From the sequence record MW812339.1: DNA of 64,000 nucleotides. One strand, given 5' to 3'. The notes under the pieces are model-generated. The model worked only from the letters and a program-made list of their open reading frames with translations. It had not been told where the DNA came from and did not search any database. Of this stretch, positions 1 to 64,000 are shown piece after piece (positions within the stretch are counted from its first letter, which is position 1; every line of letters begins with the position of its first letter). A program made the translations under genes and the position numbers.

Positions 1-766
1 TACGTACGTCCATTGCCTGGAGAATGATTAAGAACCATCGCCAAGTGATTGCTTCGGTGTGGCGTAACGCCTGTTTCATGTTGTTGCGACGGTCGCCGCG
101 TTTAGAGGAGGTACCGGGACACAGCTTCGGGTTATTAACGTAGTTGGTTGACCAACGTTCCCAGTTGTCGGGTGTGATGCCATACCCAGCCACCAGGCGA
201 TAGATAATCCGGAGCAAAGGATGTTTCATTACGTGGGTGTACGTATACACCGGGTCAATCATGTAGACGTTAACGTCCTTTGACGCGGTGTTGTCGAAAC
301 GCTCCTTACGCTTACGTTTGTTTTCGTCACGCAGGTTCTTGATGAAGTCTGGGCGTACCCAAGTTCCATCCGTCACCTTACAAACGGAGTCGAAATTCCC
401 GCGCTTGGTTTCGATGGTGATGATCAGTTGTTCCTGTTTCATCACCGCCAAGCCTTCAATAAAACGCTTCCAGGTCAAGTCCGCAGGAAAGTCCTGAGAA
501 CTACCGCCAGTCAACGCTGTCATCAAACGGTTAGTTCGGTCGATAACGGTGGTGCGTTTACTGTCACGGAACTGCTTCAAGTACATCGGATCATTGACAT
601 GATCTTTCAGCATCTCACGCCACATTCCCGAAGAAATCTTCTGCGCGAGTATTAAATCCCAGAAAGCAGCTTGTAGCGGTCGACCCGCTGGGTTGATTGG
701 TGGTCTCTCGCCATCCATGAGCATCTTAAAGTTGCTCAGACGACGAGACTTTTTCTCATCTTCCAT
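1..766 (-). CDS. Hypothetical phage protein, partial (runs off window start)
   Basis: Hand-translated, not in ORF track: ATG at 766 (MEDEKKSRRLSNFKML...), open to the window edge; two similar segments (LTWKRFIEGLAVM / ITWRWFLIILQAM). Confidence 0.75.
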   Translation of the reverse strand, partial: MEDEKKSRRLSNFKMLMDGERPPINPAGRPLQAAFWDLILAQKISSGMWREMLKDHVNDPMYLKQFRDSKRTTVIDRTNRLMTALTGGSSQDFPADLTWKRFIEGLAVMKQEQLIITIETKRGNFDSVCKVTDGTWVRPDFIKNLRDENKRKRKERFDNTASKDVNVYMIDPVYTYTHVMKHPLLRIIYRLVAGYGITPDNWERWSTNYVNNPKLCPGTSSKRGDRRNNMKQALRHTEAITWRWFLIILQAMDVR

Positions 767-797
767 AGATCACCTTGTTACAAGGGAACGAAATGAG

Positions 798-1331
798 TTA
801 GAGGTAGTGTTCCACTATAGTTTCTAACTCACGGAGGATATGCGCAGCTTGATTCGTCAAAACGTCTTGATCATTCGTCTGACGTTCAGTGAAGGCATTA
901 CGGTACGTGTCTAACAAAGCAAAAACATACAACATCTTGTCACGAGCAACCTCAGGGTCGGACGTACCAAAATATTGGTCGAGCCAACGTGGACTAATTC
1001 CCTCACCTTTCCGTTTAAGGTGGTCAGGGAACTCGAGCCACTGTTGATTAGGACGTGCGCTACTGGTAACGCGATTATACTCATCAATGAGAAACTTTAA
1101 CCGCTCCACGAGCGTGTCGAAATTACGAACTTGTAATTCCATCTGACCACGCAGCGTAATAGGACGATATTCTGTACCATTATATTCCAGAGGCTCTGTA
1201 ATGAGTTCTAAGCCTGCCATAACACGTGTAAAGGTATTATGGGTATTCTTATGAAACTCAGCCTCTAAAGAGCGTCTGCGGCCTTTAACGGCACTGCGAC
1301 GCAGGAGTGTTGAAAGCCATTTAAAAAGCAT
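798..1331 (-). CDS. Hypothetical protein (start moved to MLFKWL)
   Basis: Track ORF 798..1532; its 5' part overlaps divergent ORF 1407..1877, so ATG at 1331 is more plausible. Confidence 0.65.
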   Translation of the reverse strand: MLFKWLSTLLRRSAVKGRRRSLEAEFHKNTHNTFTRVMAGLELITEPLEYNGTEYRPITLRGQMELQVRNFDTLVERLKFLIDEYNRVTSSARPNQQWLEFPDHLKRKGEGISPRWLDQYFGTSDPEVARDKMLYVFALLDTYRNAFTERQTNDQDVLTNQAAHILRELETIVEHYL

Positions 1332-1406
1332 AGGTGTTATCCTAAATGAGAGATTGTCTCGGATAGATAATATCTGTCTGAGTTCTTTTTGAGATGAGGT
1401 TATCCC

Positions 1407-1877
1407 ATGAGCGAAGAAGTGAAATACCAAGCGTTCGACGGAGATGTGGACAACGAAGATTCGCTTCTCCGCCAAACCCAACAGCTGCGTGTCAAGATAG
1501 TTACCGACATGACCAACGAAGCTGGATTCCACACAGACCTGAAAGCAATTGACCGTGTCGAGCGTTTAATTAACGGTATCGATAAACAGGTCATGACCAA
1601 GCGCAAGATTAAGGCGGCCGAGAAAGGTGCAGAGGCAACTTCCGATTTGGCAAACAGTCTGAACGGCTTCTTAATGCAGCGCGGCGGCTTACACATCGGA
1701 CGCCACGACGATACCCCAGAGGATTTAAATGGTGGGTACCAACCCGTCATCCCGGAAATAGTCGCAGCGCGACCTACCAAAGACGGCGAGTTGGCACCAG
1801 TAGGCGAAAAAGTAGACGTAGACTCCATCATGGCAGCTGCGTTTAAGAGTCGCCCTCAGGATGACGACGAAGACTAA
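1407..1877 (+). CDS. Hypothetical protein
   Basis: 156-aa ORF with acidic termini, natural composition. Confidence 0.7.
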   Translation: MSEEVKYQAFDGDVDNEDSLLRQTQQLRVKIVTDMTNEAGFHTDLKAIDRVERLINGIDKQVMTKRKIKAAEKGAEATSDLANSLNGFLMQRGGLHIGRHDDTPEDLNGGYQPVIPEIVAARPTKDGELAPVGEKVDVDSIMAAAFKSRPQDDDED

Positions 1878-2553
1878 ACATCGCAGTGTCTTTGACATCG
1901 GTAGTAACGTATTGCGCGAGATAACGAGTGGACTCCTTAAAGGGGTTCGCTCCATCTCTTTTTATTAACGCAATTGTTTCCGCAGTCAATTCGCTGGTCA
2001 GCATACTCGGTCGTGTTATCGTGAACTCAGGGATTGGTTTCCCAAACCCGTTAGCGTGTTTCTTAATCCACGGATACCAGTCGTACATGACCCAGCCGTC
2101 CCATGCCGAAGCAAGGCGACCAGGGGTCAGTTCGTCGTGGGAGATACACACAACTTCGACGTTCACCATGTGATAATACGCACGCAGGTTCTCCAGAAAT
2201 GCCTGACGCTCTTCGTCATTCAAATCCATGTACGGCCACAGGTTAAAGGTCAGTTGCGGTCGTTCAATGGGGGAATGCATCTGAATGCTCAACAGCATCG
2301 CCTGCACTTCGTTCTTCAGCGTCAGTAAGAACTCGGTAGGCCCTGCGGTCTGCAACGCCCGCTTGTCCCGCTTCGCAAACACCTCATCCCAATTCTGAAT
2401 CCCCACCACTTCTGCCCACGCATCAGTAAACCTTCTCCGATAAATCTCCAAATCCAGTTTATCCATTACGTCAGGCTGTAACACCTGTGCTAACCCTAAA
2501 CGGGTATCAAACAGTGTATCAATGTCAACTAAGAAGCGGCGACCCAATCTCAT
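1843..2553 (-). CDS. Conserved jumbo-phage hypothetical protein (N-terminal FLVDIDTLFD)
   Basis: 236-aa ORF coupled to upstream RNAP gene by ATGA overlap. Confidence 0.7.
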   Translation of the reverse strand: MRLGRRFLVDIDTLFDTRLGLAQVLQPDVMDKLDLEIYRRRFTDAWAEVVGIQNWDEVFAKRDKRALQTAGPTEFLLTLKNEVQAMLLSIQMHSPIERPQLTFNLWPYMDLNDEERQAFLENLRAYYHMVNVEVVCISHDELTPGRLASAWDGWVMYDWYPWIKKHANGFGKPIPEFTITRPSMLTSELTAETIALIKRDGANPFKESTRYLAQYVTTDVKDTAMFSLRRHPEGDS

Positions 2554-3218
2554 TCTGGACGTCCTATGTTGTTACCGATGTGCATCGCCTTGAAGTAAGA
2601 CGACCAGGTACGAGTGGCTTTCGAACTGGTGCGCTCGGCACCCTCTAAACCAATACGACCTTTACCGGTCTGACGCAGCGACTGATAGAACGCACGCTGC
2701 AAAGTGTCGTTGCCCCCACGCGCCCACAGGAACTCTTGCAATGTAGAGTCGTGACCATCGGAGAACATGATGTACGCTTCGGGGAACGACACGCCCGATG
2801 CTTTAGAAGGACCCACAACCTGACCAGACAGTTTGTCGCGCACTTTGTCGTTCTTCGCTACAGCCATCTTCTTCTCTTGCATCTGCGTCTGACGACGTGC
2901 AGGCAGAGTCATAACCAGATGGGGGTAACGGGTACGCTGTAGGATACCGGTTTTCGGTTCCGTAAGCCACAGGCGCTGGCAAAGCTCCAGTCCCATGGCG
3001 CTACAAATCTTGATGTTGCGCATATGGTCAATCTTGACCTTACCGCCAGTCGGGTTGTAGATGGGAACCCCATCACGCAGACGCACAAACTCATCGTCTG
3101 ACATGCGTGCAAAGGCACGCTTCGCTGCTTCAGCGTTAATCCCGGTCGGGTCTACCAACTTCAAAAAATCGAGAGCATAGGCCTCTGCTTTCTTTCGCCG
3201 TGCCGGGTCTAGTCTCAT
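2550..3218 (-). CDS. Virion RNA polymerase beta subunit, C-terminal part (phiKZ gp149 / SPN3US gp218-like)
   Basis: GVSFPEAYIMFSDGHDSTLQEFLWARGGN aligns with RpoB C-terminal [31 protein letters not shown]; synteny with UvsX, RNase H and SbcC as in phiKZ-like phages. Confidence 0.75.
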   Translation of the reverse strand: MRLDPARRKKAEAYALDFLKLVDPTGINAEAAKRAFARMSDDEFVRLRDGVPIYNPTGGKVKIDHMRNIKICSAMGLELCQRLWLTEPKTGILQRTRYPHLVMTLPARRQTQMQEKKMAVAKNDKVRDKLSGQVVGPSKASGVSFPEAYIMFSDGHDSTLQEFLWARGGNDTLQRAFYQSLRQTGKGRIGLEGAERTSSKATRTWSSYFKAMHIGNNIGRPE

Positions 3219-3490
3219 TTCTTCGCCCTCTCTCGTAACACCGGCAACACAGCCCGTTCCAGATCTTCAATCCAGTAAGGTATGTCGTCAAAATGTTCAG
3301 GTACGCCAACAGCTTCAACCTTCACCACGTCATTGATTAGCTGACCGTAGTGCGTGTTGATTTCTTTGGCCACGATTTTTAAGTCATGCCGGGGTTCCGT
3401 AAAGGCAAGACGAAACGCCGCGCTTTTCTCCTGGTCGATACCCGCCAGCCCCAGAGAAAGACGCTCTACAATATCTTTCTGGTAACGCAT
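3215..3490 (-). CDS. Hypothetical protein
   Basis: 91-aa ORF overlapping RNAP gene start by 4 nt. Confidence 0.7.
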   Translation of the reverse strand: MRYQKDIVERLSLGLAGIDQEKSAAFRLAFTEPRHDLKIVAKEINTHYGQLINDVVKVEAVGVPEHFDDIPYWIEDLERAVLPVLRERAKK

Positions 3491-3503
3491 CGTGATTCCT
3501 CGA

Positions 3504-3528
3504 ATAAAAAAGGCGGGTTTCCCCGCCT
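3504..3528 (-). terminator. Intrinsic terminator after uvsX
   Basis: AGGCGGG-GAAA-CCCGCCT followed by TTTTTATT on minus strand. Confidence 0.7.
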
Positions 3529-3533
3529 CAGCA

Positions 3534-5015
3534 TTATTTTTTCTTGGTCAGGAACTTCGGTTCTAAACCATCAACAGCCATTGCCAGAAGTGACATTGCG
3601 GTCAGGCAGCGTTTACCACCTTTTACTTCCTGGTCTTTGAACATCCAGTATTCAACCGTGTTGTCCAGGATTTCGTTCCAGTCCCACTTCGCGCCGATGA
3701 GCTTGTACAGCTCTTCTGGCGTAATGTGATAACGCATTTCCAGACGATGGTAGTTGTTCTGCATGTACGCCATCGCAGACGTGATTTCCAGTGCACGACG
3801 AAGACGTTGGTTTTCGTCACACAAATCACGTACGGTGGTGCGCATGAACTTCGTACCAGGAAGAATGTGCAGTTCGTAGTTCGCGCCACTGCGATTGTAG
3901 CCGTAATCGGTTTTCAACGTAGTGGAGAGGTAGTGCCACAGAGAGAGGTGATACAGCAGACCCATCTCCTGAGAGAAAATCATCTTGAACTTCACGCCAG
4001 TATGGCCGCCTTTCGCACGGTACTGGGTAAAGACAATTTCTTTCAGGTCGTTTACTGACGCGTTCATTGCTTTTGAACGTGCAGTCGGGTACTTCTCTTC
4101 GTTAACACCGGTCTTCGCGTTGTAGGTACCGTCTTCCTTACACTCACCAGATTTGGTTGCTACCAGCAGGGAGTTGGTTAAGAAGGACAGTTGACGACGC
4201 GGAATACCCGCGAACTTCAAATCATCACCGGCGTCATCGAGCAGCTTGGCATTTGCCTTTGGTGCGCCACGACCGGCGTTCATTGCTTTACCAGCATCAT
4301 CAGCCAGCTGAGCAACGAAGCCCATGTAGAAGCCGCCACGTGCAAACGCTGACGGCCAACGGCTCATCATGTTTGATTTCTGCAACGCATCGTGGGCGTT
4401 CAGGATGTTCTGTTCGGAATCACCGACTTCTGACTTCGCGTGCTTGTCTTCCAGAGAAGAGGTGTGCCACTCAGACAGGGAGTCGATGGAGTACAACCAC
4501 GGGTCGAGAATCTTTTTCAGCGCACGACGAACCGGGTCAGGGAATGGCGTTTCACGCGCCTTGCCCTTCATGTACTCTTTGAAGCGTTCTTCAACTTCAT
4601 CACGAATGTAGGTCGAGTAATACTCTTCCCCAGGCATGATGTCCGAACCGACCATGTTGTAACGCTGTTCGTGAATCAGGTCCAGCACGCTACCGCCTTC
4701 GAGGCCGTTAGCTTTCGCCGCAGAGATATAGCCTGTTTCCAGACGACTCAGCGCCGCAGTAACTTCGGTGTCGTACTTTGACCCCCAAGCTGCATTGTAA
4801 CGTTGCAAAATCATGAAAATACAGAAGTCCATCAGTGTAGACTTAAAGGTGTTCCCACGACCTGCGAAGCCCATGATGTGGGCGAAACCACCGTTCAGGT
4901 AGTACAAACCATCTTCACCCTTCTCGTAATTACCAAGAGCGTGATCCATGATGGTGTAGACGTTAAAACGTGGGCGAATCACTTCGCCCATAACTTGTTT
5001 AGCTGGACCTGCCAT
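3534..5015 (-). CDS. uvsX: UvsX/RecA-like recombinase
   Basis: Walker A GFAGRGNTFKST, Walker B YSIDSLS, GFVAQL motif, FRAKGG-like YRAKGG; 493 aa as in phiKZ-type UvsX. Confidence 0.8.
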   Translation of the reverse strand: MAGPAKQVMGEVIRPRFNVYTIMDHALGNYEKGEDGLYYLNGGFAHIMGFAGRGNTFKSTLMDFCIFMILQRYNAAWGSKYDTEVTAALSRLETGYISAAKANGLEGGSVLDLIHEQRYNMVGSDIMPGEEYYSTYIRDEVEERFKEYMKGKARETPFPDPVRRALKKILDPWLYSIDSLSEWHTSSLEDKHAKSEVGDSEQNILNAHDALQKSNMMSRWPSAFARGGFYMGFVAQLADDAGKAMNAGRGAPKANAKLLDDAGDDLKFAGIPRRQLSFLTNSLLVATKSGECKEDGTYNAKTGVNEEKYPTARSKAMNASVNDLKEIVFTQYRAKGGHTGVKFKMIFSQEMGLLYHLSLWHYLSTTLKTDYGYNRSGANYELHILPGTKFMRTTVRDLCDENQRLRRALEITSAMAYMQNNYHRLEMRYHITPEELYKLIGAKWDWNEILDNTVEYWMFKDQEVKGGKRCLTAMSLLAMAVDGLEPKFLTKKK

Positions 5016-5030
5016 TTAGCGCTCCGTCGA

Positions 5031-5339
5031 TTAGCGTTTTACTGATTTCAGTGGAAGAAGGAGACGACGCTTGTGCCAGTGATCAAAGAACTGTTCAGCC
5101 CAGACAGTGACTTCTTCGTCTTTTTCTGGGCATGGATTTTTGATATCACGGAAACGGTTTTTGTTGCGGTCGTCAATCTCGATTTCAAGTACACGTTTGC
5201 CATCACTGCGGGTGGTGACATTGATGATATTGCCGATAACAATCGGGCTGCCATCTGCGTTTTTCTTCGCCGGAGTGGTGTAGATTTCTTTCTCCAGACG
5301 AGCAGTCAGGACACGAGTCAGTAATTTGATTTTCATCAC
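5031..5339 (-). CDS. Hypothetical protein
   Basis: 102-aa ORF directly upstream of uvsX. Confidence 0.65.
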   Translation of the reverse strand: MMKIKLLTRVLTARLEKEIYTTPAKKNADGSPIVIGNIINVTTRSDGKRVLEIEIDDRNKNRFRDIKNPCPEKDEEVTVWAEQFFDHWHKRRLLLPLKSVKR

Positions 5340-5433
5340 TAGTTACCTTTGGCTGTTCTCGTTCATAAGGTTTGGACAAAACGTAAAAAGACTTACTATG
5401 TAGCCCAATCCCTTATATATCGAGGTTGATAGA

Positions 5434-6189
5434 ATGAATGTTAATCCACTTGCAGCGTTGTCGGGCTTTGTTGCCAAAGCGTCTACGATTCTGCCTAAAG
5501 CCTTTGGTGGCCCTCAACAGGAACTCGCGCTGACCACTTATGACGACATGTCTGATGTGTCCAAGTGGATGCAGCAAGAGAAGTTTTTAAACTTCACTGG
5601 AATGCTTGTTCCGGTACCCCCAGGCTTCAACACGTACGTGATGGACCACATAGAACGGTTGGAATCTGTATGGGATGTACTCCAGAAGATCCAAGAAGGT
5701 GTTCTCGGTCCTATCGACAAGAGCTTTGCAGCTCAAACGCATGACCTGGGTATGCTGTCTTTACCGGTTGGTTTCAAGTTCAAAGATGTGAACTATCCGC
5801 TGAAGAACATCAACCCGAAAGACCTGGTTGAGAAACTCGCCAAGTCCTACTCCAACACGGTGATTGACCAGCGTCCAATCGAAAAGACCTACCATAAGGC
5901 CGGTGAGATTGATGTCGCGTTCAACCGTGCAAAAGCGCTGAACCTGGAAATCACCAAAAAGCTGAAGAACGGTATCGACCGTACTATCGAAAGCATCAAC
6001 AGTTCTGTTGACATCATCGCTAACTCAAACGTGCATCCGAACTGTGCCGCCGAGTTGTCGAAGATGGCTGATACTGGTGCCGACTGGGTTGAACTGTTTG
6101 GCCTGTTCATGAAACAGGTTAACGAACTGACCGAATGCCTGAACATCACAGGCGACCGTCTGAAAGCGCTGAAAGCAAACAAAAAATAA
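5434..6189 (+). CDS. Probable virion structural protein
   Basis: 251-aa helical ORF divergent from uvsX; position matches virion gene next to UvsX in phiKZ-like phages (synteny inference). Confidence 0.6.
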   Translation: MNVNPLAALSGFVAKASTILPKAFGGPQQELALTTYDDMSDVSKWMQQEKFLNFTGMLVPVPPGFNTYVMDHIERLESVWDVLQKIQEGVLGPIDKSFAAQTHDLGMLSLPVGFKFKDVNYPLKNINPKDLVEKLAKSYSNTVIDQRPIEKTYHKAGEIDVAFNRAKALNLEITKKLKNGIDRTIESINSSVDIIANSNVHPNCAAELSKMADTGADWVELFGLFMKQVNELTECLNITGDRLKALKANKK

Positions 6190-6237
6190 AAGTAGAAGCT
6201 CTGCCTACCCCTAGGGGTAGGCAGGCTTTTTATTTTC
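6181..6237. terminator. Bidirectional intrinsic terminator
   Basis: Perfect palindrome CTGCCTACCCCTAGGGGTAGGCAG (6201..6224) with A-tract upstream and T-tract downstream, between convergent genes. Confidence 0.85.
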
Positions 6238-6240
6238 ACG

Positions 6241-6783
6241 CTAGAATTTACCAACGGTGATGTTCTGCATCGGCTCTACTACGATAAGGATTTCTTTCAG
6301 GCGAGAGGTGATGTGCTCCCAAATCTGTGCTTCTAATCCACGCAGCGCTTTACGCACATGAGTCATGAACACCGGTTTGAACTCTGCCTTATTGAAACCG
6401 TCGTACGCTGCCCGCAGCGACTTACCTTCTTCACCTGCGTAGCGAAGCATATGATCGACTTGGTTTTCTTCATCGAAGTTCTTCTCGATGTTTTCGATGG
6501 CCTCGTCGACTTTCAACTCAACCGTAAAGCGCCCCATCTTCGCCTGTACGAAACCATCTTCATTGTCTTCATCGCTATAAGAGAACTCGGCGATGGTACG
6601 ACTCAGCTTCATGGTTTCTTCAATAGCAATCTGGGTGTACGCCATCCCGATGAGTCCGGCATGGTGCGGCGTGTCAACCATCTTCGGCAAGACGTAATCT
6701 TCCACTTCACGTTTCAGATTGAACATCGCCGCCGGGAAGACCTCGCGGAACTCGTCGTCGAGCAGGTCGATATAAATTTTCAT
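6241..6783 (-). CDS. Hypothetical protein (probable paralog of 6780..7316)
   Basis: 180 aa; N-terminus MKIYIDLLDDEFREVFPAAMFNLKREVE resembles neighbour. Confidence 0.75.
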   Translation of the reverse strand: MKIYIDLLDDEFREVFPAAMFNLKREVEDYVLPKMVDTPHHAGLIGMAYTQIAIEETMKLSRTIAEFSYSDEDNEDGFVQAKMGRFTVELKVDEAIENIEKNFDEENQVDHMLRYAGEEGKSLRAAYDGFNKAEFKPVFMTHVRKALRGLEAQIWEHITSRLKEILIVVEPMQNITVGKF

Positions 6784-7316
6784 ACAGCCTGGTTCCCGTA
6801 TTTTTCGCCGAGATAAATCAACTCACGACGACAGATGGTCAGCACCTGCATCTCTGCAGCACGATACAGTTCTTTGACTTTCTCCACAATAGGAGTATCG
6901 ACGATTTCTGACCACGTTACCGTATCAGTGACTTGCGCAGATTGCCCGTTGATGAGTACAGCCACGTAAGTCTCGCCGAGATTTTCCTGATGCAGATTAG
7001 CCAGTGATTCGCCCGCGCGTTCGAACGCATGACTTAACAGGTCGGTAATCTGATCAGCACCTTCGATCAGCTCGTAGCGGTGTGGGTAGTTGAAGATGTT
7101 ACGCAGACGTGTGAACATTCTTTCTACCAACTGATTAACCATCGCATCGGTATCGTAGATGGCCACATCAGCACCACCGTTCTCATCAGAGAGACGGTTC
7201 TCATGCACAGCCAACGCATCATGCAGTTCGAACTCCACATTCTTCTTCAAGTCCATGAACACCTTATCAAGCTGTTCACGTGACTCCGACAATGCGAAGT
7301 CAATGATGATTTGCAT
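6780..7316 (-). CDS. Hypothetical protein (probable paralog of 6241..6783)
   Basis: 178 aa; N-terminus MQIIIDFALSESREQLDKVFMDLKKNVE. Confidence 0.75.
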   Translation of the reverse strand: MQIIIDFALSESREQLDKVFMDLKKNVEFELHDALAVHENRLSDENGGADVAIYDTDAMVNQLVERMFTRLRNIFNYPHRYELIEGADQITDLLSHAFERAGESLANLHQENLGETYVAVLINGQSAQVTDTVTWSEIVDTPIVEKVKELYRAAEMQVLTICRRELIYLGEKYGNQAV

Positions 7317-7326
7317 CTAATGCTCC

Positions 7327-7806
7327 TTATAGGTTGCTCGCTAACAGGTTTTCTTCTTTGAACCAATACTGACAGGCCACCAGATCAATGATGTTGTAAT
7401 CGAGATTACCGCCGTGTTCTGCAGTGTTGAGTATCTCCCGACCCATCTTGTAAACCAGTTCCCTGCGTTGCTCTAACAAGTCCGCCAGCACATTCAACAC
7501 TTCTTCCCGAGTATCCGGTTGTCCGAGTACGCGGTGTTTCATGGTGAGGTGTGCTAAAATGTCATTGAGCGTTTCTTTCGTAATGGTGCCACTCGAGTAG
7601 ACCGATTCCAGTACCTTTAACGATAAAAGAATCAAAGCATCGGCAACCACGGTATAAACCCATCCGCGATTGCCTTTTATCTCTACCCGCTTAAACCAGT
7701 CCTGCAAATCCATTAAGGACTCGCTGTATACCTTTAACATAACGCCCCCAGTTATTTGGTAAGCGGCCACACTCCTGGTGACGGTATCGCTTCGAGTCCA
7801 CGCCAC
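7327..7806 (-). CDS. Hypothetical protein (start uncertain, possibly MLKVYS)
   Basis: ORF in a continuous minus-strand run. Confidence 0.6.
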   Translation of the reverse strand: MAWTRSDTVTRSVAAYQITGGVMLKVYSESLMDLQDWFKRVEIKGNRGWVYTVVADALILLSLKVLESVYSSGTITKETLNDILAHLTMKHRVLGQPDTREEVLNVLADLLEQRRELVYKMGREILNTAEHGGNLDYNIIDLVACQYWFKEENLLASNL

Positions 7807-8123
7807 TTCGTAATAATAAGCTGCGGAGCCTTACCGATTCGATTGATATCAAAACCAACCGTCGCTACCACGTCTGCTTCCATTTCGAGTTTAGAGTATC
7901 CACCCACCGAACGTTGCGCAATCAAGGCAATCTTCTGGCCTTTGATAGCCGTGTCGCGTATCACACGTGCCATAGTGCACATCGACGGTGTGATTGCATC
8001 CGTCACTGCTGACTGTAGCGTAGTGGTGTTCAGCCAGTTAACTGAATCCTCCTCGACAATCAGCAACACCAAACCTTCTTTGTAAAACTGACCTACCAAT
8101 GAGATAAATTCATCTTGCGTCAT
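7752..8123 (-). CDS. Small protein resembling the C-terminal half of a DnaB/RecA fold
   Basis: IALIAQR...SKLEMEADVV...LIITKWRG resembles DnaB H3/H4/arginine-finger region; no Walker A. Confidence 0.45.
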   Translation of the reverse strand: MTQDEFISLVGQFYKEGLVLLIVEEDSVNWLNTTTLQSAVTDAITPSMCTMARVIRDTAIKGQKIALIAQRSVGGYSKLEMEADVVATVGFDINRIGKAPQLIITKWRGLEAIPSPGVWPLTK

Positions 8124-8135
8124 TTTAATGCTCCG

Positions 8136-8873
8136 TCAATAGTTGTTCAGTCGTTTGGCCACATCGTCGTTTATCCGACACATCGTCGTCAGCTCTCCGT
8201 TAGGAATCTGACTCACGCAGTTGTCGGTGTAAAAGAGTCCGTGACAAAGGTAAAACTCAAGGGTCATCATGTCGGTTTGTTCGTGGAACTTGGTACCGAA
8301 GCCGTACTGCCAAGGACCATAGTAGAGCGCCTCAAAATCACCGTCCTGAATACCAAACGCTACGCTGGAACTTTGCCATAGCGTTGAGGAAGTGGCGTAC
8401 GTGTCGTACCAGTAACCCAGCAACCTGTAGTTCTGTTTAATCACGCGGAGGTCTTCGTGTACGGTAATCAGGACACTTTCAACCTGATTCACGAAGTCTT
8501 CCTGCATGAGTTTCTCAGTAAACCACTCGATGTAATGGAAAACCTGCTCCTCTACATCCTGCTGCGATAAACCGGTCGCACAAATTCCTTCCTCGTAAGC
8601 ATAACCTTCGTAAACATCGGTCACGTTAACTTCAACATGCTCCAATGTAAACACTCTGCTCGTGTTCAGGCAATCGTACATCTCTTGTAACCATGCCGTG
8701 AACACTTCAATGCAGGTGTTAATAGACGTGTACTTAAACTCGTCTTCCAACGGATACCACTGCGGATTGTTCTTCAACACACCCTGCAAGTATCCTTCCC
8801 AGTGCCGATAAAACAACGCCTCAAACAACTGAGGCGTAATGTTCAATAGCGCCGGCACCTCAACTTTCAACAT
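8136..8873 (-). CDS. Hypothetical protein
   Basis: 245-aa acidic, aromatic-rich ORF with AAGGAG RBS. Confidence 0.8.
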   Translation of the reverse strand: MLKVEVPALLNITPQLFEALFYRHWEGYLQGVLKNNPQWYPLEDEFKYTSINTCIEVFTAWLQEMYDCLNTSRVFTLEHVEVNVTDVYEGYAYEEGICATGLSQQDVEEQVFHYIEWFTEKLMQEDFVNQVESVLITVHEDLRVIKQNYRLLGYWYDTYATSSTLWQSSSVAFGIQDGDFEALYYGPWQYGFGTKFHEQTDMMTLEFYLCHGLFYTDNCVSQIPNGELTTMCRINDDVAKRLNNY

Positions 8874-8906
8874 GTTACATGCTCCTTAAGGTGGTAAGGC
8901 TCCTGC

Positions 8907-8926
8907 AGATAATATCTATCTCAAAT
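8907..8926 (-). promoter_or_regulatory. Candidate phage early promoter, copy A
   Basis: ATTTGAGATAGATATTATCT on minus strand; related 20-mers at 25282, 27352, 31127. Confidence 0.6.
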
Positions 8927-9661
8927 CAGTTTCGTTACAATGCCGAGTTCGGCAGCTCTTGTAAGAACGAAGTAATCGATGTCGCCCGATTCATCAGAAT
9001 GGATATCGTCCGGATCAAGCAGATAGCCACCGATATCGTCGGTCAGCACCCACGCGTCACCCTGACGAAAAATACCCATCGGGTTATCAACTACAGGCAA
9101 CACTAGTTCAGAATAGTTATTTGCCGTCGCCTTACGTTCCAACTCTGTACCGTCCAAAACAAAGAGATGGCACAATCTTCGGTCTTTCAGAGAACGATGA
9201 AATTCAACACGGTCGTACCAGATAATCTCCGGTTTACCGTCTTCATCGGTGGCGATGTTAGCCAGCTCCCGCCAGAAACGATCCAGATACCAGTTTAACG
9301 CACCGGTAATCAGCGCGTTCGGTTTTAGCATCCGGACATGCTCGTCGTACAGCTCCTGTATTCCCCAAACGCGAATATCGGCAGCAACGATTTCTGGCAG
9401 CTTTGGATGTTGTGGTTTAACCGGGATCGGTAACGGCTCTAACGTCCGGGCATTGAAACGAGCAATCGTGTCGGTAATCAGCTCGGCTACTCTATCGATT
9501 GCTGCCTCGAAACCGATATGTTGAATTTCTACATATTCGTCAAAACGATCGCGCGCATGACGCAAACCATACGTCTTCCACGACATCCACCCGTACTGCT
9601 CCAAACACTCGATGAGACTTTGAGTGTGGAGCGTGAGCATTTCACTCACGACTCGCTTCAT
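8921..9661 (-). CDS. Hypothetical protein
   Basis: 246-aa ORF starting immediately after RNase H stop. Confidence 0.75.
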   Translation of the reverse strand: MKRVVSEMLTLHTQSLIECLEQYGWMSWKTYGLRHARDRFDEYVEIQHIGFEAAIDRVAELITDTIARFNARTLEPLPIPVKPQHPKLPEIVAADIRVWGIQELYDEHVRMLKPNALITGALNWYLDRFWRELANIATDEDGKPEIIWYDRVEFHRSLKDRRLCHLFVLDGTELERKATANNYSELVLPVVDNPMGIFRQGDAWVLTDDIGGYLLDPDDIHSDESGDIDYFVLTRAAELGIVTKLI

Positions 9662-9662
9662 C

Positions 9663-11174
9663 TTACACCTCGTCTTCTTTCAGGATACGGCGGTTTGCGT
9701 AGTACGCGCACCACAGTCCATGATACTCCTTCCCGATGTAAATCAGCGCATAGCGGATGTAATACTTCTCAGGACGCTCTACAGCGATGTAGAAGCGACC
9801 TTCCGGCTCTTTAATGCGGTTCAGTTCAGTGCGAGATGGAACGTCAATACCACGCGTCAGAATCACGGGAATCTTCCCAGGCCCGTTCGGGTACTCAATG
9901 CGTAGGTTAATTGAACGGTCAACGTTACGGTAGTATTCTTTTACCGGCTTACCTTTTTCGTCGAACAGTAAGTCAGTGATATCGTTCATCACCAAACGTT
10001 TTTCCTGATTCAACGCATCGCGTAACCAGTTACCCAGCTCTTCGCGAATGTCGAGCGCACGATAAGACAGCAAAGGTGGCCGCAACATTCTCGAGATAGC
10101 CAAGTCTTCGAAGAACCACACGTTACGGTCTTCGCTGAAATGCATCCGGGCAACCGGGATACCGTCCTTCGCACTATCGGCGAACTTCTTACGCTTCACG
10201 AATTCGTTGTTCACCACCGCAATCGGATCGTAACGACGCATTCTCGGCGTATCGTTCCATGCTTCCACCGCATGACTGTTTACAATGGTGTAGATGTTGT
10301 CCCATGGTTTCTCGGTAAACATCACAGAGAAGTGAGCATCTGGAATCATCTTACCGATGAACACCAAGTCGTCTTTGTTCTTTGCGTGGTTGCCACCGAA
10401 CATGACGTGATACGATTTATCACCGACATCACACTGTGGAGGAGTTTCACCTACCATCGGATAGCAATACTTTACGGTACACACAGCAGAGTAGGCTGAA
10501 ATGTCCTCACCCGTTCCGATGTGTTCCGCTACGGGTTCTTCCGGCAACTCGTCCTGCGACCAGTACGGTTTGTACATAATTCCGTCGTTGGTGGCAGAGA
10601 TGGATGAACCCTTACGAGCCAGCTCATCCGCCCGGTCATTACCATAACGGCCAGAGTGACCTTTAATCTTGAGCAGACGAACACCGCGACCTTCTTTCTT
10701 CAGACGCATCTTAACAGCCCACATCCGTTGAATCAGTTCAGTGTTCGCAATAGGCGTACCGTCCGCACGACGCCAACCGTTCTTCGCCCAACCGTCAATC
10801 CAGTCGTTGAACGTGTTGACAACGTATGAAGCATCGACAAAGATGATGTAGTTCTTCGCAACGAACGGCGCATCTTCAAACAGGGTAAGGAAGGCAACTA
10901 ACTCACCCACGTCTGAATAGAATTCTTTTGGTACAGGAATGACTGCGTCGACGAACTGAACGGTATCCGGTACGTCTGGACACTTAATGTCTTTCGGTAC
11001 CTGCTTGTAACCCCCTGTCGTGATTCTCTCCGGGATACTCGGATGCAGATACGCCTGCTCTTCCTCGATATCCCCTTTATTAAACAGATAGCCATGAATC
11101 CCTGCCCCCGAACCTAAGGGGGCAGTGGTGTGGCTACCGTCTGTGTAGATTACCGCTACGTCGACGTCTTTCAT
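9663..11174 (-). CDS. rnhA: Ribonuclease HI with long C-terminal extension
   Basis: YTDGS, ELVAF, VDASYV, W..NGW...DG.PIAN.EL, KGHSG.YGN.RAD.LA motifs; start at 11174 (TAATG overlap with upstream gene). Confidence 0.9.
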   Translation of the reverse strand: MKDVDVAVIYTDGSHTTAPLGSGAGIHGYLFNKGDIEEEQAYLHPSIPERITTGGYKQVPKDIKCPDVPDTVQFVDAVIPVPKEFYSDVGELVAFLTLFEDAPFVAKNYIIFVDASYVVNTFNDWIDGWAKNGWRRADGTPIANTELIQRMWAVKMRLKKEGRGVRLLKIKGHSGRYGNDRADELARKGSSISATNDGIMYKPYWSQDELPEEPVAEHIGTGEDISAYSAVCTVKYCYPMVGETPPQCDVGDKSYHVMFGGNHAKNKDDLVFIGKMIPDAHFSVMFTEKPWDNIYTIVNSHAVEAWNDTPRMRRYDPIAVVNNEFVKRKKFADSAKDGIPVARMHFSEDRNVWFFEDLAISRMLRPPLLSYRALDIREELGNWLRDALNQEKRLVMNDITDLLFDEKGKPVKEYYRNVDRSINLRIEYPNGPGKIPVILTRGIDVPSRTELNRIKEPEGRFYIAVERPEKYYIRYALIYIGKEYHGLWCAYYANRRILKEDEV

Positions 11175-11893
11175 TATTCTCCTCGCAATTGCGGTGCAAT
11201 ATATTCCCCGGTACACATTTCCTGATGCGCAGCGATCATGCGCTCGAAGCCGTAAGTACGGCCGACCAGTGCCAAATGATAGAGGCGAGCTGTAGAATAC
11301 GCTTCTTTAGCCGCGTCGAAGTTGGCGTGGTGTTCGTACGCATCTTTACCGTGCGTCCAGTTCGGGGCTTCGACTTGCCAGTTTGGCTCCATACCAAACG
11401 CGGCAGCTAAGCGCTCGATGGTACGGTCGGAATCCAGAATGGAGAACTTGCGGTATTTGCCCGGCGGAACGTTACATTGAGCAAAGGCGTTCATCAGAAT
11501 AGGATGGTCGAATTCAGGACCACGGCAGGTGATAACCATCTTGACATCACCCAAATCGTCCAGGAACTTCTTCATCGCCCACAACGCTTCCGGTAATGGC
11601 GTTGTGCCGGAATACGCTTCGATGCGTGCGGCTTCACTTGGTGCGTAGTCTGGGTTGTCTTTCCCTTCCCAGTAGCCCACGGTTTTAGGATCGATGTAGA
11701 AGACTTCTTTTGCCTTTTCATCATTCGGGTTGACTTTCTGATAGCAGGAGCCAATCATCTTCATTGTTGGCACGTCAAACGCAACGTTAGCCATGGTGAG
11801 AATAAAAGCGTCGCTGCGTAAAGCCAGTGTTTCTAAATCAGTCCCGACAACTACCGAGGGAATGAAAGGAATATACGGTTTTGGATAGACCAT
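11174..11893 (-). CDS. DEDDh 3'-5' exonuclease (RNase T / Rv2179c-like)
   Basis: TDLET (ExoI), RGPEFDHPIL (ExoII), DSDRT, HHANFDA (ExoIII). Confidence 0.8.
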   Translation of the reverse strand: MVYPKPYIPFIPSVVVGTDLETLALRSDAFILTMANVAFDVPTMKMIGSCYQKVNPNDEKAKEVFYIDPKTVGYWEGKDNPDYAPSEAARIEAYSGTTPLPEALWAMKKFLDDLGDVKMVITCRGPEFDHPILMNAFAQCNVPPGKYRKFSILDSDRTIERLAAAFGMEPNWQVEAPNWTHGKDAYEHHANFDAAKEAYSTARLYHLALVGRTYGFERMIAAHQEMCTGEYIAPQLRGE

Positions 11894-11940
11894 GGTTTAA
11901 TTCTCCAGGAGACATTATATCACAGGATTGAGTGTTAACG

Positions 11941-11980
11941 TAAAAAAGGAAATTCCCTCACACCCGAAGATGTGAGGGAA
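11941..11980 (-). terminator. Intrinsic terminator
   Basis: 10-bp stem TTCCCTCACA/TGTGAGGGAA followed by TTTCCTTTTTT on minus strand. Confidence 0.7.
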
Positions 11981-11987
11981 AATCTAA

Positions 11988-12461
11988 CTATATTAGACAA
12001 CTACGTTTATGTGCTTCATACGCACGATCAAAAGATGCGTGGTCTTCACGGTAGTTGCGAATGAGCGTGGTGATTTGCCGGGACAAGTCACGACTGATGT
12101 CTTTCGCACTACGCGAACCGGGGTCCAGTGTAATCCGGTCGGGAATTACGTGGAACTCGGGAAGGATAAACTCTTCACAGAGTGGAGCCGTCATGGGAAC
12201 TCGCCATCCTTTGGCAACAGCATAGTTGTTGATGGACTTCGCATAAAGGTACACGTAATACGCATACGCATTAACATCAGCGACGTACATCTTGGATGAC
12301 AGAACGGTGCCCGACGCGTGACTGCTCGCATTGAAACGCGGGGGCTCTTCTAGAGGACGAAAAGGCCATTCCTCTGTAGTTGTGGCTGATACTGGGTTTG
12401 GTCGCTGAAAACCGCTACAGCCAACCAGCAACAGTAACGCAACTACCAAAAGTACCCTCAT
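11988..12461 (-). CDS. Lipoprotein, candidate o-spanin
   Basis: Hydrophobic leader with lipobox LLVG-C; Pro-rich mature region; follows TM coiled-coil gene. Confidence 0.6.
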   Translation of the reverse strand: MRVLLVVALLLLVGCSGFQRPNPVSATTTEEWPFRPLEEPPRFNASSHASGTVLSSKMYVADVNAYAYYVYLYAKSINNYAVAKGWRVPMTAPLCEEFILPEFHVIPDRITLDPGSRSAKDISRDLSRQITTLIRNYREDHASFDRAYEAHKRSCLI

Positions 12462-12470
12462 GATTGCTCC

Positions 12471-12995
12471 TTACGGGTTAGTGAGCGTCTTGATTATCTC
12501 TTGACGGAAGTCATTAGAATCCTGCGTCCCGACCGGGCGAGTAGCAGCTTGCTGCTTCTTCGCAGGAGGACTAGACGGATGGACCGGAGTCGGCGCTTCG
12601 ACCGGCTTGGAATCCACTGCATCAGCCCCAGACTCTGGTGCAGGTGGTTTCTTCGTCTCATGGTTTTCGACACCTTCATATGGCGGCCGAGAACCCAGGC
12701 AGGTGAAGAGTCGGTCGTAGAGCTTCGCGTTTTCATCACTAAGCTTATCCGCCTTCTCTTTCAGTTCCTTATAGGACAGGTCCATGTACTGGTCGTGCGA
12801 CTGTGTGCTTATTAACGCATGGTATTGAACAACATAGGCATATGAGACAAACAACGAGAAGGCGACCAATGCCACTATCACTAGTGTCATTATCTTCCCG
12901 GCTCGAGTGATTTTCTCTCCCTCGCCTGGCTTAAATGCTTCCCACAGCATCTGCAAGAAAGGAAGCAGTTTGATAATCGATGCTATCATGCTCAC
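12471..12995 (-). CDS. Membrane-anchored protein, candidate i-spanin
   Basis: TM helix IMTLVIVALVAFSLFVSYAYVV, coiled coil, one Cys, Pro-rich tail. Confidence 0.5.
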   Translation of the reverse strand: MSMIASIIKLLPFLQMLWEAFKPGEGEKITRAGKIMTLVIVALVAFSLFVSYAYVVQYHALISTQSHDQYMDLSYKELKEKADKLSDENAKLYDRLFTCLGSRPPYEGVENHETKKPPAPESGADAVDSKPVEAPTPVHPSSPPAKKQQAATRPVGTQDSNDFRQEIIKTLTNP

Positions 12996-13013
12996 CTCGG
13001 AGAGTTTTTAATT

Positions 13014-14393
13014 ATGTATGATTTACAAGGCTTTATTCAAATAGCGGCTCTGATTGATAATGGCCCTGGCAACACCGCTCCGGTAGGTGAGTTGTCTGAG
13101 CTGTCGTATTCGTTTGCAAAAAGCAAGCAGTATTTTACTAAACAAAACCTGCAGGTGGAACTGGTTGCTTTTACGTCTAAACGTGACGATGTGGCTATCA
13201 AGGCCCCGGCCGTATTTACCGACCACGTTCTCACTGTGTCCCAGTGGATTTACCAACAGGCAATCCTGGGCAATTTAAGAAACGACGAAGTTGAATTCCA
13301 GCGTTTGCTGTTAGGGCAGTTCAATAGCGTCATCAGCGGAGTTCAGTCTGGTGCGATGATCCAGACGAACAGCAACTGGTTCCCACGTTGGGTCAGTTGG
13401 ACGTTAGAAACGACAGCAGATAAAGTCGAAGACCCATCTGATGTAACGAACCAGATTATTCTCTGGTTTGCTGATGAGGATTTCAATCAAGACTATACCG
13501 GCTTCGAAATTGAAGTTCAGATGCCGATATTGCCGGTTGATACATTTTTGGCTGTGAAATCAGTAGTCGAACAGGCAATGGAAGGTTTCAACCTGCCGGA
13601 TCACCATAATAAGATTAATGAGTTGGCTGACGGTTACCCGTACACCAATCTCATTACAAACATCTACACGTGGCACGATCAAGAAGATTATGATTCGACG
13701 CTGCAGATTCCGATGTCTGTTATCATTTATGGTCGAGCAGGACGCAACCCCAGCCGAATTAAACAAGCGTTACGCGATTACATTTTGGCAAACTCCAGTT
13801 TTACTGTGGCGTTGGGTGTCAAAGTGTTCCCAGAAATCTTCACAACCACCAAGTTTACTATCGTACCTGGTTGGTCTATTCGGGGAATACCGAATGAGGA
13901 AGATATCGCGGCGCTATATTCGCCGATTCTCCCATATGATTTCTGGGTCAAGGCAATCAGTCGCTTCGGCGAATGGACTGTCCAAACAATCGCCGAGAAA
14001 AATAGTGGGGCAATCTCGATGCCTACCACGGATGTTACCGATTTGCCGTCAATTTACAAATCGCTTAACGCTGTGGTTATCGCTGGACCTGAAAACGACA
14101 ACCGTAAGACCACACTGCACGACACTATCCCGGACTATGCACTGATTGGTACCACCAACGCAGACATTGCCCGCATGTCGAAAAACACCACCGACTGGTT
14201 AGACTTGTTCTTCCAGGCTTTGGTTGCGGCCGAAGAGTATCACCCACACTCCACGCCACTGGACATCGTGAAGCTGGTAGATGACACCGACCCGAACATC
14301 TATTTCTGGGTGTTTGAATTCGATAACGTCGAATACCGCATCCTGTCCCGCAAAGCAGTCTGGGATGTTCCAGCTACCGGTGAAACCGCCTAA
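13014..14393 (+). CDS. Probable virion structural protein
   Basis: 459-aa plus-strand ORF; position matches phiKZ-like structural genes between RNase H and SbcC (synteny inference). Confidence 0.6.
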   Translation: MYDLQGFIQIAALIDNGPGNTAPVGELSELSYSFAKSKQYFTKQNLQVELVAFTSKRDDVAIKAPAVFTDHVLTVSQWIYQQAILGNLRNDEVEFQRLLLGQFNSVISGVQSGAMIQTNSNWFPRWVSWTLETTADKVEDPSDVTNQIILWFADEDFNQDYTGFEIEVQMPILPVDTFLAVKSVVEQAMEGFNLPDHHNKINELADGYPYTNLITNIYTWHDQEDYDSTLQIPMSVIIYGRAGRNPSRIKQALRDYILANSSFTVALGVKVFPEIFTTTKFTIVPGWSIRGIPNEEDIAALYSPILPYDFWVKAISRFGEWTVQTIAEKNSGAISMPTTDVTDLPSIYKSLNAVVIAGPENDNRKTTLHDTIPDYALIGTTNADIARMSKNTTDWLDLFFQALVAAEEYHPHSTPLDIVKLVDDTDPNIYFWVFEFDNVEYRILSRKAVWDVPATGETA

Positions 14394-14403
14394 GGAGGCT
14401 TAG

Positions 14404-15027
14404 ATGGCACAGCTGTTGCCAAACACGCCTCAGGTAAACCTTGAGGGTTTGTTCAAGGTTCGTGCGCCTTATACCGTTTCTGACTCGGTTATCTACGTTG
14501 TCGATGCAGTACGTAACTTCGTCGACTTGCAACGCCAGAAGAAAGACGTATTCAACGAGTATTATAATCCCGTCGGATTAACTCGTGACGTTTACGTAGG
14601 CGATGCAAACGTAGGGGCGTCTATTATAACCCTGAAGTCTCGCGACGGTCAAGTCATTTACATTCCGGATACGTATATCGAATCCTATCCGGGATTAAAC
14701 GGCCTGAACTATAAACGAAACGTCGTGGTTATCGACCTTGCTTTGATACCAGAGTATGTTGATGTTTCACTGCTGACGAATGACCTGAAAAGCGTGTTAA
14801 CGCGTGGACTGGGGATTGATGCGCAGGTGGACATTACTTCCATGGACTACGAGGGAACGGTGACGGATGAGGAACATCTGCAAATGGAAGCGGCGCGTAA
14901 AGCCAAAATCCGTGAAGCAATTCCTCTCTCGGAACAGGTGGCGACGTTGACTGCCCAGAATCAGGAGTTACAAACTCTGAATGACCAGATGTTGCTGATT
15001 CTGAAAGACAACGGATTAACAAATTAA
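14404..15027 (+). CDS. Probable virion structural protein
   Basis: 207 aa, AAGGAGG RBS, C-terminal coiled coil. Confidence 0.6.
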   Translation: MAQLLPNTPQVNLEGLFKVRAPYTVSDSVIYVVDAVRNFVDLQRQKKDVFNEYYNPVGLTRDVYVGDANVGASIITLKSRDGQVIYIPDTYIESYPGLNGLNYKRNVVVIDLALIPEYVDVSLLTNDLKSVLTRGLGIDAQVDITSMDYEGTVTDEEHLQMEAARKAKIREAIPLSEQVATLTAQNQELQTLNDQMLLILKDNGLTN

Positions 15028-15080
15028 AGAAAAAAAGAACTACCTACTCCCTAGGGAGTAGGTAGGCTTTTATTTATTTT
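15028..15080. terminator. Bidirectional intrinsic terminator
   Basis: Perfect palindrome CTACCTACTCCCTAGGGAGTAGGTAG (15040..15065) with A/T tracts between convergent genes. Confidence 0.85.
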
Positions 15081-16024
15081 TCTACGACGGTATGGTGCGC
15101 GATAATCTTTCTGATGTTCGCAGCAGTACGCTTAGACTTGGCCAATGCTTTCACATCAGCTGCCATTGCATCGAAGTTCAGCGCTTTGAGCAGCTTAGCG
15201 TTGATTTCCATCTGCTCTTCGTCGACTTCAACTTCGACTGTGTCGTTCTCAACGACAATCAGACGCTCCAGCAGTTTGGCAACGGATACCGGCGTTACTT
15301 CGGAAGGCACTTTGATACCCAGCACTTCGAAGATAGCGTCGTCTACGAAGGTGCTTTCGCAATCGCGCAGCGTTTCCAGGATCATGTTACCAACAGCAGT
15401 TTCACCTGCATCATCCGGATCTTCGCTGATTGGACCATCGTCAGTTTCGCCTTCATCTTCGTGATTCGCCTCGCAGCGAACGAACTCGATGTTCAGCGGA
15501 CAGACGTTGCCGAAGATAACAGCCGCGGCTGCCCAATTTAGAATTTCCCAGGTAACGATGTCGTTGCCGATGTGAACGTGGCCAACGCGGGTACGTGCCT
15601 GTTCAATGGTAACTTCTTTAATCAATTCACCTGCTTCAAAGAAATGAATGTCTGCGTGCGCCAGGGCATACAGTTTACCGTCTTCACCGGTAGCCACAAT
15701 CATCCAGTTATCACGCTGCGGCATTGGGAAGTTTAAGAGGCCGAAACTGAACTGATTAGACACGGTGAGCGCAGGAAGATTTTCAAACTGGAAAACGTTC
15801 TTCCCGGTGCACAGGCGGTGGTAGTTATACGGAAGTGGCATGAAGTTTTCAACCGCGAAACGATTGAGGATATTGAACGTTTCTTCGGAGATAAGGAAGT
15901 TGCCGAGGACATGTTGTGCCATCAACGCTTCGCTATAAGCGGAGATGCCTTCGTACGCTTCCGCGTAGTCACGGCCACGGAGAGTTTTTGCCAGTTCATG
16001 TAAAACAGTAATTGGGAATTGCAT
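15074..16024 (-). CDS. Hypothetical protein with acidic linker
   Basis: 316-aa ORF, HEDEGETDDGPISEDPDD segment. Confidence 0.8.
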   Translation of the reverse strand: MQFPITVLHELAKTLRGRDYAEAYEGISAYSEALMAQHVLGNFLISEETFNILNRFAVENFMPLPYNYHRLCTGKNVFQFENLPALTVSNQFSFGLLNFPMPQRDNWMIVATGEDGKLYALAHADIHFFEAGELIKEVTIEQARTRVGHVHIGNDIVTWEILNWAAAAVIFGNVCPLNIEFVRCEANHEDEGETDDGPISEDPDDAGETAVGNMILETLRDCESTFVDDAIFEVLGIKVPSEVTPVSVAKLLERLIVVENDTVEVEVDEEQMEINAKLLKALNFDAMAADVKALAKSKRTAANIRKIIAHHTVVEK

Positions 16025-16082
16025 GGTAAATAATCCTTTAAGTAATGGTGGTATTCAGATTAAAACACGGTAATGTAAAAAA

Positions 16083-16349
16083 CTACTTGTGATGGAAAAC
16101 ATGCCAACTGCTGCGCCACTTCCAGAAGACACCCCACAGAGTTTTCATCCTCAGAGTCCAGAACCAGCACCAGATACAGATAAACAGCTGTGCCCATGGC
16201 ATGGTCATACCCAGTATTTCAGCACCCATCCAACCCGTCAACATCGTGACGATGATAAAGATGCCGGCGTAGTAAGTGTGAAGCTGACCAGCACAGCGTT
16301 TTTCGAACCAGTAGAGTACAGTAATAAGTTTCTTCATAGAGGGTTCCAC
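16083..16349 (-). CDS. Small membrane protein
   Basis: 88 aa, two hydrophobic Trp-rich segments. Confidence 0.6.
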   Translation of the reverse strand: MEPSMKKLITVLYWFEKRCAGQLHTYYAGIFIIVTMLTGWMGAEILGMTMPWAQLFICIWCWFWTLRMKTLWGVFWKWRSSWHVFHHK

Positions 16350-16822
16350 GCACGCCTAATGATGTGGTTTTCAATAGGATGCCGACGGATGTATTTTTTA
16401 GCCTCTTTCGGAACCCAGTAATCGCTGGTACGCTGTTCCTGAATGTAGATGGTTGCCAGCAACGCGTATGTGAAGTCGGGATGGTCAGCCTTGCGAATTG
16501 AGCGGGCAATAGAAACCAGCTGTTCGAACGTTTGTTCCTTAGGCTTCTCTCTCAGGAGGCTATCGGCTTGATTGCGCATGGAGACCAGTTCCGCACCTGA
16601 CAAATGACAACGGTCATACCAGGTATCTTTAGCATCCGAAGCATAAAGAGCCGAGATACACGGAGCGAGCATTAACGAGAACAACCCAGCCGCAATGCTT
16701 TTCGACGGATCTCCAGTGTATAACTGCACCGCGGTCGCTATCCAGACAACCGGCAACAATAACCAGAGAAAAAGCCAGGTGCCCGGTGTTTCCATTCGAT
16801 GTTGTTTGCTTAAGAAATACAT
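16334..16822 (-). CDS. Membrane protein
   Basis: 162 aa, two N-terminal TM segments. Confidence 0.7.
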   Translation of the reverse strand: MYFLSKQHRMETPGTWLFLWLLLPVVWIATAVQLYTGDPSKSIAAGLFSLMLAPCISALYASDAKDTWYDRCHLSGAELVSMRNQADSLLREKPKEQTFEQLVSIARSIRKADHPDFTYALLATIYIQEQRTSDYWVPKEAKKYIRRHPIENHIIRRAWNPL

Positions 16823-16839
16823 AGTCGATTACCCCAATT

Positions 16840-16873
16840 AAAATAAGAAAGTACCAGGCCCGAAGGCCTGGTA
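16840..16873 (-). terminator. Intrinsic terminator
   Basis: TACCAGGCC-TTCG-GGCCTGGTA followed by CTTTCTTATTTT on minus strand. Confidence 0.8.
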
Positions 16874-16877
16874 AACT

Positions 16878-17456
16878 TTACGCGTCAAGCAGAGGTTGAT
16901 TTGGCACAACCGCGTACTCGAGCACGAACATGTGTTCTGGTGCATCTTCCGCCCGCCAGAGCTTGTGGCAAACAGCCAGTTTCTCTAACACGGTCAACCA
17001 GGACAGCTGGCAATAGGCACGTTCGCCGAAGAACATGTTCTGCAGTTCTACGGATGCGGCCATGTAGCCTTCTTTGAACGTCAGCTCTGGGTTATACGCC
17101 GCGGACTGACGCCAAGTTAATACATTACCCGCTTCTGTTTCGTCGATATGCGGACGCAGTCCACAAATCCAAAGCATCGCCAGGTTGATGTTCCAGTCGA
17201 ATTCAATGCCTTCGTCTTCATCATCACCGAACGCTGCTTTCAACGCGTCGTAGAATTCGTGGTTTTCAGCAAACCATTCTTCGTAATCAACATACGTTGG
17301 CTTCTCCGGATTTTCAACGCCTTCAGGCATTTCAACATAAGCCGGATTAGTCTGAAGCTGTTCACGCCCAGCACGAACCAATTCGTACACGTCGGTAGCG
17401 GTGATTTGTGCAGCTTTCTTCAGACCGGGATACCAGGAACGAGTTACTAAAGTCAA
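16878..17456 (-). CDS. Hypothetical acidic protein
   Basis: 192-aa ORF overlapping SLT stop. Confidence 0.75.
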   Translation of the reverse strand: MTLVTRSWYPGLKKAAQITATDVYELVRAGREQLQTNPAYVEMPEGVENPEKPTYVDYEEWFAENHEFYDALKAAFGDDEDEGIEFDWNINLAMLWICGLRPHIDETEAGNVLTWRQSAAYNPELTFKEGYMAASVELQNMFFGERAYCQLSWLTVLEKLAVCHKLWRAEDAPEHMFVLEYAVVPNQPLLDA

Positions 17457-18181
17457 AGTGGTACTCCTTTAGAGATAGTATTGTTCGCCAACATCGTGGA
17501 GTTGGCAGCAGGTGTTATAGTGGTGTACAGCGTGGCCCAGATTTTCTGGAGTTCGACGACTCGCTCGTCTTGCTCGATCTTCGCAAAAGCAAGCTGATGA
17601 GGCTTTTCTGGTTTCGGGACAGGAGCAACTTTGGCTCCGTAGAAGGCGGCATCTTTACGGTAGCTGGCCATCCAGCGTTTACCCACGGATGATTTGTTCT
17701 TAATCATTGCCGTTGCTGCACCTTCACCGAAACGATATCCGAGAGCAATCTCGGCGTTATTCGGCTTGCGTTTGAGTTGTTTGGTCAGGTGGTCCTCGAT
17801 GTGACGCATATATGCCGCTGCCAGCGGGACTGCGTAGCGTGGATTGTTAAGGTTCGCATTCTTGGGAATCCCTAACTCCGGGCCGTATGTGCGCAACAGG
17901 AAGCGCTTTGTACCGGCCGTCATTTGCACAACGCTGTGGGCGCTGCTGCGTTTATTTTTGCCTACGTTTTTGTTGAAGCGCGATTCCCTGTAGATAGTGG
18001 TCGCCAACATACCGGCATGAACACCTTGCTTTTGCGAGGCGTTAACGATGAGGGGTTTGATTTCCTCGAAACGATCTTTAATCAGAGCAAATTCTTTCTG
18101 ATGGTTACTGGTTGTCTGGATTGATGCGTGTACGTTGAACGTGGCCACTGCTACCAGCAATAATAAAAAAGTGCGGAACAT
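17453..18181 (-). CDS. Lytic transglycosylase (SLT family) with signal peptide
   Basis: Catalytic IYRESRFN, VVQMTAGT, AAYM, LGYRFGEG motifs; leader MFRTFLLLLVAVATFNVHA. Confidence 0.8.
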   Translation of the reverse strand: MFRTFLLLLVAVATFNVHASIQTTSNHQKEFALIKDRFEEIKPLIVNASQKQGVHAGMLATTIYRESRFNKNVGKNKRSSAHSVVQMTAGTKRFLLRTYGPELGIPKNANLNNPRYAVPLAAAYMRHIEDHLTKQLKRKPNNAEIALGYRFGEGAATAMIKNKSSVGKRWMASYRKDAAFYGAKVAPVPKPEKPHQLAFAKIEQDERVVELQKIWATLYTTITPAANSTMLANNTISKGVPL

Positions 18182-18282
18182 GGAAGTGTCTCCAATATTG
18201 AATTTATACTTTTCCGTTCCCGAACTGGGATTACGGCGCGGACAGCTATGTGCTCCTATGTTAAGTGCCCTAATGATAAAAT

Positions 18283-18789
18283 CTATTTGTGATGATTTGG
18301 AATAACCTTTACGGCTTCCCGTAGCAGCTCTGCTGGTAGGTAGAATCGATAGTTCTTCTCCGATGCGTGTAGTCTGTTGCGCAAGTGCGCGAAAATGTCA
18401 ATGCGTTCATGATAGCGTAACCAACCGTTCGCCATCCCCAAGGGAGGTAAAGCAATATCCCCTTCTAAGTCTTCTCCCAGTCTTGCCAGGGCATCAATGC
18501 CGGACGTGACATAGTAAATTTGAGATTTATACTTAAAGTGGGTCTTGGTAGGCAGTAGAATCACACCTTCGTCAATATAAGGGTAGACTTCGCCGATGAT
18601 AATCTCTTCACGACGACAACGTCGGCGATAGTCTTCATAGAGCGCTGGGAAGCGCTCCTTGCAGGCGAGAGCGATACCCCTTCCCATCGCCCCCACACAG
18701 TTTACCGTAACGACCTTGAAGCGCTCAGGCGCATTAAACAGGTCGTGGGAGATAACGGCCTCGTCTATCAGTTCGAGTGACATCGACAT
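18283..18789 (-). CDS. Macrodomain ADP-ribose glycohydrolase, DarG/Poa1p-like
   Basis: TVNCVGAMGRGIALACKERFP, LPTKTHF, IALPPLGMANGWL; start 18789 or 18783 with GGAG RBS. Confidence 0.85.
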   Translation of the reverse strand: MSMSLELIDEAVISHDLFNAPERFKVVTVNCVGAMGRGIALACKERFPALYEDYRRRCRREEIIIGEVYPYIDEGVILLPTKTHFKYKSQIYYVTSGIDALARLGEDLEGDIALPPLGMANGWLRYHERIDIFAHLRNRLHASEKNYRFYLPAELLREAVKVIPNHHK

Positions 18790-19090
18790 TCTTCTCCACA
18801 AGACACGCCCATTCGGAATGACATATTTCTTCGATTTGCTGGGCAATGCGTTTGTACATTATTTCACGAAACGGCGAGGTCACCTCAGATCCCGGATGGA
18901 GGTATTCGGGTTCTGTTAGTGGGTAAGCGGGGTAGCCGCAGGCCATACGTACGCAGATATGTATCGCTTTCTTGCGATTCCACGTACGCGGCATTTCAAC
19001 AAACCCACCTTTCAATTTCAAGTACGCCTGGTTGTTAGGAACCAACTTCATCAGCTCCTTACCGTCTGTCTGGTAACCAATGTCTGCCAT
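18734..19090 (-). CDS. Hypothetical protein
   Basis: Start MADIGYQ by TAATG coupling to upstream gene. Confidence 0.6.
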   Translation of the reverse strand: MADIGYQTDGKELMKLVPNNQAYLKLKGGFVEMPRTWNRKKAIHICVRMACGYPAYPLTEPEYLHPGSEVTSPFREIMYKRIAQQIEEICHSEWACLVEKNVDVTRTDRRGRYLPRPV

Positions 19091-19605
19091 TATTTGTTCT
19101 TCCTCACCCAAGCATTAATGGCGGCTTCGAATCCTTCGTGTTCGATACCCGCACGTTTCAATGCCAACATAGTCTCTAGTGCATCTGTAATTTCTGCGCG
19201 AAAACGATGGTCATCCATCTTGAACCACAGTTTCTTCGCATCCACCTTGAAGGCTTCTAACAGATACGCCTCACGAATCTGTGCGGGACGAATATAACGG
19301 CGACGAAGATTGGAGATTTCAATCATCGGGGTCATATCCAGCAGATGGGTGACGATGCGGGTAGGAACACCGTCTACCTTATCACGGGCAAGCAACGCGG
19401 AATGCCAGGCAATAGAACGCAGGATGTGGTCTTTCTCGTCGAACTGACTGCTGAGAGCGGGAGCGTCAACATCGGCCCAAAAGCGTGAGAAAGGATTTGT
19501 GGTCATTCCACGACCAAATAACTGTGGGGAATCTGTCAGACCACGAGTCTCGCGCATCACCCTGGTATAGCTTTTCATTTCTGGATTCCAAGTAGCTTCT
19601 GTCAT
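19090..19605 (-). CDS. Hypothetical protein
   Basis: 171 aa with AAGGAG RBS. Confidence 0.75.
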   Translation of the reverse strand: MTEATWNPEMKSYTRVMRETRGLTDSPQLFGRGMTTNPFSRFWADVDAPALSSQFDEKDHILRSIAWHSALLARDKVDGVPTRIVTHLLDMTPMIEISNLRRRYIRPAQIREAYLLEAFKVDAKKLWFKMDDHRFRAEITDALETMLALKRAGIEHEGFEAAINAWVRKNK

Positions 19606-19617
19606 GTTAATACTCCT

Positions 19618-19836
19618 TTAGGATATAAGTGCCTCCCCTTCGAATGGGCGAGACTTAGGCAACGTACCAAGCGCTGCTTTAATGCAAGTGTTTAAAGGCG
19701 AACCACTAAAGCCTACGTGGCCAATGGTACCTACGTTAACGTGTTGCGGACGAGGCGGCATGAATTCCTTCACGCGCTCGTACTCAGCCCAACAGATGTC
19801 TGTGTTTAAAGCTGAAAATCCTTGACGGTTTAACAT
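19618..19836 (-). CDS. Small hypothetical protein
   Basis: 72 aa, GAGGAG RBS. Confidence 0.6.
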   Translation of the reverse strand: MLNRQGFSALNTDICWAEYERVKEFMPPRPQHVNVGTIGHVGFSGSPLNTCIKAALGTLPKSRPFEGEALIS

Positions 19837-19906
19837 AAATAGCTCTCCTCACGTAAAATTACCCCGCTCATAGTGAGGTAATCTCGCAAGGAGAGCAAAG
19901 ATGGGG

Positions 19907-20401
19907 CTACGCTACTGCTGCCCCCGCGACGACATCCGGCTTAGCCTCGACGTGCGCCAATTTAGTAAATTCCAACCATTGGCCGTCAGAACCGACGACT
20001 TTGGTAAAGCCACGAGCAGTAAAGAACGCCACGCCAGATTCTTGGGCAGCGTAAATTCCACCGTACGCACTAGCGAACTCTTCGCGAGTCTTCAGTGCGT
20101 CAAACAACTGAGTCATCACTTTACGACGTCGTGCCATCTCCGACACGAACATAGAGCGAAACTTCAGCACCCCGCCGATGACCCGATACAGTACGTACCC
20201 GACAGGTGTTCCCCCTTCCATTGCCACAGCCGCACGGTTCCCGGCAAGCAGTCTTTCAATCGACAGGGTTGGAATCTCACCCCGTTCAATGTGCAATGCA
20301 TTACGTTGATGATTCAGGAACTTGTAATGTAAAGCTAAGAGCTGTTTGTTTTGTGCGTCAGACAAATCAGAGGCGGAGGAAAGAATGACGATTTCGGCCA
20401 T
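19907..20401 (-). CDS. GNAT-family acetyltransferase
   Basis: VAMEGGTPVGYVLY, SMFVSEMARRRKVMTQL (motif A), VAFFTARGF (motif B). Confidence 0.7.
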   Translation of the reverse strand: MAEIVILSSASDLSDAQNKQLLALHYKFLNHQRNALHIERGEIPTLSIERLLAGNRAAVAMEGGTPVGYVLYRVIGGVLKFRSMFVSEMARRRKVMTQLFDALKTREEFASAYGGIYAAQESGVAFFTARGFTKVVGSDGQWLEFTKLAHVEAKPDVVAGAAVA

Positions 20402-20468
20402 GAGTGATTTCCTATTATTGCGTATTCATGCCACTGAATAGCGTAGTTTACGAAGAATTGTGTATGTC

Positions 20469-20729
20469 TTAAGTATACCGGTGTTGCTTAGCAGTAACAA
20501 TCACTGCTGCAGGTGAGGACTTGTTCTCTTTTCGGAACAGTGTCCTAGCAACGTCGCTGAAAACGCCGCGATGCTGAGGTAACCTTTTGACGCCACATTC
20601 TCTCATGGCGCTTTTGATTACCACGCCAGTCTTCTTCAACTGTGCGTGAAACTGCGAAATCGTCTGGGCCACAGACTTCAACTTCTGCAACATCCGCAAA
20701 GCGAACGCCGATCCCAAGCTGTGCCTCAA
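20469..20729 (-). CDS. Hypothetical protein
   Basis: 86-aa ORF; competes with overlapping ORF 20545..20814. Confidence 0.35.
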   Translation of the reverse strand: MRHSLGSAFALRMLQKLKSVAQTISQFHAQLKKTGVVIKSAMRECGVKRLPQHRGVFSDVARTLFRKENKSSPAAVIVTAKQHRYT

Positions 20730-20939
20730 TTACTGCTACAATCGTGGCTGACCCGTTACTTCCAACTATCCTTGGACCAGGGTCTGCCTCTGTGTTACAT
20801 TCTGATTCTCCCACTGACTAAAATCCCTCCTCTCATTAAAACCACCCCTGCGTCAATGCAAGGATGCTACCCAGGGCAAAAGCACTGGCGGCGGTTCCAA
20901 CCATCAGACCACCACGAATACCTCGCCCCACCCAACGTG

Positions 20940-21071
20940 CTAGAAAAGCCAACATGCTAATAGCGCACCTAAACCGCAGATAACCACGGTAATGAGAAGA
21001 TCCGTCCAGGTCAATCCATCGTAAGCACCGATGGATATCAGAACTGCATTGGTCGTATTGATCGCAGTCAT
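20940..21071 (-). CDS. Small single-pass membrane protein (43 aa)
   Basis: Hand-translated MTAINTTNAVLISIGAYDGLTWTDLLITVVICGLGALLACWLF; GGAG upstream. Confidence 0.5.
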   Translation of the reverse strand: MTAINTTNAVLISIGAYDGLTWTDLLITVVICGLGALLACWLF

Positions 21072-21084
21072 GGGCCTGGCTCCG

Positions 21085-21195
21085 TTAGTGGTTCGTGCTT
21101 CCTTTGAAAGCCCAACCTTTCGTTCGGATAATCCAATCCCAACCGCCGCGAATCAGATACATCGCAATCCCCGTTAACACAATACCTTCAATCAT
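21085..21195 (-). CDS. Small hydrophobic protein (36 aa)
   Basis: MIEGIVLTGIAMYLIRGGWDWIIRTKGWAFKGSTNH with GGGAG RBS. Confidence 0.45.
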   Translation of the reverse strand: MIEGIVLTGIAMYLIRGGWDWIIRTKGWAFKGSTNH

Positions 21196-21382
21196 TTTGA
21201 CTCTCCCGCCACTCACAACGCCCGTCAAACAGTCGCTCTTTAACAGCCGACAAGAAATAGACGACCGCTGCAACTCCAATAACCCCACAACAGAATATCA
21301 GGTAGGCGACTACAAACAGAAACTCGACTACCCGATATCCCCAATACGCCACTAAGCGCCAGCCTTTATGCCGCGTCTGCAT
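21188..21382 (-). CDS. Small membrane protein (start uncertain)
   Basis: Hydrophobic core FLFVVAYLIFCCGVIGVAAVVYFL. Confidence 0.45.
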   Translation of the reverse strand: MQTRHKGWRLVAYWGYRVVEFLFVVAYLIFCCGVIGVAAVVYFLSAVKERLFDGRCEWRESQND

Positions 21383-23885
21383 ACTTGATTTTAACCCCTT
21401 CGTTATACACCGGTGGAAGCGTGACTCCCTCAGGCTCGATGACGCAGTACGTGGCTTCGTTTAGCTTTGAATGCACTTCGGCCTCATGCGAAACGACCAG
21501 CAACTGTGAGAACTCACCACTGTTCGCTAATGACTTAATAAAAGACACCAAGCGATTGCGGTGTTCCTCGTCCATTCCTTCCGAGGGTTCATCCAATAAC
21601 AAAGGATAATTTTGTAAATTCAATGCCTTGTACGCAGTTAAGCGGAACATGGTATTAAAGATGATGCGTTGTGCCTTCGACCCCTTCTTCACATCCGGCA
21701 CTAACTCTTCGTGGTCTTTTAAACGCACGGGGAATGTGTAATCCAGATCCCCATCCGCAATGTCGCACGGAATCACTTGCATCGAGTACGACCACACCAA
21801 CTCGATATAGCGATTCATCAGTTCGGTAATGCGTTGAATGGCCAGGTAGAAGTAACGACGCAATAACCCTTTCTCAGGAGACAGCGCTCCAATAATCAGT
21901 TTGGTGTGGTTGTGTTCGTTCATTAACACAGACTGTTCTTTCTCCAGTTCGGTTAAACGTTGAACGGCACTTTCCATCTGACGGAAGCGTTCACGGGCTG
22001 AGGTATACGCATCCAGCTTACCTTCGCGTTGTTGTAACAGGTTACGCACGACCACGTTGTTCAGTGAAGTACCCATGTCGGAGGTGATACCGTCGTAAGT
22101 TTTCTGGAACTGTTCAATCGCTTGCTTAACCTGAGTCAGGTGTCCAATCTGACGAGCAATGGCTTCTGCTTCTCCACGAGCGCCATTCAATTGCTGGCGA
22201 GCGTTGTCCAGTTGACTGCGAACGTGCGCAATCTTCTGACCTAATGCCCCGTCAACATTCCCAACAGCAGCAATCGCTTCATGCCATTCACGCTCGGATT
22301 TCGCTAACTTCTCACGCTGCATCAAACAGACGGGTGCCTGCTCCAACTCACGGCCGAACTCCGCTGCAAGAGAACCGTACATGTGCCGATGGGTACTGAA
22401 AACGTCACGTTCCTGCAACATCTTAAAGAACAGCCCGAGCACAGGGTCTTTCGAATAGGTCATGACAATCTCACGGATAACCCGCAGACTGCTGACGTCT
22501 TCTTCAATCTCTTTGCGGTCACGCAACAAGGCTTCGAGTTCTTCCTGAATCTGCCGTTTCCAGGCTTCGTTCTCGTTGATGTTCTTTTCCACTTCTCCCA
22601 GCGTGACACGCACGCCTGGGCGGAAACGGTGACTACATTTCGGACAATCCACTTCGCTGGTTTCCAGGAAATGCTGTCGATCGTGATAGAGATTATTCAG
22701 CACATTGTCGCAGCGTTGCTTACGTTCAGACAATAAAGCCGACTGCTGGTCCATCTGCATCAGCTTCTGTTCCAACGCCGCCAAACGCTCGGTAGACTTG
22801 ACCTGGTCGAGATGTTGTGTCAACGGCAGGTTCCAGTTACGGGCATCGTTCGCAGCACCACGAATCATGTCCGCAGAGATACGTTCACCAGCAAAAAGTT
22901 CGGGGAATAACCAGTTCTCCGACTCGAAGGTCGCTATCTCACTTTTTAAGGTTTCGATGGTTTGCTTCAAGCCGGTATGATTACGCATCAGGTAATCCTG
23001 ACGGGATTCCTCGTCGAGTAAATGGGATAGCTCTTTATTGAGCATATTCACTTCGGTTTCTGCCGAAGCTGCCTGCTCACGCCAGCACACTTCTAAGCGC
23101 TGCTGAGCGCTTATCATCTCATCATTGGGTAACGCACCCTGACGTTCCATAATGAGCTTTACAGCCGGCTGGAGAGCGTTTAAACGACGCTGGATGCTAT
23201 CGAGGGACACGGAGTTGTCTAAACGGTCACGTGACTCGATAACTTTGTTCAAATCCTGCAGCTCACGATCGAGTTCGACCAGGCGTTCTTCCAGACGCGC
23301 TTTGTCATCGCCATCTTCCACAACCCGCATCTTCGCTTCGGCAATCTTTTTACCGGTATGCTCGATGGCACCGTTCAAACTGGTGGCGTGTTTGCGCAAA
23401 CGTCGATAGATACCCACGGCGTAGGTTAAGTCAGAAGCAGACATTAACGTGAACCATTTACGGCGAACGTCGGTACTTGCATCTGTTAGGAGCATTTCAC
23501 CATTGATGAGTTCTTTGATTTCTTTGGTGATGCCGGTGAGCTGCTCTACCATCGAGTTGTACACTTTACTGTTGACCGAATGAACAATCATGTTCCCTTT
23601 GGTCAGGTTCTCGATGCTGCAAGATAAGGACGAGCCAGTACGTCGAACTTCAAACTTCAGACGGTCGTCCCCAACCAACGCATAGTTGGTGTAGGAACCA
23701 CCTTCGCGGAATTCGGATTTAGCAGGTGCAAGAGGGAGAAAAACGGAGAGAAGGCTTGTCTTACCGCAACCGTTACCACCGAGGATGATAGTGACGAGAG
23801 ACTTGAGGGTGAAGTCGAATGTTTCGATTTCATGTAACCCCATTCCGGTAAATCCTTTCAGGATAATACGTTCGACCTTAAGCAT
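21366..23885 (-). CDS. sbcC: SbcC/Rad50-like SMC ATPase
   Basis: Walker A GGNGCGKTSL, long coiled coils, CPKC hook, degenerate signature KKGSKAQ, Walker B LLLDEP, H-loop VVSHE. Confidence 0.92.
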   Translation of the reverse strand: MLKVERIILKGFTGMGLHEIETFDFTLKSLVTIILGGNGCGKTSLLSVFLPLAPAKSEFREGGSYTNYALVGDDRLKFEVRRTGSSLSCSIENLTKGNMIVHSVNSKVYNSMVEQLTGITKEIKELINGEMLLTDASTDVRRKWFTLMSASDLTYAVGIYRRLRKHATSLNGAIEHTGKKIAEAKMRVVEDGDDKARLEERLVELDRELQDLNKVIESRDRLDNSVSLDSIQRRLNALQPAVKLIMERQGALPNDEMISAQQRLEVCWREQAASAETEVNMLNKELSHLLDEESRQDYLMRNHTGLKQTIETLKSEIATFESENWLFPELFAGERISADMIRGAANDARNWNLPLTQHLDQVKSTERLAALEQKLMQMDQQSALLSERKQRCDNVLNNLYHDRQHFLETSEVDCPKCSHRFRPGVRVTLGEVEKNINENEAWKRQIQEELEALLRDRKEIEEDVSSLRVIREIVMTYSKDPVLGLFFKMLQERDVFSTHRHMYGSLAAEFGRELEQAPVCLMQREKLAKSEREWHEAIAAVGNVDGALGQKIAHVRSQLDNARQQLNGARGEAEAIARQIGHLTQVKQAIEQFQKTYDGITSDMGTSLNNVVVRNLLQQREGKLDAYTSARERFRQMESAVQRLTELEKEQSVLMNEHNHTKLIIGALSPEKGLLRRYFYLAIQRITELMNRYIELVWSYSMQVIPCDIADGDLDYTFPVRLKDHEELVPDVKKGSKAQRIIFNTMFRLTAYKALNLQNYPLLLDEPSEGMDEEHRNRLVSFIKSLANSGEFSQLLVVSHEAEVHSKLNEATYCVIEPEGVTLPPVYNEGVKIKYADAA

Positions 23886-23940
23886 GGATGAGCCTTCTAA
23901 TGAAAAAGTATTAGTCGTTCATATCCACAGGTCCAAGCGT

Positions 23941-23972
23941 AAATAAAGAGAGGAGGAACCCCGAAGGGTTCC
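23941..23972 (-). terminator. Intrinsic terminator
   Basis: GGAACCC-TTCG-GGGTTCC then TCCTCTCTTTATTT on minus strand. Confidence 0.7.
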
Positions 23973-23984
23973 AAGGTATTGAAA

Positions 23985-24617
23985 TTACTGAGGAAGGTAC
24001 TTCTGATGACCGATGGACTTCCAGAACTCATCGGTCTTCGCCTGCGTCTGTTCAATCCAGGCTTTACCTGCTGCAGAATCAACCACCTTCATAGTTTCGT
24101 TCAGCAGGAACTTGGTCAACGTGACGGAGCGGCCTGGCGCGACGCTGTCGAAGTAGATAGGAACCAGGTAGTTGGTTTTGATCTCTTCATAAGGTTGTGC
24201 CTGATGACTACCCACCTTCCAGGCATTAGCAGTGGTACCCACTTTGGTCGCACAAACCACCACCCGTTCACCGATCCAGTTCACGGTGTCCGCAACGATG
24301 TTGTCGCCGTCGATGTAGAAGAACACCAAACGTTTCGGCTGCTCCACCGTACCAGCCAAATCCAAAGCGGTCGTAGCTTTAAAGATGGTGTTGTTCAGGT
24401 TACGTTCCGCCTGCGGCAAAGCAAACCATGCGTCCAGCTGTGCCCAGGCGCGAGGCATGGCACGTTTAAAGAAAGCTACCAGACGTTCGTATCCCAGGAA
24501 GCCTTCGACTTCTTCTTCCATCAGATTGATGCGCAGTGGTGTATCTTCACGATTGCCGTTCTGACAATTCGCCATGTCGCCGATAAAGCGCAACAGCGTG
24601 ATCTCATTCATGCTCAT
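23985..24617 (-). CDS. Hypothetical protein
   Basis: 210 aa, AAGGA RBS, flanked by terminators. Confidence 0.8.
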   Translation of the reverse strand: MSMNEITLLRFIGDMANCQNGNREDTPLRINLMEEEVEGFLGYERLVAFFKRAMPRAWAQLDAWFALPQAERNLNNTIFKATTALDLAGTVEQPKRLVFFYIDGDNIVADTVNWIGERVVVCATKVGTTANAWKVGSHQAQPYEEIKTNYLVPIYFDSVAPGRSVTLTKFLLNETMKVVDSAAGKAWIEQTQAKTDEFWKSIGHQKYLPQ

Positions 24618-24634
24618 GGTTAATCCTTATTCAA

Positions 24635-24664
24635 CAAAAAAAGAAGGTAGCCTACGGGCTACCT
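24635..24664 (-). terminator. Intrinsic terminator
   Basis: AGGTAGCC-CGTA-GGCTACCT followed by TCTTTTTTT on minus strand. Confidence 0.8.
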
Positions 24665-24670
24665 CTTGTA

Positions 24671-25174
24671 TTACAGCCCCATATGCATAAGAGATATCAC
24701 AGGAACTTTCTTCCCGCGAATGGTTGCATAGGGCTGGTACATCTCTGCGTTAGTGCTGAAGACTTCGTGAGCTGGAATACGCTCACCGGTAGACAGTTCC
24801 AGGATTTCGATTTGGTCACCCCAGAAGTTGTTCACGATAGCATGGTCAAGTGAAGTGTCTTCACGACCACCAGGCACAGAAACGAATGTGTGCGCACTGA
24901 AGAAGCCACGGGTATACAAAGTGTAGCCCGCGTTAATCATGCGGTAGTAAACATCGAGCTGGCGAGTCTGCATAACGGCATCGACCCACTCGCTGTGAAT
25001 AGAGTTAACGATGTCTGTTGCTTCAGCTGGCCAATCGTTTTCACGGTTCAAGGTCAGCTCACCCAACTGCTTCAGTTTCCAGGCAGTTGACAGAATGGTG
25101 CGGATACGCTCAGGGTTTACGTTAACCTGAGTGAAGAATTCGTTACGTGCGTTAGAGATAGTAGAAGTGTTCAT
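24671..25174 (-). CDS. Hypothetical protein
   Basis: 167 aa, AAGGA RBS. Confidence 0.8.
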   Translation of the reverse strand: MNTSTISNARNEFFTQVNVNPERIRTILSTAWKLKQLGELTLNRENDWPAEATDIVNSIHSEWVDAVMQTRQLDVYYRMINAGYTLYTRGFFSAHTFVSVPGGREDTSLDHAIVNNFWGDQIEILELSTGERIPAHEVFSTNAEMYQPYATIRGKKVPVISLMHMGL

Positions 25175-25204
25175 TTAAAATTCCTTACGATTAATAGTCG
25201 ATTG

Positions 25205-25281
25205 TAAAAAGGGCCCTGCGGCATAGTTGTGTTGGGGAAATCACCGCAGGGCCAATGTGAGATGGGTCGTTCATCTCACGT
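25205..25281 (-). ncRNA. Candidate small RNA or attenuating leader (hairpin plus terminator-like hairpin)
   Basis: GTGAGATG/CATCTCAC hairpin, then GGCCCTGCGG/CCGCAGGGCC stem with CTTTTT, directly downstream of promoter motif B. Confidence 0.4.
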
Positions 25282-25301
25282 AGATAACATCTGTTTGAAA
25301 T
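25282..25301 (-). promoter_or_regulatory. Candidate phage early promoter, copy B
   Basis: ATTTCAAACAGATGTTATCT on minus strand. Confidence 0.55.
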
Positions 25302-25309
25302 CTTTTCGG

Positions 25310-25696
25310 TTACTGGTCGAGCGTTACCGAACCTTGTATCCGGCCTTCCTGCTCAATCACCAGTAGACGCTTTTTGGTCTTCTGGTTGTAAGCAAGAGTG
25401 GCTTTCAAGGTCGGGTCACAGGTGACGGTATTGACAGGCAGGATTTCCTGCGCTTTCGAGTCCAGCACAAAGTAGTAACCTGCTGGGCAGGTGGCACCAC
25501 CTTTAGCGTGAATCAGAATGTACTCATCATGACGCTGGACTTCTTCACACGCATTACTATCGCCAGCACACACTTCAAAACTCGGAGGGTTGTACTGGTA
25601 AGGCTTATCCAACAGTAAGTCAGTTACGTTGGTAGATGCAACAGCAGACGCGGTGAAGAAAAGTCCCGCAACAACGATGGTCATGATTCCACGCAT
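25310..25696 (-). CDS. Secreted 4-Cys protein, paralog 1
   Basis: Signal peptide ...FTASAVA; YILIHAKGGATCPAGYYFVLD motif. Confidence 0.8.
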   Translation of the reverse strand: MRGIMTIVVAGLFFTASAVASTNVTDLLLDKPYQYNPPSFEVCAGDSNACEEVQRHDEYILIHAKGGATCPAGYYFVLDSKAQEILPVNTVTCDPTLKATLAYNQKTKKRLLVIEQEGRIQGSVTLDQ

Positions 25697-25708
25697 GGTA
25701 CTATCCTT

Positions 25709-26119
25709 TTAGAAGTTAATTTTGTTAACGCCCACGTTCTTTTTGTTCGTGGGATCGTAGAGAATGACGGTCAGGGTTTTATCGCCTGGGTCACGTGTGA
25801 ACTCTGCGACAGCTTCACCTTTACAGGTTTGATTGTCGTTGTACATCATCATTTCGGCTTTACCCGTGGTAAGGTTCACCACACCGTACTGCGGGTCGGG
25901 GCAGGCTACCCCACCTAATGTTTTCACCAGAACATAACGTGCGTTGTCGGACAGCGAAACTATGCTGCACAGGCCATCTTTCACGTCGCTGTTCTGACAC
26001 CAGAATTGACCACCGTTTTGCTGGTCGTCAACTCGAGCAGGCAACTCTACTGCGGCGGCCTTAACGAGAAAACTGATTGCAAGTGAAGCAAACAGGATTG
26101 GTAACATGAAACGTTTCAT
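25709..26119 (-). CDS. Secreted 4-Cys protein, paralog 2
   Basis: Signal peptide ...LVKA; YVLVKTLGGVACPDPQYGVVN motif. Confidence 0.8.
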   Translation of the reverse strand: MKRFMLPILFASLAISFLVKAAAVELPARVDDQQNGGQFWCQNSDVKDGLCSIVSLSDNARYVLVKTLGGVACPDPQYGVVNLTTGKAEMMMYNDNQTCKGEAVAEFTRDPGDKTLTVILYDPTNKKNVGVNKINF

Positions 26120-26131
26120 GGAACACCCCTT

Positions 26132-26629
26132 TTATAAACGGTTTAAATTTTGTAGTGTTTCAACAGTGTTGTTGTTGTAATACATTGCCATGGCGTAACC
26201 ACCTGAACTGGCTTCAGAGCGGATGAAACCCACTTTGAAATTACCGTGGCAAATCTGCTGTGCCGAAGCACTGCTTTTCTTAGGAATCACTGGAATGGAC
26301 ATCCCGGTGTTCCGGTTGATGAGGCCATACATGCCGTTAGGGCAGGTATTGTCACCAACGATGTGCACAATTGCGTAGTCGCCGTCTGGACTAATAGAGG
26401 CAACACTACAACGCTTGTGCATCACCAGATACTGGTTACAGGCAAAGAGCTTGCCTGTAGAGAGGTTACGGGTAACGGCAGGAATCCCACCGTTTAACGT
26501 ACCCTGGTACCCATCGAACTCGTCCGCATGGGCTTGTTGAACCGAGACTGCACCGACGATGGCCATCAGCAGTGCAGTAAACAGAACCAGTTTCGCCAGG
26601 TGGCGATTAATGACGCGAGTTGATTTCAT
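26132..26629 (-). CDS. Secreted 4-Cys protein, paralog 3 (start MKSTRV)
   Basis: Signal peptide ...QQAHA; YAIVHIVGDNTCPNGMYGLIN motif; GGAG RBS. Confidence 0.8.
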   Translation of the reverse strand: MKSTRVINRHLAKLVLFTALLMAIVGAVSVQQAHADEFDGYQGTLNGGIPAVTRNLSTGKLFACNQYLVMHKRCSVASISPDGDYAIVHIVGDNTCPNGMYGLINRNTGMSIPVIPKKSSASAQQICHGNFKVGFIRSEASSGGYAMAMYYNNNTVETLQNLNRL

Positions 26630-27017
26630 CTTTGACATCTCCACGGTTGAGCGTGATTCGGCCAATCAGCTCCGCGTTGTGGTAGAAGTCAACGGCTACC
26701 AGATTCGGTAGAGCTAATGGCGATATGCTTACAGAACTAACGGATGGCTGATTACAACTGATGTCGTACAGCCGCTGATACATCTTAAGCTTCTTATCGG
26801 CAATAACTAAACCGGTACAGTTCTTACCGTCCATGAGCTTGTAGACTTTGAGTTGTTCCACTTGTCGCATCAACACCGGCGTCTCGTTAGGAGCGAGTAC
26901 CGTACCGTTATCTGCTGAAGTGTATCCCGACAACTCGGGTTTATCGAAAGCGTAAGTTGCTGCCACGCCGACGAAAGCCGTAAGTGCTACTGCTTTTAAG
27001 ACTGTATTAATCTTCAT
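26607..27017 (-). CDS. Secreted 2-Cys protein, possible distant paralog
   Basis: Signal peptide ...AATYA; two Cys at similar spacing to the last Cys pair of neighbours. Confidence 0.75.
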   Translation of the reverse strand: MKINTVLKAVALTAFVGVAATYAFDKPELSGYTSADNGTVLAPNETPVLMRQVEQLKVYKLMDGKNCTGLVIADKKLKMYQRLYDISCNQPSVSSVSISPLALPNLVAVDFYHNAELIGRITLNRGDVKDEINSRH

Positions 27018-27036
27018 CTTCTACTCTATTGTCGAT

Positions 27037-27276
27037 TTAGTGAGTCAATCTTGATTGTGCCACAACGAAACGTTTAGCTTCGTGAGTGACCGTATTCATT
27101 GCAAGTACCACGGCGGTGATGGGGTATGGTAATTTACCGTTCACCTTTCTTGTTGGTACAACTACGTCGTCAGGATAGATAACCATCTCGATAATTCCCT
27201 CGAGTTCCTGACTGCAGTAAATGACACGGTAACGCTCGACGGTCCTTCCTACAGTATCCGCTATAATGAGGTCCAC
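27037..27276 (-). CDS. Hypothetical protein
   Basis: 79-aa ORF. Confidence 0.6.
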   Translation of the reverse strand: MDLIIADTVGRTVERYRVIYCSQELEGIIEMVIYPDDVVVPTRKVNGKLPYPITAVVLAMNTVTHEAKRFVVAQSRLTH

Positions 27277-27292
27277 GTGCTTTCCCCAAAGT

Positions 27293-27351
27293 GAAAAGAA
27301 GAAAGGCTACCCGAAGGTAGCCGACTAGAGTTAATGGCTCAACTCTCACTA
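27293..27351 (-). ncRNA. Candidate small RNA or leader (hairpin plus UUCG terminator)
   Basis: AGAGTT/AACTCT hairpin, then GGCTACC-TTCG-GGTAGCC-TTTCTTCTTTTC, directly downstream of promoter motif C; terminator may instead serve only gene 27375..27944. Confidence 0.35.
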
Positions 27352-27371
27352 AGGTAATATATATCTGAAAT
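27352..27371 (-). promoter_or_regulatory. Candidate phage early promoter, copy C (contains TATATTAC)
   Basis: ATTTCAGATATATATTACCT; TATATTAC is the published phiKZ early (virion RNAP) promoter core. Confidence 0.65.
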
Positions 27372-27374
27372 GAT

Positions 27375-27944
27375 TTATAATACGAATACGGTGCTGCTGC
27401 GTACAAAGCCCAGTTCACGGCACACCCGTTTAGTTTCGGCTTGACTAAAACCGACCAACTGAATGCGCAGGTGGGTGAGTTGTGGATGACGTTTCAGTGT
27501 CTCCAGCTTCCGTTCCCACTTCGAGGCGTGATTCAACTCCACATTCACCGGCACAACACCCAGCGGGGGAAGTTCGGACATCAGTACCCGATGATGTACG
27601 TTACCGCGTACATAGCTGAACGACGGTTTCAAGTGAAGACGTGCGTCGATATAGTTGCGCTCTTCGGCATAGTCCCGAAAGGTCGTAACGTTAATCTTAT
27701 CTTTGCTAAAGGCACTCATCTTCAATCCGATGATAGCGCGCCCACCTTCATGCGGTTTGTCGACAAAGAGTGCTACCGCTTCTTCACTGTTGAACGGGTG
27801 TAGCGTAATCAGTACACAGTTAGGCTGTAACTGTGCTGAGAGTGCCGCGATATCGGTATCAATCGGCAACAGTCCTGCACGATCCCACTTGCGGAGCAGG
27901 TCCATATTCTCGTGTGCGTGGAGCTGTAAAAGTCGAGCTGTCAT
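27375..27944 (-). CDS. Hypothetical protein
   Basis: 189 aa, GAGG RBS. Confidence 0.75.
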   Translation of the reverse strand: MTARLLQLHAHENMDLLRKWDRAGLLPIDTDIAALSAQLQPNCVLITLHPFNSEEAVALFVDKPHEGGRAIIGLKMSAFSKDKINVTTFRDYAEERNYIDARLHLKPSFSYVRGNVHHRVLMSELPPLGVVPVNVELNHASKWERKLETLKRHPQLTHLRIQLVGFSQAETKRVCRELGFVRSSTVFVL

Positions 27945-28022
27945 AATCCATACCTCAAAATGATTTGAGTTAAGTGTAAAAAAAGAAGAATGCAGGAACC
28001 CGAAGGCTCCCGCAGAAATAAA

Positions 28023-28553
28023 TTACGCCGTCACTTCTTCAATCAGCGTGATGCGTGCTGGATGGAAGGTGTGGTAAGCAACCGCCCCCGGATATGGTCC
28101 ATGAACTGCATGGACTGCACCGTCGTAGTTGTTCGCCAGCATAGATGCGTGTACGGTTGTGGTGCTGTACACTTCCTCTGCCCACAGCGGCAACTTGTCG
28201 AATTCTTCCGGGAACTGCGTGAAGACTTCCATCAGCTTCAGACCCGGATGACGTTCCTGCACACGTTCCCATTCATTGGTTTCGGTCAGCTCCACCGGAT
28301 TGCTACGCGCCAGCTGGTTGTAAAGGTCAGCGGACAGCAGTGGACGGAACTTGCCTATGTCAACAAACGGATCGGTAGTATCGGTGATGAACGGGTTGTC
28401 GATGCTGATAGCCACTTTACTGATAAAAGTTTGGCCGAAGTAGGAGGAGGCTTTGGACTTCGCCACTTCTTTATCGGCGTAGATAACAACAGAAGAACCG
28501 AAGTTGGCGTCCATGAAAGGTTTGATGGTAATTAAGTAGCCTTCGTAGTTCAT
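28023..28553 (-). CDS. Divergent ADP-ribosyltransferase-like protein (ART-PolyVal-like)
   Basis: N-terminal YEG, IYADKEVA, SYF...KVAISIDNPF, NYDGAV...YHTFHPARI pattern; start at 28553 with AGGAG RBS. Confidence 0.45.
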   Translation of the reverse strand: MNYEGYLITIKPFMDANFGSSVVIYADKEVAKSKASSYFGQTFISKVAISIDNPFITDTTDPFVDIGKFRPLLSADLYNQLARSNPVELTETNEWERVQERHPGLKLMEVFTQFPEEFDKLPLWAEEVYSTTTVHASMLANNYDGAVHAVHGPYPGAVAYHTFHPARITLIEEVTA

Positions 28554-28554
28554 G

Positions 28555-29103
28555 TCATGCTCCTGTGAAATTGTAAGTTTTGCTATCAAGCAGATGGGTG
28601 GTTTGGGTTTCGAAGAAATGCAGAATCGGTTCTACAGGCAAGCCTGAAGAATTGCTAACACGTACCGTTTCCATCAGGCCGTTCTCGTTTGCCTTTTGGA
28701 GTAACGCCAACGTATCTTCGATGCGCGGAGTGCGGATGCTGATGGTAGTCTCGCTGTTATCGTCTTGGACATCGACGAACGTCAACTGCGATGGTGCCAT
28801 CTGTCCGATGCGAGTTTCTGGACCCACAATAACCTTCAAGGTCGGTTCATGTACCCGCCGCTGCTGGTACATCTGAAAGACCAACGGGTCAATTTCAGAA
28901 ACACCCACACACACCGCAGTTAATGTAGCGACCAACGGATCGTTATCACGCCAGAAGATGCCACGAGGAATGGACTTATCCATCAGGAAAACGAGCATCA
29001 CATCTTTCTTCTCCGGCAAATCCAGCTCGACTTCATCAAACCCTTCATCACCCTTCAAAGACTCCAGCCAGACGTCCTTGCGTACTTCGACTAAACGAAA
29101 CAT
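28555..29103 (-). CDS. Hypothetical protein
   Basis: 182 aa, AAGGAG RBS. Confidence 0.75.
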   Translation of the reverse strand: MFRLVEVRKDVWLESLKGDEGFDEVELDLPEKKDVMLVFLMDKSIPRGIFWRDNDPLVATLTAVCVGVSEIDPLVFQMYQQRRVHEPTLKVIVGPETRIGQMAPSQLTFVDVQDDNSETTISIRTPRIEDTLALLQKANENGLMETVRVSNSSGLPVEPILHFFETQTTHLLDSKTYNFTGA

Positions 29104-29112
29104 GATTGCTCC

Positions 29113-29697
29113 TTATGGAAGGTAAATGCAGCGGTGGTTACGGAACCCGTGCTCTTCGGTAATGTGGCGCGAGATAGTGTGTTCAATGGACGGCGTGTAG
29201 CAGACCAGATGCAGCTCTTGTGTTTCTTCCAGACCCGGAACCACAACATCAATCCACGGCAGCCCGCCCATTCCGTTATACGAGTCTTGTGTAACGGTGA
29301 ACGGTTGCATGGCATGTACGGGCTGTTCTGCATCTTCTTCTACGCGGGTAAAGCGCAGGATTCCCGGCTTACAACCCTCAACCATAATCGTACGCGGTAA
29401 GTCATAGGCCACCACATCGGATTTCTGCTCGTAGGCGTCTTTATAACGACGCAGGAGTTTCACATCGGTCTCCAGCGCAGTGGTAATCACGTTGTACAGC
29501 ATCACCAGACGTTGCCCGTTATCTTCGGTGACGTGTTTCACGAACACCATGATCGGAATACCGTCCAGTTGGAATACCACAAAGTTGGCGGTGTTGTATT
29601 TCAAGCAGGCTTCAACGACACGCGGCGCACGGGCACGGTAACGCTGACACATCCCTTCGTAATTCATTTCGTGTTGTTCAATAATCGCTTTACGCAT
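29113..29697 (-). CDS. Hypothetical protein
   Basis: 194 aa. Confidence 0.75.
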   Translation of the reverse strand: MRKAIIEQHEMNYEGMCQRYRARAPRVVEACLKYNTANFVVFQLDGIPIMVFVKHVTEDNGQRLVMLYNVITTALETDVKLLRRYKDAYEQKSDVVAYDLPRTIMVEGCKPGILRFTRVEEDAEQPVHAMQPFTVTQDSYNGMGGLPWIDVVVPGLEETQELHLVCYTPSIEHTISRHITEEHGFRNHRCIYLP

Positions 29698-29757
29698 GTT
29701 TAATACTCTTTAAGGGTTTAAATAGATGAAGGGGGCACAAAGGCCCCCGGTTACAAA

Positions 29758-31029
29758 TTAGATTAACTGCAACTTCGCAATGAAAAGCAACTGACGACCG
29801 ATACGCTGGACATCGTGCCAGCCATTCTCTTTACCCCATGCGATGGTGGCATCGTAGTGCCAATCCATCAGCACTTCATTTCCCCACGCATCACGTACCG
29901 CTTTCGAGGACATCAGGAAAGAGGGTTCGGCAACAGAACGCAGCTCAGGATCAGGTAAACGACTCGCAACGGTGTCATCCACTATCCGTTTATTTCCACG
30001 CAGTACCAGCACGGCCTGTTTGACGACAGATGGACCACCATGTGGGCCGGCCTGAGCTTTCTTAATGATGTTGATTGCCCAGCAGCCATGACGATCACTG
30101 GGGCTATATTCGGTGTTAACGAAAATCTCGGCAGTAGCAGAAGGATATTCTTTGTCAGTGGTGCTTTGCAGCGCGCCATCGATAAGACCATCGCAAACGT
30201 TAATGTCATACTCGTCTGGCTCAGCCTTGCGCCAATCGGCATTGGCAACGAAAAGTTTATCTTCCAGTTCGACGTTCCAGATATCTGCATTCAGCAGTTC
30301 ACTGAAATAACCTTTGAGTCCGTCCCAGCCTCGCGAAAGGTGACCGTTCATCGCTGTTGCGATCTGGCTCGCGGCAGGATGTATGGCACGACGTTCCTCA
30401 GCGACGTACTCCTTAAGCACGTAAGTCGAACGGTGTATCGGTTCAACCTGATCGGAATAAATGAGCAGTTCAACATATCTGCTGGAAGACTGCCGTTTCT
30501 TCCCGAGACGGACGTCAACGGTCCGTATATCATCGCTGAAACGTATAAGTCCTCCGAGCATCGCCGTTAGCTCTGGATGTCTCTGCCATTCGTAGTCACT
30601 CCACGCCGCGAGGACGCTAGACTCTGCTTCATCTTTGAAACCCGCCTTTTTCAACGCGGAATTGAGCATGGGTACGAACAGAGACGGGTCTTTCGTCGCG
30701 GTTAGAAGATCATACGGCACAAGTCCGTCATCGTTCATCGCGGCAACGGTATAAGCCCACGTCGACATGGGAAGTCCACTTTCGCGGGAAACGTATTGCA
30801 CGACGAAAATACTGTGCGGCCCTTTCCCAACCGTCATGGAGACAGTTACCGTACAATCTTTTACTTTCGGAAAAATACTACCCCACGGTAGCTCTTTCCA
30901 AGTAAAGAGAACTTGTCCTATTTTAACGTATTGTGCCGTCGATAGTTCTTCGAAGAACCCGCCCTTCCAAATGGATTCCACGCGAGCTTTTACTGCATCT
31001 GCAAATGCCACATCTTCTACGTTGTACAT
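29758..31029 (-). CDS. Hypothetical protein (start MYNVED likely)
   Basis: Track ORF 29758..31050; AAAGGT precedes ATG at 31029. Confidence 0.75.
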   Translation of the reverse strand: MYNVEDVAFADAVKARVESIWKGGFFEELSTAQYVKIGQVLFTWKELPWGSIFPKVKDCTVTVSMTVGKGPHSIFVVQYVSRESGLPMSTWAYTVAAMNDDGLVPYDLLTATKDPSLFVPMLNSALKKAGFKDEAESSVLAAWSDYEWQRHPELTAMLGGLIRFSDDIRTVDVRLGKKRQSSSRYVELLIYSDQVEPIHRSTYVLKEYVAEERRAIHPAASQIATAMNGHLSRGWDGLKGYFSELLNADIWNVELEDKLFVANADWRKAEPDEYDINVCDGLIDGALQSTTDKEYPSATAEIFVNTEYSPSDRHGCWAINIIKKAQAGPHGGPSVVKQAVLVLRGNKRIVDDTVASRLPDPELRSVAEPSFLMSSKAVRDAWGNEVLMDWHYDATIAWGKENGWHDVQRIGRQLLFIAKLQLI

Positions 31030-31126
31030 GGTTTTTACCTTTAAGTACACTACATTGACCGAAAAGCGTCACTAAAGGACGCTCGGTGTATAAGCGACTG
31101 GTTCGTTTAATAACCAACACTCACGA

Positions 31127-31146
31127 AAATAATATCTATCTGAAAA
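31127..31146 (-). promoter_or_regulatory. Candidate phage early promoter, copy D
   Basis: TTTTCAGATAGATATTATTT on minus strand, followed by TCGTGAG. Confidence 0.6.
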
Positions 31147-31464
31147 TCAATGCACTACAAGCACGATAACATCGTCAATACGCAGGTTCAGCGTAGAGTA
31201 GTTGTTAACCAGACGCTGGTAGCGCAGCCCTTTCTCGAATTGGTCGAAAGTGCCGTCCGCCATCATGTAGACCGCACTCTGCACAACGCCTTGGAACAGG
31301 TCGTCGTAGAAGTGGTCGACTTCCCCCGGCTTGTAGAAACGCATCTTCTGGTTGTTTGCGAAGATGGTATCGAGTTTTCCATCGGATGCTTTCTGTAATG
31401 CTTCAAAAGCACTGTCTGCATCGTTACGCTCTAAGGCGTTCTTTAAGGTCTGGAACAAAGACAT
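31147..31464 (-). CDS. Hypothetical protein
   Basis: 105 aa, AAGGAG RBS. Confidence 0.7.
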   Translation of the reverse strand: MSLFQTLKNALERNDADSAFEALQKASDGKLDTIFANNQKMRFYKPGEVDHFYDDLFQGVVQSAVYMMADGTFDQFEKGLRYQRLVNNYSTLNLRIDDVIVLVVH

Positions 31465-31642
31465 CGTTTACTCCTTGTTGTTGGGATGGGATAGGTCAAA
31501 GTCAACTACGAGGATGTCGGTACCCTCCGGGTACCTCCGCTAAGTAGGATAGATCCACAAATCCCCCTTTCCCCCGTATAACCGGACACTATCAAACGAT
31601 CTACCCGAATCGTAAAAAAGAGTAGTATGAGAGGAGGGCGGC

Positions 31643-32599
31643 ATGAACAAGTCAAAATCAGCTTTGCACATTTTCTCGATCGGTGTCGTGGCTGAAGACA
31701 AAGAGCCCGGTAAGGATCGAGTTAAGGTTATCCCGATAGAAACCAATTTCATTCAACCGACGGCGGTACAGGCAACTGAATCACCGACGGAGAAGCAGCA
31801 CGAGTCAGCGGGCGCTACAGAGACCCTGAACGTGGCCACCGGTAATGCCATCACTGCGAAGTGGTGGAAGTTCAACTCTAACCGAGTGAACGCACCCGAT
31901 GTAAAGAAAGAAGACTACGTACTGATTCACCGCATGGGCGAGACAGACATGTATTTCTGGGAAGACCTGAACATGTCCAACGTCAAGCGTTTAGAAGACG
32001 CGGTCTACGCATGGGCAGCCGACCCTGAGAACCAAATGGCTGACGACCTCTCCAATGCGTACGTGCTGAACGTCTCCACACGCGATGGCCACATCTCGTT
32101 GCGCACGAGTATGGCAAACGGTGAGAAGAATGCGTATCTGATGCAGTTGAACACCCGTGACGGGTTGTGGCAGTTAGTGGATGATAAAGGGCGCAAGTTC
32201 TACATGAACTCGCCGGAAGACGATTTGGGCTTTGAGAATGCGATGCTCTCGAAAGTGAACATCAATAAAGAAGACGCTTTCATCTTTTCGAAGAAGTCTA
32301 TCAATCTCGAAACCCAGACCATCAACGAGAAGTGTAAGGTGCGTATCTGTAACGCGTCCGAGTCGATTACCAACACTACAGAGACATACACTACCAATGC
32401 TAGTGCTTCGGCGACCTTTAAGACCCCACAGGGTACATTCACCGAGAAGTTCAATGTCGGCAGCGACTTCCAGTATGGTGGGGAAGGTACAGGTATCGGC
32501 ACGTTCACTGTGTCCGAAGCGATTATCAAAGGTATTACGTTTACCATGCACGTACACACCGAACAAGGCGACGGCAAGGACGTTTCTACACCACACTAA
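31643..32599 (+). CDS. Baseplate central spike (gp5/gpV-like)
   Basis: N-terminal OB-fold-like GVVAEDKEPGKDRVKV, Thr/Ser-rich beta-repeat middle, C-terminal HVH metal motif (FTMHVHTEQGDG...STPH). Confidence 0.7.
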   Translation: MNKSKSALHIFSIGVVAEDKEPGKDRVKVIPIETNFIQPTAVQATESPTEKQHESAGATETLNVATGNAITAKWWKFNSNRVNAPDVKKEDYVLIHRMGETDMYFWEDLNMSNVKRLEDAVYAWAADPENQMADDLSNAYVLNVSTRDGHISLRTSMANGEKNAYLMQLNTRDGLWQLVDDKGRKFYMNSPEDDLGFENAMLSKVNINKEDAFIFSKKSINLETQTINEKCKVRICNASESITNTTETYTTNASASATFKTPQGTFTEKFNVGSDFQYGGEGTGIGTFTVSEAIIKGITFTMHVHTEQGDGKDVSTPH

Positions 32600-32729
32600 G
32601 TTATTTACGTATCATCGCGATAATGTGACAACAAACCCTAATGTCGACACTCGACGAACTTTAATCCGTCGCTTGCAAGCATTGGTCACTTTTTTCGCGC
32701 AACGTAAGCCGTTGTCCTTACGGAGGAAA

Positions 32730-32768
32730 CCTCTACTCTTCGGAGTAGAGGGATTTCTTTTTTTATTT
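32730..32768 (+). terminator. Intrinsic terminator
   Basis: CCTCTACTC-TTCG-GAGTAGAGG followed by T-tract. Confidence 0.85.
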
Positions 32769-32849
32769 ACGTTTCTTCACTAATCCTATGCCTCGGAAGT
32801 ACAAGTAGATAGACAAAGGGTCTTTTACTTTTCATTAGCTATTGGAGAT

Positions 32850-33068
32850 ATGGAAATGAGTATTCGTGAAATTACTGCCGTCGACAGCGATGTAACTGGT
32901 CTGGTTGAAGCGGGTTCTGTACAGGTATCTGGCCTGAGCACCGTTGATGAAGTTACCAACGCTCTGGCAGAGAAAGCAGCAGAAAAAGGCGCAGTCGCAT
33001 TCAAAGTTACCGCTTGCGGCGGCAACAACAAACTGTTTGGCAACGCGATCTACTACGTAAACGCGTAA
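32850..33068 (+). CDS. DUF1471 (YdgH/BhsA/McbA-like) domain protein without signal peptide
   Basis: GSVQVSGLSTVDEVTNALAEKAAEKGAVAFKVTACGGNNKLFGNAIYY matches the DUF1471 pattern. Confidence 0.75.
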   Translation: MEMSIREITAVDSDVTGLVEAGSVQVSGLSTVDEVTNALAEKAAEKGAVAFKVTACGGNNKLFGNAIYYVNA

Positions 33069-33070
33069 GC

Positions 33071-33129
33071 AAAAAAACAAACAGGTCTCCTACTCCCCGT
33101 TGGGGAGTAGGAGTTTACCTTTTATTTTT
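33071..33129. terminator. Bidirectional intrinsic terminator
   Basis: 12-bp stem CTCCTACTCCCC/GGGGAGTAGGAG with A- and T-tracts. Confidence 0.85.
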
Positions 33130-34384
33130 TGCGTGCTTTAAAGCGGTGCATCTCAGCGAACACTTTACCGTACGGACCAAACGGTCCCACGATAGCTTGC
33201 GCATCGTTCACCAGGTTCTGGTTCTGCCAACGGGCGTTTCCTAACAGATAGTTCTCGCGGTCGAAGAACGTGGTGTTGAACACCCACTCCCCTTCTTCCC
33301 AAGTTGGCCAGTACGCCACGCATTTCCCATAGCGGTTAATGAGAGGACCTAACGGCTTCTCCCCATCAATGTCATTCGGGTCTTTCAGATAGAATCGACC
33401 CCAAACCGCGTTATGGTTCACCCCGATAGTTTCTTTCTCTACGTACGGATTGTCCACCGTAAAGACAAAGGAAGACTCGTGGGTCAGTAACGCTTTCAAG
33501 GTTTCCGAGTTACGGATACGTTGCACGCTAGTCGGTGTGCTCAAGTCGCCTACCCCAATGCTGTCCCAGTCGTAGTAACGTCGTGTCTCCAGTACAAGAC
33601 GGGCCAGGTTCAGGTTTGGCATCGCGAGCATAATCGCTTTGTCGCTGAAATACCCGGACGGTGGTAACCAGTGTAGAATACCCCCGATAACGTACCCTAC
33701 CGTTTTCCCCGTAATGGAGTCAGGCAGAGACAACATCAGCGTAGAGTAATAGTCACGGGTCACGTCGAGCTTGTTCATGGTCAGGCCCGAGATAGGATAC
33801 GTTTTCACATTCCCTAAGTCAGAGAACACCATACAGCCGATATCGGGCGTGTTAGCACGACGTACGATATTGCCGGCACCCGTTAAACGTACCCCAACGG
33901 AATCGGCCTGATGTGGAACCCATTGACCGTTGATGTTGTACAACACACCGTTACGATATTTGTCTTTCCACTCGTCATCGCAAAGAACCACCACGTCGTG
34001 AGCATCGGCCATGTCGAAGTCCTGAGTATAATGATAGCCAGGAGGGCACAGGTGAGTTTCTACGGGGGTGTCGGCATTAATGGACTGGTAATGTGCCGAA
34101 GTGAACTCGAGCTTAGGAAGACCCGGTTTAAGCGTTGGAATCGCAACCCCCGCTTTGGTGTTTAACCAGTCTTGCAACGTGTCGCTACGGTTCTGGAGTT
34201 CAGCCAGGTGGTATTGGTTGAAGAAGGTGTAGTCTGTCCCGAGAGCTGACACACCAACTTCGAATAATTGGTAGTTGCTGCACAGGGTATTTAAGGGCTG
34301 CGTGACGTCGATGGTTCCCCAAGTCCGGGTGTCTCGGGAGAAGCCAAAGGCGCTATCAGCCCGCACTTGATAAGCGGTAGTCAC
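33122..34384 (-). CDS. Probable virion (baseplate-region) protein
   Basis: 420 aa, divergent from fibre gene cluster; context inference. Confidence 0.55.
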   Translation of the reverse strand: MTTAYQVRADSAFGFSRDTRTWGTIDVTQPLNTLCSNYQLFEVGVSALGTDYTFFNQYHLAELQNRSDTLQDWLNTKAGVAIPTLKPGLPKLEFTSAHYQSINADTPVETHLCPPGYHYTQDFDMADAHDVVVLCDDEWKDKYRNGVLYNINGQWVPHQADSVGVRLTGAGNIVRRANTPDIGCMVFSDLGNVKTYPISGLTMNKLDVTRDYYSTLMLSLPDSITGKTVGYVIGGILHWLPPSGYFSDKAIMLAMPNLNLARLVLETRRYYDWDSIGVGDLSTPTSVQRIRNSETLKALLTHESSFVFTVDNPYVEKETIGVNHNAVWGRFYLKDPNDIDGEKPLGPLINRYGKCVAYWPTWEEGEWVFNTTFFDRENYLLGNARWQNQNLVNDAQAIVGPFGPYGKVFAEMHRFKARKK

Positions 34385-34452
34385 AGGCGAATTCCTCTAA
34401 AGGTACAGGTCATAGTATGAACTCGACGACCCTCGGAGAAAAGGAGTATAAA

Positions 34453-37400
34453 ATGGCTGTCGTCCCTGATCCGCACTTTAATCAACCGGGGAATAAGCAG
34501 ACCGGTGAAGCGGTGACGCCAATCGGTACGAAGTATCGAATGCTGTTCCCCGTACACGCCCCCTTTTTTACCACATCCCTGGTAGTCAAGAGTGGCGGTA
34601 AAACTTTAAAACTGGGTGACGACTACGTCATTACCCATCCTTACATGGTAGGGATGTCACGTACCGGGTATCTGACCCACGGTGCGGTGTGGATTACTAA
34701 TGACAAGTACACCAACAACTTCACGATGGACTACCATGCTGTGGGTATCGCTGAGGCGACTGCGTCACAGATTGCGGCAGAACGTGAAGCCAATAAAGAT
34801 AAGTACCCCACGGCCATCGAGTGCCAGTGGGATGCGGTAGTTGGCGATGTCTACTTCCCACCGGTTGATATTCAGTTTGACTGGGAGAACTGGCGTGGTG
34901 AACTGGAGCTGATGCAGGCCATTGCAGCCATTGGTACCAAGATTGGCCAACTGCCTCCGATCCCTGACCCGTATATCGGCAACCGATTCGCCCCGGCGTT
35001 CCCTGCCGATATCATGATGAGCGGCAGTCGACAATACGTTAACTACGACAACCAGGGCGGGTACGTTGCAAAGAACAATGGCCAGGCGATTGTTTATTTG
35101 TCGTCGAACGATTATCTGCTTTTCAACTTTAAGGTTGATACTGAGTACAACCTGTCATCTTACGCTTCAAACGTTAACGCGAAACAGTTTTGGTCAATGC
35201 CACTGGGTTACCTAGGTACTAGCAGCGGTGTGCAGAACGTTGGTATTAGCTGGGACAGCACCTCGTTGGTGATGCGATTTGCTATTACGATTGCAGGGGT
35301 TGAGTACCCGGTAGCGTCGTTCCCAGCACCGAAATCGTTCATGGCCAAATTCCGTGTACGTTTCGATCGTAACTACGACCTGGACACGTTGCGCTGCGTT
35401 GTTACCGGCGCAGATGGGTCGACGAAAATCGATACTGTTTTTGACTTTAGAAATCCACCGTCTAATCTGGTTGCGATTTTTGCGCAGTATAATGTACTTA
35501 AAGCCGTACACCGCGGGGTGGATTTCCGTAACTCATGGTACGTTGTACGGGGCGATACCTGGAAACATAATGTCTTCCCAGGCATGGCTGTTCCCGATGG
35601 TAGCGATGTCTTAACGCTGCTTAAGCATTATCACAGCATCGTCGACGCATTGTATCGGAACGCGCCAGCACATGCGCACATCCCACGAGTGGATAACCCA
35701 CACCGTGATATCTGGGGTGCAATTCGCGCACTCGAGCAAGGCGGTATCGCGTCTGATGCAACGTTGGTTTACGGTAAGAACCAATCTCAGTTGGCTGACT
35801 ATGTAAATACTCAGCTGCCGAAGTTAGCCGACCTGGCTAATAAGCTACTGAGAATGCCAGCTGCCCCACAGGCCATTAATGGTACGTTCGGAACGAAACC
35901 GGGTTTAACCTCGGTGACGTCAGCAGTGGGTACCGATGAATCGAACGGTGTGGGTGCACAGTTCACAGTTGATGCGAAGGTCATTCGCTTCTTGGGGCGC
36001 GACTCCACTACTGTGAATGCGGGCAATAACGCGATTACGTTCCAGAGTGGTGCAAACCAACTGATTCTGTATCCCGATTCTCGTGGGTTACTGTTTAATG
36101 GTAAGAAGCTGCTTGACCCAACTACGGTGGCCCCGTATCTGCCGGGTAACGAAGGTGGTGGTGACGGATTGTTCTACGGGACTTCCACAGCCACGGTAAC
36201 GATTAATGGTAACGGGATTCAGTCCGTGCCGTTTATCTGTCAGTTTGTTCCACCAACTAGCGATGACTTAGGTCTGCTGGTAATGCGTAAACTGGCTACC
36301 GACTTTGGTACAGCAGAAGACTTAGCGGCTACACCTGCGTTGATTGCGAAACTGGATGCGATGTTTACTGGGAAACTGGTGAAAGCCAAATCCTACGTAA
36401 ACGACTTACCACTTACCGGTTCCATTTACCTCGACAAAACCAGTTATGGTTTAGACCAGGTACAGGACATCCCTGATACCCAGTTACTGATTTCGACTCT
36501 GCAGCAAGCTGAGCTGGATAAGTACGCAGTCGTGGGGCATAGCCATCAAGCATCCGCTTTCGGCATTGATACCGCAACAGACGTTCAGTTTGGCCTGGTG
36601 AAGTATTCTCTGGCAGTTGATGACGCCACGCTGGCGTTGGACGGGGGCGAGGTAATTCGCCAAACGACGTCCGTGACTGAAATCGAAGGAGTGGCGAAGT
36701 CTCTGGACTCGGGTGCAGCCATTGACATCATTCGCTTCGGACCTCCGGGTACCGGAACGATTGAAGGCGGCGCAACGTTTACTGGATGGATGTTAACGAT
36801 CAAAGCGGGTACGTACTTCGTGGGTCAAGAGTACACCGTCCCGCTAACCACCATCAACTTGACCGAAGCGTTCCCTGGGGCGTACGAAGATGTTGAAATG
36901 GGCATCTACGTCGATGTTCAGGACAACGCTGCGGTTTACCGTATCTTCGCCAACAAGGATACGGCTGAAACGGACACGATGACGGCAGTTGGTATTGTCG
37001 GAACCTCAGAAGACGAGATTGTAATGGCTGAAGTTCACAGCGTTACACGTCTGGGGGATTTCCGTGAACTCGAAGAACACATTGCTGACGACAACGCGCA
37101 CATCAAGCGTACGATGACGCAGGCAGAATTCGGATTCACGTATGGTACTGGCGGGCCTGTGTGGCGCAGCGGTATCATGGACAATACCCGTGGCGAGGGT
37201 GACTGGCGCGGCGCGTTAGCCGACGGATACTATCCGATGGGGGCTGTACAGTACGACGACGCTAATGGTCGTTGGACATTCCGGCCGAACGGAACATCCG
37301 TTAACGACTACCGCTTTATCCACAACCTGTTCCCGATGTATTTGAACCAGGGCGTCACTGCAAACTGGTTGTCTTCTGACACCGGTAATGCTTCGATGTT

Positions 37401-38169
37401 AGAATCGATTATGGCAGGCTGGCACGACGACACGAACTTCTTCAACCGTCTTTCTATTATCCTGAACCGCGGCTATAACATCACTGACACAAACGGTGAT
37501 TTCTGTTATGCCGGTTTTGCGTTGAACTACGGTCGCGGACGTAACGTGGTGATTGGTTTTACCGGAACGAAACTGCCTGTGGGTGGTGGCGCTGCCTGGT
37601 CTGCCCTGAATCCACGCGTGTACTGGTATCAATCGCGCAATGCGACAGGCATCACCATTACTGGTTACCTGATCCTTGGCGGCCTGTATTACGACTTCAC
37701 GTTAACCCTCAGCACAACAGAAATGACCTTAAAGGTCACGACGCGCGCGACCGGTGACGTACAGACGGTTGATTTGTCGAGTCGTATCCGTCCGGACTAC
37801 ATCGATATTCGTCCGCTCATCAACAATCCAGAGTTGCCTATTTATCATGGCTTCGGTGGGATGTTTGGCGACGTGACAACGGTGGCTCCGACGTATAGCC
37901 GCGATGCCAGCATGGTCAAGAATAGGTATTACGCCACGTTCTTAGATTACATGATTAACTACTCCGCTCTCAACCGCGTTCGGTTTGCAGAGTACAATTG
38001 GGTGGGTGGTTCTGTCACCCCTGAATCGTTGGCTGACTCTATTGTCAATGCCATCGGTTCAGAAGGTGCTTTGGTCGACCCAAACAAAGTACCGCTGTAT
38101 GCCAACGCCGACAACGTGATTGCGTTCAATCGCGGAGGCATTGCTCGCGCGGTGATTATTCGCGATTAA
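34453..38169 (+). CDS. Large tail-fibre-like virion protein 1
   Basis: About 1240 aa; start after AAGGAG; DNPH, KTSYGLDQVQDIPDTQLLIS, GHSH motifs shared with neighbours. Confidence 0.75.
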   Translation: MAVVPDPHFNQPGNKQTGEAVTPIGTKYRMLFPVHAPFFTTSLVVKSGGKTLKLGDDYVITHPYMVGMSRTGYLTHGAVWITNDKYTNNFTMDYHAVGIAEATASQIAAEREANKDKYPTAIECQWDAVVGDVYFPPVDIQFDWENWRGELELMQAIAAIGTKIGQLPPIPDPYIGNRFAPAFPADIMMSGSRQYVNYDNQGGYVAKNNGQAIVYLSSNDYLLFNFKVDTEYNLSSYASNVNAKQFWSMPLGYLGTSSGVQNVGISWDSTSLVMRFAITIAGVEYPVASFPAPKSFMAKFRVRFDRNYDLDTLRCVVTGADGSTKIDTVFDFRNPPSNLVAIFAQYNVLKAVHRGVDFRNSWYVVRGDTWKHNVFPGMAVPDGSDVLTLLKHYHSIVDALYRNAPAHAHIPRVDNPHRDIWGAIRALEQGGIASDATLVYGKNQSQLADYVNTQLPKLADLANKLLRMPAAPQAINGTFGTKPGLTSVTSAVGTDESNGVGAQFTVDAKVIRFLGRDSTTVNAGNNAITFQSGANQLILYPDSRGLLFNGKKLLDPTTVAPYLPGNEGGGDGLFYGTSTATVTINGNGIQSVPFICQFVPPTSDDLGLLVMRKLATDFGTAEDLAATPALIAKLDAMFTGKLVKAKSYVNDLPLTGSIYLDKTSYGLDQVQDIPDTQLLISTLQQAELDKYAVVGHSHQASAFGIDTATDVQFGLVKYSLAVDDATLALDGGEVIRQTTSVTEIEGVAKSLDSGAAIDIIRFGPPGTGTIEGGATFTGWMLTIKAGTYFVGQEYTVPLTTINLTEAFPGAYEDVEMGIYVDVQDNAAVYRIFANKDTAETDTMTAVGIVGTSEDEIVMAEVHSVTRLGDFRELEEHIADDNAHIKRTMTQAEFGFTYGTGGPVWRSGIMDNTRGEGDWRGALADGYYPMGAVQYDDANGRWTFRPNGTSVNDYRFIHNLFPMYLNQGVTANWLSSDTGNASMLESIMAGWHDDTNFFNRLSIILNRGYNITDTNGDFCYAGFALNYGRGRNVVIGFTGTKLPVGGGAAWSALNPRVYWYQSRNATGITITGYLILGGLYYDFTLTLSTTEMTLKVTTRATGDVQTVDLSSRIRPDYIDIRPLINNPELPIYHGFGGMFGDVTTVAPTYSRDASMVKNRYYATFLDYMINYSALNRVRFAEYNWVGGSVTPESLADSIVNAIGSEGALVDPNKVPLYANADNVIAFNRGGIARAVIIRD

Positions 38170-38181
38170 GGAGAACTCTGA

Positions 38182-41100
38182 ATGAAAACGTATCCTTACG
38201 ATCCTCGGGGCATTAACCCTGAGTGTCATTTCACTGAGGAACGTATCATCGAGTCCGACGACCCTAAAGACCGGGTGGTGATGCTTGACCATCGCCCGTT
38301 CTTTGACAGTCTAGTGGTTACTCTGGCTGGTTCTTCTATTCCACTAACCCGTGGGACAGACTACGAGCTGGAGTACGCCCTGACGCCGTTGGACGATTCG
38401 GTGGCTTCCGCAGTGTTTTGTGGGGTACACCTGATTAACCCCAAACTGCGTGGCGCAGTCATCTTTGATGGGCAAATGCTTGGGGGTACGTTCTACGATG
38501 GGTTGATTGAGATGCTCGACGAGTTAGTCAAAGCGCTTAACAACCCAACCAGTGCCGACTGGCTTCTGCTGGATAATCGTCCTGCGTTGTACCCGGCGAC
38601 ACCGTCGGCAACGTCCTGGGCGGATATGCTGAACAAGAAGTATATCGCTTCTGCTGTGCACGATGTAGAGCTGGATTCGGATGCTGCGAACGATGCTATC
38701 CGAGAGAAGTTAACTGAGCTGAAAGTTCAGGTGACGAGTTTGGCCACCGAGATGGATGCCTTTAACTTCCCAGCCCACACCGGGGCAAAGAATCCACACA
38801 ACACGACGGTTGCGCAGACTAACGCGCATCCAGTGAATTTGAAAACGCCGGATACGTTCTTGGCGTATGGGAAGAACTTGCGTCAGCTGACCAGTGAGAT
38901 TCGTGCGCTGGGTTTACAACAGTCCGACATCGACAAGTACATCTCGAAGTGGGTATCGAAAGATTCGAAGGGGGTGTTCAACGCGACCATCTCCGGCACA
39001 CGTGCGATGTTCCGCTCCCCGAATGGGGAATCGGACATTACGTTTGCTACAGATTCTTTCGTCATGAAATCAAACGGGTCTATCGTACTTGCCACAGGTT
39101 ACGTCCCTGGCGATACGACCACCCGTTTCATGGAATGGAAAGCCGGAACCAACACGTTACGTATCGAGTCATCGGGTACCGTGTTGGGGATGGACAAGCT
39201 CACCTTAAACGGTACCACGTTGCTGACAACCACAGCACTGATGCAATACCAACAAGACCCGAATCAGGGTTCTGGTGGACAAACCGACCCGGATGACAAC
39301 AAACTGTACATCCAGGGGCAGAACGGCATCAGTTTCTCTGGTAAAGGTTCGAAAGCTGACCCGGTGACGGGCACAGTGACGCCATCGAAAGCAACCACAA
39401 CTACCGTGGGTGTGGTTAAGTTGAAGAAAGGACCTGGTCCAGAAACGACAGGCGTCGCATCCACCCCGGACTCACTTACGCAGTACGAAGGGGATTTGTC
39501 CAGCTATGTGTTAAAAGCCACACTGTTGAACAACAAAGCGATGGACGACGGTTCGCGGACAATGACCAAGGCCGACCTGGGTCTGGCAAACGCGAACAAC
39601 ACCGCGGATGTCGATAAACCGCTGTCTGATGATTTGTCCGAAGCGGTTACTGGTCTTAGTGCCAAAGGACACCATCACGATTGGTCGGAGTTGCAAATTC
39701 CTGATGCGTCACAGACGACTCAAGGTATTGCGCGGTACTCCAACAACCAGGCAGGCCTGGCGGCAGGGCGCGGTGTAACGCCGAATGTCCTGAAAGCGTT
39801 GTCGGATCGTCTGGATGTGGTTGCTGCTGCGCTGGCTAATGCAAAAGATGGCACGGTCACCGACTTCGCTGCTGTGAAGAACTCCAGCTGGACAGTGTCT
39901 GCTGCGAAGACGTCTTTGTCCGTTACCGACTTGAAGTATTTCTTCTTGTCAAATAACGAACGTAAGGACGGAAGCGTCAGCGGGTCTATCGATTTGCAGA
40001 CCACGCCAATGTTCCAGTGGTTCTCGCAAGATAACCGTATGGAAGACAGTTGGAATGCGGCAGTCGTCAACACCGGTGCGGGAGTTGTCTGGGATAATAT
40101 CGGTCGTCCTGCACCGTTTGCTTTCCAGGGTTCTCAAATCGGCGTTAATGCCACGCAGATGGGTGATTTGTCTGTTGTGTCTGTGCTCGCGAAGGTGCGT
40201 GTGCATTCCGTGTCGGATAAGCTCTCCATTTATGTTGCGGGTGGTGGGCGTATTACGGTATATGTCGACGGTCAACAGGTAACATCTGGTACTTCACCGT
40301 TGTTCGTTGATGTGCCGATGACGACCGGTTGGGATGAGCATTGCGTTGCGATTAAGGCAGAGTGTAACGACAGCACCAAAGCTGCTGCACTGATGTTTGA
40401 TATCTACGACGACATCTATCCTTTATACTCTTCTGGTACCCACACCAAAGTGGCGTTGCTGCAAGAGTTCGTGACCACGCCAAAGAACCTGAGACATTAC
40501 CTCTACGTAAACATGCGTACCGACGCGCTGTATTCGCGCGCAGAGCCGATTCTTGAGCCGAGCCAGATGAACGTCGAGCGTGGCTATATCGGTTACGTGG
40601 ATGTTCCTGCGACTGGTTTGACCGCGGGCGCAACGATAACGTTTGATACGACCTTTGACTTCGGCCCGGCAAAAGAAATCTCCGCACACGTCGACGTGCG
40701 TAAAGCACACGGTGTAAAGAGCAGTGACTGGAAGTTGTCGGATAACCTGAAGATGTTACCGTTGAACAAAGTCAAGGCCTCCATGCAACAGTGGGGCTTT
40801 GCTCAGGCTGGTTCGGGTGCAAGTGGTGGACACGTCTATCGTCCTGACCGTGGGTTGTCGGATTATTACTTCTCCTCGACGGGAACGACAACGATTGAAA
40901 CGCTGACGGTGTTCGGCAACAAACAGGCAAGCCCGTATTGCTGGTTTACGCCGTACAACCCGAAAGAGAATGGACAACCAACGTTTGAAGGTTCCTTTAC
41001 GATCGATGTAGAGAACCCAACACCGATGGTGGACAAGGGTCGTGTCTGGGGACTGATGTTGCTGGCTAAAGCGAATGGCACGACCGCACCACATCGTCAA

Positions 41101-42363
41101 ATTCGCATTACCAGTGACCTGAAAGTCTATTACGGCTACATCAACAACATCTCGAACACGACACCGGGCTTCACTTTTGGTGTTCCAACGCAGACGTTCA
41201 AAGAGTTGGTAGTCACACCAACTGTACTCTCTGATACGACACTTCCTACGGGCGATGCGCTGGACTTTGTGGACTTGGGTACCAACGGGAAACCGGGATT
41301 CCTGAGCACCCGTTGGGCGGTTCGCTATCGTTACAACTGCAACACTCGCGTACTGCGTCTTTCTATTATCTCCAGCAAAATCGGGACTAATACTCTACGG
41401 GCTCTGGAGGTGGAAATTCCATTCGCGATTGACCTGTTGGACTACTTCGCCGGTTTCGGTATGGCGGTCCATATGGGTGCAGTTGATGCCAACGAACGTA
41501 TCCGCGTGAGTCATGCACTGATGAACCCAGGTGGCGCTGTCGACGTTGACAAGTACCAATACCTGCGTTCGTTGTTGGAGTCGTACACTGACTGGTCAAT
41601 GGAAACCGAGCGTACTGGGTTTGAGAGTTATGTTGCGACTTCGGCATTGCCGAATGCCAGCGGCGATAATCTCGATTACCCGGTAACGGAATGGGTTGCT
41701 TTGCCGGTAGGTCAGGACGGGAATGCGGAATTATCTCACCGTGGACAGTTGCCATTACCGTTCCACTCCGCGTTAGCTGAACGTGGAACGTTGATTGCTA
41801 AGCAGTCTACGTTGCCCGCAGGCTACCAGTGGAACGGTGCGTGGGATAGCACCAAGATGAAGCGACGTTCGATTTGGCGTGATGGACTAATCCTCTGTTA
41901 TCGCCAGGATAAGAATGCCCCGATTGCCATTAAAGAAATCAGCGGCACGATTACCTCGAACTACCCAGGGTTGATTATCATCGGTTCTAACGCAGTGACG
42001 GCCAATAACCGCACCACGTTCCTGGCGGCAACGTCAGCGACGGATGCGAAGACTGTTAATCTGCAACCGACGAACCTCAAACCTGGCCAATCTGTCTTCA
42101 TCGCGTTGAATGCTCCGGATGCGATTGGGGCAACTGGGCTGAACGTTAAGTTCAATCTGGTGCTCAAAGACCATGCCGGGACAGTAGTGAAAACATTAAC
42201 CGAAGCCGACGCTGGTTGGGAATTGCGCTCTAACGGTGGTATCCATCTGATGGAGAAACGCACCCCATTCCACATCACTTCGGCGGCCTGGCAATGGCTG
42301 TCGTCTGAGTTAGTACGGGAACGTACCAATGATGGCAACGGCGTGGGTGAGTGGGCCTCTTAG
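38182..42363 (+). CDS. Large tail-fibre-like virion protein 2
   Basis: 1393 aa; YPYDPRGINP start, KNPH, KADLGLANANNTADVDKPLS, GHHH motifs. Confidence 0.8.
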   Translation: MKTYPYDPRGINPECHFTEERIIESDDPKDRVVMLDHRPFFDSLVVTLAGSSIPLTRGTDYELEYALTPLDDSVASAVFCGVHLINPKLRGAVIFDGQMLGGTFYDGLIEMLDELVKALNNPTSADWLLLDNRPALYPATPSATSWADMLNKKYIASAVHDVELDSDAANDAIREKLTELKVQVTSLATEMDAFNFPAHTGAKNPHNTTVAQTNAHPVNLKTPDTFLAYGKNLRQLTSEIRALGLQQSDIDKYISKWVSKDSKGVFNATISGTRAMFRSPNGESDITFATDSFVMKSNGSIVLATGYVPGDTTTRFMEWKAGTNTLRIESSGTVLGMDKLTLNGTTLLTTTALMQYQQDPNQGSGGQTDPDDNKLYIQGQNGISFSGKGSKADPVTGTVTPSKATTTTVGVVKLKKGPGPETTGVASTPDSLTQYEGDLSSYVLKATLLNNKAMDDGSRTMTKADLGLANANNTADVDKPLSDDLSEAVTGLSAKGHHHDWSELQIPDASQTTQGIARYSNNQAGLAAGRGVTPNVLKALSDRLDVVAAALANAKDGTVTDFAAVKNSSWTVSAAKTSLSVTDLKYFFLSNNERKDGSVSGSIDLQTTPMFQWFSQDNRMEDSWNAAVVNTGAGVVWDNIGRPAPFAFQGSQIGVNATQMGDLSVVSVLAKVRVHSVSDKLSIYVAGGGRITVYVDGQQVTSGTSPLFVDVPMTTGWDEHCVAIKAECNDSTKAAALMFDIYDDIYPLYSSGTHTKVALLQEFVTTPKNLRHYLYVNMRTDALYSRAEPILEPSQMNVERGYIGYVDVPATGLTAGATITFDTTFDFGPAKEISAHVDVRKAHGVKSSDWKLSDNLKMLPLNKVKASMQQWGFAQAGSGASGGHVYRPDRGLSDYYFSSTGTTTIETLTVFGNKQASPYCWFTPYNPKENGQPTFEGSFTIDVENPTPMVDKGRVWGLMLLAKANGTTAPHRQIRITSDLKVYYGYINNISNTTPGFTFGVPTQTFKELVVTPTVLSDTTLPTGDALDFVDLGTNGKPGFLSTRWAVRYRYNCNTRVLRLSIISSKIGTNTLRALEVEIPFAIDLLDYFAGFGMAVHMGAVDANERIRVSHALMNPGGAVDVDKYQYLRSLLESYTDWSMETERTGFESYVATSALPNASGDNLDYPVTEWVALPVGQDGNAELSHRGQLPLPFHSALAERGTLIAKQSTLPAGYQWNGAWDSTKMKRRSIWRDGLILCYRQDKNAPIAIKEISGTITSNYPGLIIIGSNAVTANNRTTFLAATSATDAKTVNLQPTNLKPGQSVFIALNAPDAIGATGLNVKFNLVLKDHAGTVVKTLTEADAGWELRSNGGIHLMEKRTPFHITSAAWQWLSSELVRERTNDGNGVGEWAS

Positions 42364-42400
42364 GACGGACTGTCTACGGACAGGTTACGTCCGTAGGTAA

Positions 42401-42441
42401 ACCGCCCTTTCCTTCGGGGGAGGGCGGTCTCCGTTTTATTT
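42401..42441 (+). terminator. Terminator-like hairpin between fibre genes 2 and 3
   Basis: ACCGCCCT...TTCG...AGGGCGGT followed by CTCCGTTTTATTT; a second hairpin CTACGGAC/GTCCGTAG lies just upstream. Confidence 0.55.
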
Positions 42442-42460
42442 CTGATTAGGAGTGTTTGCA

Positions 42461-45400
42461 ATGCCGAGAGAAGACGCGGCGCAGTTTAACGGGAAACTAA
42501 GTACCGCCACCTACCCAAACAAATACTCAACGGTGATTCCCGTTGAGGCACCCTTTTACCGTATCGGTTTAACCTTAACCGTTACTGACCCTGTAACCAA
42601 AGTTAAACGTAAGCTGATTGAGGGCCTGGATTATTTCCTCGCTTTCTACTTTAAGGAATTAGCCGAAGCCGAAGATGACCAAATCTACGGCGGGATTATG
42701 TTGCTGAATGCCACTGATATCGAGTACGAGCTGCTCGCGGTAGGTCGTCAGTATCGCATCCCGGCTTCCGAAATCGGCAAGTATTTGGTGAAGACCGACA
42801 ACAAAGACCCGCGGAACGTTGACTGGTCAGAGTTGATGAAGTACCCGCCTATCATTGCGCCTATCGATCCGCCGAAAGATTTAGAAGAAGCGATTCTGCG
42901 TGATGAAATCGTTAAAGCATTGGATGATATCCGTCAGGGTATTGTTGCGCGCGCGGGTGAACTCGATGAAGCCTTTACCGAAGTTACCAATCTTATTTTT
43001 GAGAACGGTAAGCGAGTCTTCGATGAAGAGATGTATCAGCACCACCTCATCAAAAACGCCCACAACTACACCTGTGCCGATATCGGTGCATTGCCGGTAC
43101 TGGGCAAAGCGGTAGATGCAACGAAGGCATTCGGCCGTACACTGGCTGAGCTGGTGAACCTGATGTCATCCAGCGGCATTCAACAGCAGCATATCGACAC
43201 ATTGTTGGATAATACGCTGGGCGACCTACTGGGCCGGATGCGTGTTCTGAATAATGATGCTATCACTTTCCAGACATCAGTTGGCCACGTCATCACGATG
43301 AAAGGTGAGAAGTTCATCATTACTTCTCCAAAACCACTGACCCTGAAAGCCGACCAGGATAATAATGAACCTGGCCTGGCCACGGAATTCGGTGCAGGCT
43401 TAAACACCCTGTATGTCCACTCCGGTAAGAAAGGGGACAAGTGGGGCGATTATGGGATGGAAGTTTTAGCGCCAGTGTTCAATGGCGTGTTCCTGGTAAC
43501 GCCGGATATGGTCGGGTTGTATTTGACTTCGGTGAAACTGCTTCCAGCCAACGCCTATTTCAAGTCCAGCGACACTCTGAAGATTTACGGTTCAGGGAAA
43601 GAGACCAACAAAGTCTACATGAACGCGGAGTTGCCTGGTGCGACCACCGCAGTAGAAGGTCTGCTGGCCATTACCAACCTGTCCGCATCGGTAGCATCGT
43701 CCACTGCCATTTCGCAGAAAGCAGTTACCGATTTAAAGAACCTGCTCGACAACTACGTCGACGATTCCTACACCATCAACGGAAAACGTTTCGTTGCTGA
43801 CGGTAATGGGAATATGGTTCTGACTTTAACGAAGACCGATTTTGGCATCGATAAGATGGACAATACGGCTCCGTTAGCCAAGCCGGTGACAAAGGCCCTG
43901 AGTACAGTATTAGCCGGAAAGGCCCTGAGTGACCACACGCACACCATCGGCGACCTTGATAACGTACCGTATGGCTCAACCTCTGTTACGGGCCTGGTGA
44001 AGCTCTGGGACGTCCTGGACACCACGAATGATAAACTGGCCACAGCACGCTTAGGTTTTGTGCTAGACCAGAAAATCGACGTGCTAAGCGACAAGATTAA
44101 TACGCTGTTGCCCGCATGGACAGTTGGTGGTGCTTCTTACGGTAATGATAGCTTCCTGCCGATTCCCGCACTGGGTAATTACGAAGGCTACACTAAGAAC
44201 CAGACTTACCAGAAAGGGATGGTGCGTTACCAAAATGGTAAACTCTATTCTCTGCGTAACGGTTCGAACGGCGTGCCTCCAGGCGACTGGGGTATCTACT
44301 ACGCGTATATGGACGTGGCGTCTGATGCTACGCTCAGCAATGTACAGCAGACGTCGGTACGCTATCACCCAGCGGGAATGAGTAAGTTCCCTGGCGTAAA
44401 ATTGCAGGCCATCCTTATCACCGGTCGTGATGCGATCGTGTGTTTAGGCGACGACGGTAAACGTTATCTGGTGTTGTTCAACGGCACTATTGACCACGCA
44501 AAACACACGCAGGTCTGTGAGGTCACGGTTCCCGATTATCAGAACGGTAACGGCACCGCGGTCACCACCAATCCATTCGCACCAACGCCAGAAATGGACG
44601 ATTTGGTCATCAGCGGTTCTAACGTGTATCTGCTGCGTAACACGTTCAATAACTCGTCCTACTATGTTGCGGCGTGGTCTCTGCGTATTGCGGATGTGGC
44701 GAGTAATACCGCGGTGGCTTTTAACCGGGTGACGTTGAATGGTGAAGGTGGGATGTCGGGTGATAACCTGATTATCCGTAATGGTCAAAAAACAGATGCG
44801 ACTCAGACAGGTCAGTTCTTCTCGGCTATCAATGCGGCAGGGATTGTGAAGTGGAATAACGCGCGAAACTTTGTACATGGGCCAGAAGCCTCACACATGG
44901 TGTTTGCGAAGGAAGGGGTGATTCGTGTTAACCACGTTGCGACGGTTTGGTTTGCTTCCTCAACGGGTGCAACCATTAACTTCCAACTGTGGCAAACCAG
45001 TTACCTGTTAGATACCACCACGAACAAAGTCACCCTGGAATGTCCTACCCGTTTCCCAATCACGGCTGACGACGTCAGCGTTAAATACGCCGACGGTTCG
45101 GCCATCGGGGAAGCGAGTGCGAAGTGGGGTGGTGGCTCGGCGAACCGGAGAACGTACGGTGCGGTGATGGAAGACTTCGTCATCTCGCAGACGAATAACG
45201 GTGATCCTGATCTGATGCCGGAAATCTACATCGCTTCGGCGAAAGGTGCAGACCCGTTCGACTTCTTGCGCTATGATTACAAAGTGAATAACACCTACGC
45301 AGGCATCACACTTAACCAAGGACGTGGTTCGGTCTACGAAAGTGGACTTAACTTCCCGTTGTCGTTGGGTGGGAACTCCCCGCTGTTGTGGTTGTCTAGC

Positions 45401-47629
45401 CCACGTGGGCGTTTAGCGATTGAAGTCGAAGTTGACCCGAACGGCACGTATGGCGTACCGGGCTATGGTGGTTTCGGTCCGACCAACAACCGACGCGTTG
45501 TCGATTCCGGTGTTTACGAACAACTGAGTCAGATGGCAATGATTATCACGCCTACCCAAAGCGGCGGGGTATTGAACGGTTGGCAGTCGACAGGCCCTGA
45601 AACTTTCCCGTACAAGAACGTTGCTAATACCTTCTCCATTGCGACTGACCGCTACACGCTGTCTACGACCGACTGGAACAAGATGAAGCAGATGATTATC
45701 GATAACGCGCCAACTGGTGCGGCTAACGGCTACGCGTCTGAATATATCTTGGCGGCTAACAACGCAGGTAAAGCGCTGTTCTCGCTGTGGTTCCTTGGTA
45801 TCGGTACTCCGCAGCAGCTCTGTATCGCACAGGTTGCCTGTACTAAAGTAGTGAACAACGCAAACATTCTCGATATTTATTACTTCGTGATGCAGCCAAC
45901 GTTCACCGCCACCAACGTGACGTTCCCAAGCGTGAGTCTGTTACTGCTGGATTTCTTCAATAACCTGGACTATGGTCTCGACCATGCCTCGCTTGGGGAA
46001 ATCACCGGCGGGAAAACGAAACGCGTAGGCCAACCGTTGCTCGTGACCAATGACGGTATCAACTTTGGCCTGTCCTTGCCGTACACGTTGACCATTCGTC
46101 AGATCGGTGACTTGGGTGCCTTGAACTACATGGCGTCCTTGAAGTTGTCTTCTGGTACATGGTCGAAAGTGGCGGGTAAATCCGCAGTACGTAGAATGGC
46201 ACCAGCCCACCACCCAGAAAGTCCGGTCTATATCGGTCAGACAAAACAGGTGGTTAAAGTCTTTGTGAAGGCTGATGCTGTATTCTGCTCGGGGGAAGCC
46301 TATTCGACAGCGTCGTTCGTTACAGATCCAGCAATGCCCGCAGCCGGTACTCCCGTTATCTTGGCTGGGGTTCAAACGGCAGAGGGTTGGATTCTGTATC
46401 TGACCGAACAGGTAGGTCTGGACTTCGGTTCTTCTAAGTACACGGTCCCTACGTGGGAAGCCGATTTAGAAGCCATGTTCCCAGACAATCACGCCAACCA
46501 AACTTTCTATCTCCACGCACGTGTAGACAACGACACACCGTCTTACGTCCTGGATACCACGCAGCATCCTGACTCGGCGAACGAATTGTTCGTGGGGGTT
46601 GTGAAGACTGACAGTAATCGCATCGTTGAGATTAACGTCGATCGTGTTAAGCGCCTGGGTAATGTGAAACAGGTACTGGAGCACGCCGCGGTTGCGTATC
46701 GTCACGATATGGATGTGGCGCGAGATAGCAAGCTTGGTACGCTGGCACCTCTCCGCAAAGAGGCAATCGGCGCACTTAACGGTTCTGGTGATGGTTATCT
46801 GGACAGTCAGCAAACCTATGGCGTGGTAATGGCGCAAAAGCGTCCGAAGAAAAATGTGTCCTACCGCTTTTCCGATTTGGCGAAGATGAAGTTCTCAGAT
46901 TTCTCGAACGTGGCGGAACGCTTCTGGATACAGTCCCCGAAAGTAACGACGGTGTTGCCTGCAGAACACGCGGCGGCGGCTGCTCGAAACATGTCGTGGA
47001 TTGGCGCGAATGCGGGGGGTGTGGACTCGGCTGGAGGCTATCAGGCGATGACCCGTGTACGCTTCACGGTACCGGGTACGGATGACGGGTCGACGAAGAT
47101 GGTTTATCTGGCGATTGGCGTACCGAAATCGACCATTGAGTTCATGTACAGCCTGACCACCGATGACGATTCGACGCTCACGACCTTCAGCCCGAGCGAT
47201 GATTCGTTGTTCCAGATGAGCACCGCGTTACCGTCAGGTAAACCCGCAGTGCTGACTATCCTCACTACGTTCGAAGACGCCGTGTATTCAGCGATGTTGA
47301 ATAAATTCATCACCTTCGAATTGCGTGCGGATGACCAAAACGGTGCGTTGTTGCGTAGCAGTGATGCCAACTGTCCGTTCCAGATATTCAATGTCATGGA
47401 AACGACCCTGGGCTCCGGCTTCGTGACCAGAGCGATCGAACGTTCTTTCGGGAACTCTACGTTGCTGCTGAACAAAACGGTGACCACGGGGCAGGATGCG
47501 TTCCAACCGCCTACACAGGGCCTGAAATCAGGAAGCACCTTTACCCTCACAGTCGCAACGGAATATGGCAGTGAACACGGTATCGTGGAGCTGGATGACC
47601 TGCAGGTCAATCTTATGTTCCGTACCTAA
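42461..47629 (+). CDS. Large tail-fibre-like virion protein 3
   Basis: About 1720 aa; ATG 42461 spaced from AGGAG; KNAH, KTDFGIDKMDNTAPLAKPVT, DHTH motifs. Confidence 0.8.
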   Translation: MPREDAAQFNGKLSTATYPNKYSTVIPVEAPFYRIGLTLTVTDPVTKVKRKLIEGLDYFLAFYFKELAEAEDDQIYGGIMLLNATDIEYELLAVGRQYRIPASEIGKYLVKTDNKDPRNVDWSELMKYPPIIAPIDPPKDLEEAILRDEIVKALDDIRQGIVARAGELDEAFTEVTNLIFENGKRVFDEEMYQHHLIKNAHNYTCADIGALPVLGKAVDATKAFGRTLAELVNLMSSSGIQQQHIDTLLDNTLGDLLGRMRVLNNDAITFQTSVGHVITMKGEKFIITSPKPLTLKADQDNNEPGLATEFGAGLNTLYVHSGKKGDKWGDYGMEVLAPVFNGVFLVTPDMVGLYLTSVKLLPANAYFKSSDTLKIYGSGKETNKVYMNAELPGATTAVEGLLAITNLSASVASSTAISQKAVTDLKNLLDNYVDDSYTINGKRFVADGNGNMVLTLTKTDFGIDKMDNTAPLAKPVTKALSTVLAGKALSDHTHTIGDLDNVPYGSTSVTGLVKLWDVLDTTNDKLATARLGFVLDQKIDVLSDKINTLLPAWTVGGASYGNDSFLPIPALGNYEGYTKNQTYQKGMVRYQNGKLYSLRNGSNGVPPGDWGIYYAYMDVASDATLSNVQQTSVRYHPAGMSKFPGVKLQAILITGRDAIVCLGDDGKRYLVLFNGTIDHAKHTQVCEVTVPDYQNGNGTAVTTNPFAPTPEMDDLVISGSNVYLLRNTFNNSSYYVAAWSLRIADVASNTAVAFNRVTLNGEGGMSGDNLIIRNGQKTDATQTGQFFSAINAAGIVKWNNARNFVHGPEASHMVFAKEGVIRVNHVATVWFASSTGATINFQLWQTSYLLDTTTNKVTLECPTRFPITADDVSVKYADGSAIGEASAKWGGGSANRRTYGAVMEDFVISQTNNGDPDLMPEIYIASAKGADPFDFLRYDYKVNNTYAGITLNQGRGSVYESGLNFPLSLGGNSPLLWLSSPRGRLAIEVEVDPNGTYGVPGYGGFGPTNNRRVVDSGVYEQLSQMAMIITPTQSGGVLNGWQSTGPETFPYKNVANTFSIATDRYTLSTTDWNKMKQMIIDNAPTGAANGYASEYILAANNAGKALFSLWFLGIGTPQQLCIAQVACTKVVNNANILDIYYFVMQPTFTATNVTFPSVSLLLLDFFNNLDYGLDHASLGEITGGKTKRVGQPLLVTNDGINFGLSLPYTLTIRQIGDLGALNYMASLKLSSGTWSKVAGKSAVRRMAPAHHPESPVYIGQTKQVVKVFVKADAVFCSGEAYSTASFVTDPAMPAAGTPVILAGVQTAEGWILYLTEQVGLDFGSSKYTVPTWEADLEAMFPDNHANQTFYLHARVDNDTPSYVLDTTQHPDSANELFVGVVKTDSNRIVEINVDRVKRLGNVKQVLEHAAVAYRHDMDVARDSKLGTLAPLRKEAIGALNGSGDGYLDSQQTYGVVMAQKRPKKNVSYRFSDLAKMKFSDFSNVAERFWIQSPKVTTVLPAEHAAAAARNMSWIGANAGGVDSAGGYQAMTRVRFTVPGTDDGSTKMVYLAIGVPKSTIEFMYSLTTDDDSTLTTFSPSDDSLFQMSTALPSGKPAVLTILTTFEDAVYSAMLNKFITFELRADDQNGALLRSSDANCPFQIFNVMETTLGSGFVTRAIERSFGNSTLLLNKTVTTGQDAFQPPTQGLKSGSTFTLTVATEYGSEHGIVELDDLQVNLMFRT

Positions 47630-47676
47630 CACATAGCGCTATGGGGCACGGAAGCCCCAATCTAAGGAGTTTGGCG

Positions 47677-48879
47677 ATGGCCGAAATTACTATTCAGTAC
47701 CCGTTAGACCTAACCGGTACACTGACGTCGAACGCCGTAACCCGGCGTGTCACGTTGGGGTCAGGTAAGGTTAACCGGGCATTTGCTTTCCCTGTCGGAG
47801 CGTTCTACGCGGATACCTTCCGCTTAGCAGCTTCGAATAAGCCGGGCGTCTATCCGTATAAACGCGGTGTCGACTACGAGCTTATCCTTGCGCACACTGC
47901 GTACCAGAAGATGACGAAGAACCGTGAAGTGGTAATGGGGGTCGTGGTAACGAACTCTGCCATCCCAACGGATATTGAAGTCTTTGCGCAGATTGTTGGT
48001 GGTCCACAGGCGGCAAACGTCGAAGGTATCCGTCAGCTGATTGCGTCACTGAAAATTGAAGACCGCACCGTCGACTTCAAAGATTTGCGCAATGTGCCGG
48101 ATACGTTCCCTGCGGCCCCGACCTATAAAGACCTTGGTGACATTTACGGTTTTGAATACATCATTACCGTGCTCTCCGGGATTATGGATGCCATCAACTC
48201 TGGCTCAGCGGTACAACTGGAACAGATTAAAGGTATCCTCGACGGATTGAAGAATGACTTCATGTCTGCCCTGAATGCGCACATCAATGCCGAAGGCAAC
48301 GTGCACAATCTGGACATTCATCAGGCCAACGGTTTAACCGAAACCGAAATCCGTGCGCTGATTCAAGGTGTACAGACTGCCATTGATGCCACGATTACGG
48401 ACATCAATAATCTGAAAGCAGCAGACACTGCTATAAATGGACGTATCGATGCGATTGTGGCCTCTTTGGCCGCGTGGAACGATCAGCTGAACTCGGTCGC
48501 GCAGAACTATCAGAAAGCGATGTTGGCTCTGGCTAACCTGAACTCTCTGGTGCTGCAGCTGCAGAAGCAAGTCAACGACATGCAATCTGCGCTTAACGAA
48601 ACGAACCAGCGCGTCGATGACCTGGAGAATCAGGGCAAAGACTTCCAACAGCAAATTGATGCCCTGAACACGCGAGTGACTAACTTGCAGACGCAGGTCA
48701 CGAACAACACCAATGCGATTTCCCAGGCGAACCAGAATTTGGCGAACCACGTCGCTGCGGATAACCCGCACCCGAACTATCTGCACAAGCGGTATGGTGG
48801 GGTGGTTCAGGCCGCTGTCCACGTCAACGCATCGCTCACGACGCGTGACGACGTACAGGCAGAAGCCGGTACTAAGTAA
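47677..48879 (+). CDS. Virion fibre-like protein with trimeric coiled coil
   Basis: YPLDLTG N-terminus shared with the family, about 100-aa Asn/Gln heptad coiled coil, C-terminal HVAADNPHPNYL...YGG fibre motif; start after AAGGAG. Confidence 0.75.
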   Translation: MAEITIQYPLDLTGTLTSNAVTRRVTLGSGKVNRAFAFPVGAFYADTFRLAASNKPGVYPYKRGVDYELILAHTAYQKMTKNREVVMGVVVTNSAIPTDIEVFAQIVGGPQAANVEGIRQLIASLKIEDRTVDFKDLRNVPDTFPAAPTYKDLGDIYGFEYIITVLSGIMDAINSGSAVQLEQIKGILDGLKNDFMSALNAHINAEGNVHNLDIHQANGLTETEIRALIQGVQTAIDATITDINNLKAADTAINGRIDAIVASLAAWNDQLNSVAQNYQKAMLALANLNSLVLQLQKQVNDMQSALNETNQRVDDLENQGKDFQQQIDALNTRVTNLQTQVTNNTNAISQANQNLANHVAADNPHPNYLHKRYGGVVQAAVHVNASLTTRDDVQAEAGTK

Positions 48880-48886
48880 TTTATTT

Positions 48887-48936
48887 ACGAGGAGAGTCAT
48901 GTTTATGGAACATGACTCCTCTCGTTCTTATTTTTT
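48887..48936 (+). promoter_or_regulatory. Long hairpin plus T-tract directly before first Cys-rich peptide gene
   Basis: ACGAGGAGAGTCATGTT-TATGG-AACATGACTCCTCTCGT then TCTTATTTTTT. Confidence 0.6.
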
Positions 48937-48947
48937 AAGGAAGCGTA

Positions 48948-49340
48948 ATGGCGATTTCTATCAAAGATATTCGTAACCGCTTGCAAGTCGTAGAAGCAAA
49001 TGTGGCAACGGGCCCACGTGTCGACGCTCAAGTCGCCACTAAAGCCTATAACGCCGCAGATAAATTTGCAGGATGGACGCCAGCGCAGCTCGATTGTGGA
49101 GGCACCTGTTCGTGGACATGTTCTAATGGCTGCTCGCACGGCTGTTCGAGCTGTTCCGGTTCCTGTTCGTCTTCTTGTATCGGTAGCTGTTCATCGACTT
49201 GTGGTGGTAACTGTTCTGGTTGCTCTGGTTGCTCCGGTGGGTGCAGTTCTTCGTGCACGGGTAACTGTTCCGGCGGCTGCGGTGGTTCCTGTTCATCTAA
49301 CTGCTCAGGGGCTTGCTCCGGCGGCTGCTCTGGACGCTAG
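48948..49340 (+). CDS. CXXX-repeat precursor-like peptide A (49-aa leader plus 81-aa core with 21 Cys)
   Basis: Core CGGT-CSWT-CSNG-CSHG-CSS-...-CSGR; AAGGAAG RBS; beside radical SAM genes. Confidence 0.85.
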   Translation: MAISIKDIRNRLQVVEANVATGPRVDAQVATKAYNAADKFAGWTPAQLDCGGTCSWTCSNGCSHGCSSCSGSCSSSCIGSCSSTCGGNCSGCSGCSGGCSSSCTGNCSGGCGGSCSSNCSGACSGGCSGR

Positions 49341-49349
49341 GGGGAATAA

Positions 49350-49751
49350 ATGGCAATTGGATTAAAAGAACTCAACTCCAGATTGGTTGCGGTAGACCAG
49401 GTTGCGTTCAAAACAACAACTGCGGTTCAAGCCTACATTCGGCCTAAGGCAACCAACAACTCTGATTTGTTTGGCGGTCAACCGCGTGCTCACTACGACT
49501 GCGGCGGGACGTGTTCGTTTAGCTGCTCAAGTTGTTCTGGGGGTTGTACGGGGTCAGCATCAGGCGGGTGTGGTTCAACGTGTTCAGCGAACTGCGTCTC
49601 TGGCTGTTCAACAGGCTGCTCAGGTTGTAGTTCGACGTGTTCTGGTGGTTGCTCAGGTGGTTGCTCAGGTAACTGCTCTAGTGGCTGCGGTGGGTCTTGC
49701 TCTTCCAACTGTTCTGGTTCGTGTTCAGGCGGATGCTCCGGCCCTATGTAA
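49350..49751 (+). CDS. CXXX-repeat precursor-like peptide B (50-aa leader plus 83-aa core with 20 Cys)
   Basis: Core CGGT-CSFS-CSS-CSGG-CTGS-ASGG-...-CSGPM; leader homologous to A. Confidence 0.85.
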   Translation: MAIGLKELNSRLVAVDQVAFKTTTAVQAYIRPKATNNSDLFGGQPRAHYDCGGTCSFSCSSCSGGCTGSASGGCGSTCSANCVSGCSTGCSGCSSTCSGGCSGGCSGNCSSGCGGSCSSNCSGSCSGGCSGPM

Positions 49752-49763
49752 TGGAGGTTACTC

Positions 49764-49970
49764 ATGATCAGTCTCAAAAACATTCGAGACCGTCTTGTTG
49801 CCGCCGAGAAGTACACTACTACTGCACAAGCAAATAGTTATATTGCTAACCAGGGGACGGTGTCTACCACTAACAACCTGGCGTCTTTACCTTTGTCCCA
49901 CTATAACTGTAACGGTGGGTGTAGTTGGTCGTGTAGCGGTAGCTGTAGTCACGGTGCAGGCAATCGATAA
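49764..49970 (+). CDS. Short CXXX precursor-like peptide C (48-aa leader plus 4 Cys)
   Basis: Core CNGG-CSWS-CSGS-CSHG-AGNR; GGAGG RBS; leader homologous to A and B. Confidence 0.8.
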   Translation: MISLKNIRDRLVAAEKYTTTAQANSYIANQGTVSTTNNLASLPLSHYNCNGGCSWSCSGSCSHGAGNR

Positions 49971-49997
49971 CGACGCATTAAAAGTTTGGAGTATGAA

Positions 49998-50885
49998 ATG
50001 AAGAACGATTTGCATCTTGCGTACAAAACCACTTTCAACCACCCACTTCATCTGTCTTCACCTGACTCAGTTCGAGCACACCTCGCAGACCAGGTTCGTC
50101 TTATTGCACAGATTCCCGGCGAGTGGCCGAAAGTGCGCGGGCGTTTTCTGACTAACCCGAATAACTACACTGTTGAAAATACGTTTAAGATCCGTGATAT
50201 GGAAGCCCACAACATCACTATCTTTAACGGTGACGGTAATTCGCGTGGCGTGTTGGTCGGCGGGAAATATTTCTTCAGTGAAGGGATTCTGAACAACAGT
50301 GTCGATTTGGAACTGATGTTCACTCCGTTTGATGAACTGGACTGTAAGCCGGTGGCTCGTCGTTGGTGGAGTCCGGACTACCTCGGGTCCTTCCCTTACT
50401 ACTTCGCGTTGGTCCCTGTTGAAACAGAAAATTATTTCGACACTGAGCCGTACATCGAAATCGAAGGGTATAAAGACCTGGACATTAACTGCTTAGCGGA
50501 CATGATGGCGTACAGCTACAAGTTCGTGTGGGATAAACGTCGCTCCGTCTGGTATGCATTAACTGACGCGCACGAAATCACCAAGCGTATCCGTAAACCG
50601 TGGATGCAGCATTTGGTGCAGACGCGTCACGGCGATTACCCGGCAACTGAAGCCGACTTAAGTAAGCTGGTAAGTTTCCTGCTGACGAAAGTTGAGCTGT
50701 CCGACGAAGAAGCGGAAGCAGTGTCCGAAATCCGTGCCCGTGCGGTGACTCTGGAAGACTTGAAACGTCTGAACGAACGTCAGTACGATTTGAATAAAAT
50801 TCTGGCTGCCTATCACTCGCCTATGCTGCTTGTGCCGGGGGCTAACGTAAACGACGATCCTTTATTCGCTATTGATTATATTTAA
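49998..50885 (+). CDS. Hypothetical protein within radical SAM cluster
   Basis: ATG at 49998 (MKNDLHL) spaced from GGAG; no recognised motif. Confidence 0.8.
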   Translation: MKNDLHLAYKTTFNHPLHLSSPDSVRAHLADQVRLIAQIPGEWPKVRGRFLTNPNNYTVENTFKIRDMEAHNITIFNGDGNSRGVLVGGKYFFSEGILNNSVDLELMFTPFDELDCKPVARRWWSPDYLGSFPYYFALVPVETENYFDTEPYIEIEGYKDLDINCLADMMAYSYKFVWDKRRSVWYALTDAHEITKRIRKPWMQHLVQTRHGDYPATEADLSKLVSFLLTKVELSDEEAEAVSEIRARAVTLEDLKRLNERQYDLNKILAAYHSPMLLVPGANVNDDPLFAIDYI

Positions 50886-50905
50886 AAATACTGGAGCAAC
50901 CTGCA

Positions 50906-51823
50906 ATGACAGACAAAGTAGAATCCAGGATCTCGTCTGAACTGTATGATAATCCGACAATCCTGTCGGTTGTCACAACTTCTAAGTGTAACTTAGATTG
51001 TAGCTTCTGTGGAGGAGCCTATTACATGGATCGCGAGGATACTTCTCGTGAATTTCAACGTAGCCAGATTATGGAGCAGTTAGAACAGAATCCTGGCATT
51101 CAAGAAATTCACTGGACGGGCGGTGAGCCTTTACTGGCACAGCGTAAAATCGAAGATTTCTTTTTCGAGCTTAAAGAAACCCACCCGCACCTCAAGCATC
51201 AGATGTACACCAACGGCTTAAAGATGCGTAAGTCGCACTTGCCGATGCTGAAACAGTTCGACGTAATTTTCGTGTCTATCGACGGCTACAAAAAGTCTGA
51301 ACGTCCGTTCATGAACTTTATTGACGGCGGTAACCACGAAGCGTTGGAAACGCTGTATGAGCTGGACAACTATTACAGTTGGGGTGTCATGACCCGTGAC
51401 CAGCTTGGTGACAAGCGTTGGTACGAGGACTTCATCGAGTTGCATCGTGCGCTGTATCACTACCGCCCAGGCGGGGTGTCGCTGCTGTTTGATGCGATGA
51501 TGCCTAAACCGCTCTCGCCAGACCACGTCATGAACTTTATGTATGGATACTGGAAGATTCTGGATAATATCGAACGCCTGAATATGCAGAATGGCACGGA
51601 GTGTGGCTTGGCTATCAGCAAAATGTTTGATACCGAGTGTAACATCTGCAGCGAAGTGTTGTGGCTAAACGCCGACGGCGCTATCGAGCAAAACCAAAAT
51701 GCTCCTGAGATTGTGAGTGTGGGTTGTAACCGTCTGGCTCGTTCTATCGGGGTAGAAGCGTACAACTACATCAATCGTGTCATTTCTGCTAAACGTCATC
51801 GGGCGGCTAATAATGAGCAATAA
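50906..51823 (+). CDS. Radical SAM protein with short C-terminal Cys segment
   Basis: CNLDCSFC (CX3CX2C), WTGGEPLL, YTNG, VSIDG; C-terminal CNIC and two further Cys. Confidence 0.9.
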   Translation: MTDKVESRISSELYDNPTILSVVTTSKCNLDCSFCGGAYYMDREDTSREFQRSQIMEQLEQNPGIQEIHWTGGEPLLAQRKIEDFFFELKETHPHLKHQMYTNGLKMRKSHLPMLKQFDVIFVSIDGYKKSERPFMNFIDGGNHEALETLYELDNYYSWGVMTRDQLGDKRWYEDFIELHRALYHYRPGGVSLLFDAMMPKPLSPDHVMNFMYGYWKILDNIERLNMQNGTECGLAISKMFDTECNICSEVLWLNADGAIEQNQNAPEIVSVGCNRLARSIGVEAYNYINRVISAKRHRAANNEQ

Positions 51824-53141
51824 TCAACCAATACAGTACACCCCACGTACCTATCAGGTCGTGACCAACCTGTCGTGCAACCTCGACTGCGAATATTGCT
51901 ACGAGCGTAAATACCCACGTAACAACAAAGCGGCGGATGTTATCGACTTTATCCATGCGTGTTTCGAGCGTGATAAAGATATCGAAAACGTGGAAGTCAT
52001 CATCGACATCATCGGTGGTGAGCCGTTCATGCAGCCGAAGCTGCTGATTGCCGCTTTCGAAACGGCGGAAGAGTTGTGTAAGATTCACAACCGTCCGTAT
52101 ATGTTCAGTATCTCGACTAACGGTACGCTGTTAGACCGTGCGCTGAACAAAGAAATCGTTGAGCGTTGGAAAGACAAACTGTCTATCGGCGTATCCATCG
52201 ATGGCCTGCCGGAAGTTCACGACAAATACCGCATCTTTACCACCACCCGTGAAGGCTCTTACGAGCAAGCGGTTCGTGGCTACAATTACCTGAAAGAAGT
52301 GGGTATTGCTGAACTGGGCGTGAAAGCAACCTTTACCATCGACACGCTGCCGCACTACGCCGCAAGTATGAAGTCGCTGATTGACATGTCTGGCGGTGGT
52401 ACCATCTCTGGTAACGTGACGTACGAAGACGTCCTGCCGCGTTCTATGGCGCTGGACATTGCTGCGCAGATGATGGACGTGATGGACTACTGGGTTGAGA
52501 AAGGCCTCCACACCAACCCACGTAACATCATTACCCACATCATTCCAGACGGCCTGGATTTCATGGAAATCTGGAACCCGGACTGGCGTGACAAACTGCT
52601 GCACGATGACACGGTGCGTTTGAACCCAGACCGCCTGCGTCCTTATTGCGGCACGTTAACTCACATGACCTGCCTGGGCTTCGACCGTAAGATTTACGGT
52701 TGTAACCGCTTCATGTCAACGGTAACGTCGCGCTCTGCGGTGTCTGAATTGGTTGGTCGCGAGTTCGTTAGTCTGGACGGCGGTGCACTGCTGGAAGAAA
52801 TCCAGACCCAGTACACCAACTACCCGGAAACCTGCCTGGGCTGCCCAATGAAACACAGTTGTGGTAGCTGCGCCGCTGCTTCTTACGAGAACGGCGAAGG
52901 GACACTGGAAGACCGTAAAGCGTATCACGCTGAACGTCGTCAGTGTGGCTGGACCACCGCGAAGCTGATGGCCGCGGAATATTGGTTCCAGAAAATGGGC
53001 AGTACCAAAGGCTCTGACTTCCACGATAAGTCAGTCTGTTATTGTGCTCGCTGCGTACGTCAACGCAAAGAAGCAAATATATTACAACAATCCGGAGTTC
53101 AGAATGAAGTCAATACTGATTCACAATTTTACGAAGCGTAA
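51813..53141 (+). CDS. Radical SAM/SPASM peptide maturase, CXXX-repeat target-like (TIGR04115-like)
   Basis: CNLDCEYC, IIGGEPF, ISTNGTLL, SIDGLPEVHDKYR; SPASM region YCG..C..IYGCNRF and CLGCPMKHSCGSC (CX2CX5CX2C), then QCGW..AEYWF; start MSNNQP at 51813. Confidence 0.88.
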   Translation: MSNNQPIQYTPRTYQVVTNLSCNLDCEYCYERKYPRNNKAADVIDFIHACFERDKDIENVEVIIDIIGGEPFMQPKLLIAAFETAEELCKIHNRPYMFSISTNGTLLDRALNKEIVERWKDKLSIGVSIDGLPEVHDKYRIFTTTREGSYEQAVRGYNYLKEVGIAELGVKATFTIDTLPHYAASMKSLIDMSGGGTISGNVTYEDVLPRSMALDIAAQMMDVMDYWVEKGLHTNPRNIITHIIPDGLDFMEIWNPDWRDKLLHDDTVRLNPDRLRPYCGTLTHMTCLGFDRKIYGCNRFMSTVTSRSAVSELVGREFVSLDGGALLEEIQTQYTNYPETCLGCPMKHSCGSCAAASYENGEGTLEDRKAYHAERRQCGWTTAKLMAAEYWFQKMGSTKGSDFHDKSVCYCARCVRQRKEANILQQSGVQNEVNTDSQFYEA

Positions 53142-53670
53142 GATGCATTTGGTTGACCGTTTCTTGCGTAAGAAGAAACTGTTCAACGTGCACGCTATCG
53201 TGTCCGGTGAAGACTTCACGGACGAGATTCACAGCCTGCTGATTAAGTACGGCTTGAATGTTATCATCCCTGTCAACTGTGTTGAGAAGGGACATGAATC
53301 AGTAGCGGAAATCGAGAAGCGCAACCCTGGCTTCGAAGCCCGTGTGTTGGCGTATCCGCGCCACAAAATCGAACTGCTTCGCCGTTCAGATATGGAAGGC
53401 AGTCCGGAGAGTATTATTGCGTTGGGGATGTCCTTCCCACGGTTGCGTATTCGTAACCTACGTAATACCACCCCGGTAGATTCCTACTACGCGGAACGTC
53501 AAATCTTCGAAGAACATCTGCTACCGCAGCTGGAACAAGAAGAGCAACACGACATTTCCGTACTGTGGGGTGACGACCTCGATCAGAGCTTCCAAATGCT
53601 GGACTTCGGTTTACTATTTGAACTTGGCCTGATTGAGGAGGACGAATGTCTACTGCTGGCAAAAGCCTAA
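53104..53670 (+). CDS. Hypothetical protein within radical SAM cluster
   Basis: ATG at 53104 after GGAG, overlapping SPASM gene end. Confidence 0.7.
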   Translation: MKSILIHNFTKRKMHLVDRFLRKKKLFNVHAIVSGEDFTDEIHSLLIKYGLNVIIPVNCVEKGHESVAEIEKRNPGFEARVLAYPRHKIELLRRSDMEGSPESIIALGMSFPRLRIRNLRNTTPVDSYYAERQIFEEHLLPQLEQEEQHDISVLWGDDLDQSFQMLDFGLLFELGLIEEDECLLLAKA

Positions 53671-54317
53671 CGAACGACGAAATTCGCGCACGTTACTTCC
53701 AACGCGATTTGCCGATTGACCGCCATGGTAATTTCATGGAACGTATTGGTGCACAAGACCAGGGCCGGACAGGCTTCTGTGCTCTGCTCCATTACCACCT
53801 GATTGAAGGGCTGTCCGACAAAGCGGCGTTAGAACGCATGAAGGCGTATGAGATGTCTACCATCGAAGCCAACTTCACGCTGAAACGTGCGAAAGAGTTT
53901 ATCTCTGACGTGCTGGAAATTGACCTGGACACGATGCGTACCAACATCAAGTCGACAGCGCGTTACATCTACGATGACGTGCAGAAGATGTTGTTGGAGG
54001 TGGATCGTCGTTACGAGAATGATCGTCATGCGTATATCGAATACGATGGCCATCACTATCAAGCCGATGAAGCATCACGCACCGCGCTCGGCCAGTACAT
54101 CCAGGCGAATCACGCCCCGGACTACTGGTTAGATACCCTTAACACGCAAATCGCACCGTTCTCAATTGAGCAGTGCCAGGCGTTGTTAGCGGCTATCATG
54201 AAGCGTGACCAGGACATGCACACAACGCTCGCTGAAACGAAACGTAAGATTCGTGTTCTGGCAGAGGCTCGCGACTTTACAGGCCTGAAAGCGTTGCAAG
54301 AAGAACTGGGCATGTAA
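53646..54317 (+). CDS. DUF4376 domain protein (tail-fibre-associated) with unknown N-terminal domain
   Basis: IEYDGHHYQADEASR...WLDTLNT...EQCQALLAAI...Q...KRKI pattern. Confidence 0.7.
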   Translation: MSTAGKSLTNDEIRARYFQRDLPIDRHGNFMERIGAQDQGRTGFCALLHYHLIEGLSDKAALERMKAYEMSTIEANFTLKRAKEFISDVLEIDLDTMRTNIKSTARYIYDDVQKMLLEVDRRYENDRHAYIEYDGHHYQADEASRTALGQYIQANHAPDYWLDTLNTQIAPFSIEQCQALLAAIMKRDQDMHTTLAETKRKIRVLAEARDFTGLKALQEELGM

Positions 54318-54321
54318 GCAC

Positions 54322-54373
54322 GAAAAATAAGAAAGTACCTCTCTACCCTAGGGTAGAGAGGCCTTTATTTTTT
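54322..54373. terminator. Bidirectional intrinsic terminator closing the radical SAM operon
   Basis: Perfect palindrome CCTCTCTACCCTAGGGTAGAGAGG (54338..54361) with A/T tracts. Confidence 0.85.
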
Positions 54374-54890
54374 AACTGAACCCATTCAGCTCGCCGTTTT
54401 TCCACTGGAGGTTATCTTTACCAGAGTAAACGCGCCACACATAGGCACCCGTCCATTTCAAATGGTTAGGGTTAATTTTCAGTTTGATATCACGGAACGG
54501 ACCGTCACCCACATCGGGCTGCATTTCGCCACGCGTGACTAACGCTTCTGCTGCATCGAGTTTGTAATTCGGCAACATCATGTTAATCAGATTCAGTACG
54601 TAGGCGTCGTCGTCCCAATGTACTTGAGCGTCGGTGGTTGCCGTTGAGTAGACGTCCTCACCTGGCGGGTTCGTGAAGCTGAAGCGGGTGAAATGGTACT
54701 CTTTCGTCCCTTTGAAGTTCGGGCTATCGTCTTTAGCAATCAACGTTAACGAACTATTGCGAGTATCACCTTCTCCGGTCGGTGTGTAAGGCGTCGGTTT
54801 GCCAACCACAACATCGCTCAGTGCCAAGTTCAAATCAGGATTCTTGGCATTTACCATGTCGATAAATACTTCTTGTAACGTCTTTGCCAT
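54372..54890 (-). CDS. Virion protein, GELxGF family paralog 1
   Basis: DTRNSSLTL...FKGTKEYHFTR; ends NGELNGFS. Confidence 0.75.
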   Translation of the reverse strand: MAKTLQEVFIDMVNAKNPDLNLALSDVVVGKPTPYTPTGEGDTRNSSLTLIAKDDSPNFKGTKEYHFTRFSFTNPPGEDVYSTATTDAQVHWDDDAYVLNLINMMLPNYKLDAAEALVTRGEMQPDVGDGPFRDIKLKINPNHLKWTGAYVWRVYSGKDNLQWKNGELNGFS

Positions 54891-54933
54891 ACGTACCTCA
54901 TACGAGTGTCGAATAGAATAGTCTAGTCAGCGC

Positions 54934-55446
54934 TCACTTGAAACCATTGAGTTCACCTTGAGTGCCAGACAAGTCAACTTTTAAGGGCAGGATGGTAAAT
55001 TCCCACATCCCTGTTTCTGTCTCCGGAGGAATATACTTAATGTGATTCATGCGTACGGAAACAATCAAGCTACCATTCTCTCCGGCCCGACGTTCAATCT
55101 CGAAGTCCTCGAGAACGAAATATTCACCATTGGCATACTTCTCATCCAACATGCCGTTGATGCTCGCCACGACGTGCCCGTCCATTTGCCAGTCATCTAC
55201 ACCATCACCGTCTATGATTCTACTCGTAATCCCTGTCGGGAGTCGGTTATAATAGATAGACGTCGAGCCAACGAAATAAATGGATTCTTCTTTGGCGGTG
55301 ATATACGTGGTGGTGTTAAATTGTTCTGACGGCCCACCCTGCATTGGGTTGTTGTAGATTTCAACATCATCCAAGGTTGCCGGGTGTGCCAGACTGGGGT
55401 TAGCTGCGTTGTACAAATCAAGCAGCTGTTGGGCGTAATTGATCAT
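54934..55446 (-). CDS. Virion protein, GELxGF family paralog 2
   Basis: FNTTTYITAK...FVGSTSIYYNRL; ends QGELNGFK. Confidence 0.75.
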   Translation of the reverse strand: MINYAQQLLDLYNAANPSLAHPATLDDVEIYNNPMQGGPSEQFNTTTYITAKEESIYFVGSTSIYYNRLPTGITSRIIDGDGVDDWQMDGHVVASINGMLDEKYANGEYFVLEDFEIERRAGENGSLIVSVRMNHIKYIPPETETGMWEFTILPLKVDLSGTQGELNGFK

Positions 55447-55578
55447 AACGTCTTCCTTGTTTAACAGCGGTGTGAAATGAACTTGTTAAGTTCGCTGTGC
55501 ACATGTCCCTTTTTTACTGTAAAAGAAAAAACTAGGCGAAACGGGAAGGCTCAACAGAACCCTCCCGTAATTCAAACT

Positions 55579-56109
55579 TTACTGGATAGTAAAGCCGTCC
55601 AGCTCGCCATTAGTGGTGCTCAGGTCGGTCTTAGTGACTTCCTGCTTAATGGTGTATTGCGCCAGGGAGTTACCGAGGAACTTGATGTGGCCATCTTTGA
55701 TAGCAACAGCAATGATCTTATCGGTACCTGTGCCGTCGGAACGTGTGATTGTCAGGTCGCTCAGCGCGAACTCGTCGTCCGGATGGGTAACCTGGAAATC
55801 AGCGTTTACTTTGGCCAGCACTTCGGAATCTTCATCCCAGTCAGCCTGGTCCGCAGTAATCGTTTTGTCACCGATACCGTCTGCAACGTCCAGACGGATA
55901 TAATGGAGTTCCTTCTCGCCGATGAAGTTTGCAGACTCCGCTGCAGCGGTGATGATGAGTTTGGTGTTACGGGTATCACCGCCATCGGCAGGGGTATACG
56001 CAGAGACGGCACCGAAGGTGACATCAGCGACTACCAGAGCGTTAGGCACTGAACCATTTACAGCATTAAACAAGGCAACAAGTTGCGCTTGGGCGGAAGT
56101 AACGGCCAT
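55579..56109 (-). CDS. Virion protein, GELxGF family paralog 3
   Basis: DTRNTKLII...FIGEKELHYIRL; ends NGELDGFTIQ. Confidence 0.75.
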   Translation of the reverse strand: MAVTSAQAQLVALFNAVNGSVPNALVVADVTFGAVSAYTPADGGDTRNTKLIITAAAESANFIGEKELHYIRLDVADGIGDKTITADQADWDEDSEVLAKVNADFQVTHPDDEFALSDLTITRSDGTGTDKIIAVAIKDGHIKFLGNSLAQYTIKQEVTKTDLSTTNGELDGFTIQ

Positions 56110-56233
56110 GTGTTTTTCCTCTTACTACAGGGGTTGGTTGCATATAATCGGCAGTGTAAATTACGTGTGAAAGGATTATATGACAGTGTTCAAGGCTGTT
56201 AAACAATAAAGTTTCAACCAGTAAAGGTACTCT

Positions 56234-56746
56234 ATGAAACACTTACTCTTTGTTTTTGCGTTTATTAGCCTGTTGTCAGGCTGCGCTATGGCACCCGATG
56301 ATCAGGGTCAATTCAGTACCGTTCCGGTGACTAACCACGACATGGTTATTTATACTTGTACCGGTGCGAACGAATCGTTCTCTGATTATCGTCCGGTTCT
56401 CAACAATCTCCAGTTGCTGCCACGGGCGGTAACGATTATGGATGTTGGGGCTAACTGGGTTGCTACGTGGGAAGGCGGTAAACTCGAATCGCCACAGCTG
56501 TATAAAGACATGCTCGGGAAGATTGACGGTAATATCAACACCCAGTCCGGTCAGCGCTTCTACCGAATTAACGGTGTACTAACCGCCACACCAACCTTTT
56601 CTTATTCTGACGTGAACCCACTGACGGGTACCGGCAAAGGAATGACGTTCTTCCGTTGTACACAAGGTCCGGTAGACCAACCATCCACCCCGATGTTGAT
56701 TACCACCTCTCCAGAACAAAGCACCGACAAAGTCGACGCGAAATAA
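56234..56746 (+). CDS. Lipoprotein
   Basis: Lipobox LLSG-C after hydrophobic leader; two mature-region Cys; own terminator. Confidence 0.8.
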   Translation: MKHLLFVFAFISLLSGCAMAPDDQGQFSTVPVTNHDMVIYTCTGANESFSDYRPVLNNLQLLPRAVTIMDVGANWVATWEGGKLESPQLYKDMLGKIDGNINTQSGQRFYRINGVLTATPTFSYSDVNPLTGTGKGMTFFRCTQGPVDQPSTPMLITTSPEQSTDKVDAK

Positions 56747-56795
56747 AAAGCTTATACCCACTCCCGAAAAGGAGTGGGTAGGCTTTTATTTATTT
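56742..56795. terminator. Bidirectional intrinsic terminator
   Basis: TACCCACTCC-CGAAAA-GGAGTGGGTA with A/T tracts. Confidence 0.8.
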
Positions 56796-56877
56796 GTCCA
56801 CACAGAGCGCCTGTAACGCTCTCTAACGGACTTTCGTCTTTTAGACGATAAATGGTACTGACTTAGAAACGATGCGC

Positions 56878-57393
56878 TTAGATGGCAACTACGCGGCTCC
56901 AATCAATAGGCTTCTGTTTCACGACTTTCTGCGTACCACGGGTCGGTGACCAGAACGTAATGTCTGGCTGGTTACGGACATCCACATGCAGCCACGTGAT
57001 ATCGGTTTCGATAAAGTGGATGAACGGGAATTCGTCCGGATGTGCCGCGATATAGTCGTGGACTTGCTGGAGTGGCGTGTCCAGCATCGTGGCATCAAAC
57101 GCATTACCAAACTTGTGCATACTGCCGGAATCAGCATAGAGTTTGTTCGCACGGGTTTGCCAGTCACCACCTTTCGGTTTCTCCTGATTAATAAAGAACT
57201 GGAGAGTGCGCAGGGAACGCTGTTGCTGAGAGGCAGTCAGAATTACCATGCGGCCGAAACGGTTACGGATCTGCTGCAGAGAAATCAACAGCAGCGGGTT
57301 CAGGAAGCGCATCGCGCCGTCGCCGTACTTACTGATGTATTCCTGAGGCAACAGTTCTTTCAGTGCAAAGTTGGCAGGATTAGGATGGTACAT
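56878..57393 (-). CDS. Peptidase M15 family Zn peptidoglycan peptidase
   Basis: RSLR, SMHKFGNAFD (SxHxxGxAxD), WLHVD. Confidence 0.85.
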   Translation of the reverse strand: MYHPNPANFALKELLPQEYISKYGDGAMRFLNPLLLISLQQIRNRFGRMVILTASQQQRSLRTLQFFINQEKPKGGDWQTRANKLYADSGSMHKFGNAFDATMLDTPLQQVHDYIAAHPDEFPFIHFIETDITWLHVDVRNQPDITFWSPTRGTQKVVKQKPIDWSRVVAI

Positions 57394-57402
57394 GTTATCT
57401 CC

Positions 57403-58044
57403 TTACGGGACCGTCAGGAACGCACGCTTGATATTCAAGTATTGCAAGTTCACTGGTTGGCCATTGGTGATATCGACGCGTTCGTGGTCAGGTACCCCAG
57501 CTTCTAACTGCTCACGGAAGAACAGGTAGTTGCGATTGTAATCCAGGGTCTTTTCCACCGGGCGACTATAGTACACATTCTCATTCGGGTCAGCGTAGGA
57601 AGGCCATCCGAATTTGTGCACTGCCTCGTAGAACGACTTGCGAATAAACGGGTCGACGTTGAGTGCCTCCATGATGCGCAAGAACATCAGGTCAGCAAAG
57701 TCTTTGCCGCAAGCACGGGAAAGGTTCCCACAGTCGGTGTCAGGATAAACCCCAACGCTTGGGCGTTTCTGATAGAACAAATCATGGACACAAGCAGCCG
57801 CAGACCAGGGGCCGTCTGGGTGGAGCAACGGCTGGAGTGCGACAGGAATGCTGGCCATGTCAGTTACGAAACCTTTTGGTGCAGTCACATACAGTTGCTT
57901 GTCGGGATGGACGCCCGATAAACGAACCATCTCGTCCATTCCACCCGCTTCACGGTAAAGCGACCGCAGCGAAAAGGCGAAATGAAAATCATCCGTGAGA
58001 ACAAACCACGGTTTCTCTAACAGCTTATAATAAAGTTTTTGCAT
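57403..58044 (-). CDS. DUF1353 domain protein
   Basis: APKGFVTDMASIP...AACVHDLFY...ADLMFLRIM; start MQKLYY at 58044. Confidence 0.8.
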   Translation of the reverse strand: MQKLYYKLLEKPWFVLTDDFHFAFSLRSLYREAGGMDEMVRLSGVHPDKQLYVTAPKGFVTDMASIPVALQPLLHPDGPWSAAACVHDLFYQKRPSVGVYPDTDCGNLSRACGKDFADLMFLRIMEALNVDPFIRKSFYEAVHKFGWPSYADPNENVYYSRPVEKTLDYNRNYLFFREQLEAGVPDHERVDITNGQPVNLQYLNIKRAFLTVP

Positions 58045-58305
58045 AGCATCCTCAAGCCAGGAATTTGACCAGCGAAAGAATAGCCAACAATCCAAACAAC
58101 ACCGGCATTAGGCCTTCTGGCCAATCGTCATTGTTACTCATGGGGCTACTCTCCGAAAGAAGATTGCGCGAAGCATCTTAAAGAAACCGGAGTCTTCAGT
58201 CGTTCTCTCCGGGACGTGCGCTGGGTTTGTCATGGCGTTGTTTCCTCATGGCAAAGACTAAAGCGCGCCACAAGGCGCGCATCAGGGTTACAAACCAGTT
58301 TGATT

Positions 58306-58896
58306 TCACTTACCTGCTCCTAGCGCGGTAACTAAGTCCGGCACTTCCTGATAAATACGATCATACCAGCCGTAAGTGAACTCCTCGTTCTTCTGACGTT
58401 TCTCGCTGATATCCGTGTAGTAATAACCCTGGTGACAGAACAGCGCCATCACGACACGTTTCACACCTTCCAGACCACGAGCCTTAACGAAGCCTGCCAA
58501 AGCATCCAGGGTCAGTTTACCGATACCGCCATCGGCATCGATATCGTTGTACAGTTTCTGCTGACGGTTCAATACGTTCAGAATACGCTGCAGTTCTTTG
58601 ATGCAGTTAGCACGACCGGCATTGATACCGAAGTCAAACATGCGGTCAGCCAGAGCAGGGGAGATAGCGAAGATTTGGTCTAAGCGCATCCGTTGCCACC
58701 AAAGCTTGTCATAAATCGCCAATGCCGTAGACTGCGGCATGTCTTTCATTGCACCTTTATAGCCGTATTCATCGGCTGTGATTTTGGTTACACCCCAGAT
58801 GGTTTCGCCACCGAGGTCGTCTTTGTTATTCACATAACCTGCTTCGATATTAACCTTAGCGCGGATAATACCTTCTTTACTCCAACGTTCGACCAC
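58306..58896 (-). CDS. Glycoside hydrolase family 108 lysozyme with PG-binding domain (endolysin)
   Basis: IEAGYVNNKDDLGGETIWGVT, FDFGINAG, LQRILN, DGGIG..TLDAL, FTYGW. Confidence 0.9.
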   Translation of the reverse strand: MVERWSKEGIIRAKVNIEAGYVNNKDDLGGETIWGVTKITADEYGYKGAMKDMPQSTALAIYDKLWWQRMRLDQIFAISPALADRMFDFGINAGRANCIKELQRILNVLNRQQKLYNDIDADGGIGKLTLDALAGFVKARGLEGVKRVVMALFCHQGYYYTDISEKRQKNEEFTYGWYDRIYQEVPDLVTALGAGK

Positions 58897-58920
58897 GATA
58901 GTCTCCTCTCAGGTAGGGGT

Positions 58921-58960
58921 CATAAAAAAGAAAGCCTCTCCCCCGAAGGAGAGAGGACTT
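58921..58960 (-). terminator. Intrinsic terminator
   Basis: CCTCTCTCC-TTCG-GGGGAGAGG followed by CTTTCTTTTTT on minus strand. Confidence 0.7.
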
Positions 58961-58963
58961 TAT

Positions 58964-59866
58964 TTACGGTAACAGTTCCAGGACAACCAACACAGCTTGT
59001 GAAGCAGTCTTTGCGGTCTTACCAAGAATTTCTGGCGTGGCGGCTGCAACACCGACCTGGTTAGTAGCATCATACGCATGTGCGCCGATAGAAGCCAGTG
59101 AGGACGTGGCATCGTTGAAGCGTGGAAGAATGGTTGGGTCAGTCAATGCGTTCCCATCCTGCTTCAAACGCGCATAGGTGCTCTTCCACTCACTGTTATT
59201 GAAATCTTCCTGTGCGGTGATGTACTCCGTAAACGGCTTATCACTCATCCGTATACCGCGGGCGATAAACTGATAGCCCCCGATTTCAATGATGCATTGC
59301 TGGTTCACGGCACCCGGCTCACCGGTTGGCGACTGGCCGAAGTCATCGGTTCCGAACACGAAGCCCGAGTTATACAGGTTCGTCCAGTTGTTGGCACTGA
59401 CCAATGCAACGTTACAGGCCAGTAGAATCTTACCCTTATAGACAAACTTGTACCAGGTGCCCGACGTCGATGTTGCGAAAGACATCCCGGTGAGATTTTT
59501 CAACTGGTCTTTGATTTTGTTTGCTACATCGACCGGGGTTACCCATTCTGTTGGGGTAATTTCACCGAAGTACCCACGTACCCAGTCACCGCGTATCACT
59601 TTATCAGGACCGGGTCCCAGGTTGGAATAGTAACCCTGAGTTTGGTTTGCCCCGAAGGAACGGTTACCAGCCTTCACGACTGCCACGGTGTAGTAATAAG
59701 TGTTACCGACACGCACGCCATTATCTTCGTACTCGGTAACATCCCCTGCCAAGGTGGCAATCGGTGTACCGGGGTTGTTCTCATCGATAGGCGATTCAGA
59801 ACGGTATACTTCTACGGCGTCCAGATTTTGGTCGGTCTGGTCATCCCACTTGATTGTAATGCCCAT
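58964..59866 (-). CDS. Virion protein, FN3-like plus GPGP domain, paralog 1
   Basis: ITIKW...VEVYRS...YED...TYYY; GPGP...GDW..GYFG; WYKF. Confidence 0.75.
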   Translation of the reverse strand: MGITIKWDDQTDQNLDAVEVYRSESPIDENNPGTPIATLAGDVTEYEDNGVRVGNTYYYTVAVVKAGNRSFGANQTQGYYSNLGPGPDKVIRGDWVRGYFGEITPTEWVTPVDVANKIKDQLKNLTGMSFATSTSGTWYKFVYKGKILLACNVALVSANNWTNLYNSGFVFGTDDFGQSPTGEPGAVNQQCIIEIGGYQFIARGIRMSDKPFTEYITAQEDFNNSEWKSTYARLKQDGNALTDPTILPRFNDATSSLASIGAHAYDATNQVGVAAATPEILGKTAKTASQAVLVVLELLP

Positions 59867-59875
59867 GATTTATCC

Positions 59876-60856
59876 TCAAATGTTTGCCAGATCAACTTCA
59901 CCTACGCGGCCGATATACTCGACAACAGGCCACCAACAGTTCGCTGCTGTGCGACTACGAATCGAGAAACTGCGCATCGAATCGCGCGATGCAGCGCCCC
60001 AGTCGTACGGACCGTTACCGCGCTGTAACGCATTGGCTGCACTGGCCACCTCCTGACACATTACCCCGACGGAGGTACGGTCGCTGCGACTGCCGGAGGT
60101 GAGCACCGCATTCATGTTGATGTTCGCAACAGACACCATGCGCTGGCGCAGAGGGGTCATCGTCCCGATAGGATACAGAAGGTCTTCGTACTCGGAGTAA
60201 AGTCCAGCTGCCAGTGGGTTTGTGTCGAGGTCGGTGTTGACGCCGTCCCACACCATCCCATCCGGAATTCCCTTCGGTACACGAATCAGGAACAGGTCAC
60301 CGTTCAGTTCGAAAGTAGACAACTGATTCACATTAGCGGGAGATTCATCGGGGCCGTTGTCGTTCGTGCCGTAGATGCCACCTGCAGCATACAGGTTGTT
60401 CCAGGTTACATCAGCAAAGCGGGTGTCGGGTACGAAGAGGACTTTCCCGTTACGAATGTATTTGTACCACGTTGGGTAGTACATCGCCGTGGTGATGCCA
60501 CTGGTGGATTTCAACGCCCCGTAAATGGTGGCGCTGTTAATGAAGTCGGCAGCAGGAATACTGCCGAAGAAGCCGTAGGTTTCTGTACCGTGTTTCAGCA
60601 GGTTCGGGCCTGGGCCCTGACGGTCAGTCACTTCAATTTTCTGAGGACGGCTGACTACGCGGTCGTCGGCTGTGTTGATCGCCCACACGTAGTAGTAGGT
60701 CTTGCCAAAGAGTGCAGTGGTGTCGATCCAGTCCAGTTCCCCGTTCTCTAGCGTCACGAGTGGGGTGGTCAGGTCTACCTGTGCGGAGTCGCCACGATAA
60801 ATGTCAACCGTGGTTGCATTTTTATTAGGGTTCTTCCATTTTAGTTTTAGGGCCAT
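59876..60856 (-). CDS. Virion protein, FN3-like plus GPGP domain, paralog 2
   Basis: LKLKW...VDIYRG...WID...TYYY; GPGP...YGFFG; WYKY. Confidence 0.75.
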   Translation of the reverse strand: MALKLKWKNPNKNATTVDIYRGDSAQVDLTTPLVTLENGELDWIDTTALFGKTYYYVWAINTADDRVVSRPQKIEVTDRQGPGPNLLKHGTETYGFFGSIPAADFINSATIYGALKSTSGITTAMYYPTWYKYIRNGKVLFVPDTRFADVTWNNLYAAGGIYGTNDNGPDESPANVNQLSTFELNGDLFLIRVPKGIPDGMVWDGVNTDLDTNPLAAGLYSEYEDLLYPIGTMTPLRQRMVSVANINMNAVLTSGSRSDRTSVGVMCQEVASAANALQRGNGPYDWGAASRDSMRSFSIRSRTAANCWWPVVEYIGRVGEVDLANI

Positions 60857-60868
60857 GTGTAAGTCCTC

Positions 60869-62395
60869 TTATTTAAAGCCGTCGAGTTCGCCATTCGCCT
60901 GTGTCAGGTTATAGGCCACCACTTCCTTATACTCAGCGCTAAGCTGAACAACGGGTGCTCGCAAAAGTTTATTCCAGCCGTAGGAGTGTAGTCCCAGTGG
61001 CGGGTTTGATTCACAGCGCGACAGCGCTACACGCAAAGCTCCCGGTCTCACCCAACTAAACTGTTGCACAGCTACCGGAGGCTGAGATACAAACTCAACC
61101 AACGGTTTATCCAACGCCCCGGAGATTTCCCAGGAGATGTCACTGACTATCAGTAACACGTCCCCAGTATCAGGGTTAATACTGAAGCGTGGCTTGCGTA
61201 AAGCCCCAGCGGGCTCGCCGATGAACTCTTCTAACGGAATAGCAATCTTGTCTAAGTCCGCCAATTCGAGCATCGGGCGATAACCACCGGTGTAGGTGGC
61301 TTTGTCGTACATACCCTGATTGATACCCGTCATGGACGAACCGAAACTTTTAGTCGGGTCATTCGATGACGTGGTACTAAACCAGAACCCGCCTGTCACA
61401 ATTGTCTGGCCATCCCATTCTCCTGTGGCGTAGCCGCCTGTTGCCACAATCTTCGCAAAGAGTCGCGCAACATCCCCGGTAGAGTCAGGTGTTTGGTTAA
61501 TAGCAACATAGTCCCATTTCGATTCTGAGGACAGACGTGGCATCGCTGGAGACAAATACCAGTCTCTGCCGTTCTCTGTCTTTTTGATAACGGGTCGTTG
61601 TGCAACCACTACGTTATCGGTTGGGAACTGCTGGTCTACCGGCTGGTCGGTCTCGTATACCGCCCCACGAACGTAAAGCTCTTGCCATTTGATGGTGATG
61701 TGGACATAATTCGCCAGATAGAGAATTTTCCCATCGCGAGCGAACTTGTACCAATACCGATCAGTAGCATAGTTGCTTAACGCCCCTGCGGGGGTGTCTT
61801 GATTTCTGTTCAAGCTGTCCAGCACTTGGCTTGGACTGAAGAGTTCCGCTTCGCTTACTAAGCCGAAGTACCCTTCGTTCAGGTCACCGATTAACAGCAC
61901 CTTACTTCCCGGTCCAGACTCTGGATAGGTTCCAACGGGCTTACGCGTCCATGTCACCTGTAACGCGCCTGTAAATGCCGGAGACGTTGCGGCGATGTTC
62001 AGGGTAACTTGGGTAGCGGTGTAGCCATAGGGAAGCTTGGTGGTGCCATTGCTTAAGTCGTCGGTCTGCAAAGACAACCCGTACTGCTTATTTAAGGACG
62101 GTAACAAATCTGCGTAGGTTTTGGATGACCCCTCCGCATCGAACACCACCGTGATGCCGTTAAACAGTGCCCCGAGATTAATCCTGTCGTAGAAGAATTC
62201 TTTCTTCCCAACAAACCCGGCCCCAGTTAAACCGTTTAAGGTAACGCGGGTATTGCGCCCGCTGCTACCTAAACCGCTTGTGCTGGGTGCGCTGAGCACG
62301 ATTATCGTGCTCGCGCTTAATCCAACTGTGCCGGGATTGTCCCGCATTACTTGCTGACATAGCAGATTCAGCGAAGAGCTGTCGTACAACCCCAT
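60869..62395 (-). CDS. Mosaic virion protein (RNT domain, GPG domain, GELDGF tail)
   Basis: GRNTRVTL...FVGKKEFFYDRI; SGPGS...GDLNEGYFG; WYKF; ends ANGELDGFK. Confidence 0.75.
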   Translation of the reverse strand: MGLYDSSSLNLLCQQVMRDNPGTVGLSASTIIVLSAPSTSGLGSSGRNTRVTLNGLTGAGFVGKKEFFYDRINLGALFNGITVVFDAEGSSKTYADLLPSLNKQYGLSLQTDDLSNGTTKLPYGYTATQVTLNIAATSPAFTGALQVTWTRKPVGTYPESGPGSKVLLIGDLNEGYFGLVSEAELFSPSQVLDSLNRNQDTPAGALSNYATDRYWYKFARDGKILYLANYVHITIKWQELYVRGAVYETDQPVDQQFPTDNVVVAQRPVIKKTENGRDWYLSPAMPRLSSESKWDYVAINQTPDSTGDVARLFAKIVATGGYATGEWDGQTIVTGGFWFSTTSSNDPTKSFGSSMTGINQGMYDKATYTGGYRPMLELADLDKIAIPLEEFIGEPAGALRKPRFSINPDTGDVLLIVSDISWEISGALDKPLVEFVSQPPVAVQQFSWVRPGALRVALSRCESNPPLGLHSYGWNKLLRAPVVQLSAEYKEVVAYNLTQANGELDGFK

Positions 62396-62407
62396 GTTAC
62401 ACTCCTT

Positions 62408-63313
62408 TTAGTTGAGAACCAATTCTAACACCGTTGTTGAATACGTGCCTGACGTATTACTGATGTTGGAGATACCCTCAGGTGAGTTAGCCGCATTTTG
62501 GTACTCTGCACTATTTGCCCACATATGCGCAAAGATGACCGATCCGGCCGTGTTGTACCCACCCGAACCCGGTAAATCACGATCGTCGAACCTCTGCTGA
62601 CTTCCACTATAACGCCACAGGCGGCACATCGTGTTGAACCATTCACCGTCCGCCGTGTACGAAGAATAACTACCTGCCGCGGTACCCGGCGCATCGTAAT
62701 CAAACAGGTATGGTAAACGCACAACATATTCATAACCGTTTTTGATCACCGTTTTTCTTTGCAGACTCACCCCCAGCCCGCTTGGGACGACTTTGCCGTT
62801 ATCAGGCGTACCCCAGGCGAATCCATTCTGGTAGTAAAAGTTATACGTCTGACTAACGTTCGTGTTGGTATCAGGGAAGAACAAGATACGATTTTTGTAC
62901 ACGAATTTGTGGAACAACACCGGGTTCTGGTTCCAGATGCCGACGCCTGCCAGTGCATTCATTTCGGCAGAGTTGATAATGAAGTCTTTGGCATCGATGG
63001 TACCAAAGTAGCCACAGTACCAGTCACCACGGATGATCTTCTGTGGCCCCGGCCCGGTATGTGGGAAATAGCCCTGTATCACCGGGAACCCGAAGACTTT
63101 ATCTGTGCCCTTTACGGACACGATGCGGTATTGATACGTTTTGTAGTTCTCTACCGTATTGTCTTCATAGCTGGTTGCGTTACCCGGCAACACGGCCAGT
63201 GGGGTACCTGGGTTGTTGGGATTGATAGTACCGCGCGGATTACTGATACGATAAATCTCAATCGAATCCAGGGTCTGGTTCGCCTTTTGCTTCCACGTCA
63301 AAGTAATCGGCAT
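62408..63313 (-). CDS. Virion protein, FN3-like plus GPGP domain, paralog 3
   Basis: ITLTW...IEIYR...YED...TYQY; GPGP...GDWYCGYFG; FHKF. Confidence 0.75.
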   Translation of the reverse strand: MPITLTWKQKANQTLDSIEIYRISNPRGTINPNNPGTPLAVLPGNATSYEDNTVENYKTYQYRIVSVKGTDKVFGFPVIQGYFPHTGPGPQKIIRGDWYCGYFGTIDAKDFIINSAEMNALAGVGIWNQNPVLFHKFVYKNRILFFPDTNTNVSQTYNFYYQNGFAWGTPDNGKVVPSGLGVSLQRKTVIKNGYEYVVRLPYLFDYDAPGTAAGSYSSYTADGEWFNTMCRLWRYSGSQQRFDDRDLPGSGGYNTAGSVIFAHMWANSAEYQNAANSPEGISNISNTSGTYSTTVLELVLN

Positions 63314-63316
63314 GAT

Positions 63317-64000
63317 TTACTCCATAAGCTCGATGACTGGGGCAAAGTAACCATTTGCTACCGCCGGGTCAACCAGTGAGATAAGTTCCAGGTCGTTAAG
63401 TGTGGAGGCCGCGGAGGTGAGGGAACGCCCACGCATCACAACCTTCCCGGAAGTAGGGTCACGTTCCTGACACAGGAATCCGGCATTAGCGAGCGCCGCT
63501 GACGCTGGGAAAATGGAAGCTGTAGAAACGTTAGCCCAGTTCGGAACCAGTTGCTTATCAGGCACCCATTCACAGAACGGATAGACAAGGTCGTTATACT
63601 CACAGCGACCATACGACGTCGCGTCATGCATCTGCCCATTGATGGCATCGGGCAAGGTCATGACGGTGGATTCACCCACAAAGGTTAATCCCCGCATCAA
63701 ACGCATTCGATACGTGTCACCCTGCCAATCGAACAAACCGCCCTGGTCAACAGCAGCTAAGGAACCCCGACCGTTAGCAGGTCCTGGGCCATCTACACCG
63801 TAAACTAATCCGGCGTTGTAGATGTCGTTCCAGGAGTTCTTGATACTCTGAACGCGACCGTACGTATTCAGAACATACAGTACGCGGCCGCCTGAGAAGA
63901 ATTTGAAGTGCGTCAACAGAGCATCACCACTCAACCCAGTTAACGAACGGAAACCCGCAGGGAACGCATTGTAAGTAAAACGCTCCGCAGGATCGGCGAT
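63317..64000 (-). CDS. Virion protein of the same family, partial (starts beyond window end)
   Basis: Frame stays open from 63934 to 64000 (IADPAERFTYNAFPAGFRSLTG...); HFKF..G.VLY, WNDIYNAGLVYG, PVIEL. Confidence 0.7.
   Translation of the reverse strand: MADPAERFTYNAFPAGFRSLTGLSGDALLTHFKFFSGGRVLYVLNTYGRVQSIKNSWNDIYNAGLVYGVDGPGPANGRGSLAAVDQGGLFDWQGDTYRMRLMRGLTFVGESTVMTLPDAINGQMHDATSYGRCEYNDLVYPFCEWVPDKQLVPNWANVSTASIFPASAALANAGFLCQERDPTSGKVVMRGRSLTSAASTLNDLELISLVDPAVANGYFAPVIELME

Follow-up and report, generated by a model that had tools for sequence, protein, structure and literature searches.

A radical SAM gene cluster encoding cysteine-ladder proteins in the tail-fibre region of a jumbo phage, and its possible role in cross-linking the fibre tip

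Layout of the cluster and its tail-gene surroundings

The window analysed here, a stretch of 64,000 nucleotides, matches Erwinia phage pEa_SNUABM_29 with 100% identity; a jumbo phage of the genus Seoulvirus, family Chimalliviridae, with a genome of 248.8 kb. Eight coupled plus-strand genes occupy positions 48948-54317, flanked on both sides by strong hairpins. The features of this region are as follows:

34417-38169, 38182-42363 and 42452-47629, plus strand: three giant paralogous virion/tail-fibre proteins (PHROGs 7557, 8078, 7449)
47641-48879, plus strand: 412-aa virion structural protein, orthologue of SPN3US gp167, directly upstream of the cluster (phrog_2163, E 2e-102)
48887-48925, plus strand: hairpin with U-run in the gap between the gp167-like gene and pep1 (RNA dG -23.6, z -5.4)
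48948-49340, plus strand: pep1, 130 aa; 49-residue N-terminal part and 81-residue ladder with 21 Cys (phrog_6085, E 5e-42)
49350-49751, plus strand: pep2, 133 aa; 50-residue N-terminal part and 83-residue ladder with 20 Cys (phrog_6085, E 2e-42)
49764-49970, plus strand: pep3, 68 aa; 48-residue N-terminal part and short 4-Cys ladder (phrog_6085, E 8e-24)
49998-50885, plus strand: 295-aa protein of orphan fold (phrog_8030, E 3e-145)
50906-51823, plus strand: rSAM-A, 305 aa; radical SAM enzyme (PF04055, 55 bits), twitch-like
51813-53141, plus strand: rSAM-B, 442 aa from ATG; radical SAM/SPASM enzyme (PF04055, 57.6 bits) of the CteB/PapB/TIGR04115 kind
53104-53670, plus strand: 188-aa protein (phrog_7988, E 3e-82), overlapping rSAM-B by 38 nt
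53646-54317, plus strand: DUF4376 protein, 223 aa (PF14301, 33.7 bits against a cutoff of 25; phrog_8169)
54338-54361, both strands: bidirectional intrinsic-terminator-like hairpin of 10-11 pairs (RNA dG -19.7, z -3.8)
57403-58095: tail assembly chaperone

Within the cluster, neighbouring genes are either separated by 9-27 nt or overlap (by 11, 38 and 25 nt), and a clear Shine-Dalgarno-like motif precedes seven of the eight starts, with a weak one ahead of rSAM-B. The hairpin at 54338-54361 ends both the operon and a convergent minus-strand gene; the picture of tightly coupled genes closed by a palindromic terminator, originally drawn from the letters alone, is thus borne out. At the other end, an alignment of five relatives reveals that the stem of the 48887-48925 hairpin is maintained via compensatory changes, whilst its loop contains five invariant positions (T-x-T-A-T-G). 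The presence of this element between the cluster and the fibre genes is an observation that counts against the reading we go on to favour.

The three giant proteins have a phrog_2163 N-terminal region in common, and the product of 42452-47629 is the orthologue of SPN3US gp168. In the published SPN3US data, gp167, gp168 and gp169 all carry the entry 'Tail'; gp168 is also given as 'Tail fiber protein', and wild-type virions yielded 85 PSM for gp167 (PMC7411985). The ladder genes therefore sit inside a tail/fibre module, with four same-strand tail or fibre genes immediately upstream; a setting among virion genes already noted in the sequence-only reading. ORF, NCBIfam, Pfam and PHROG searches found no protease, exporter/transporter or immunity gene within the operon or the adjoining genes, in agreement with the earlier view that exporter and protease are lacking, which was held to speak against a conventional secreted bacteriocin; the remarks on the virion-gene setting and the missing exporter pointed in the right direction.

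Three paralogous cysteine-ladder proteins

The three small proteins at the head of the operon are paralogues, in each of which some 48 N-terminal residues lead through a conserved junction into a C-x-x-x ladder, with the first cysteine falling at residue 50 (pep1), 51 (pep2) or 49 (pep3)—counts and spacing that reproduce the initial description of homologous peptides with ~49-aa leaders and cores of 21, 20 and 4 cysteines. Successive cysteines are 4 residues apart, with a few intervals of 3 and one of 8, and the cores are rich in Ser, Gly and Cys, contain neither Asp, Glu nor Lys, and offer no tryptic sites. Across the ORF translations of the window, Cys accounts for 1.8% of residues and a run of more than four occurs in no ORF besides the ladders; these are not a chance product.

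Comparison with SPN3US indicates what is being conserved. In the pep1 core, 46 of 243 nt differ, 37 of them at third codon positions, giving 3 residue changes out of 81 in the Cys frame as compared to 13-40 in the other five; the Cys frame is under strong purifying selection. Over the same pair of genomes the pep1 'leader' has 10 changes in 49 residues, such that the ladder is the better conserved of the two parts. The pep1 Cys count is 21 in all five genomes compared, and pep2 orthologues in the same comparison carry 20-23. An orthologue of pep3 on a syntenic jumbo-phage contig (P0166) continues for ~140 residues C-terminal to its ladder, forming an additional domain. In public records the ladder ORFs are either missing, or given in the wrong strand or frame.

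These properties bear directly on whether the cluster is a genuine phage RiPP system, in which the ~48-residue leader would guide both enzymes and the ladder would be freed by a host protease or by lysis as a soluble product, which might for instance attack rival bacteria or phages, carry a signal or affect the host cell. The leader-plus-core layout and the three paralogous precursors are as such a system would have them, and in form the cluster would possess what defines the class: a gene-encoded precursor divided into a part for recognition and a part for modification, plus a modifying enzyme. Greater conservation of core than leader is, however, the opposite of the usual RiPP pattern; the P0166 protein runs past its ladder into another domain; and the operon has no protease, exporter or immunity gene, although host enzymes could still act.

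With respect to known families, the only PHROG matched by pep1-3 is phrog_6085. The period-4 Cys run of TIGR04114 / PF27846 is present in the window proteins, but the TIGR04114 scores (pep1, 18.7 bits; pep2, 10.8; pep3, 12.6) all miss the cutoff of 20. A search of our local Pfam copy gave no match to pep1-3; a precomputed PF27846 match falls on the protein of a relative (locus L093; L-numbers designate loci).

The radical SAM enzymes and their partners

rSAM-B carries a CX3CX2C motif at residues 22-29 (C22/C26/C29) and eight further conserved cysteines (279, 287, 297, 341, 344, 350, 353, 378), of which C341/C344/C350/C353 form the CX2CX5CX2C arrangement from which a SPASM enzyme had been proposed; the Pfam SPASM model itself finds no match at E<=1. 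The best NCBIfam families are TIGR04115 (118.8 bits, in two stretches) and PapB (111.6 bits), with cutoffs of 350 and 340 bits respectively, and the best solved relative of the family is CteB (E 7e-33), aligned over CteB residues 104-428, the SPASM region included. Together these matches uphold the idea of a dedicated radical SAM/SPASM maturase beside a Cys-repeat substrate. The more specific assignment to TIGR04115/TIGR04114 stands only in part: TIGR04115 is the top family, but neither rSAM-B nor any of pep1-3 reaches a curated cutoff.

Ladder proteins also adjoin the true TIGR04115 members L014, L106, L114 and L146 (420-503 bits), of which three are on viral contigs. The window resembles the curated system in having a C-x-x-x repeat gene beside a radical SAM/SPASM enzyme with the core N-terminal, and in the pairing itself, the three ladder genes being 2-3 kb upstream of rSAM-B in one operon; rSAM-B and its nearest clade (145-183 bits) nevertheless fall below the TIGR04115 cutoff and thus represent a sister branch, distinguished by a second radical SAM enzyme, the phrog_8030 protein and a junction of its own with an invariant aromatic residue. 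We know of no determination of the chemistry of the TIGR04115 system, and found none in the literature.

Three better-characterised enzymes provide points of reference. PapB, the freyrasin maturase, links a Cys to the acidic residue (Asp or Glu) found four positions later, generating repeated Cys-based cross-links along a single peptide as we propose for rSAM-B; a relative of rSAM-B from Deferribacter scores 163 bits over nearly the whole PapB model. Unlike PapB substrates, the window cores lack the Asp/Glu acceptor, and this, along with the missed family cutoffs, counts against our main reading. CteB (the SCIFF maturase; PDB: 5wgg, 5why) shares the radical SAM core and SPASM region, but acts on a substrate with six cysteines rather than up to 21 in strict period, and has an N-terminal domain without counterpart in rSAM-B, since the alignment begins at CteB residue 104; an N-terminal recognition domain is, by this alignment, absent from rSAM-B. 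The radical SAM/SPASM enzyme QhpD introduces thioether bridges into a protein that remains part of a complex (the quinohemoprotein amine dehydrogenase small subunit), and so shows by example that such products can be structural and need not be secreted; its family (TIGR03906) is amongst the rSAM-B matches at 53.9 bits, although the relationship is distant, the substrate different and the system non-viral. That the maturase is nearest to RiPP maturases is again what a phage RiPP would predict; against this, no RRE domain was found in rSAM-B (PDB comparison) or in the 295-aa protein (PDB and BFVD).

The remaining four partners—a 295-aa protein, a second radical SAM enzyme, a further protein and a DUF4376 protein—were all confirmed by ORF and domain searches. 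The AF2 model of the 295-aa protein (pLDDT 87.7, pTM 0.82) has no PDB match at E<=0.001, and in BFVD retrieves its own orthologue alone; phrog_8030 homologues adjoin the rSAM pair at L008 (E 4e-12), L091 and L095, and we propose that the protein serves as a substrate-recognition or scaffold factor. Conserved cysteines of rSAM-A comprise a CX3CX2C motif (C28/C32/C35) and a C-terminal trio (C245/C248/C274) which, from the alignment, looks to be a twitch-like auxiliary site. Its NCBIfam and PDB matches are to the generic radical SAM core only, with peptide maturases appearing amid NrdG, MoaA and QueE, all far under cutoffs. The outcome originally named as fatal to a peptide-modifying role, best matches to cofactor or nucleotide families, is accordingly not seen for rSAM-B, whilst for rSAM-A the picture is mixed and generic. 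A homologue of phrog_7988 lies downstream of rSAM-B at L010 (E 3e-12). The DUF4376 domain is common to tail/tail-fibre PHROGs (weaker matches than that to phrog_8169), and its gene also adjoins the rSAM pair at L095/L096 and L098.

The peptide leader is found in 62 phage records (Erwinia 34, Salmonella 22, Escherichia 2, Cronobacter 2, Proteus 1, Enterobacteria 1) and rSAM-B in the same 62, so that the co-occurrence of peptides and enzymes expected from the first reading is complete amongst these related genomes, which span four genera. Gene order is identical in four genera, and the place within the tail-fibre block constant; at L010 the gene content is alike but the order permuted. The genes for phrog_8030, rSAM-A, rSAM-B and DUF4376 travel with the ladder proteins, joined by phrog_7988 within the jumbo clade and L010. 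Further afield, a ladder ORF (>=6 Cys) lies within 8 kb in 72 of 80 IMG/VR loci that encode a relative of rSAM-B. A composition of ~25% Cys, with neither acidic nor bulky residues, might also suit metallothionein-like binding of metal or iron-sulfur through free thiols, with the enzymes acting on some other substrate; set against this pairing with a peptide-maturase-type SPASM enzyme (62 of 62 genomes, 72 of 80 viral loci), and the curation of TIGR04114 and TIGR04115 as a pair of exactly these parts, we consider such a role very improbable.

Ladders as fibre ends, and a proposed function

The nearest non-jumbo relatives of rSAM-B are likewise found in phage tail modules, where the junction and ladder form the C-terminus of tail-fibre proteins, beside homologues of the 295-aa protein and both enzymes. 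In a Deferribacter prophage (L008), a GpJ-like tail protein is followed by a 302-aa fibre-like protein with a C-terminal ladder of 28 Cys, a phrog_8030 homologue, and homologues of rSAM-A and rSAM-B; similar layouts occur near T7-tail-like, T4 gp13-like, tail-chaperone and S74-fibre genes (L009, L091, L093, L095), and at L010 S74-bearing fibres adjoin the rSAM genes. Ladder proteins at L101, L102 and L104 match tail-fibre PHROGs (E 1e-32 to 1e-54) with the ladder C-terminal; at L105, L141 and L158 the matches are weaker (E about 1e-9 to 1e-11). The window peptides' own family, phrog_6085, aligns inside longer fibre proteins from the leader positions onward; the N-terminal parts of these longer proteins are members of tail-fibre PHROGs, a shaft that the window proteins lack.

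The ladder start is itself conserved. A Cys..Cys-Ser/Thr-aromatic pattern was found by script in 29 of 30 sequences, and on inspection in the thirtieth, with Asn and Gly preceding the first Cys in 27 of 30; across relatives, the period-4 units have Ser/Thr after Cys in 75% of cases and Gly at the following position in 56%. Beyond L146 and the branch closest to the window the tail link is not clear, which counts against our main reading: on viral contigs, most ladder proteins of the canonical TIGR04115 type begin with ~110 residues that match phrog_6085 only. Bacterial MAGs without obvious phage genes also hold short ladder peptides with TIGR04115 members (L014, L017, L020, L054), as would be expected of a RiPP.

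The position of the ladder at the end of real fibre proteins in other phages argues for the cross-linking of a virus part rather than for an antibiotic pathway. A 'complete RiPP pathway' with leader and released core, as first proposed for this DNA, is probably the wrong picture: leader plus ladder are together a fibre C-terminus in relatives, the ladder is the better conserved, and P0166 extends past it. With the cluster also keeping a constant place inside the tail-fibre block of four genera, we regard a genuine phage RiPP as unlikely, though still the strongest of the alternatives.

Published proteomics bears on the fate of the products. SPN3US gp162, the orthologue of the 188-aa protein, was detected in four of five crude mutant preparations (3-7 PSM) but not in purified virions (0 PSM; PMC7411985); taken with gp164 and gp165, the published counts are 0 PSM for purified virions as against 2-7 for crude preparations of infected cells, hence the enzymes are made but are not virion parts—a finding that a RiPP would also accommodate. 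No ladder protein is listed in the SPN3US virion tables, an absence that counts against our main reading, albeit as weak evidence, because the reference record and search databases lack these ORFs or give them in the wrong frame, and trypsin has nowhere to cut in the cores. The same absence, together with the nearby fibre genes, tail assembly chaperone (57403-58095) and DUF4376 protein, might suggest that modified ladder proteins are non-virion scaffolds or chaperones, which assist in folding or joining the giant fibres and are then left in the cell. Given that the annotation gap renders this absence uninformative, and that in relatives the ladder is the C-terminal portion of the fibre polypeptide, we find this distinctly improbable.

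Our preferred reading, to which we assign a probability of about 0.55, is that these genes mature the tip of a tail fibre by cross-linking its Cys-ladder module covalently, and that in this phage the module has become detached as mini-proteins. The ladder proteins would be synthesised in the reducing cytoplasm, probably at a late stage of infection, and presented by the phrog_8030 protein, replacing the recognition domain missing from rSAM-B. Using SAM-derived radicals and two auxiliary Fe-S clusters, rSAM-B would join Cys sulfur to carbon of nearby residues, most likely yielding thioether bridges repeated along the ladder (a chemistry suggested by family resemblance only), whilst rSAM-A may introduce a second modification, or handle the invariant Cys-Ser/Thr-aromatic site at the ladder start. 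The product would be a compact rod or knot, stapled covalently and independent of disulfides, at the distal end of the fibre. In pEa_SNUABM_29 the separate mini-proteins might dock by their N-terminal part on the giant fibre/baseplate-periphery proteins encoded upstream, with the DUF4376 and phrog_7988 proteins helping in assembly; the gp167-like protein does not resemble in sequence the shafts of those longer fibres that bear a ladder, which leaves the docking idea conjectural.

As dedicated helpers encoded beside fibres and acting on their C-terminal end, the enzymes would parallel the S74 intramolecular chaperone peptidase and tail-fibre assembly chaperones, which differ in that they fold or trim the fibre; we know of no tail-fibre maturation device that employs radical chemistry or adds covalent cross-links. 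A literature search found no paper describing this cluster or system. More broadly, and at somewhat less than even odds, phages ranging from Deferribacter prophages to 250-kb jumbo phages may build the distal fibre end as a Cys ladder, stapled in the cytoplasm by radical SAM C-S bridges. If true, this would be the first RiPP-type radical chemistry used in building a virus particle, and would provide a function for the long-orphaned CXXX-repeat/TIGR04115 system.

Coding frame and limits of the cluster

The window is 100% identical to Erwinia phage pEa_SNUABM_29 (MW812339, 248.8 kb; family Chimalliviridae, genus Seoulvirus), and ORF calling recovers all eight genes that the sequence-only reading had described as a RiPP-like operon, each in its place:

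48948-49340, plus strand, pep1, ladder protein; first Cys at residue 50, 21 Cys
49350-49751, plus strand, pep2, ladder protein; first Cys at residue 51, 20 Cys
49764-49970, plus strand, pep3, ladder protein; first Cys at residue 49, 4 Cys
49998-50885, plus strand, 295-aa protein
50906-51823, plus strand, radical SAM enzyme rSAM-A
51813-53141, plus strand, radical SAM/SPASM enzyme rSAM-B
53104-53670, plus strand, 188-aa protein
53646-54317, plus strand, DUF4376 protein

Translation bears out the Cys counts previously claimed for pep1-3 (21, 20 and 4); the residues are spaced four apart nearly throughout, within cores made up of Ser, Gly and Cys with some Thr and Asn, from which Asp, Glu and Lys are absent. 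Genes within the cluster either overlap or are separated by gaps of 9-27 nt, and a Shine-Dalgarno-like motif is clear for seven of the eight, including all three peptide genes, that of rSAM-B being weak. The palindromic terminator proposed earlier is a bidirectional hairpin at 54338-54361 (dG -19.7, z -3.8) that closes the operon. A second, stronger hairpin with a U-run lies 5' of the operon at 48887-48925 (dG -23.6, z -5.4); its stem is kept through compensatory changes in six phages of four genera (the window and the intergenic equivalents in loci L001 and L004-L007), and five positions of its loop (T-x-T-A-T-G) are invariant in the same six. This element may be a terminator whose loop doubles as a start signal read by the phage RNA polymerase—an idea drawn from phiKZ-type late promoters.

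Public records contradict the Cys-frame reading, and the frame therefore had to be tested: the MW812339 annotation places antisense ORFs (00267/00268) over pep1 and pep2, whilst records for the Salmonella phage SPN3US place a +1-frame ORF (SPN3US_0166, RefSeq gp100) over pep2 and have no call for pep1 or pep3. Comparison of the window with SPN3US shows differences at 46 of the 243 nucleotides of the pep1 core, 37 of them at third codon positions in the Cys frame, and residue changes number 3 of 81 in that frame against 13-40 in the other five; pep3 shows the same substitution behaviour as the pep1 core. Judged by this comparison, the Cys frame is the coding frame of the ladder genes. A non-coding or compositional artefact is ruled out by the third-position substitutions together with the Shine-Dalgarno-like motifs of all three peptide genes, and a recent DNA slippage array by TRF, which detects just 2-4 weak, short copies; the ladder is therefore old at the DNA level. 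Elsewhere in the window, ORFs have Cys runs of four at most, the background Cys content being 1.8%.

A word search with the pep2 leader returned 3 matching proteins from a collection of 5.8 billion, indicating that gene callers seldom predict ladder ORFs; a profile of leader plus junction, run against 1.84 billion representatives, gave only 32 matches, three of them spurious repeat proteins. Since pep1-3 are absent or miscalled in GenBank/RefSeq for this phage group, proteomic searches have so far been blind to them. The leaders carry 4-6 Lys/Arg, and peptides from them should be within reach of mass spectrometry.

Ladder proteins, enzymes and neighbouring genes

The 'leader' and ladder of these proteins (family phrog_6085) are unlikely to behave as a conventional RiPP precursor. 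Within longer proteins, the phrog_6085 alignment begins at leader positions 3-36. The start of the ladder is common to all 30 sequences compared: a pair of Cys spaced 3-4 residues, followed by Ser/Thr and then by an aromatic residue (Trp in 26, Phe in 2 and Tyr in 1 of the 29 matched by script; Trp in the thirtieth, found by inspection), with Asn 10-16 and Gly 6-11 residues ahead of the first Cys in 27. The commonest neighbours of ladder Cys are Ser/Thr at +1 (75%) and Gly at +2 (56%). In all but two of 32 tabulated sequences no more than 2-5 residues follow the ladder; of the exceptions, P0166 (a pep3 orthologue, L098 7001-7633, on a syntenic 222-kb metagenomic jumbo-phage contig) continues for ~140 residues beyond its 4-Cys ladder, and P0162 has the look of a gene call with a frame shift. 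In the comparison of the window with SPN3US, ladder residues have changed far less than leader residues (3/81 vs 10/49); the usual RiPP pattern is the opposite, with a core less conserved than its leader. Going by these sequence relationships, the 'leader' is probably part of a fibre. The known products of radical SAM/SPASM maturases are secreted peptides and a few enzyme subunits. Set beside the conservation pattern, a free RiPP is in our view unlikely.

The PF04055 domain is, as anticipated, present in both rSAM-A and rSAM-B. The top families for rSAM-B are TIGR04115 (118.8 bits; cutoff 350) and PapB (111.6 bits; cutoff 340), followed by other peptide maturases. The suggested kinship with the CXXX-repeat target TIGR04114 and its maturase TIGR04115 thus holds as a likeness in kind, but membership does not: the cluster falls short of the two curated cutoffs and is a sister branch that has further partners. 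To our knowledge that pair is catalogued and uncharacterised, the cataloguing of the CXXX-repeat system having been done only in silico. A profile of 16 rSAM-B homologues best matches thioether-forming CteB (5wgg; E 7e-33), next an anaerobic sulfatase maturase; the alignment starts at CteB residue 104, so that the N-terminal domain of CteB is without counterpart in rSAM-B. Its conserved Cys comprise C22/C26/C29 and eight others, and include the CX2CX5CX2C motif picked out earlier. Matches for rSAM-A are limited to the generic core (residues ~20-130) of many families, a mixture of peptide maturases, viperin, NrdG, MoaA and QueE, all far under cutoffs; three C-terminal Cys kept in its family suggest an auxiliary cluster.

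The model of the 295-aa protein is confident (pLDDT 87.7, pTM 0.82). Its fold has no match in the PDB (best E 0.9), and in BFVD it matches nothing but the protein's orthologue, hence no function can be read from it. The DUF4376 protein scores above the DUF4376 threshold, with weak matches to tail and tail-fibre PHROGs.

Three SPN3US orthologues—gp162 (188-aa protein), gp164 (rSAM-A) and gp165 (295-aa protein)—are listed in Table S2 of PMC7411985: none yields a PSM in the purified samples (wild-type, tailed and head), and crude or prohead-plus-tail preparations give 2-7. These helper proteins are therefore made during infection and form no part of the virion. That table has no entry for gp161, gp163 or the peptides, and for the peptides this carries no information because the ladder ORFs lie outside its reference annotation. 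In the same study gp167-169 are listed as tail proteins (PMC7411985).

Upstream, at 34417-48879, four successive virion proteins (1250, 1393, 1725 and 412 aa) have a phrog_2163 N-terminal region in common; the window thus holds four such proteins and three ladder proteins. A 'split fibre', with the gp167-like protein as detached shaft of the ladder proteins, was considered and dropped, no sequence support being found. Convergent on the operon are three minus-strand paralogues of ~170 aa (54372-54890, 54934-55446 and 55579-56109; phrog_4862), whose relatives in L098 carry PF25613 (DUF7941) and whose SPN3US homologue, gp160, is labelled 'Head, antler' (Table S2, PMC7411985).

Relatives and distribution

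Beyond the jumbo clade, the closest relatives of rSAM-B (33-47% identity) likewise lie within phage tail modules.

Ladder loci outside the jumbo-phage clade
L008 (Deferribacter abyssi contig), first part: GpJ-like tail protein; 147-aa protein matching a tail-fibre PHROG; 316-aa protein
L008, next: 302-aa protein with weak phage-tail-repeat matches and a 28-Cys ladder at its end
L008, last part: homologues of the 295-aa protein (E 4e-12) and rSAM-A (E 5e-13); rSAM-B relative
L009: same core as L008; three radical SAM genes
L010, first part: S74-peptidase fibres adjoining rSAM-B; homologue of the 188-aa protein (phrog_7988; E 3e-12); two 21-Cys proteins
L010, rest: 322-aa protein, homologue of the 295-aa protein (phrog_8030) by position (unscored); rSAM-A
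L091/L092: cluster flanked by a T7-tail-like gene and the gene for a tail assembly chaperone
L093/L094: 3' of a T4 gp13-like gene; 568-aa protein ending in a 28-Cys ladder, precomputed PF27846 match
L095/L096: DUF4376 gene in addition

L010 holds the same parts in changed order. On L095/L096 (phage contig of ~170 kb), two S-adenosylmethionine lyase genes at 2234-4502 stand a few kb from the SAM-dependent radical SAM pair.

Of 80 IMG/VR loci found by scanning for an rSAM-B relative, 72 have a ladder ORF (>=6 Cys) no further than 8 kb away. A metal-binding protein is a very improbable reading next to this co-occurrence. For L101, L102 and L104 the ladder protein has matches to tail-fibre or tail-collar PHROGs (E 1e-32 to 1e-54); for L105, L141 and L158 the matches are weaker and to tail PHROGs. 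In all six the ladder is C-terminal. Amongst 37 non-redundant ladder proteins, functionally named PHROG matches are nearly all to tail or tail-fibre families (that of L141 matching lipase/esterase families as well), and the commonest match is phrog_6085, to which the peptides of the window themselves belong. A search of genome contigs with the rSAM-B profile gave mostly generic SPASM enzymes, with ladders at only 12/80 loci, and missed the Deferribacter locus. On contigs of Margulisiibacteriota/Termititenax (L011-L013), ~670-aa proteins with >100 Cys in C-x-x-x register adjoin TIGR04115-like enzymes.

True TIGR04115 members (420-449 bits) also adjoin ladder proteins on viral contigs, in L146 between tail-fibre genes; the phage link may extend to the whole family, the case for that clade being thin.

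By tblastn, named phage records with rSAM-B number 62, besides three distant fragments, and the pep1 leader is found in 62 records of the same composition (Erwinia 34, Salmonella 22, Escherichia 2, Cronobacter 2, Proteus 1, Enterobacteria 1); neither query matched Pseudomonas phages or other Chimalliviridae. Seoulvirus, Erskinevirus, Wellingtonvirus and Derbicusvirus share one gene order, with the cluster in every case directly after gp168/gp167-type genes. Across five genomes pep1 has 21 Cys throughout and pep2 20-23; pep3 of Derbicusvirus and Wellingtonvirus retains just the first two ladder Cys and the aromatic site between them, with one additional Cys, in the leader, in Wellington. Several records amongst Salmonella phages SPFM1, 8, 9, 10, 14, 15 and 20 carry shortened rSAM-B and 295-aa orthologues (P0081-P0085, P0157-P0161), which align over merely 5-22% of query length despite high HMM scores and resemble sequencing errors or gene calls with frame shifts.

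A candidate fibre-maturation pathway

Gene content, linkage, family resemblance and, in relatives, fusion to fibre proteins are firm, and that the radical SAM enzymes act on the ladder proteins is highly probable. The RiPP-like reading stands as observation; its interpretation is supported in part, and we recast it as maturation of a tail fibre, putting the probability that the ladder proteins are destined for virion or fibre at roughly 55%. That they are instead assembly factors which stay out of the virion seems improbable beside the fibre fusions.

In the maturation scheme we favour, rSAM-B would cross-link the ladder, most likely through thioether bridges, a chemistry to which we give an even chance; the acceptor rule of PapB is inapplicable because the pep cores are without Asp or Glu. 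The orphan 295-aa protein would replace the absent recognition domain, and rSAM-A would carry out a second step. The product would be a distal fibre element, covalently braced and independent of disulfides, which in the Seoulvirus-type clade would take the form of three separate mini-proteins that attach to the upstream-encoded apparatus of the fibre or baseplate periphery.

Our literature search found no publication that covers the window genes, CXXX-repeat systems, or the combination of radical SAM enzymes and tail fibres. If the scheme is true, tail-fibre building by radical SAM/SPASM enzymes would represent a post-translational modification of a kind new to virions. It would account for covalent bracing without disulfides in a protein that is synthesised in the reducing cytoplasm, and the CXXX-repeat system would gain a biological context. 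It would also bear on the receptor-binding structures of this phage group, which is under study for the biocontrol of Erwinia and Salmonella.

Follow-up and report, generated by a model that had tools for sequence, protein, structure and literature searches.

The 64,000-nt stretch analysed here (the window) derives from Erwinia phage pEa_SNUABM_29 (MW812339.1), an SPN3US-like jumbo phage, and carries three small genes on the + strand that follow its tail-fibre genes. Gene A (48948..49340) encodes 130 aa, made up of a 49-aa N-terminal part (48948-49094) and an 81-aa core of CXXX repeats with 21 Cys (49095-49337). Gene B (49350..49751) encodes 133 aa, with a 50-aa N-terminal part (49350-49499) and a CXXX core containing 20 Cys, while gene C (49764..49970) encodes only 68 aa, of which 48 form the N-terminal part (49764-49907) and the remainder a short core with 4 Cys. 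The three open reading frames lie exactly where a first-pass annotation, made from the letters alone, had placed them, and each is preceded by a purine-rich, Shine-Dalgarno-like stretch. All three match the same PHROGs family, phrog_6085 (A, E 5e-42; B, E 2e-42; C, E 8e-24). Rfam and tRNA scans of the window returned no matches.

The A/B/C triad was found again in SPN3US, Machina, CR5, Wellington, Derbicus and several metagenomic contigs, and is kept in at least six genera, with gene C present in all relatives and containing 2-4 Cys. In the + frame, pN/pS is 0.03-0.54 at pS 0.6-0.95, in leader and core alike (A, 0.08-0.32; B, 0.15-0.54; C, 0.03-0.29). A, B and C are real genes under purifying selection. 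This selection and the conserved triad also rule out the possibility that the reading frames are not genes or are artefacts of low complexity.

Two of the three genes are missing or mis-framed both in MW812339 and in SPN3US, the genetic model for phiKZ-like giant phages. Gene A is absent from the MW812339 annotation, which gives an antisense CDS (49046-49258) instead, and an antisense CDS is likewise annotated in the region of gene B. The SPN3US homologue of B is overlain by an annotated out-of-frame ORF, gp166. With corrected frames, A, B and C lie at 10343-10735, 10746-11150 and 11166-11372 of the SPN3US record. A homologue search with the B leader returned one protein, which we attribute to gene callers rarely calling such ORFs.

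Upstream of gene A lies the gene for a coiled-coil virion protein homologous to SPN3US gp167 (47677..48879, + strand; phrog_2163, E 2e-102). The GenBank start at 47677 yields 400 aa, and a longer 412-aa ORF from 47641 was used as the search query. The 412-aa protein is 87% identical to gp167, has an N-terminal domain common to the fibre paralogues, and shows coiled-coil-type matches over approximately residues 190-370, ending just past the coiled coil. In its full length it is confined to the clade with the cassette described below, which is a single-clade observation. SPN3US gp167 is a non-head virion protein, identified by 25 unique peptides with 70% coverage (PMC5694885, Supplementary Table 1). 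The interval that separates gene A from the 412-aa gene contains a hairpin with a U-rich run (48887..48936, + strand; -24.1 kcal/mol, z -5.2), which may be a terminator or an mRNA-stabilising element. SPN3US, Machina, CR5 and Wellington each have a hairpin at the equivalent place, with differing stem sequences.

Downstream of gene C, a + strand gene (49998..50885; phrog_8030) encodes a 295-aa homologue of SPN3US gp165 that has 41 relatives, all on phage-like contigs. Its AlphaFold2 model is confident (pLDDT 86.8); a structural search of the PDB found no neighbour for it (best E 0.54), one of BFVD retrieved only the protein's own orthologue, and a profile search of PDB sequences gave no match. 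Two radical-SAM genes follow on the same strand, one for a small protein of 305 aa (50906..51823; SPN3US gp164 homologue; PF04055, E 1.4e-14; phrog_1802) and one for a large radical-SAM/SPASM protein of 442 aa (51813..53141; SPN3US gp163 homologue). The next + strand gene (53104..53670; phrog_7988, E 3e-82) encodes a 188-aa homologue of SPN3US gp162 whose start is uncertain (53143 in GenBank) and which has no Pfam, NCBIfam or PDB match. As the first-pass annotation had described, the co-oriented run ends with a DUF4376 protein of 223 aa (53646..54317, + strand; SPN3US gp161 homologue; PF14301, E 5e-8), and it is closed by a predicted bidirectional terminator-like hairpin (54338..54361).

The triad, both radical-SAM genes and the 188-aa gene are kept from the SPN3US-like phages to the cassettes L019 and L020, although their order differs; the 188-aa gene always lies directly 3' of the large radical-SAM gene, including in L019 and L020. 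The 295-aa protein has no match in the distant cassette L020. The conserved core set consists of the triad, the small and large radical-SAM enzymes and the 188-aa protein. The cassette stands beside fibre genes in three lineages, namely the SPN3US-like phages, L019, where it follows two Peptidase_S74 fibre genes, and an unrelated gut phage (L016), whereas the 7-kb contig of L020 contains no fibre gene. A tail assembly chaperone gene is close by in relatives. The use of DUF4376 as a marker of fibre association, proposed in the first-pass annotation, is rejected here, as the 86 virion proteins of SPN3US do not include gp161 and the DUF4376 gene, absent from L019 and L020, falls outside the conserved core.

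The SPN3US virion table includes gp167-173, and gp161-166 are absent from it. The listed gp167-170 are virion proteins that lie outside the head, and gp168 is an established tail protein (PMC5105663, PMC5694885). The SPN3US virion proteomics searched an annotation without A, B and C, in which gp166 is the out-of-frame ORF, and could not have picked them up. The N-terminal parts of the three proteins carry Lys/Arg sites and would be expected to yield ordinary tryptic peptides. Proteomes searched against existing annotations are blind to the A and B genes, because these are missing or mis-framed there.

Directly after the N-terminal part, which is conserved and common to A, B and C at about 49 aa, all three proteins carry an invariant Cys-x-Gly-x-Cys-Ser motif whose next residue is Trp or Phe. 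In A and B, this junction motif is followed by approximately 80 residues of CXXX repeats with 20-23 Cys, a range that holds across 14 A and B cores; each L019 core has 21 Cys, and those of L020 have 25 and 29. The gaps between cysteines are exactly three residues in 240 of 278 cases by direct count (86%). Overall, Cys makes up 25% of the A and B cores, spaced as CX2C and CX3C, and none of the 14 cores counted contains Asp or Glu. Against the TIGR04114 repeat model, A scores 18.7 bits (cut-off 20), and B and C give no match. By pN/pS, constraint on the core equals or exceeds that on the leader in six of eight pairwise comparisons. One C-type protein, its long form known from one contig only, is extended in frame by a 145-aa strand-rich C-terminal domain for which Pfam and phage tblastn searches gave no match or homologue and the single-sequence AlphaFold model was unusable (pLDDT 31.9). 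The homologue in the gut phage L016, a CXXX protein, has an N-terminal part of 108 aa, to which the jumbo-phage leader shows no similarity.

The best NCBIfam match of the large radical-SAM protein is TIGR04115, the CXXX-repeat target maturase family, at 118.8 bits, which does not reach the family membership score (cut-off 350). PapB (111.6 bits) and TIGR04463 (57.8 bits, cut-off 525) score lower, neither at its equivalog cut-off. On the same TIGR04115 model, the gut-phage enzyme of L016 scores 300.6 bits and that of a classical bacterial system (L017) 630 bits, so that the phage, gut-phage and classical enzymes form a continuum. The three cysteines of the CX3CX2C motif (22, 26, 29) and seven SPASM cysteines (279, 297, 341, 344, 350, 353, 378) are conserved in all seven aligned enzymes, including a bona fide TIGR04115 member, and the protein has an extra C-terminal CxCxxC. 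Its closest solved structure is that of CteB, which forms thioethers (5WGG, E 6e-11); aligned residues begin at position 33 in the query and position 106 in CteB, and the N-terminal RRE domain is absent from the phage enzyme. The small radical-SAM protein matches generic radical-SAM families only. It has no similarity to the TIGR04119 protein of L017 (BLASTP E 0.24), and no cassette protein matches TIGR04119 among the best 25 families listed for each radical-SAM protein. These comparisons show that the triad is conserved along with the 188-aa protein and the two radical-SAM enzymes, that the large enzyme has the SPASM architecture, and that the CXXX-repeat system is its nearest family.

The CXXX-repeat system, of which L017 is an example, consists of TIGR04114 or TIGR04117 targets, the TIGR04115 maturase and TIGR04119 as a second maturase. 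As far as the literature searched shows, this system has been defined only in silico, with no biochemical paper found on it or on TIGR04115, and the cassette would be its phage branch. In both systems, Cys-x-x-x repeats enriched in Gly, Ser and Thr follow one another in tandem and open with Cys-Asn-Gly-Ser-Cys, and the neighbouring gene encodes a SPASM radical-SAM enzyme whose three plus seven cysteines form the same pattern. However, the phage system has the small radical-SAM and 188-aa proteins in place of the TIGR04119 partner, three fixed paralogue types, a location in a tail-gene region and the additional CxCxxC of its large enzyme. Further, the L017 target has a Tat-type signal, whereas the phage proteins have a 49-aa amphipathic N-terminal part without signal features.

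A second comparison is with Methanococcus voltae, where the SPASM radical-SAM enzyme CrpC (TIGR04463) introduces ranthionine thioethers into the 28.8-kDa Cys-rich protein CrpA, and where CrpA and its paralogue CrpB have their first 47 residues in common (PMC13692751). Like the phage cassette, the Crp system has a protein-sized, repeat-rich Cys substrate, paralogous substrates sharing an N-terminal part of about 47 aa, and no known protease or exporter. Unlike the phage enzyme, CrpC has an RRE domain; Crp repeats contain C-X-X-Q/D, while Asp and Glu are missing from the phage cores and Gln is nearly absent, and the host is an archaeon rather than a phage. Similarly, the ranthipeptide and SCIFF maturases PapB and CteB (5WGG, 5WHY) share with the large phage enzyme a homologous radical-SAM core and SPASM domain and act on Cys-rich substrates, but they differ in the N-terminal RRE, and PapB uses as acceptor an Asp or Glu that comes after Cys, residues that the phage cores do not contain. 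The SCIFF family is named for six cysteines, compared with at least 20 in the phage substrates. The cores have neither Asp/Glu nor the Crp C-X-X-Q/D motif, and the cross-link chemistry is not readable from homology.

The first-pass annotation had further proposed that the leaders resemble tail-fibre segments and begin with an amphipathic heptad. The amphipathic pattern is borne out, as alignment columns 3, 5, 8, 12 and 15 are hydrophobic in all 18 sequences; it is confined to columns 3-15, or about two heptads. Two heptads are short for an autonomous coiled coil. The fibre strings quoted in support of the resemblance do occur at fibre 3 residue 219 (nt 43106), fibre 2 residue 222 and fibre 1 residue 445, but the resemblance itself proved no better than chance in pairwise, HMM, profile-profile, PHROGs and Pfam tests. 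When the individual leaders were aligned by Smith-Waterman with the 412-aa protein and with every fibre, the scores lay inside the shuffle distribution; the lowest p among the 12 comparisons was approximately 0.04, for an alignment elsewhere in fibre 2, and none of the proposed leader-fibre pairings came out as the top local alignment. A search of every six-frame ORF in the window with an HMM built from 18 leaders found only A, B and C, with fibre 2 at E 8.6 and fibre 3 not among the matches listed. With the leaders alone as queries, PHROGs returned only their own family, phrog_6085, and Pfam gave no match up to E 10. Non-significant profile similarity, which the first-pass annotation had itself named as the result that would refute the likeness, is what was found (hhalign of the leader against the fibre motif-region profile, probability 0.33%, E 0.18). 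The genes for baseplate and fibre proteins of the SPN3US gp167-170 type (phiKZ gp131-like paralogue family C) are neighbouring and co-oriented, yet the leaders have no significant sequence or profile similarity to these proteins. The one suggestive hhalign match pairs leader positions 20-34 with a repeat from a distant Peptidase_S74 fibre-like protein (probability 52%, P 1.4e-4); it is a 15-column motif chosen post hoc from 1.8 billion proteins. At the level of sequence, the N-terminal parts are no detectable derivative of fibre sequence.

The leader columns that A, B and C have in common are of the kind expected for a shared recognition element, which favours reading the three proteins as enzyme substrates, and they are very probably those of the two phage radical-SAM enzymes. 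A, B and C would be three paralogous substrates of a divergent, phage-borne branch of CXXX-repeat radical-SAM maturation, with the shared N-terminal part and the invariant junction (Cys-x-Gly-x-Cys-Ser-Trp/Phe) as a putative recognition handle for all three. The maturation machinery would comprise the large SPASM enzyme, the small radical-SAM enzyme and the 188-aa protein. The large enzyme would most likely place many thioether cross-links along the CXXX repeats, so that a flexible stretch of about 80 Gly/Ser/Cys residues would become a rod that is stiff, resists proteases and has a fixed length. Production of these proteins along with the tail-fibre genes is probable, as is joint action with the fibre apparatus; we infer late expression of the cassette and a fibre-associated function. 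The joint reading, of paralogous substrates with an N-terminal recognition handle, cross-linked cores and fibre-linked products, has in our view slightly better than even prospects. Several observations count against it, including the TIGR04115 score far below the cut-off, the lack of a repeat-model match for B and of a TIGR04119 partner, the missing RRE domain that CteB uses for substrate binding, cores devoid of the PapB acceptor residues and of the Crp motif, the terminator-like hairpin that parts gene A from the fibre genes, and the L020 cassette with no fibre gene nearby.

Context favours a modified small fibre-linked protein over a cleaved and secreted peptide, because the cassette adjoins fibre genes, the Cys count is near-constant, a C-type protein bears the 145-aa domain, and no peptidase or exporter is recognisable among the cassette proteins (Pfam, NCBIfam and PHROGs; the 295-aa model against the PDB and BFVD). 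Together with the 108-aa N-terminal part of the gut-phage homologue, this context lends modest support to a small radical-SAM-modified protein that retains its N-terminus and works at the tail fibres.

In a stronger form that goes back to the first-pass annotation, the N-terminal parts are retained trimerisation or docking stalks derived from fibres, so that A, B and C, perhaps combined in a 1:1:1 heterotrimer, would sit in the virion on the 412-aa protein or the fibres and present Cys-rich tips that are cross-linked or loaded with metal. We regard this as possible but improbable. All relatives keep the three orthologous types, which is what a need for three different chains would predict, and the near-constant Cys count with a core at least as constrained as the leader fits a structural element of set length. 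The fibre neighbourhood in three lineages, the in-frame C-terminal extension, the long N-terminal part in the gut phage and the lack of a recognisable peptidase or exporter point the same way, as do the restriction of the full-length 412-aa protein to the cassette-bearing clade and the weak motif-level match to the Peptidase_S74 protein repeat. Against these stand the absence of significant likeness to the phage's own fibres or to any fibre family, and an amphipathic stretch of only about two heptads. In addition, the 412-aa co-occurrence comes from one clade and the long C-type protein from one contig, in SPN3US neither the cassette enzymes nor the DUF4376 protein form part of the virion, and the L020 cassette has no fibre gene near it.

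With similar reserve, we think it rather unlikely that radical-SAM cross-linked A, B and C, assembled via their N-terminal parts, are components of the tail-fibre apparatus in SPN3US-like phages and at least two other phage lineages. If the products were virion parts, they would represent an enzymatic, post-translational cross-linking route in the construction of a phage particle, of which we know of no described case, and would give CXXX-repeat proteins a biological role. Even otherwise, the corrected gene models and the core set provide a clear and testable system.

Alternatively, A, B and C may be classical RiPP precursors, the leaders being removed by a host protease or an unrecognised phage protease and the cross-linked cores diffusing after lysis, with antibacterial, signalling, anti-defence or metal-binding activity. 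The leader-plus-core layout with several precursor paralogues beside radical-SAM enzymes is what this would predict, a transcription unit of its own is suggested by the hairpin ahead of A and by the terminator beyond the DUF4376 gene, the L020 cassette lies away from fibre genes, and the 295-aa and 188-aa proteins could include a peptidase. However, no recognisable gene for a peptidase, a transporter or immunity was found in the cassette. In many bioactive RiPP families, cores vary more than leaders, whereas the cores here are no more variable than the leaders, and C-type cores with as few as 2 Cys are still kept. The classical bacterial CXXX target (L017) is itself a Tat-signal protein rather than a leader-cleaved peptide. 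We therefore consider free, leader-less peptides distinctly unlikely.

A further alternative is that the three proteins never enter the virion and are instead helpers, either through metallothionein-like binding of metal or iron-sulfur clusters or as a scaffold or chaperone in fibre or baseplate assembly. The Cys content and spacing of the cores would suit metal binding, the CrpA operon has been tentatively tied to metal handling (PMC13692751), and the tail assembly chaperone gene in relatives would suit a part in assembly. We nevertheless hold such a helper to be very improbable, as the two dedicated radical-SAM enzymes that accompany the triad in every relative would be hard to explain by simple metal binding.

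Three small Cys-rich proteins, A (48948-49340, +), B (49350-49751, +) and C (49764-49970, +), are encoded in a stretch (bases 47600-54400) with 100% identity to Erwinia phage pEa_SNUABM_29 (MW812339.1; genus Seoulvirus, SPN3US-like jumbo phages) and ~79-84% identity to SPN3US and its relatives. A, B and C are real genes. Their products of 130, 133 and 68 aa keep order and size in SPN3US, Machina, CR5, Wellington, Derbicus and metagenomic jumbo-phage contigs, and the triad is present also in two remoter contigs, L019 and L020. In the plus frame, pS is near saturation (0.6-0.95) and pN/pS ranges from 0.03 to 0.54 for the N-terminal part and the Cys-rich core alike. The MW812339 annotation places antisense CDSs over A and B (49046-49258, -, and 49493-49765, -), while SPN3US records carry an out-of-frame gp166 (10819-11154 in L001) over B and leave A and C without annotation. 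These ORFs over A and B are spurious. The records lack the true A and B genes, and those of SPN3US lack C as well, which makes proteomic searches against them blind to the missing genes. The SPN3US virion proteome includes gp167-173 and none of gp161-166, the cassette numbers there (PMC5694885, Supplementary Table 1); as A, B and C lie outside the annotation searched, they could not have been detected in those virions.

The first-pass annotation had placed the triad after fibre genes, and this holds. Three giant fibre/baseplate paralogues (34417-38169, 38182-42363 and 42452-47629) open a co-oriented run that continues with a 412-aa coiled-coil protein, A, B and C, a 295-aa protein, two radical-SAM proteins, a 188-aa protein and a DUF4376 protein, and ends at a bidirectional terminator-like hairpin. 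The full-length 412-aa protein is found only in the clade bearing the cassette (A to the DUF4376 protein), other phiKZ-like phages having just its N-terminal domain; this co-occurrence counts as one phylogenetic event. At 48887-48936, 5' of gene A, a strong hairpin carries a U-rich tail. Equivalent hairpins in SPN3US (L001 10272-10345) and other SPN3US-like genera (L003 2553-2624, L004 2583-2644, L005 2620-2689) extend it to five genera, with stems that differ in sequence and UAUG in every loop. It may act in transcription termination or mRNA stabilisation, or belong to a promoter region.

The amphipathic pattern noticed earlier in the ~49-aa N-terminal parts (leaders) exists, with columns 3, 5, 8, 12 and 15 hydrophobic in 18/18 aligned sequences. 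The leader-core junction, Cys-x-Gly-x-Cys-Ser, is invariant in the 18-sequence alignment, and the next residue is Trp (16/18) or Phe (2/18). The leaders had also been claimed to resemble fibre segments. The quoted fibre strings are found where they were said to be, but the resemblance is within chance by local alignment, HMM, profile-profile, PHROGs and Pfam searches. Local alignments of the leaders with each fibre and the 412-aa protein scored inside the shuffle distribution (12 comparisons); the best had p ~0.04 at another site than the one proposed, and in none of the 12 was a proposed pairing the best local alignment. An HMM of 18 leaders, run against all six-frame ORFs of the window, recovered A, B and C only, with fibre 2 at E 8.6. 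Profile-profile alignment of the leader with the fibre motif region, as the first-pass annotation had suggested, gave a probability of 0.33%. Searched by themselves, the leaders had no PHROGs match outside their own family, and Pfam gave none at all with E up to 10.

In wider searches, the B leader returned one protein from 5.8 billion predicted proteins, and a three-leader profile matched 18 of 1.84 billion representative proteins. Sixteen of these 18 are small proteins or fragments with the same leader, mostly N-terminal. The remaining two are long repeat proteins, matched solely via a ~14-residue repeat (7-15 copies), and one of them has a C-terminal Peptidase_S74 chaperone domain, typical of fibres. 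The leader profile aligned with this repeat in hhalign at a probability of 52% (P 1.4e-4, 15 columns). This match was a post-hoc choice from a huge library and covers leader positions 20-34 rather than the segment first proposed; it is best taken as a lead and not read as homology.

Asp and Glu are absent from the A and B cores (80-92 residues, 20-23 Cys), in which Ser makes up 30%, Gly 26% and Cys 25%, and 86% of the Cys-Cys gaps are exactly three residues. Against the 18-residue CXXX repeat model, A scores 18.7 bits, slightly below the cut-off of 20. Among NCBIfam families, the large enzyme (51813-53141), a SPASM radical-SAM protein, scores best with TIGR04115, 'radical SAM peptide maturase, CXXX-repeat target family' (118.8 bits; cut-off 350), followed by PapB (111.6 bits), and its CX3CX2C motif and 7/7 SPASM cysteines align with those of a bona fide TIGR04115 enzyme. 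The nearest solved structure is the thioether-forming CteB; the alignment begins at CteB residue 106, so the N-terminal RRE domain of CteB has no equivalent in the phage enzyme. Jumbo-phage large enzymes carry an additional C-terminal CxCxxC (residues 409, 411 and 414), not present in gut-phage or classical CXXX maturases, which may be an additional metal site. The small radical-SAM enzyme has generic radical-SAM matches only, and no cassette protein matched a peptidase or transporter family. The 295-aa protein (49998-50885) gave a confident AlphaFold model (pLDDT 86.8, pTM 0.82) with a curved sheet and a helical bundle; because no structural neighbour besides its own orthologue was found in PDB and BFVD, the predicted fold is apparently new.

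Gene order is fixed in SPN3US-like phages (65 records). It is rearranged in L019 (1-10165 of a 27-kb contig, Logan SRR33330815), where the large radical-SAM gene is followed by the 188-aa homologue and then by A, B and C. This contig keeps the triad, both radical-SAM genes, the 188-aa gene and a weak 295-aa homologue; two Peptidase_S74 fibre genes directly precede its cassette, and a protein with a fibre-type N-terminal domain follows. The 7-kb contig L020 is missing the 295-aa and DUF4376 genes and has no fibre gene within its length. The gene content of these two contigs defines a core set of A, B, C, two radical-SAM enzymes and the 188-aa protein, and the DUF4376 gene is peripheral. In L020 (1554-2546), A and B are longer than elsewhere (25 and 29 Cys) and share a short non-repeat C-terminal tail with Asp, His and Glu that other cores do not have.

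Two comparison loci were found by a phage tblastn search. L017 (2222-4919 of MT837480.1, a 6.8-kb record filed as 'Bacteriophage sp.') is a textbook bacterial CXXX system, with a target of 29 CX3C units behind a Tat-like signal, a TIGR04115 enzyme (630 bits) and a TIGR04119 second maturase (235 bits). No phage genes were seen in this record, whose DNA may be bacterial despite its filing as phage. L016 (4415-8299 of MT835573.1), an unrelated gut-phage contig, represents an intermediate form: a non-Cys N-terminal part (108 aa) precedes a CXXX tail (85 aa) in a 193-aa protein that reaches the TIGR04114 cut-off, and the nearby radical-SAM enzyme (300.6 bits) is a little under that of TIGR04115. 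Both lie inside a structural gene block, immediately 3' of a 358-aa protein that we read as fibre-like, without a family match. Judged by its scores below the cut-offs and by these two loci, the jumbo-phage cassette is a branch of the CXXX-repeat system that is phage-borne and divergent, and not a member by curated cut-offs.

The evidence on retention of the N-terminal part is indirect, and it favours A, B and C acting as modified small proteins over their yielding released peptides. The Cys number is almost constant across genera, constraint on the core equals or exceeds that on the N-terminal part in 6/8 pairwise comparisons, and three orthologous types are always retained, including the C type with just 2-4 Cys. 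Among homologous systems, the long N-terminal part in the gut phage and the signal on the classical bacterial target point the same way. Further, in a close relative (L008 10001-10633; ENA ERZ2916498, 222-kb contig), a 210-aa C-type protein in the usual cassette position keeps the N-terminal part and Cys motif of its type, to which an in-frame 145-aa C-terminal extension is added; this strand-rich orphan domain had no homologue in any library searched, and the protein is a single observation whose model is unusable. A precedent exists in Methanococcus voltae, where CrpC puts thioethers on the 28.8-kDa CrpA, which has its first 47 residues in common with its paralogue CrpB (PMC13692751).

Most likely, a phage radical-SAM system would cross-link the three Cys-rich small proteins, which it would recognise by their common N-terminal part, and the product probably functions alongside the tail-fibre apparatus. 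From the original observation, the genes, the conserved N-terminal parts and their position are real, whereas the fibre likeness is no more than chance; the picture built on it, of retained docking stalks with modified fibre tips, is unlikely and now draws its support from gene context, not sequence likeness.

Next to the run, 54372-54890 (-), 54934-55446 (-), 55579-56109 (-) and neighbours to ~57393 form an array of ~170-aa paralogues; ORFs placed similarly in related contigs carry DUF7941. By position and size, the array may be the counterpart of SPN3US gp160, which is tabulated as an abundant head protein of paralogue family B (PMC5694885, Supplementary Table 1). The SPN3US paper is inconsistent on this family member, the text giving gp161 and the table gp160.

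Follow-up and report, generated by a model that had tools for sequence, protein, structure and literature searches.

The window analysed here, 64,000 nucleotides in length, comes from the Erwinia jumbo phage pEa_SNUABM_29 (MW812339.1), a relative of Salmonella phage SPN3US, and contains a block of nine genes on a single strand, separated by spacers of 9-20 nt or overlapping, among which lie three Cys-rich proteins that we call A, B, and C. Three giant fibre-like paralogues (34417-47629) precede the block; the SPN3US gp168 paralogue has been described as a tail protein (PMC5105663). The gp167-like gene that follows (47641..48879, plus strand; phrog_2163, E 2e-102) encodes a 412 AA coiled-coil protein, adjoins A upstream, and is annotated in relatives as a virion structural or viral fibre protein. 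Downstream of A, B, and C, and also on the plus strand, are an accessory gp165-like protein of 295 AA (49998..50885; phrog_8030, E 2.7e-145), a short radical-SAM enzyme of 305 AA homologous to SPN3US gp164 (50906..51823; PF04055, E 1.4e-14), a SPASM radical-SAM enzyme homologous to SPN3US gp163 (51813..53141; 442 AA from the annotated ATG), a conserved phrog_7988 protein with an uncertain start (53044..53670), and a DUF4376-type protein (53646..54317; phrog_8169) that weakly resembles tail and tail-fibre families and closes the plus-strand gene run. Virion fibre and tail genes flank the A/B/C module on both sides, and the block ends at a strong, bidirectional terminator-like hairpin (54338..54361). 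A promoter and terminator scan found no attenuator between C and the enzyme genes.

Protein A (48948..49340, plus strand; phrog_6085, E 4.7e-42) is 130 AA long with 21 Cys, and consists of an N-terminal helix, a fibre-shaft motif, and an entry motif (L-D-C-G-G-T-C-S-W-T-C-S; 49089..49124, plus strand) leading into a ladder of C-[ST]-G-x units, with an N-terminal part of 49 AA. Its 20 gaps between Cys residues are all 2 or 3 (33332333332233333333) and include three CX2 units. Protein B (49350..49751, plus strand; phrog_6085, E 2.3e-42), with 133 AA and 20 Cys, shares this architecture and has the entry motif Y-D-C-G-G-T-C-S-F-S-C-S (49494..49529, plus strand); 18 of its 19 gaps are 2 or 3 (3323733332333333333, with two CX2 units), and the remaining gap of 7 is a unit in which Ala replaces Cys with the register preserved. 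Protein C (49764..49970, plus strand; phrog_6085, E 8.4e-24) has 68 AA and 4 Cys, comprising the N-terminal part and an entry motif (Y-N-C-N-G-G-C-S-W-S-C-S; 49902..49937, plus strand) with gaps of 333 and an Ala at the fifth register position (Ala-Gly-Asn-Arg). An earlier note on this DNA had described a common entry pattern, [LY][DN]-C-[GN]-G-[TG]-C-S-[WF]-[TS]-C-S, the CX3 register with three CX2 units in A and two in B, the register-keeping Ala unit of B, the end of C after four units with Ala in the fifth position, and the near-identical five-unit C-terminal tails of A and B, and our analysis recovered each of these features.

In all three proteins the fibre-shaft motif, N-x-x-x-[LF]-x-G-x5-[YL]-x, is short and follows an N-terminal amphipathic helix, and a Shine-Dalgarno-like sequence precedes each gene. 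For either the A or the B core, none of 200,000 shuffles that preserved composition came near the observed Cys periodicity, the best shuffle reaching 15 of 20 gaps of 2-3. In GenBank, A and B are missing or lie on the wrong strand; neither is in the protein databases, and the exact A sequence is not in a collection of 15 billion proteins. AlphaFold2 gave a low-confidence model of A (pLDDT 43) in which the N-terminal helices alone were modelled and the unmodified core was predicted to be unstructured (pLDDT 31-48). The β-solenoid raised as a possibility in the earlier note thus found no evidence, and the predicted model of A neither backs such a structure nor speaks against its forming once the protein is modified or oligomerised.

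We compared 19 related phage loci, drawn from five genera and, in six cases, from metagenomic contigs. The gene order (gp167-like, A, B, C, gp165-like, short radical-SAM, SPASM radical-SAM, phrog_7988, DUF4376) was kept in all 19, and A had exactly 21 Cys in every one, with the C-x-G-x-C-S-W entry motif retained. Among 17 distinct orthologues of A, the first 11 Cys columns were invariant with TGT and TGC alternating, as were G3, S6, W7, S10, and G12 of the core. The aromatic entry position was W in every A and C and W or F in B, with F limited to the SPN3US-type B and Y in one distant B. Variation was found in the C-terminal third, where CX2 versus CX3 spacing differed by phage genus, and in the Ala unit of B, which was Cys in Derbicusvirus and Wellingtonvirus, whose B proteins have 21 or 23 Cys. 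Four Cys in C were limited to Seoul-, Machina-, and Erskinevirus; in Derbicusvirus and Wellingtonvirus the C core kept just the pair of Cys in the entry motif, Ser and Ala standing at other register positions, and in one metagenomic relative C terminated directly after C-x-x-C-S-W. Across the C alignment, C49, G51, C53, S54, and W55 were invariant and later Cys had become Ser or Ala in other genera, so that what is conserved in C is the N-terminal part and the entry motif and not the four Cys units. The invariant Cys columns despite TGT/TGC change and the constant 21 Cys of A bear out the earlier proposal that Cys spacing is under selection and indicate a register under purifying selection. 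Both the Cys register and the aromatic position are kept in the relatives, and therefore the loss of either from homologous cores, which the earlier note had named as the outcome that would speak against it, did not arise. Co-variation of the A and B tails within genomes, as from gene conversion or matched partners, was also considered and set aside as weak, with identities of 0.72 within genomes versus 0.65 between genera in low-complexity sequence.

The SPASM enzyme contains the CX3CX2C motif (C22/C26/C29 in the alignment) and eight invariant C-terminal Cys (C279, C287, C297, C341, C344, C350, C353, and C378), and so has both the CX3CX2C and the C-terminal 7-Cys SPASM motif by which the class is recognised; JGI names its homologues 'radical SAM protein with 4Fe4S-binding SPASM domain'. 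Its best NCBIfam scores were 118.8 bits for TIGR04115 (cut-off 350) and 111.6 bits for PapB (NF047865, cut-off 340), both below threshold, and eight members of its clade scored 113-166 bits on TIGR04115. Since TIGR04115 is the best or second-best family and yet falls below its cut-off, we regard the SPASM enzyme as belonging to a related but separate clade, which by sequence appears nearest to the thioether-forming PapB, TIGR04115, and CteB. The closest solved relative was CteB (5wgg, E 5.7e-11), with anSME also among the solved relatives. The distance from the PapB and TIGR04115 cut-offs means that their chemistry is not confidently transferable to this enzyme. The radical-SAM core begins at about residue 20, leaving no room for an N-terminal RRE, and no RRE domain was detected in either radical-SAM enzyme or the gp165-like protein using NCBIfam, together with fold comparison for the latter. 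Three-residue cyclophane (triceptide) systems use an aromatic-x-x motif as crosslink site, and a candidate W-[ST]-[CS] is conserved here; the maturase families of those systems (YhhB, FxsB, GrrM, and AmcB) scored 47-62 bits, far below cut-offs of 310-445.

In the short radical-SAM enzyme, C28/C32/C35 (CX3CX2C) and C245/C248/C274 are conserved in the alignment, and the protein probably carries one auxiliary, twitch-like cluster; its weak solved relatives were viperin-like proteins, SkfB, and anSME. The gp165-like protein travels with the module in distant phages, with homologues in the loci L038, L039, and L041, and L039 also has a phrog_7988 homologue after its SPASM enzyme. AlphaFold2 produced a confident model of the gp165-like protein (pLDDT 86) for which no solved relative was found (Foldseek E of at least 0.07 against the PDB; VIA-align Z of at most 4.3) and no match in the ESM Atlas, nor did the sequence match Pfam or NCBIfam.

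The conserved N-terminal 46-50 residues and variable Cys-rich C-terminus of A, B, and C, encoded beside putative maturases, give the leader-core layout that the earlier note had read as that of precursors. The layout itself holds, but the precursor framing is incomplete, as the stretch immediately ahead of the first Cys corresponds to part of a tail-fibre shaft and in other phages the ladder is a C-terminal fibre domain. Both phrog_6085 and a leader HMM matched fibre-like proteins of 302-568 AA over the 15-30 residues preceding the first Cys. In a Deferribacter abyssi prophage, a 302 AA tail-fibre-like protein with H-x-H...Y-Y-T-E repeats and a weak 'Phage tail repeat like' match has the same C-terminal succession of junction, entry motif, and ladder; a GpJ-like tail-tip gene is found upstream of its gene, and genes for gp165-like, short radical-SAM, and SPASM radical-SAM proteins come after it. 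Two T4-like contigs encode fibre-like proteins of 494 and 568 AA that end likewise and carry PF27846, with the module genes after them, and a metagenomic contig with S74-type fibres has an A/B/C-like triad. Within this window, no leader-like segments were found in the giant fibre proteins or gp167. Five unrelated phage types have the block embedded among their tail-fibre genes, and each lineage examined had both the ladder proteins and the radical-SAM pair, with enzyme identities falling as low as 35%. A ladder peptide in L041 has about 13 residues before its first Cys and no C-S-W motif, and thus the fibre-like N-terminal part is not universal. By their homology to fibre proteins and their location in a tail-fibre cluster, A, B, and C appear to qualify as tail-fibre proteins. 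The accessible portion of the SPN3US virion literature contains no mention of gp163-166, and A and C are not in the annotation behind its proteomic searches. Searches of the literature turned up nothing published about SPN3US gp163-166 or TIGR04114/04115, nor about any link between radical-SAM enzymes and phage fibres.

The ladder appears from sequence to belong to the broad CXXX-repeat class of radical-SAM targets (TIGR04114/PF27846): A and B both show its defining feature, with Cys recurring every fourth residue over a long stretch, A scored 18.7 bits on TIGR04114, below the cut-off of 20, and B and C had no match. None of the three matched our local copy of Pfam, and the fibre-fused homologues carry precomputed PF27846. 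Bacterial loci with radical-SAM enzymes 27-31% identical have CXXX-repeat neighbours, including short peptides of 70-95 AA, these being the best dozen loci of a pattern scan in which the rest were ordinary SPASM enzymes at no more than 31% identity. The bacterial and phage systems share long runs of Cys at every fourth residue with small residues between them, and an adjoining SPASM enzyme without an N-terminal extension. They differ in that the phage SPASM enzymes form their own clade (113-166 bits versus 350), that a fibre-type junction and a C-x-G-x-C-S-W entry motif occur in the phage targets and not in the bacterial examples, and that the phage module adds a second radical-SAM enzyme, the gp165-like protein, and a tail-fibre cluster setting. 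The CXXX-repeat/TIGR04115 system has been defined bioinformatically, and we found no biochemical study of it in the searchable literature.

An experimental precedent from 2026 is CrpC of Methanococcus voltae, a TIGR04463 SPASM radical-SAM enzyme that installs ranthionine thioethers within C-x-x-X motifs of the 28.8-kDa Cys-rich protein CrpA (PMC13692751). As here, the substrate is a protein and not a short peptide, and there are paralogous substrates with a common N-terminal region (PMC13692751). The likeness extends to C-terminal repeated Cys motifs, to crosslinks in motifs of 4-5 residues starting at Cys, and to a three-cluster SPASM enzyme. In contrast, CrpC has an RRE and belongs to another family, on which the window enzyme scored 57.8 bits, and CrpA is archaeal, has no virus or fibre context, and carries 17-residue repeats with C-x-x-Q/D instead of a 4-residue ladder. 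The systems of PapB (freyrasin) and CteB (thermocellin) supply the nearest curated family and the nearest solved structure, respectively, but the phage enzyme falls below the PapB cut-off and the products of PapB and CteB are small released peptides. PapB closes a single small ring in each of its repeated C-x3-D units, and such a series of rings is the model we propose for the ladder, whereas the cores of A, B, and C contain no Asp or Glu that could serve as acceptors. CteB has an N-terminal RRE, of which none was detected in the phage SPASM enzyme, and the acceptor residue in the CteB substrate is Thr. Among virion proteins, the HK97 capsid offers a parallel: its isopeptide 'chainmail', formed by autocatalytic Lys-Asn crosslinks, also strengthens a virion component covalently in a cytoplasmic setting that precludes disulfides, but the scheme proposed here would rely on dedicated radical-SAM enzymes and a Cys ladder carried by fibre-type proteins.

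Based on these data, the reading we favour, and to which we would assign about half of our belief, is that A, B, and C are a thioether-stapled fibre component, being paralogous cut-down tail-fibre proteins and not free antibiotic precursors. Enzymatic crosslinking, which the earlier note had put forward, would be the most plausible purpose of the ladder given the proximity of the SPASM enzyme to thioether maturases and the CrpC precedent (PMC13692751). We infer a chemistry, a division of labour between enzymes, and a route into the virion in which the radical-SAM enzymes would convert the Cys thiols unit by unit in the reducing and anoxic-enough cytoplasm of the infected cell. Each Cys sulfur would be joined to a carbon of a residue in the same or the next unit, within the chain as for CrpC/CrpA and PapB, yielding a chain of small rings that may be rigid, protease-resistant, and indifferent to redox state. 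The modified A, B, and C would then be incorporated in, or mounted on, the baseplate fibre apparatus that the adjacent genes specify. This reading is supported by the mostly Ser or Thr residues at positions +1 and +3 of the units, by the predicted lack of an intrinsic fold in the unmodified core, by a module order kept in 19 loci with 21 Cys in A despite varying codons, by the ladder ending full-length fibre-like proteins ahead of the same module genes in other phages, and by an SPASM enzyme nearest to PapB, TIGR04115, and CteB with a full SPASM Cys set. It is weakened by the lack of PapB-type Asp/Glu acceptors, by the 9 of 576 units that are C-G-G-G and so have no side-chain carbon at all, and by the short-leader ladder peptide of L041 that lacks C-S-W.

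A broader proposal, which we offer tentatively and lean somewhat against, is that a portable module of ladder domain, new-fold accessory protein, and two radical-SAM enzymes, shared by several unrelated lineages of tailed phages, staples a fibre tip or appendage with about 20 thioether rings per chain, making this the first radical-SAM-matured virion structural protein, and that in SPN3US-like jumbo phages the domain has been split off into A, B, and the stub C, which retains just the entry motif, perhaps as a fibre-like trimer or a baseplate-fibre cap.

Different radical-SAM chemistry on the same ladder, such as formation of formylglycine or dehydroalanine from Cys, epimerisation, or a Trp-centred crosslink of cyclophane or Cys-Trp type within the entry motif, with the other Cys left for metal or later disulfides, seems to us rather unlikely. 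Two distinct radical-SAM enzymes are conserved, suggesting two reactions, and C-S-W is the sole part of the core kept in every C. Some C proteins have Ser where the register would place Cys, and anSME-type enzymes, represented among the solved relatives, accept both Cys and Ser. Yet the anSME, cyclophane, and epimerase families all scored below PapB and TIGR04115 and far below their own cut-offs, and the anSME recognition motif C/S-x-P/A-x-R was found in none of A, B, or C.

We consider it unlikely that the N-terminal 46-50 residues are a cleaved leader, as in a classical RiPP, with the crosslinked core freed at lysis and bioactive, for example, against competing bacteria or phages. The leader-core layout, the several precursor paralogues followed by maturases, and the descent of the enzymes from RiPP-maturase lineages would all suit such a system, as would the 70-95 AA peptides beside bacterial radical-SAM enzymes and the short leader in L041. 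A RiPP system, however, fits poorly with a block of nine genes in which searches of Pfam, NCBIfam, and PHROGs found no leader peptidase or other protease, exporter, or immunity gene, with the failure to detect an RRE in the enzymes or accessory protein, and with a tail-fibre setting in five unrelated phage types where the domain is fused to full-length fibre-like proteins. Moreover, the N-terminal part is the best-conserved part of C, which would be odd for a discarded leader.

It is improbable, in our judgement, that the ladder is an unmodified fibre domain holding metal (Fe-S, Zn, or Cu) as thiolates or forming disulfides after lysis, with the radical-SAM enzymes acting on another substrate. 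To our knowledge, CX3 spacing with Gly/Ser fillers is not a usual pattern for a metal site, and we count this against it, together with the association of ladder and enzyme pair in all lineages examined and the recurrence of the CXXX-repeat/radical-SAM pairing in bacteria. The extreme Cys content and the absence of a predicted intrinsic fold without ligand would nevertheless agree with it, and metal binding has been suggested as one role that the related CrpA might have (PMC13692751). That A and B are not genes, the Cys pattern being a by-product of real minus-strand ORFs, can hardly be correct: the deposited record places such ORFs over both and long stretches are open on the opposite strand, but these range over 58-135 codons among relatives, as composition predicts, while the plus-strand ORFs are complete with start codons in related loci and have ribosome-binding sites in the window, Cys is invariant as its codons vary synonymously, A, B, and C match phrog_6085 strongly (E 1e-24 to 1e-42), and homologous domains terminate long plus-strand fibre genes elsewhere.

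If thioether stapling of A, B, and C is borne out, it would be an undescribed way to harden a structural part of a virus, with the rationale that covalent crosslinks are feasible in a reducing cytoplasm where disulfides are not, and 'RiPP-type' radical-SAM chemistry would reach beyond small natural products into the structural proteins of viruses. Protein C and a short C-like stub in L039 would be natural minimal substrates for CXXX-repeat/radical-SAM chemistry, and the 21-Cys count of A, fixed despite drifting spacing, is a concrete constraint. The interpretation would also give a role to four to six conserved genes that are unannotated or misannotated in SPN3US, which serves as a genetic model, and in many jumbo phages of Erwinia, Salmonella, and Cronobacter that are of interest for biocontrol.

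The sequence matches Erwinia phage pEa_SNUABM_29 (MW812339.1) at 100% identity; this 249-kb jumbo phage, a Seoulvirus, is a relative of Salmonella phage SPN3US. Its Cys-ladder genes lie in a plus-strand block downstream of three giant, consecutive, paralogous fibre-like ORFs of 1250, 1393 and 1725 aa (34417-47629) and of a gene for a coiled-coil virion protein of 412 aa. The 1725-aa product is homologous to SPN3US gp168, a tail protein resembling phiKZ gp131, which is located at the baseplate periphery (PMC5105663). The giant ORFs equal the small ladder proteins in number, and no sequence link was found between them and the N-terminal parts of those proteins. A strong bidirectional terminator-like hairpin (54338-54361, 10-11 bp stem) separates the end of this fibre/maturase block from converging minus-strand genes.

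The ladder proteins A (48948-49340; 130 aa, 21 Cys), B (49350-49751; 133 aa, 20 Cys) and C (49764-49970; 68 aa, 4 Cys) are all encoded on the plus strand, each behind a ribosome-binding site, and have Cys-to-Cys gaps of 33332333332233333333, 3323733332333333333 and 333, respectively. Re-checking the ORFs reproduced exactly the Cys register and spacing described in the earlier note: all three cores open with its entry motif, [LY][DN]-C-[GN]-G-[TG]-C-S-[WF]-[TS]-C-S, the register-preserving Cys-to-Ala unit of B is the gap of 7, C stops after four units with Ala in the next register position, and A and B have their last five units in common. The cores consist of Ser, Gly, Cys and almost nothing else, their periodicity was approached by none of 200,000 shuffles, and all three proteins matched the PHROG family phrog_6085 (E 1e-24 to 1e-42). 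AlphaFold2 gave the ladder core no intrinsic fold and modelled only the N-terminal helix with moderate confidence.

Across five genera (Seoul-, Machina-, Erskine-, Derbicus- and Wellingtonvirus) and metagenomic viral contigs, the gene order was constant: gp167-like, A, B, C, gp165-like, short radical-SAM, SPASM radical-SAM, phrog_7988 and DUF4376. A had 21 Cys in every relative collected, without exception, and a CX2 unit at its fifth gap in all of them. B had 20 Cys and the Ala unit in Seoul-, Machina- and Erskinevirus, and 21 or 23 Cys, with Cys at the Ala-unit position, in Derbicus- and Wellingtonvirus. In the C-terminal third the CX2/CX3 pattern depends on the genus; Cys count and N-terminal register are under tighter constraint than exact spacing throughout. 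The aromatic position is kept, being W in all A and C and W or F in B, so the outcome that would have refuted the earlier note's reading did not occur. For C, alignment showed only the N-terminal part and C-x-G-x-C-S-W to be invariant: Ser and Ala replace the third and fourth Seoulvirus Cys in Derbicus- and Wellingtonvirus, and one distant relative terminates directly past C-x-x-C-S-W. The Wellingtonvirus C proteins that have lost these two Cys (loci L028, L029 and L030; e.g. L028:3963-4172) carry an additional N-terminal Cys (G-T-C-N-N) 15 residues ahead of the entry motif.

More distant loci, reached through homologues of the SPASM enzyme (35-47% identity), placed the ladder on fibres. In a Deferribacter abyssi prophage, genes for a GpJ-like tail tip and two small proteins precede one for a tail-fibre-like protein of 302 aa that contains H-x-H...Y-Y-T-E repeats; next come a gp165-like gene and those of the short and SPASM radical-SAM enzymes. 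The C-terminal end of this fibre-like protein consists of a junction (N-A-D-Q-L-G-G-Q...Y-Y-R), then C-x-x-C-S-W-T-C, and finally an extended CX2-3 ladder. Two T4-like contigs encode 494- and 568-aa fibre-like proteins with the same ending and 26-28 Cys, followed by two radical-SAM genes, and their ladders bear PF27846, 'modification target Cys-rich repeat'. The junction recurs in further proteins of about 200 aa each, and a contig with S74-type fibres has an A/B/C-like triad with gp165-like, both radical-SAM and gp167-like genes. At a T7-fibre-like locus (L041), gp165-like and enzyme genes follow a ladder ORF that is missing from the gene calls, lacks C-S-W and has only a very short N-terminal stretch. 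This ORF (L041:3937-4248, plus strand) begins in another frame inside the final 88 nt of the fibre gene (L041:2291-4024), overlapping its 3' end, and may encode either a separate peptide with a short leader or, via programmed frameshift, an extension of the fibre. Both phrog_6085 and an HMM of the jumbo-phage N-terminal parts aligned to the long fibre-like proteins over a stretch that starts 15-30 residues ahead of the first Cys. Together with the distant loci, these matches indicate that the second half of the A/B/C 'leader' is a fibre-shaft segment and the ladder a C-terminal fibre domain, which jumbo phages encode as three independent mini-proteins, each with an extra helix at the N-terminus. 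We consider fibre ancestry and a structural context probable.

The 442-aa SPASM enzyme combines CX3CX2C with eight invariant Cys towards the C-terminus, and has too little N-terminal sequence for a recognition domain. Its best curated families, TIGR04115 (118.8 bits, cut-off 350) and PapB (111.6 bits, cut-off 340), both scored below cut-off, as for eight members of its clade, and among solved structures the thioether synthase CteB is its best match. It thus belongs to a sister clade of thioether-forming maturases, outside every curated equivalog. The short radical-SAM enzyme (305 aa) has three additional conserved Cys (C245, C248 and C274), which suggests one auxiliary cluster; two metagenomic SPN3US-like contigs have a second copy between A and B (L016:2563-3471 and L031:2564-3472; ~54% identical to the window's enzyme). 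The gp165-like protein has a confident predicted fold (pLDDT 86) with no match among solved structures, and its presence beside the module in all lineages makes a role in substrate handling or assembly probable.

The ladder is very probably a member of the broad class of CXXX-repeat radical-SAM targets (TIGR04114/TIGR04115, PF27846), whose definition is purely bioinformatic; our literature search turned up no biochemical study of the class and no paper dealing with the SPN3US ladder/maturase genes. Bacterial CXXX-repeat loci, with enzymes 27-31% identical to the phage's, likewise have the repeats adjoining the enzyme, in short peptides and 500-670-aa proteins that, unlike the phage ladders, lack the C-S-W entry motif. 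In Margulisiibacteriota/Termititenax (L043-L046; e.g. L043:3078-5081), 500-670-aa repeat proteins adjoin SPASM enzymes, and the helix ahead of their first Cys (L-K-A-x-H-L-E-E-[IV]-R-Q-V) loosely resembles the A/B/C helix. Two viral contigs (L033:5471-5939, L034:4069-4540) have two small CX2C-repeat ORFs ahead of the gene for a distant radical-SAM enzyme (~24% identical), and so represent another type of phage Cys-repeat peptide. Among experimental systems the nearest precedent is CrpC, which places ranthionine thioethers inside short C-x-x-X motifs of the Cys-rich 28.8-kDa protein CrpA (PMC13692751, 2026); CrpC is a SPASM radical-SAM of another family than the phage enzyme.

In the mechanism that we propose, a nearby carbon would lose a hydrogen by radical abstraction and be captured by the Cys sulfur, so that each C-[ST]-G-x unit would close into a small thioether ring, giving a rigid, redox-insensitive rod or tip carried by a fibre-type protein and assembled in the cytoplasm. 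Enzyme lineage, Ser/Thr enrichment (78% at +1, 51% at +3), the absent intrinsic fold and the fibre context argue for this proposal, while the absence of Asp/Glu acceptors and the occasional all-Gly units count against it; we put the combined claim at about even chances. A different radical-SAM reaction, for example a crosslink centred on the Trp, is unlikely. A released RiPP is slightly less likely still, and an unmodified metal or disulfide domain is improbable. That the A/B ladder is non-coding, or encoded by the other strand, is hardly credible, even though the record annotates minus-strand 'hypothetical proteins' over A and B (pEaSNUABM29_00267/00268; 49046-49258 and 49493-49816): we regard the plus-strand reading as secure because the ORFs are intact in related loci, Cys codons switch between TGT and TGC with the residue never altered, and opposite-strand open lengths vary from 58 to 135 codons between relatives.

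The SPN3US annotation includes only a truncated B, as gp166, A and/or B are uncalled in most relatives, and the exact A and B sequences had no match among 15 billion predicted proteins. Although the general CXXX-repeat/radical-SAM class is already known from databases, as far as we could find the link of this module to phage tail fibres is undescribed, as are the conserved entry motif, the fixed 21-Cys count of A, the A/B/C split with its stub protein, and the second radical-SAM enzyme and new-fold accessory protein.
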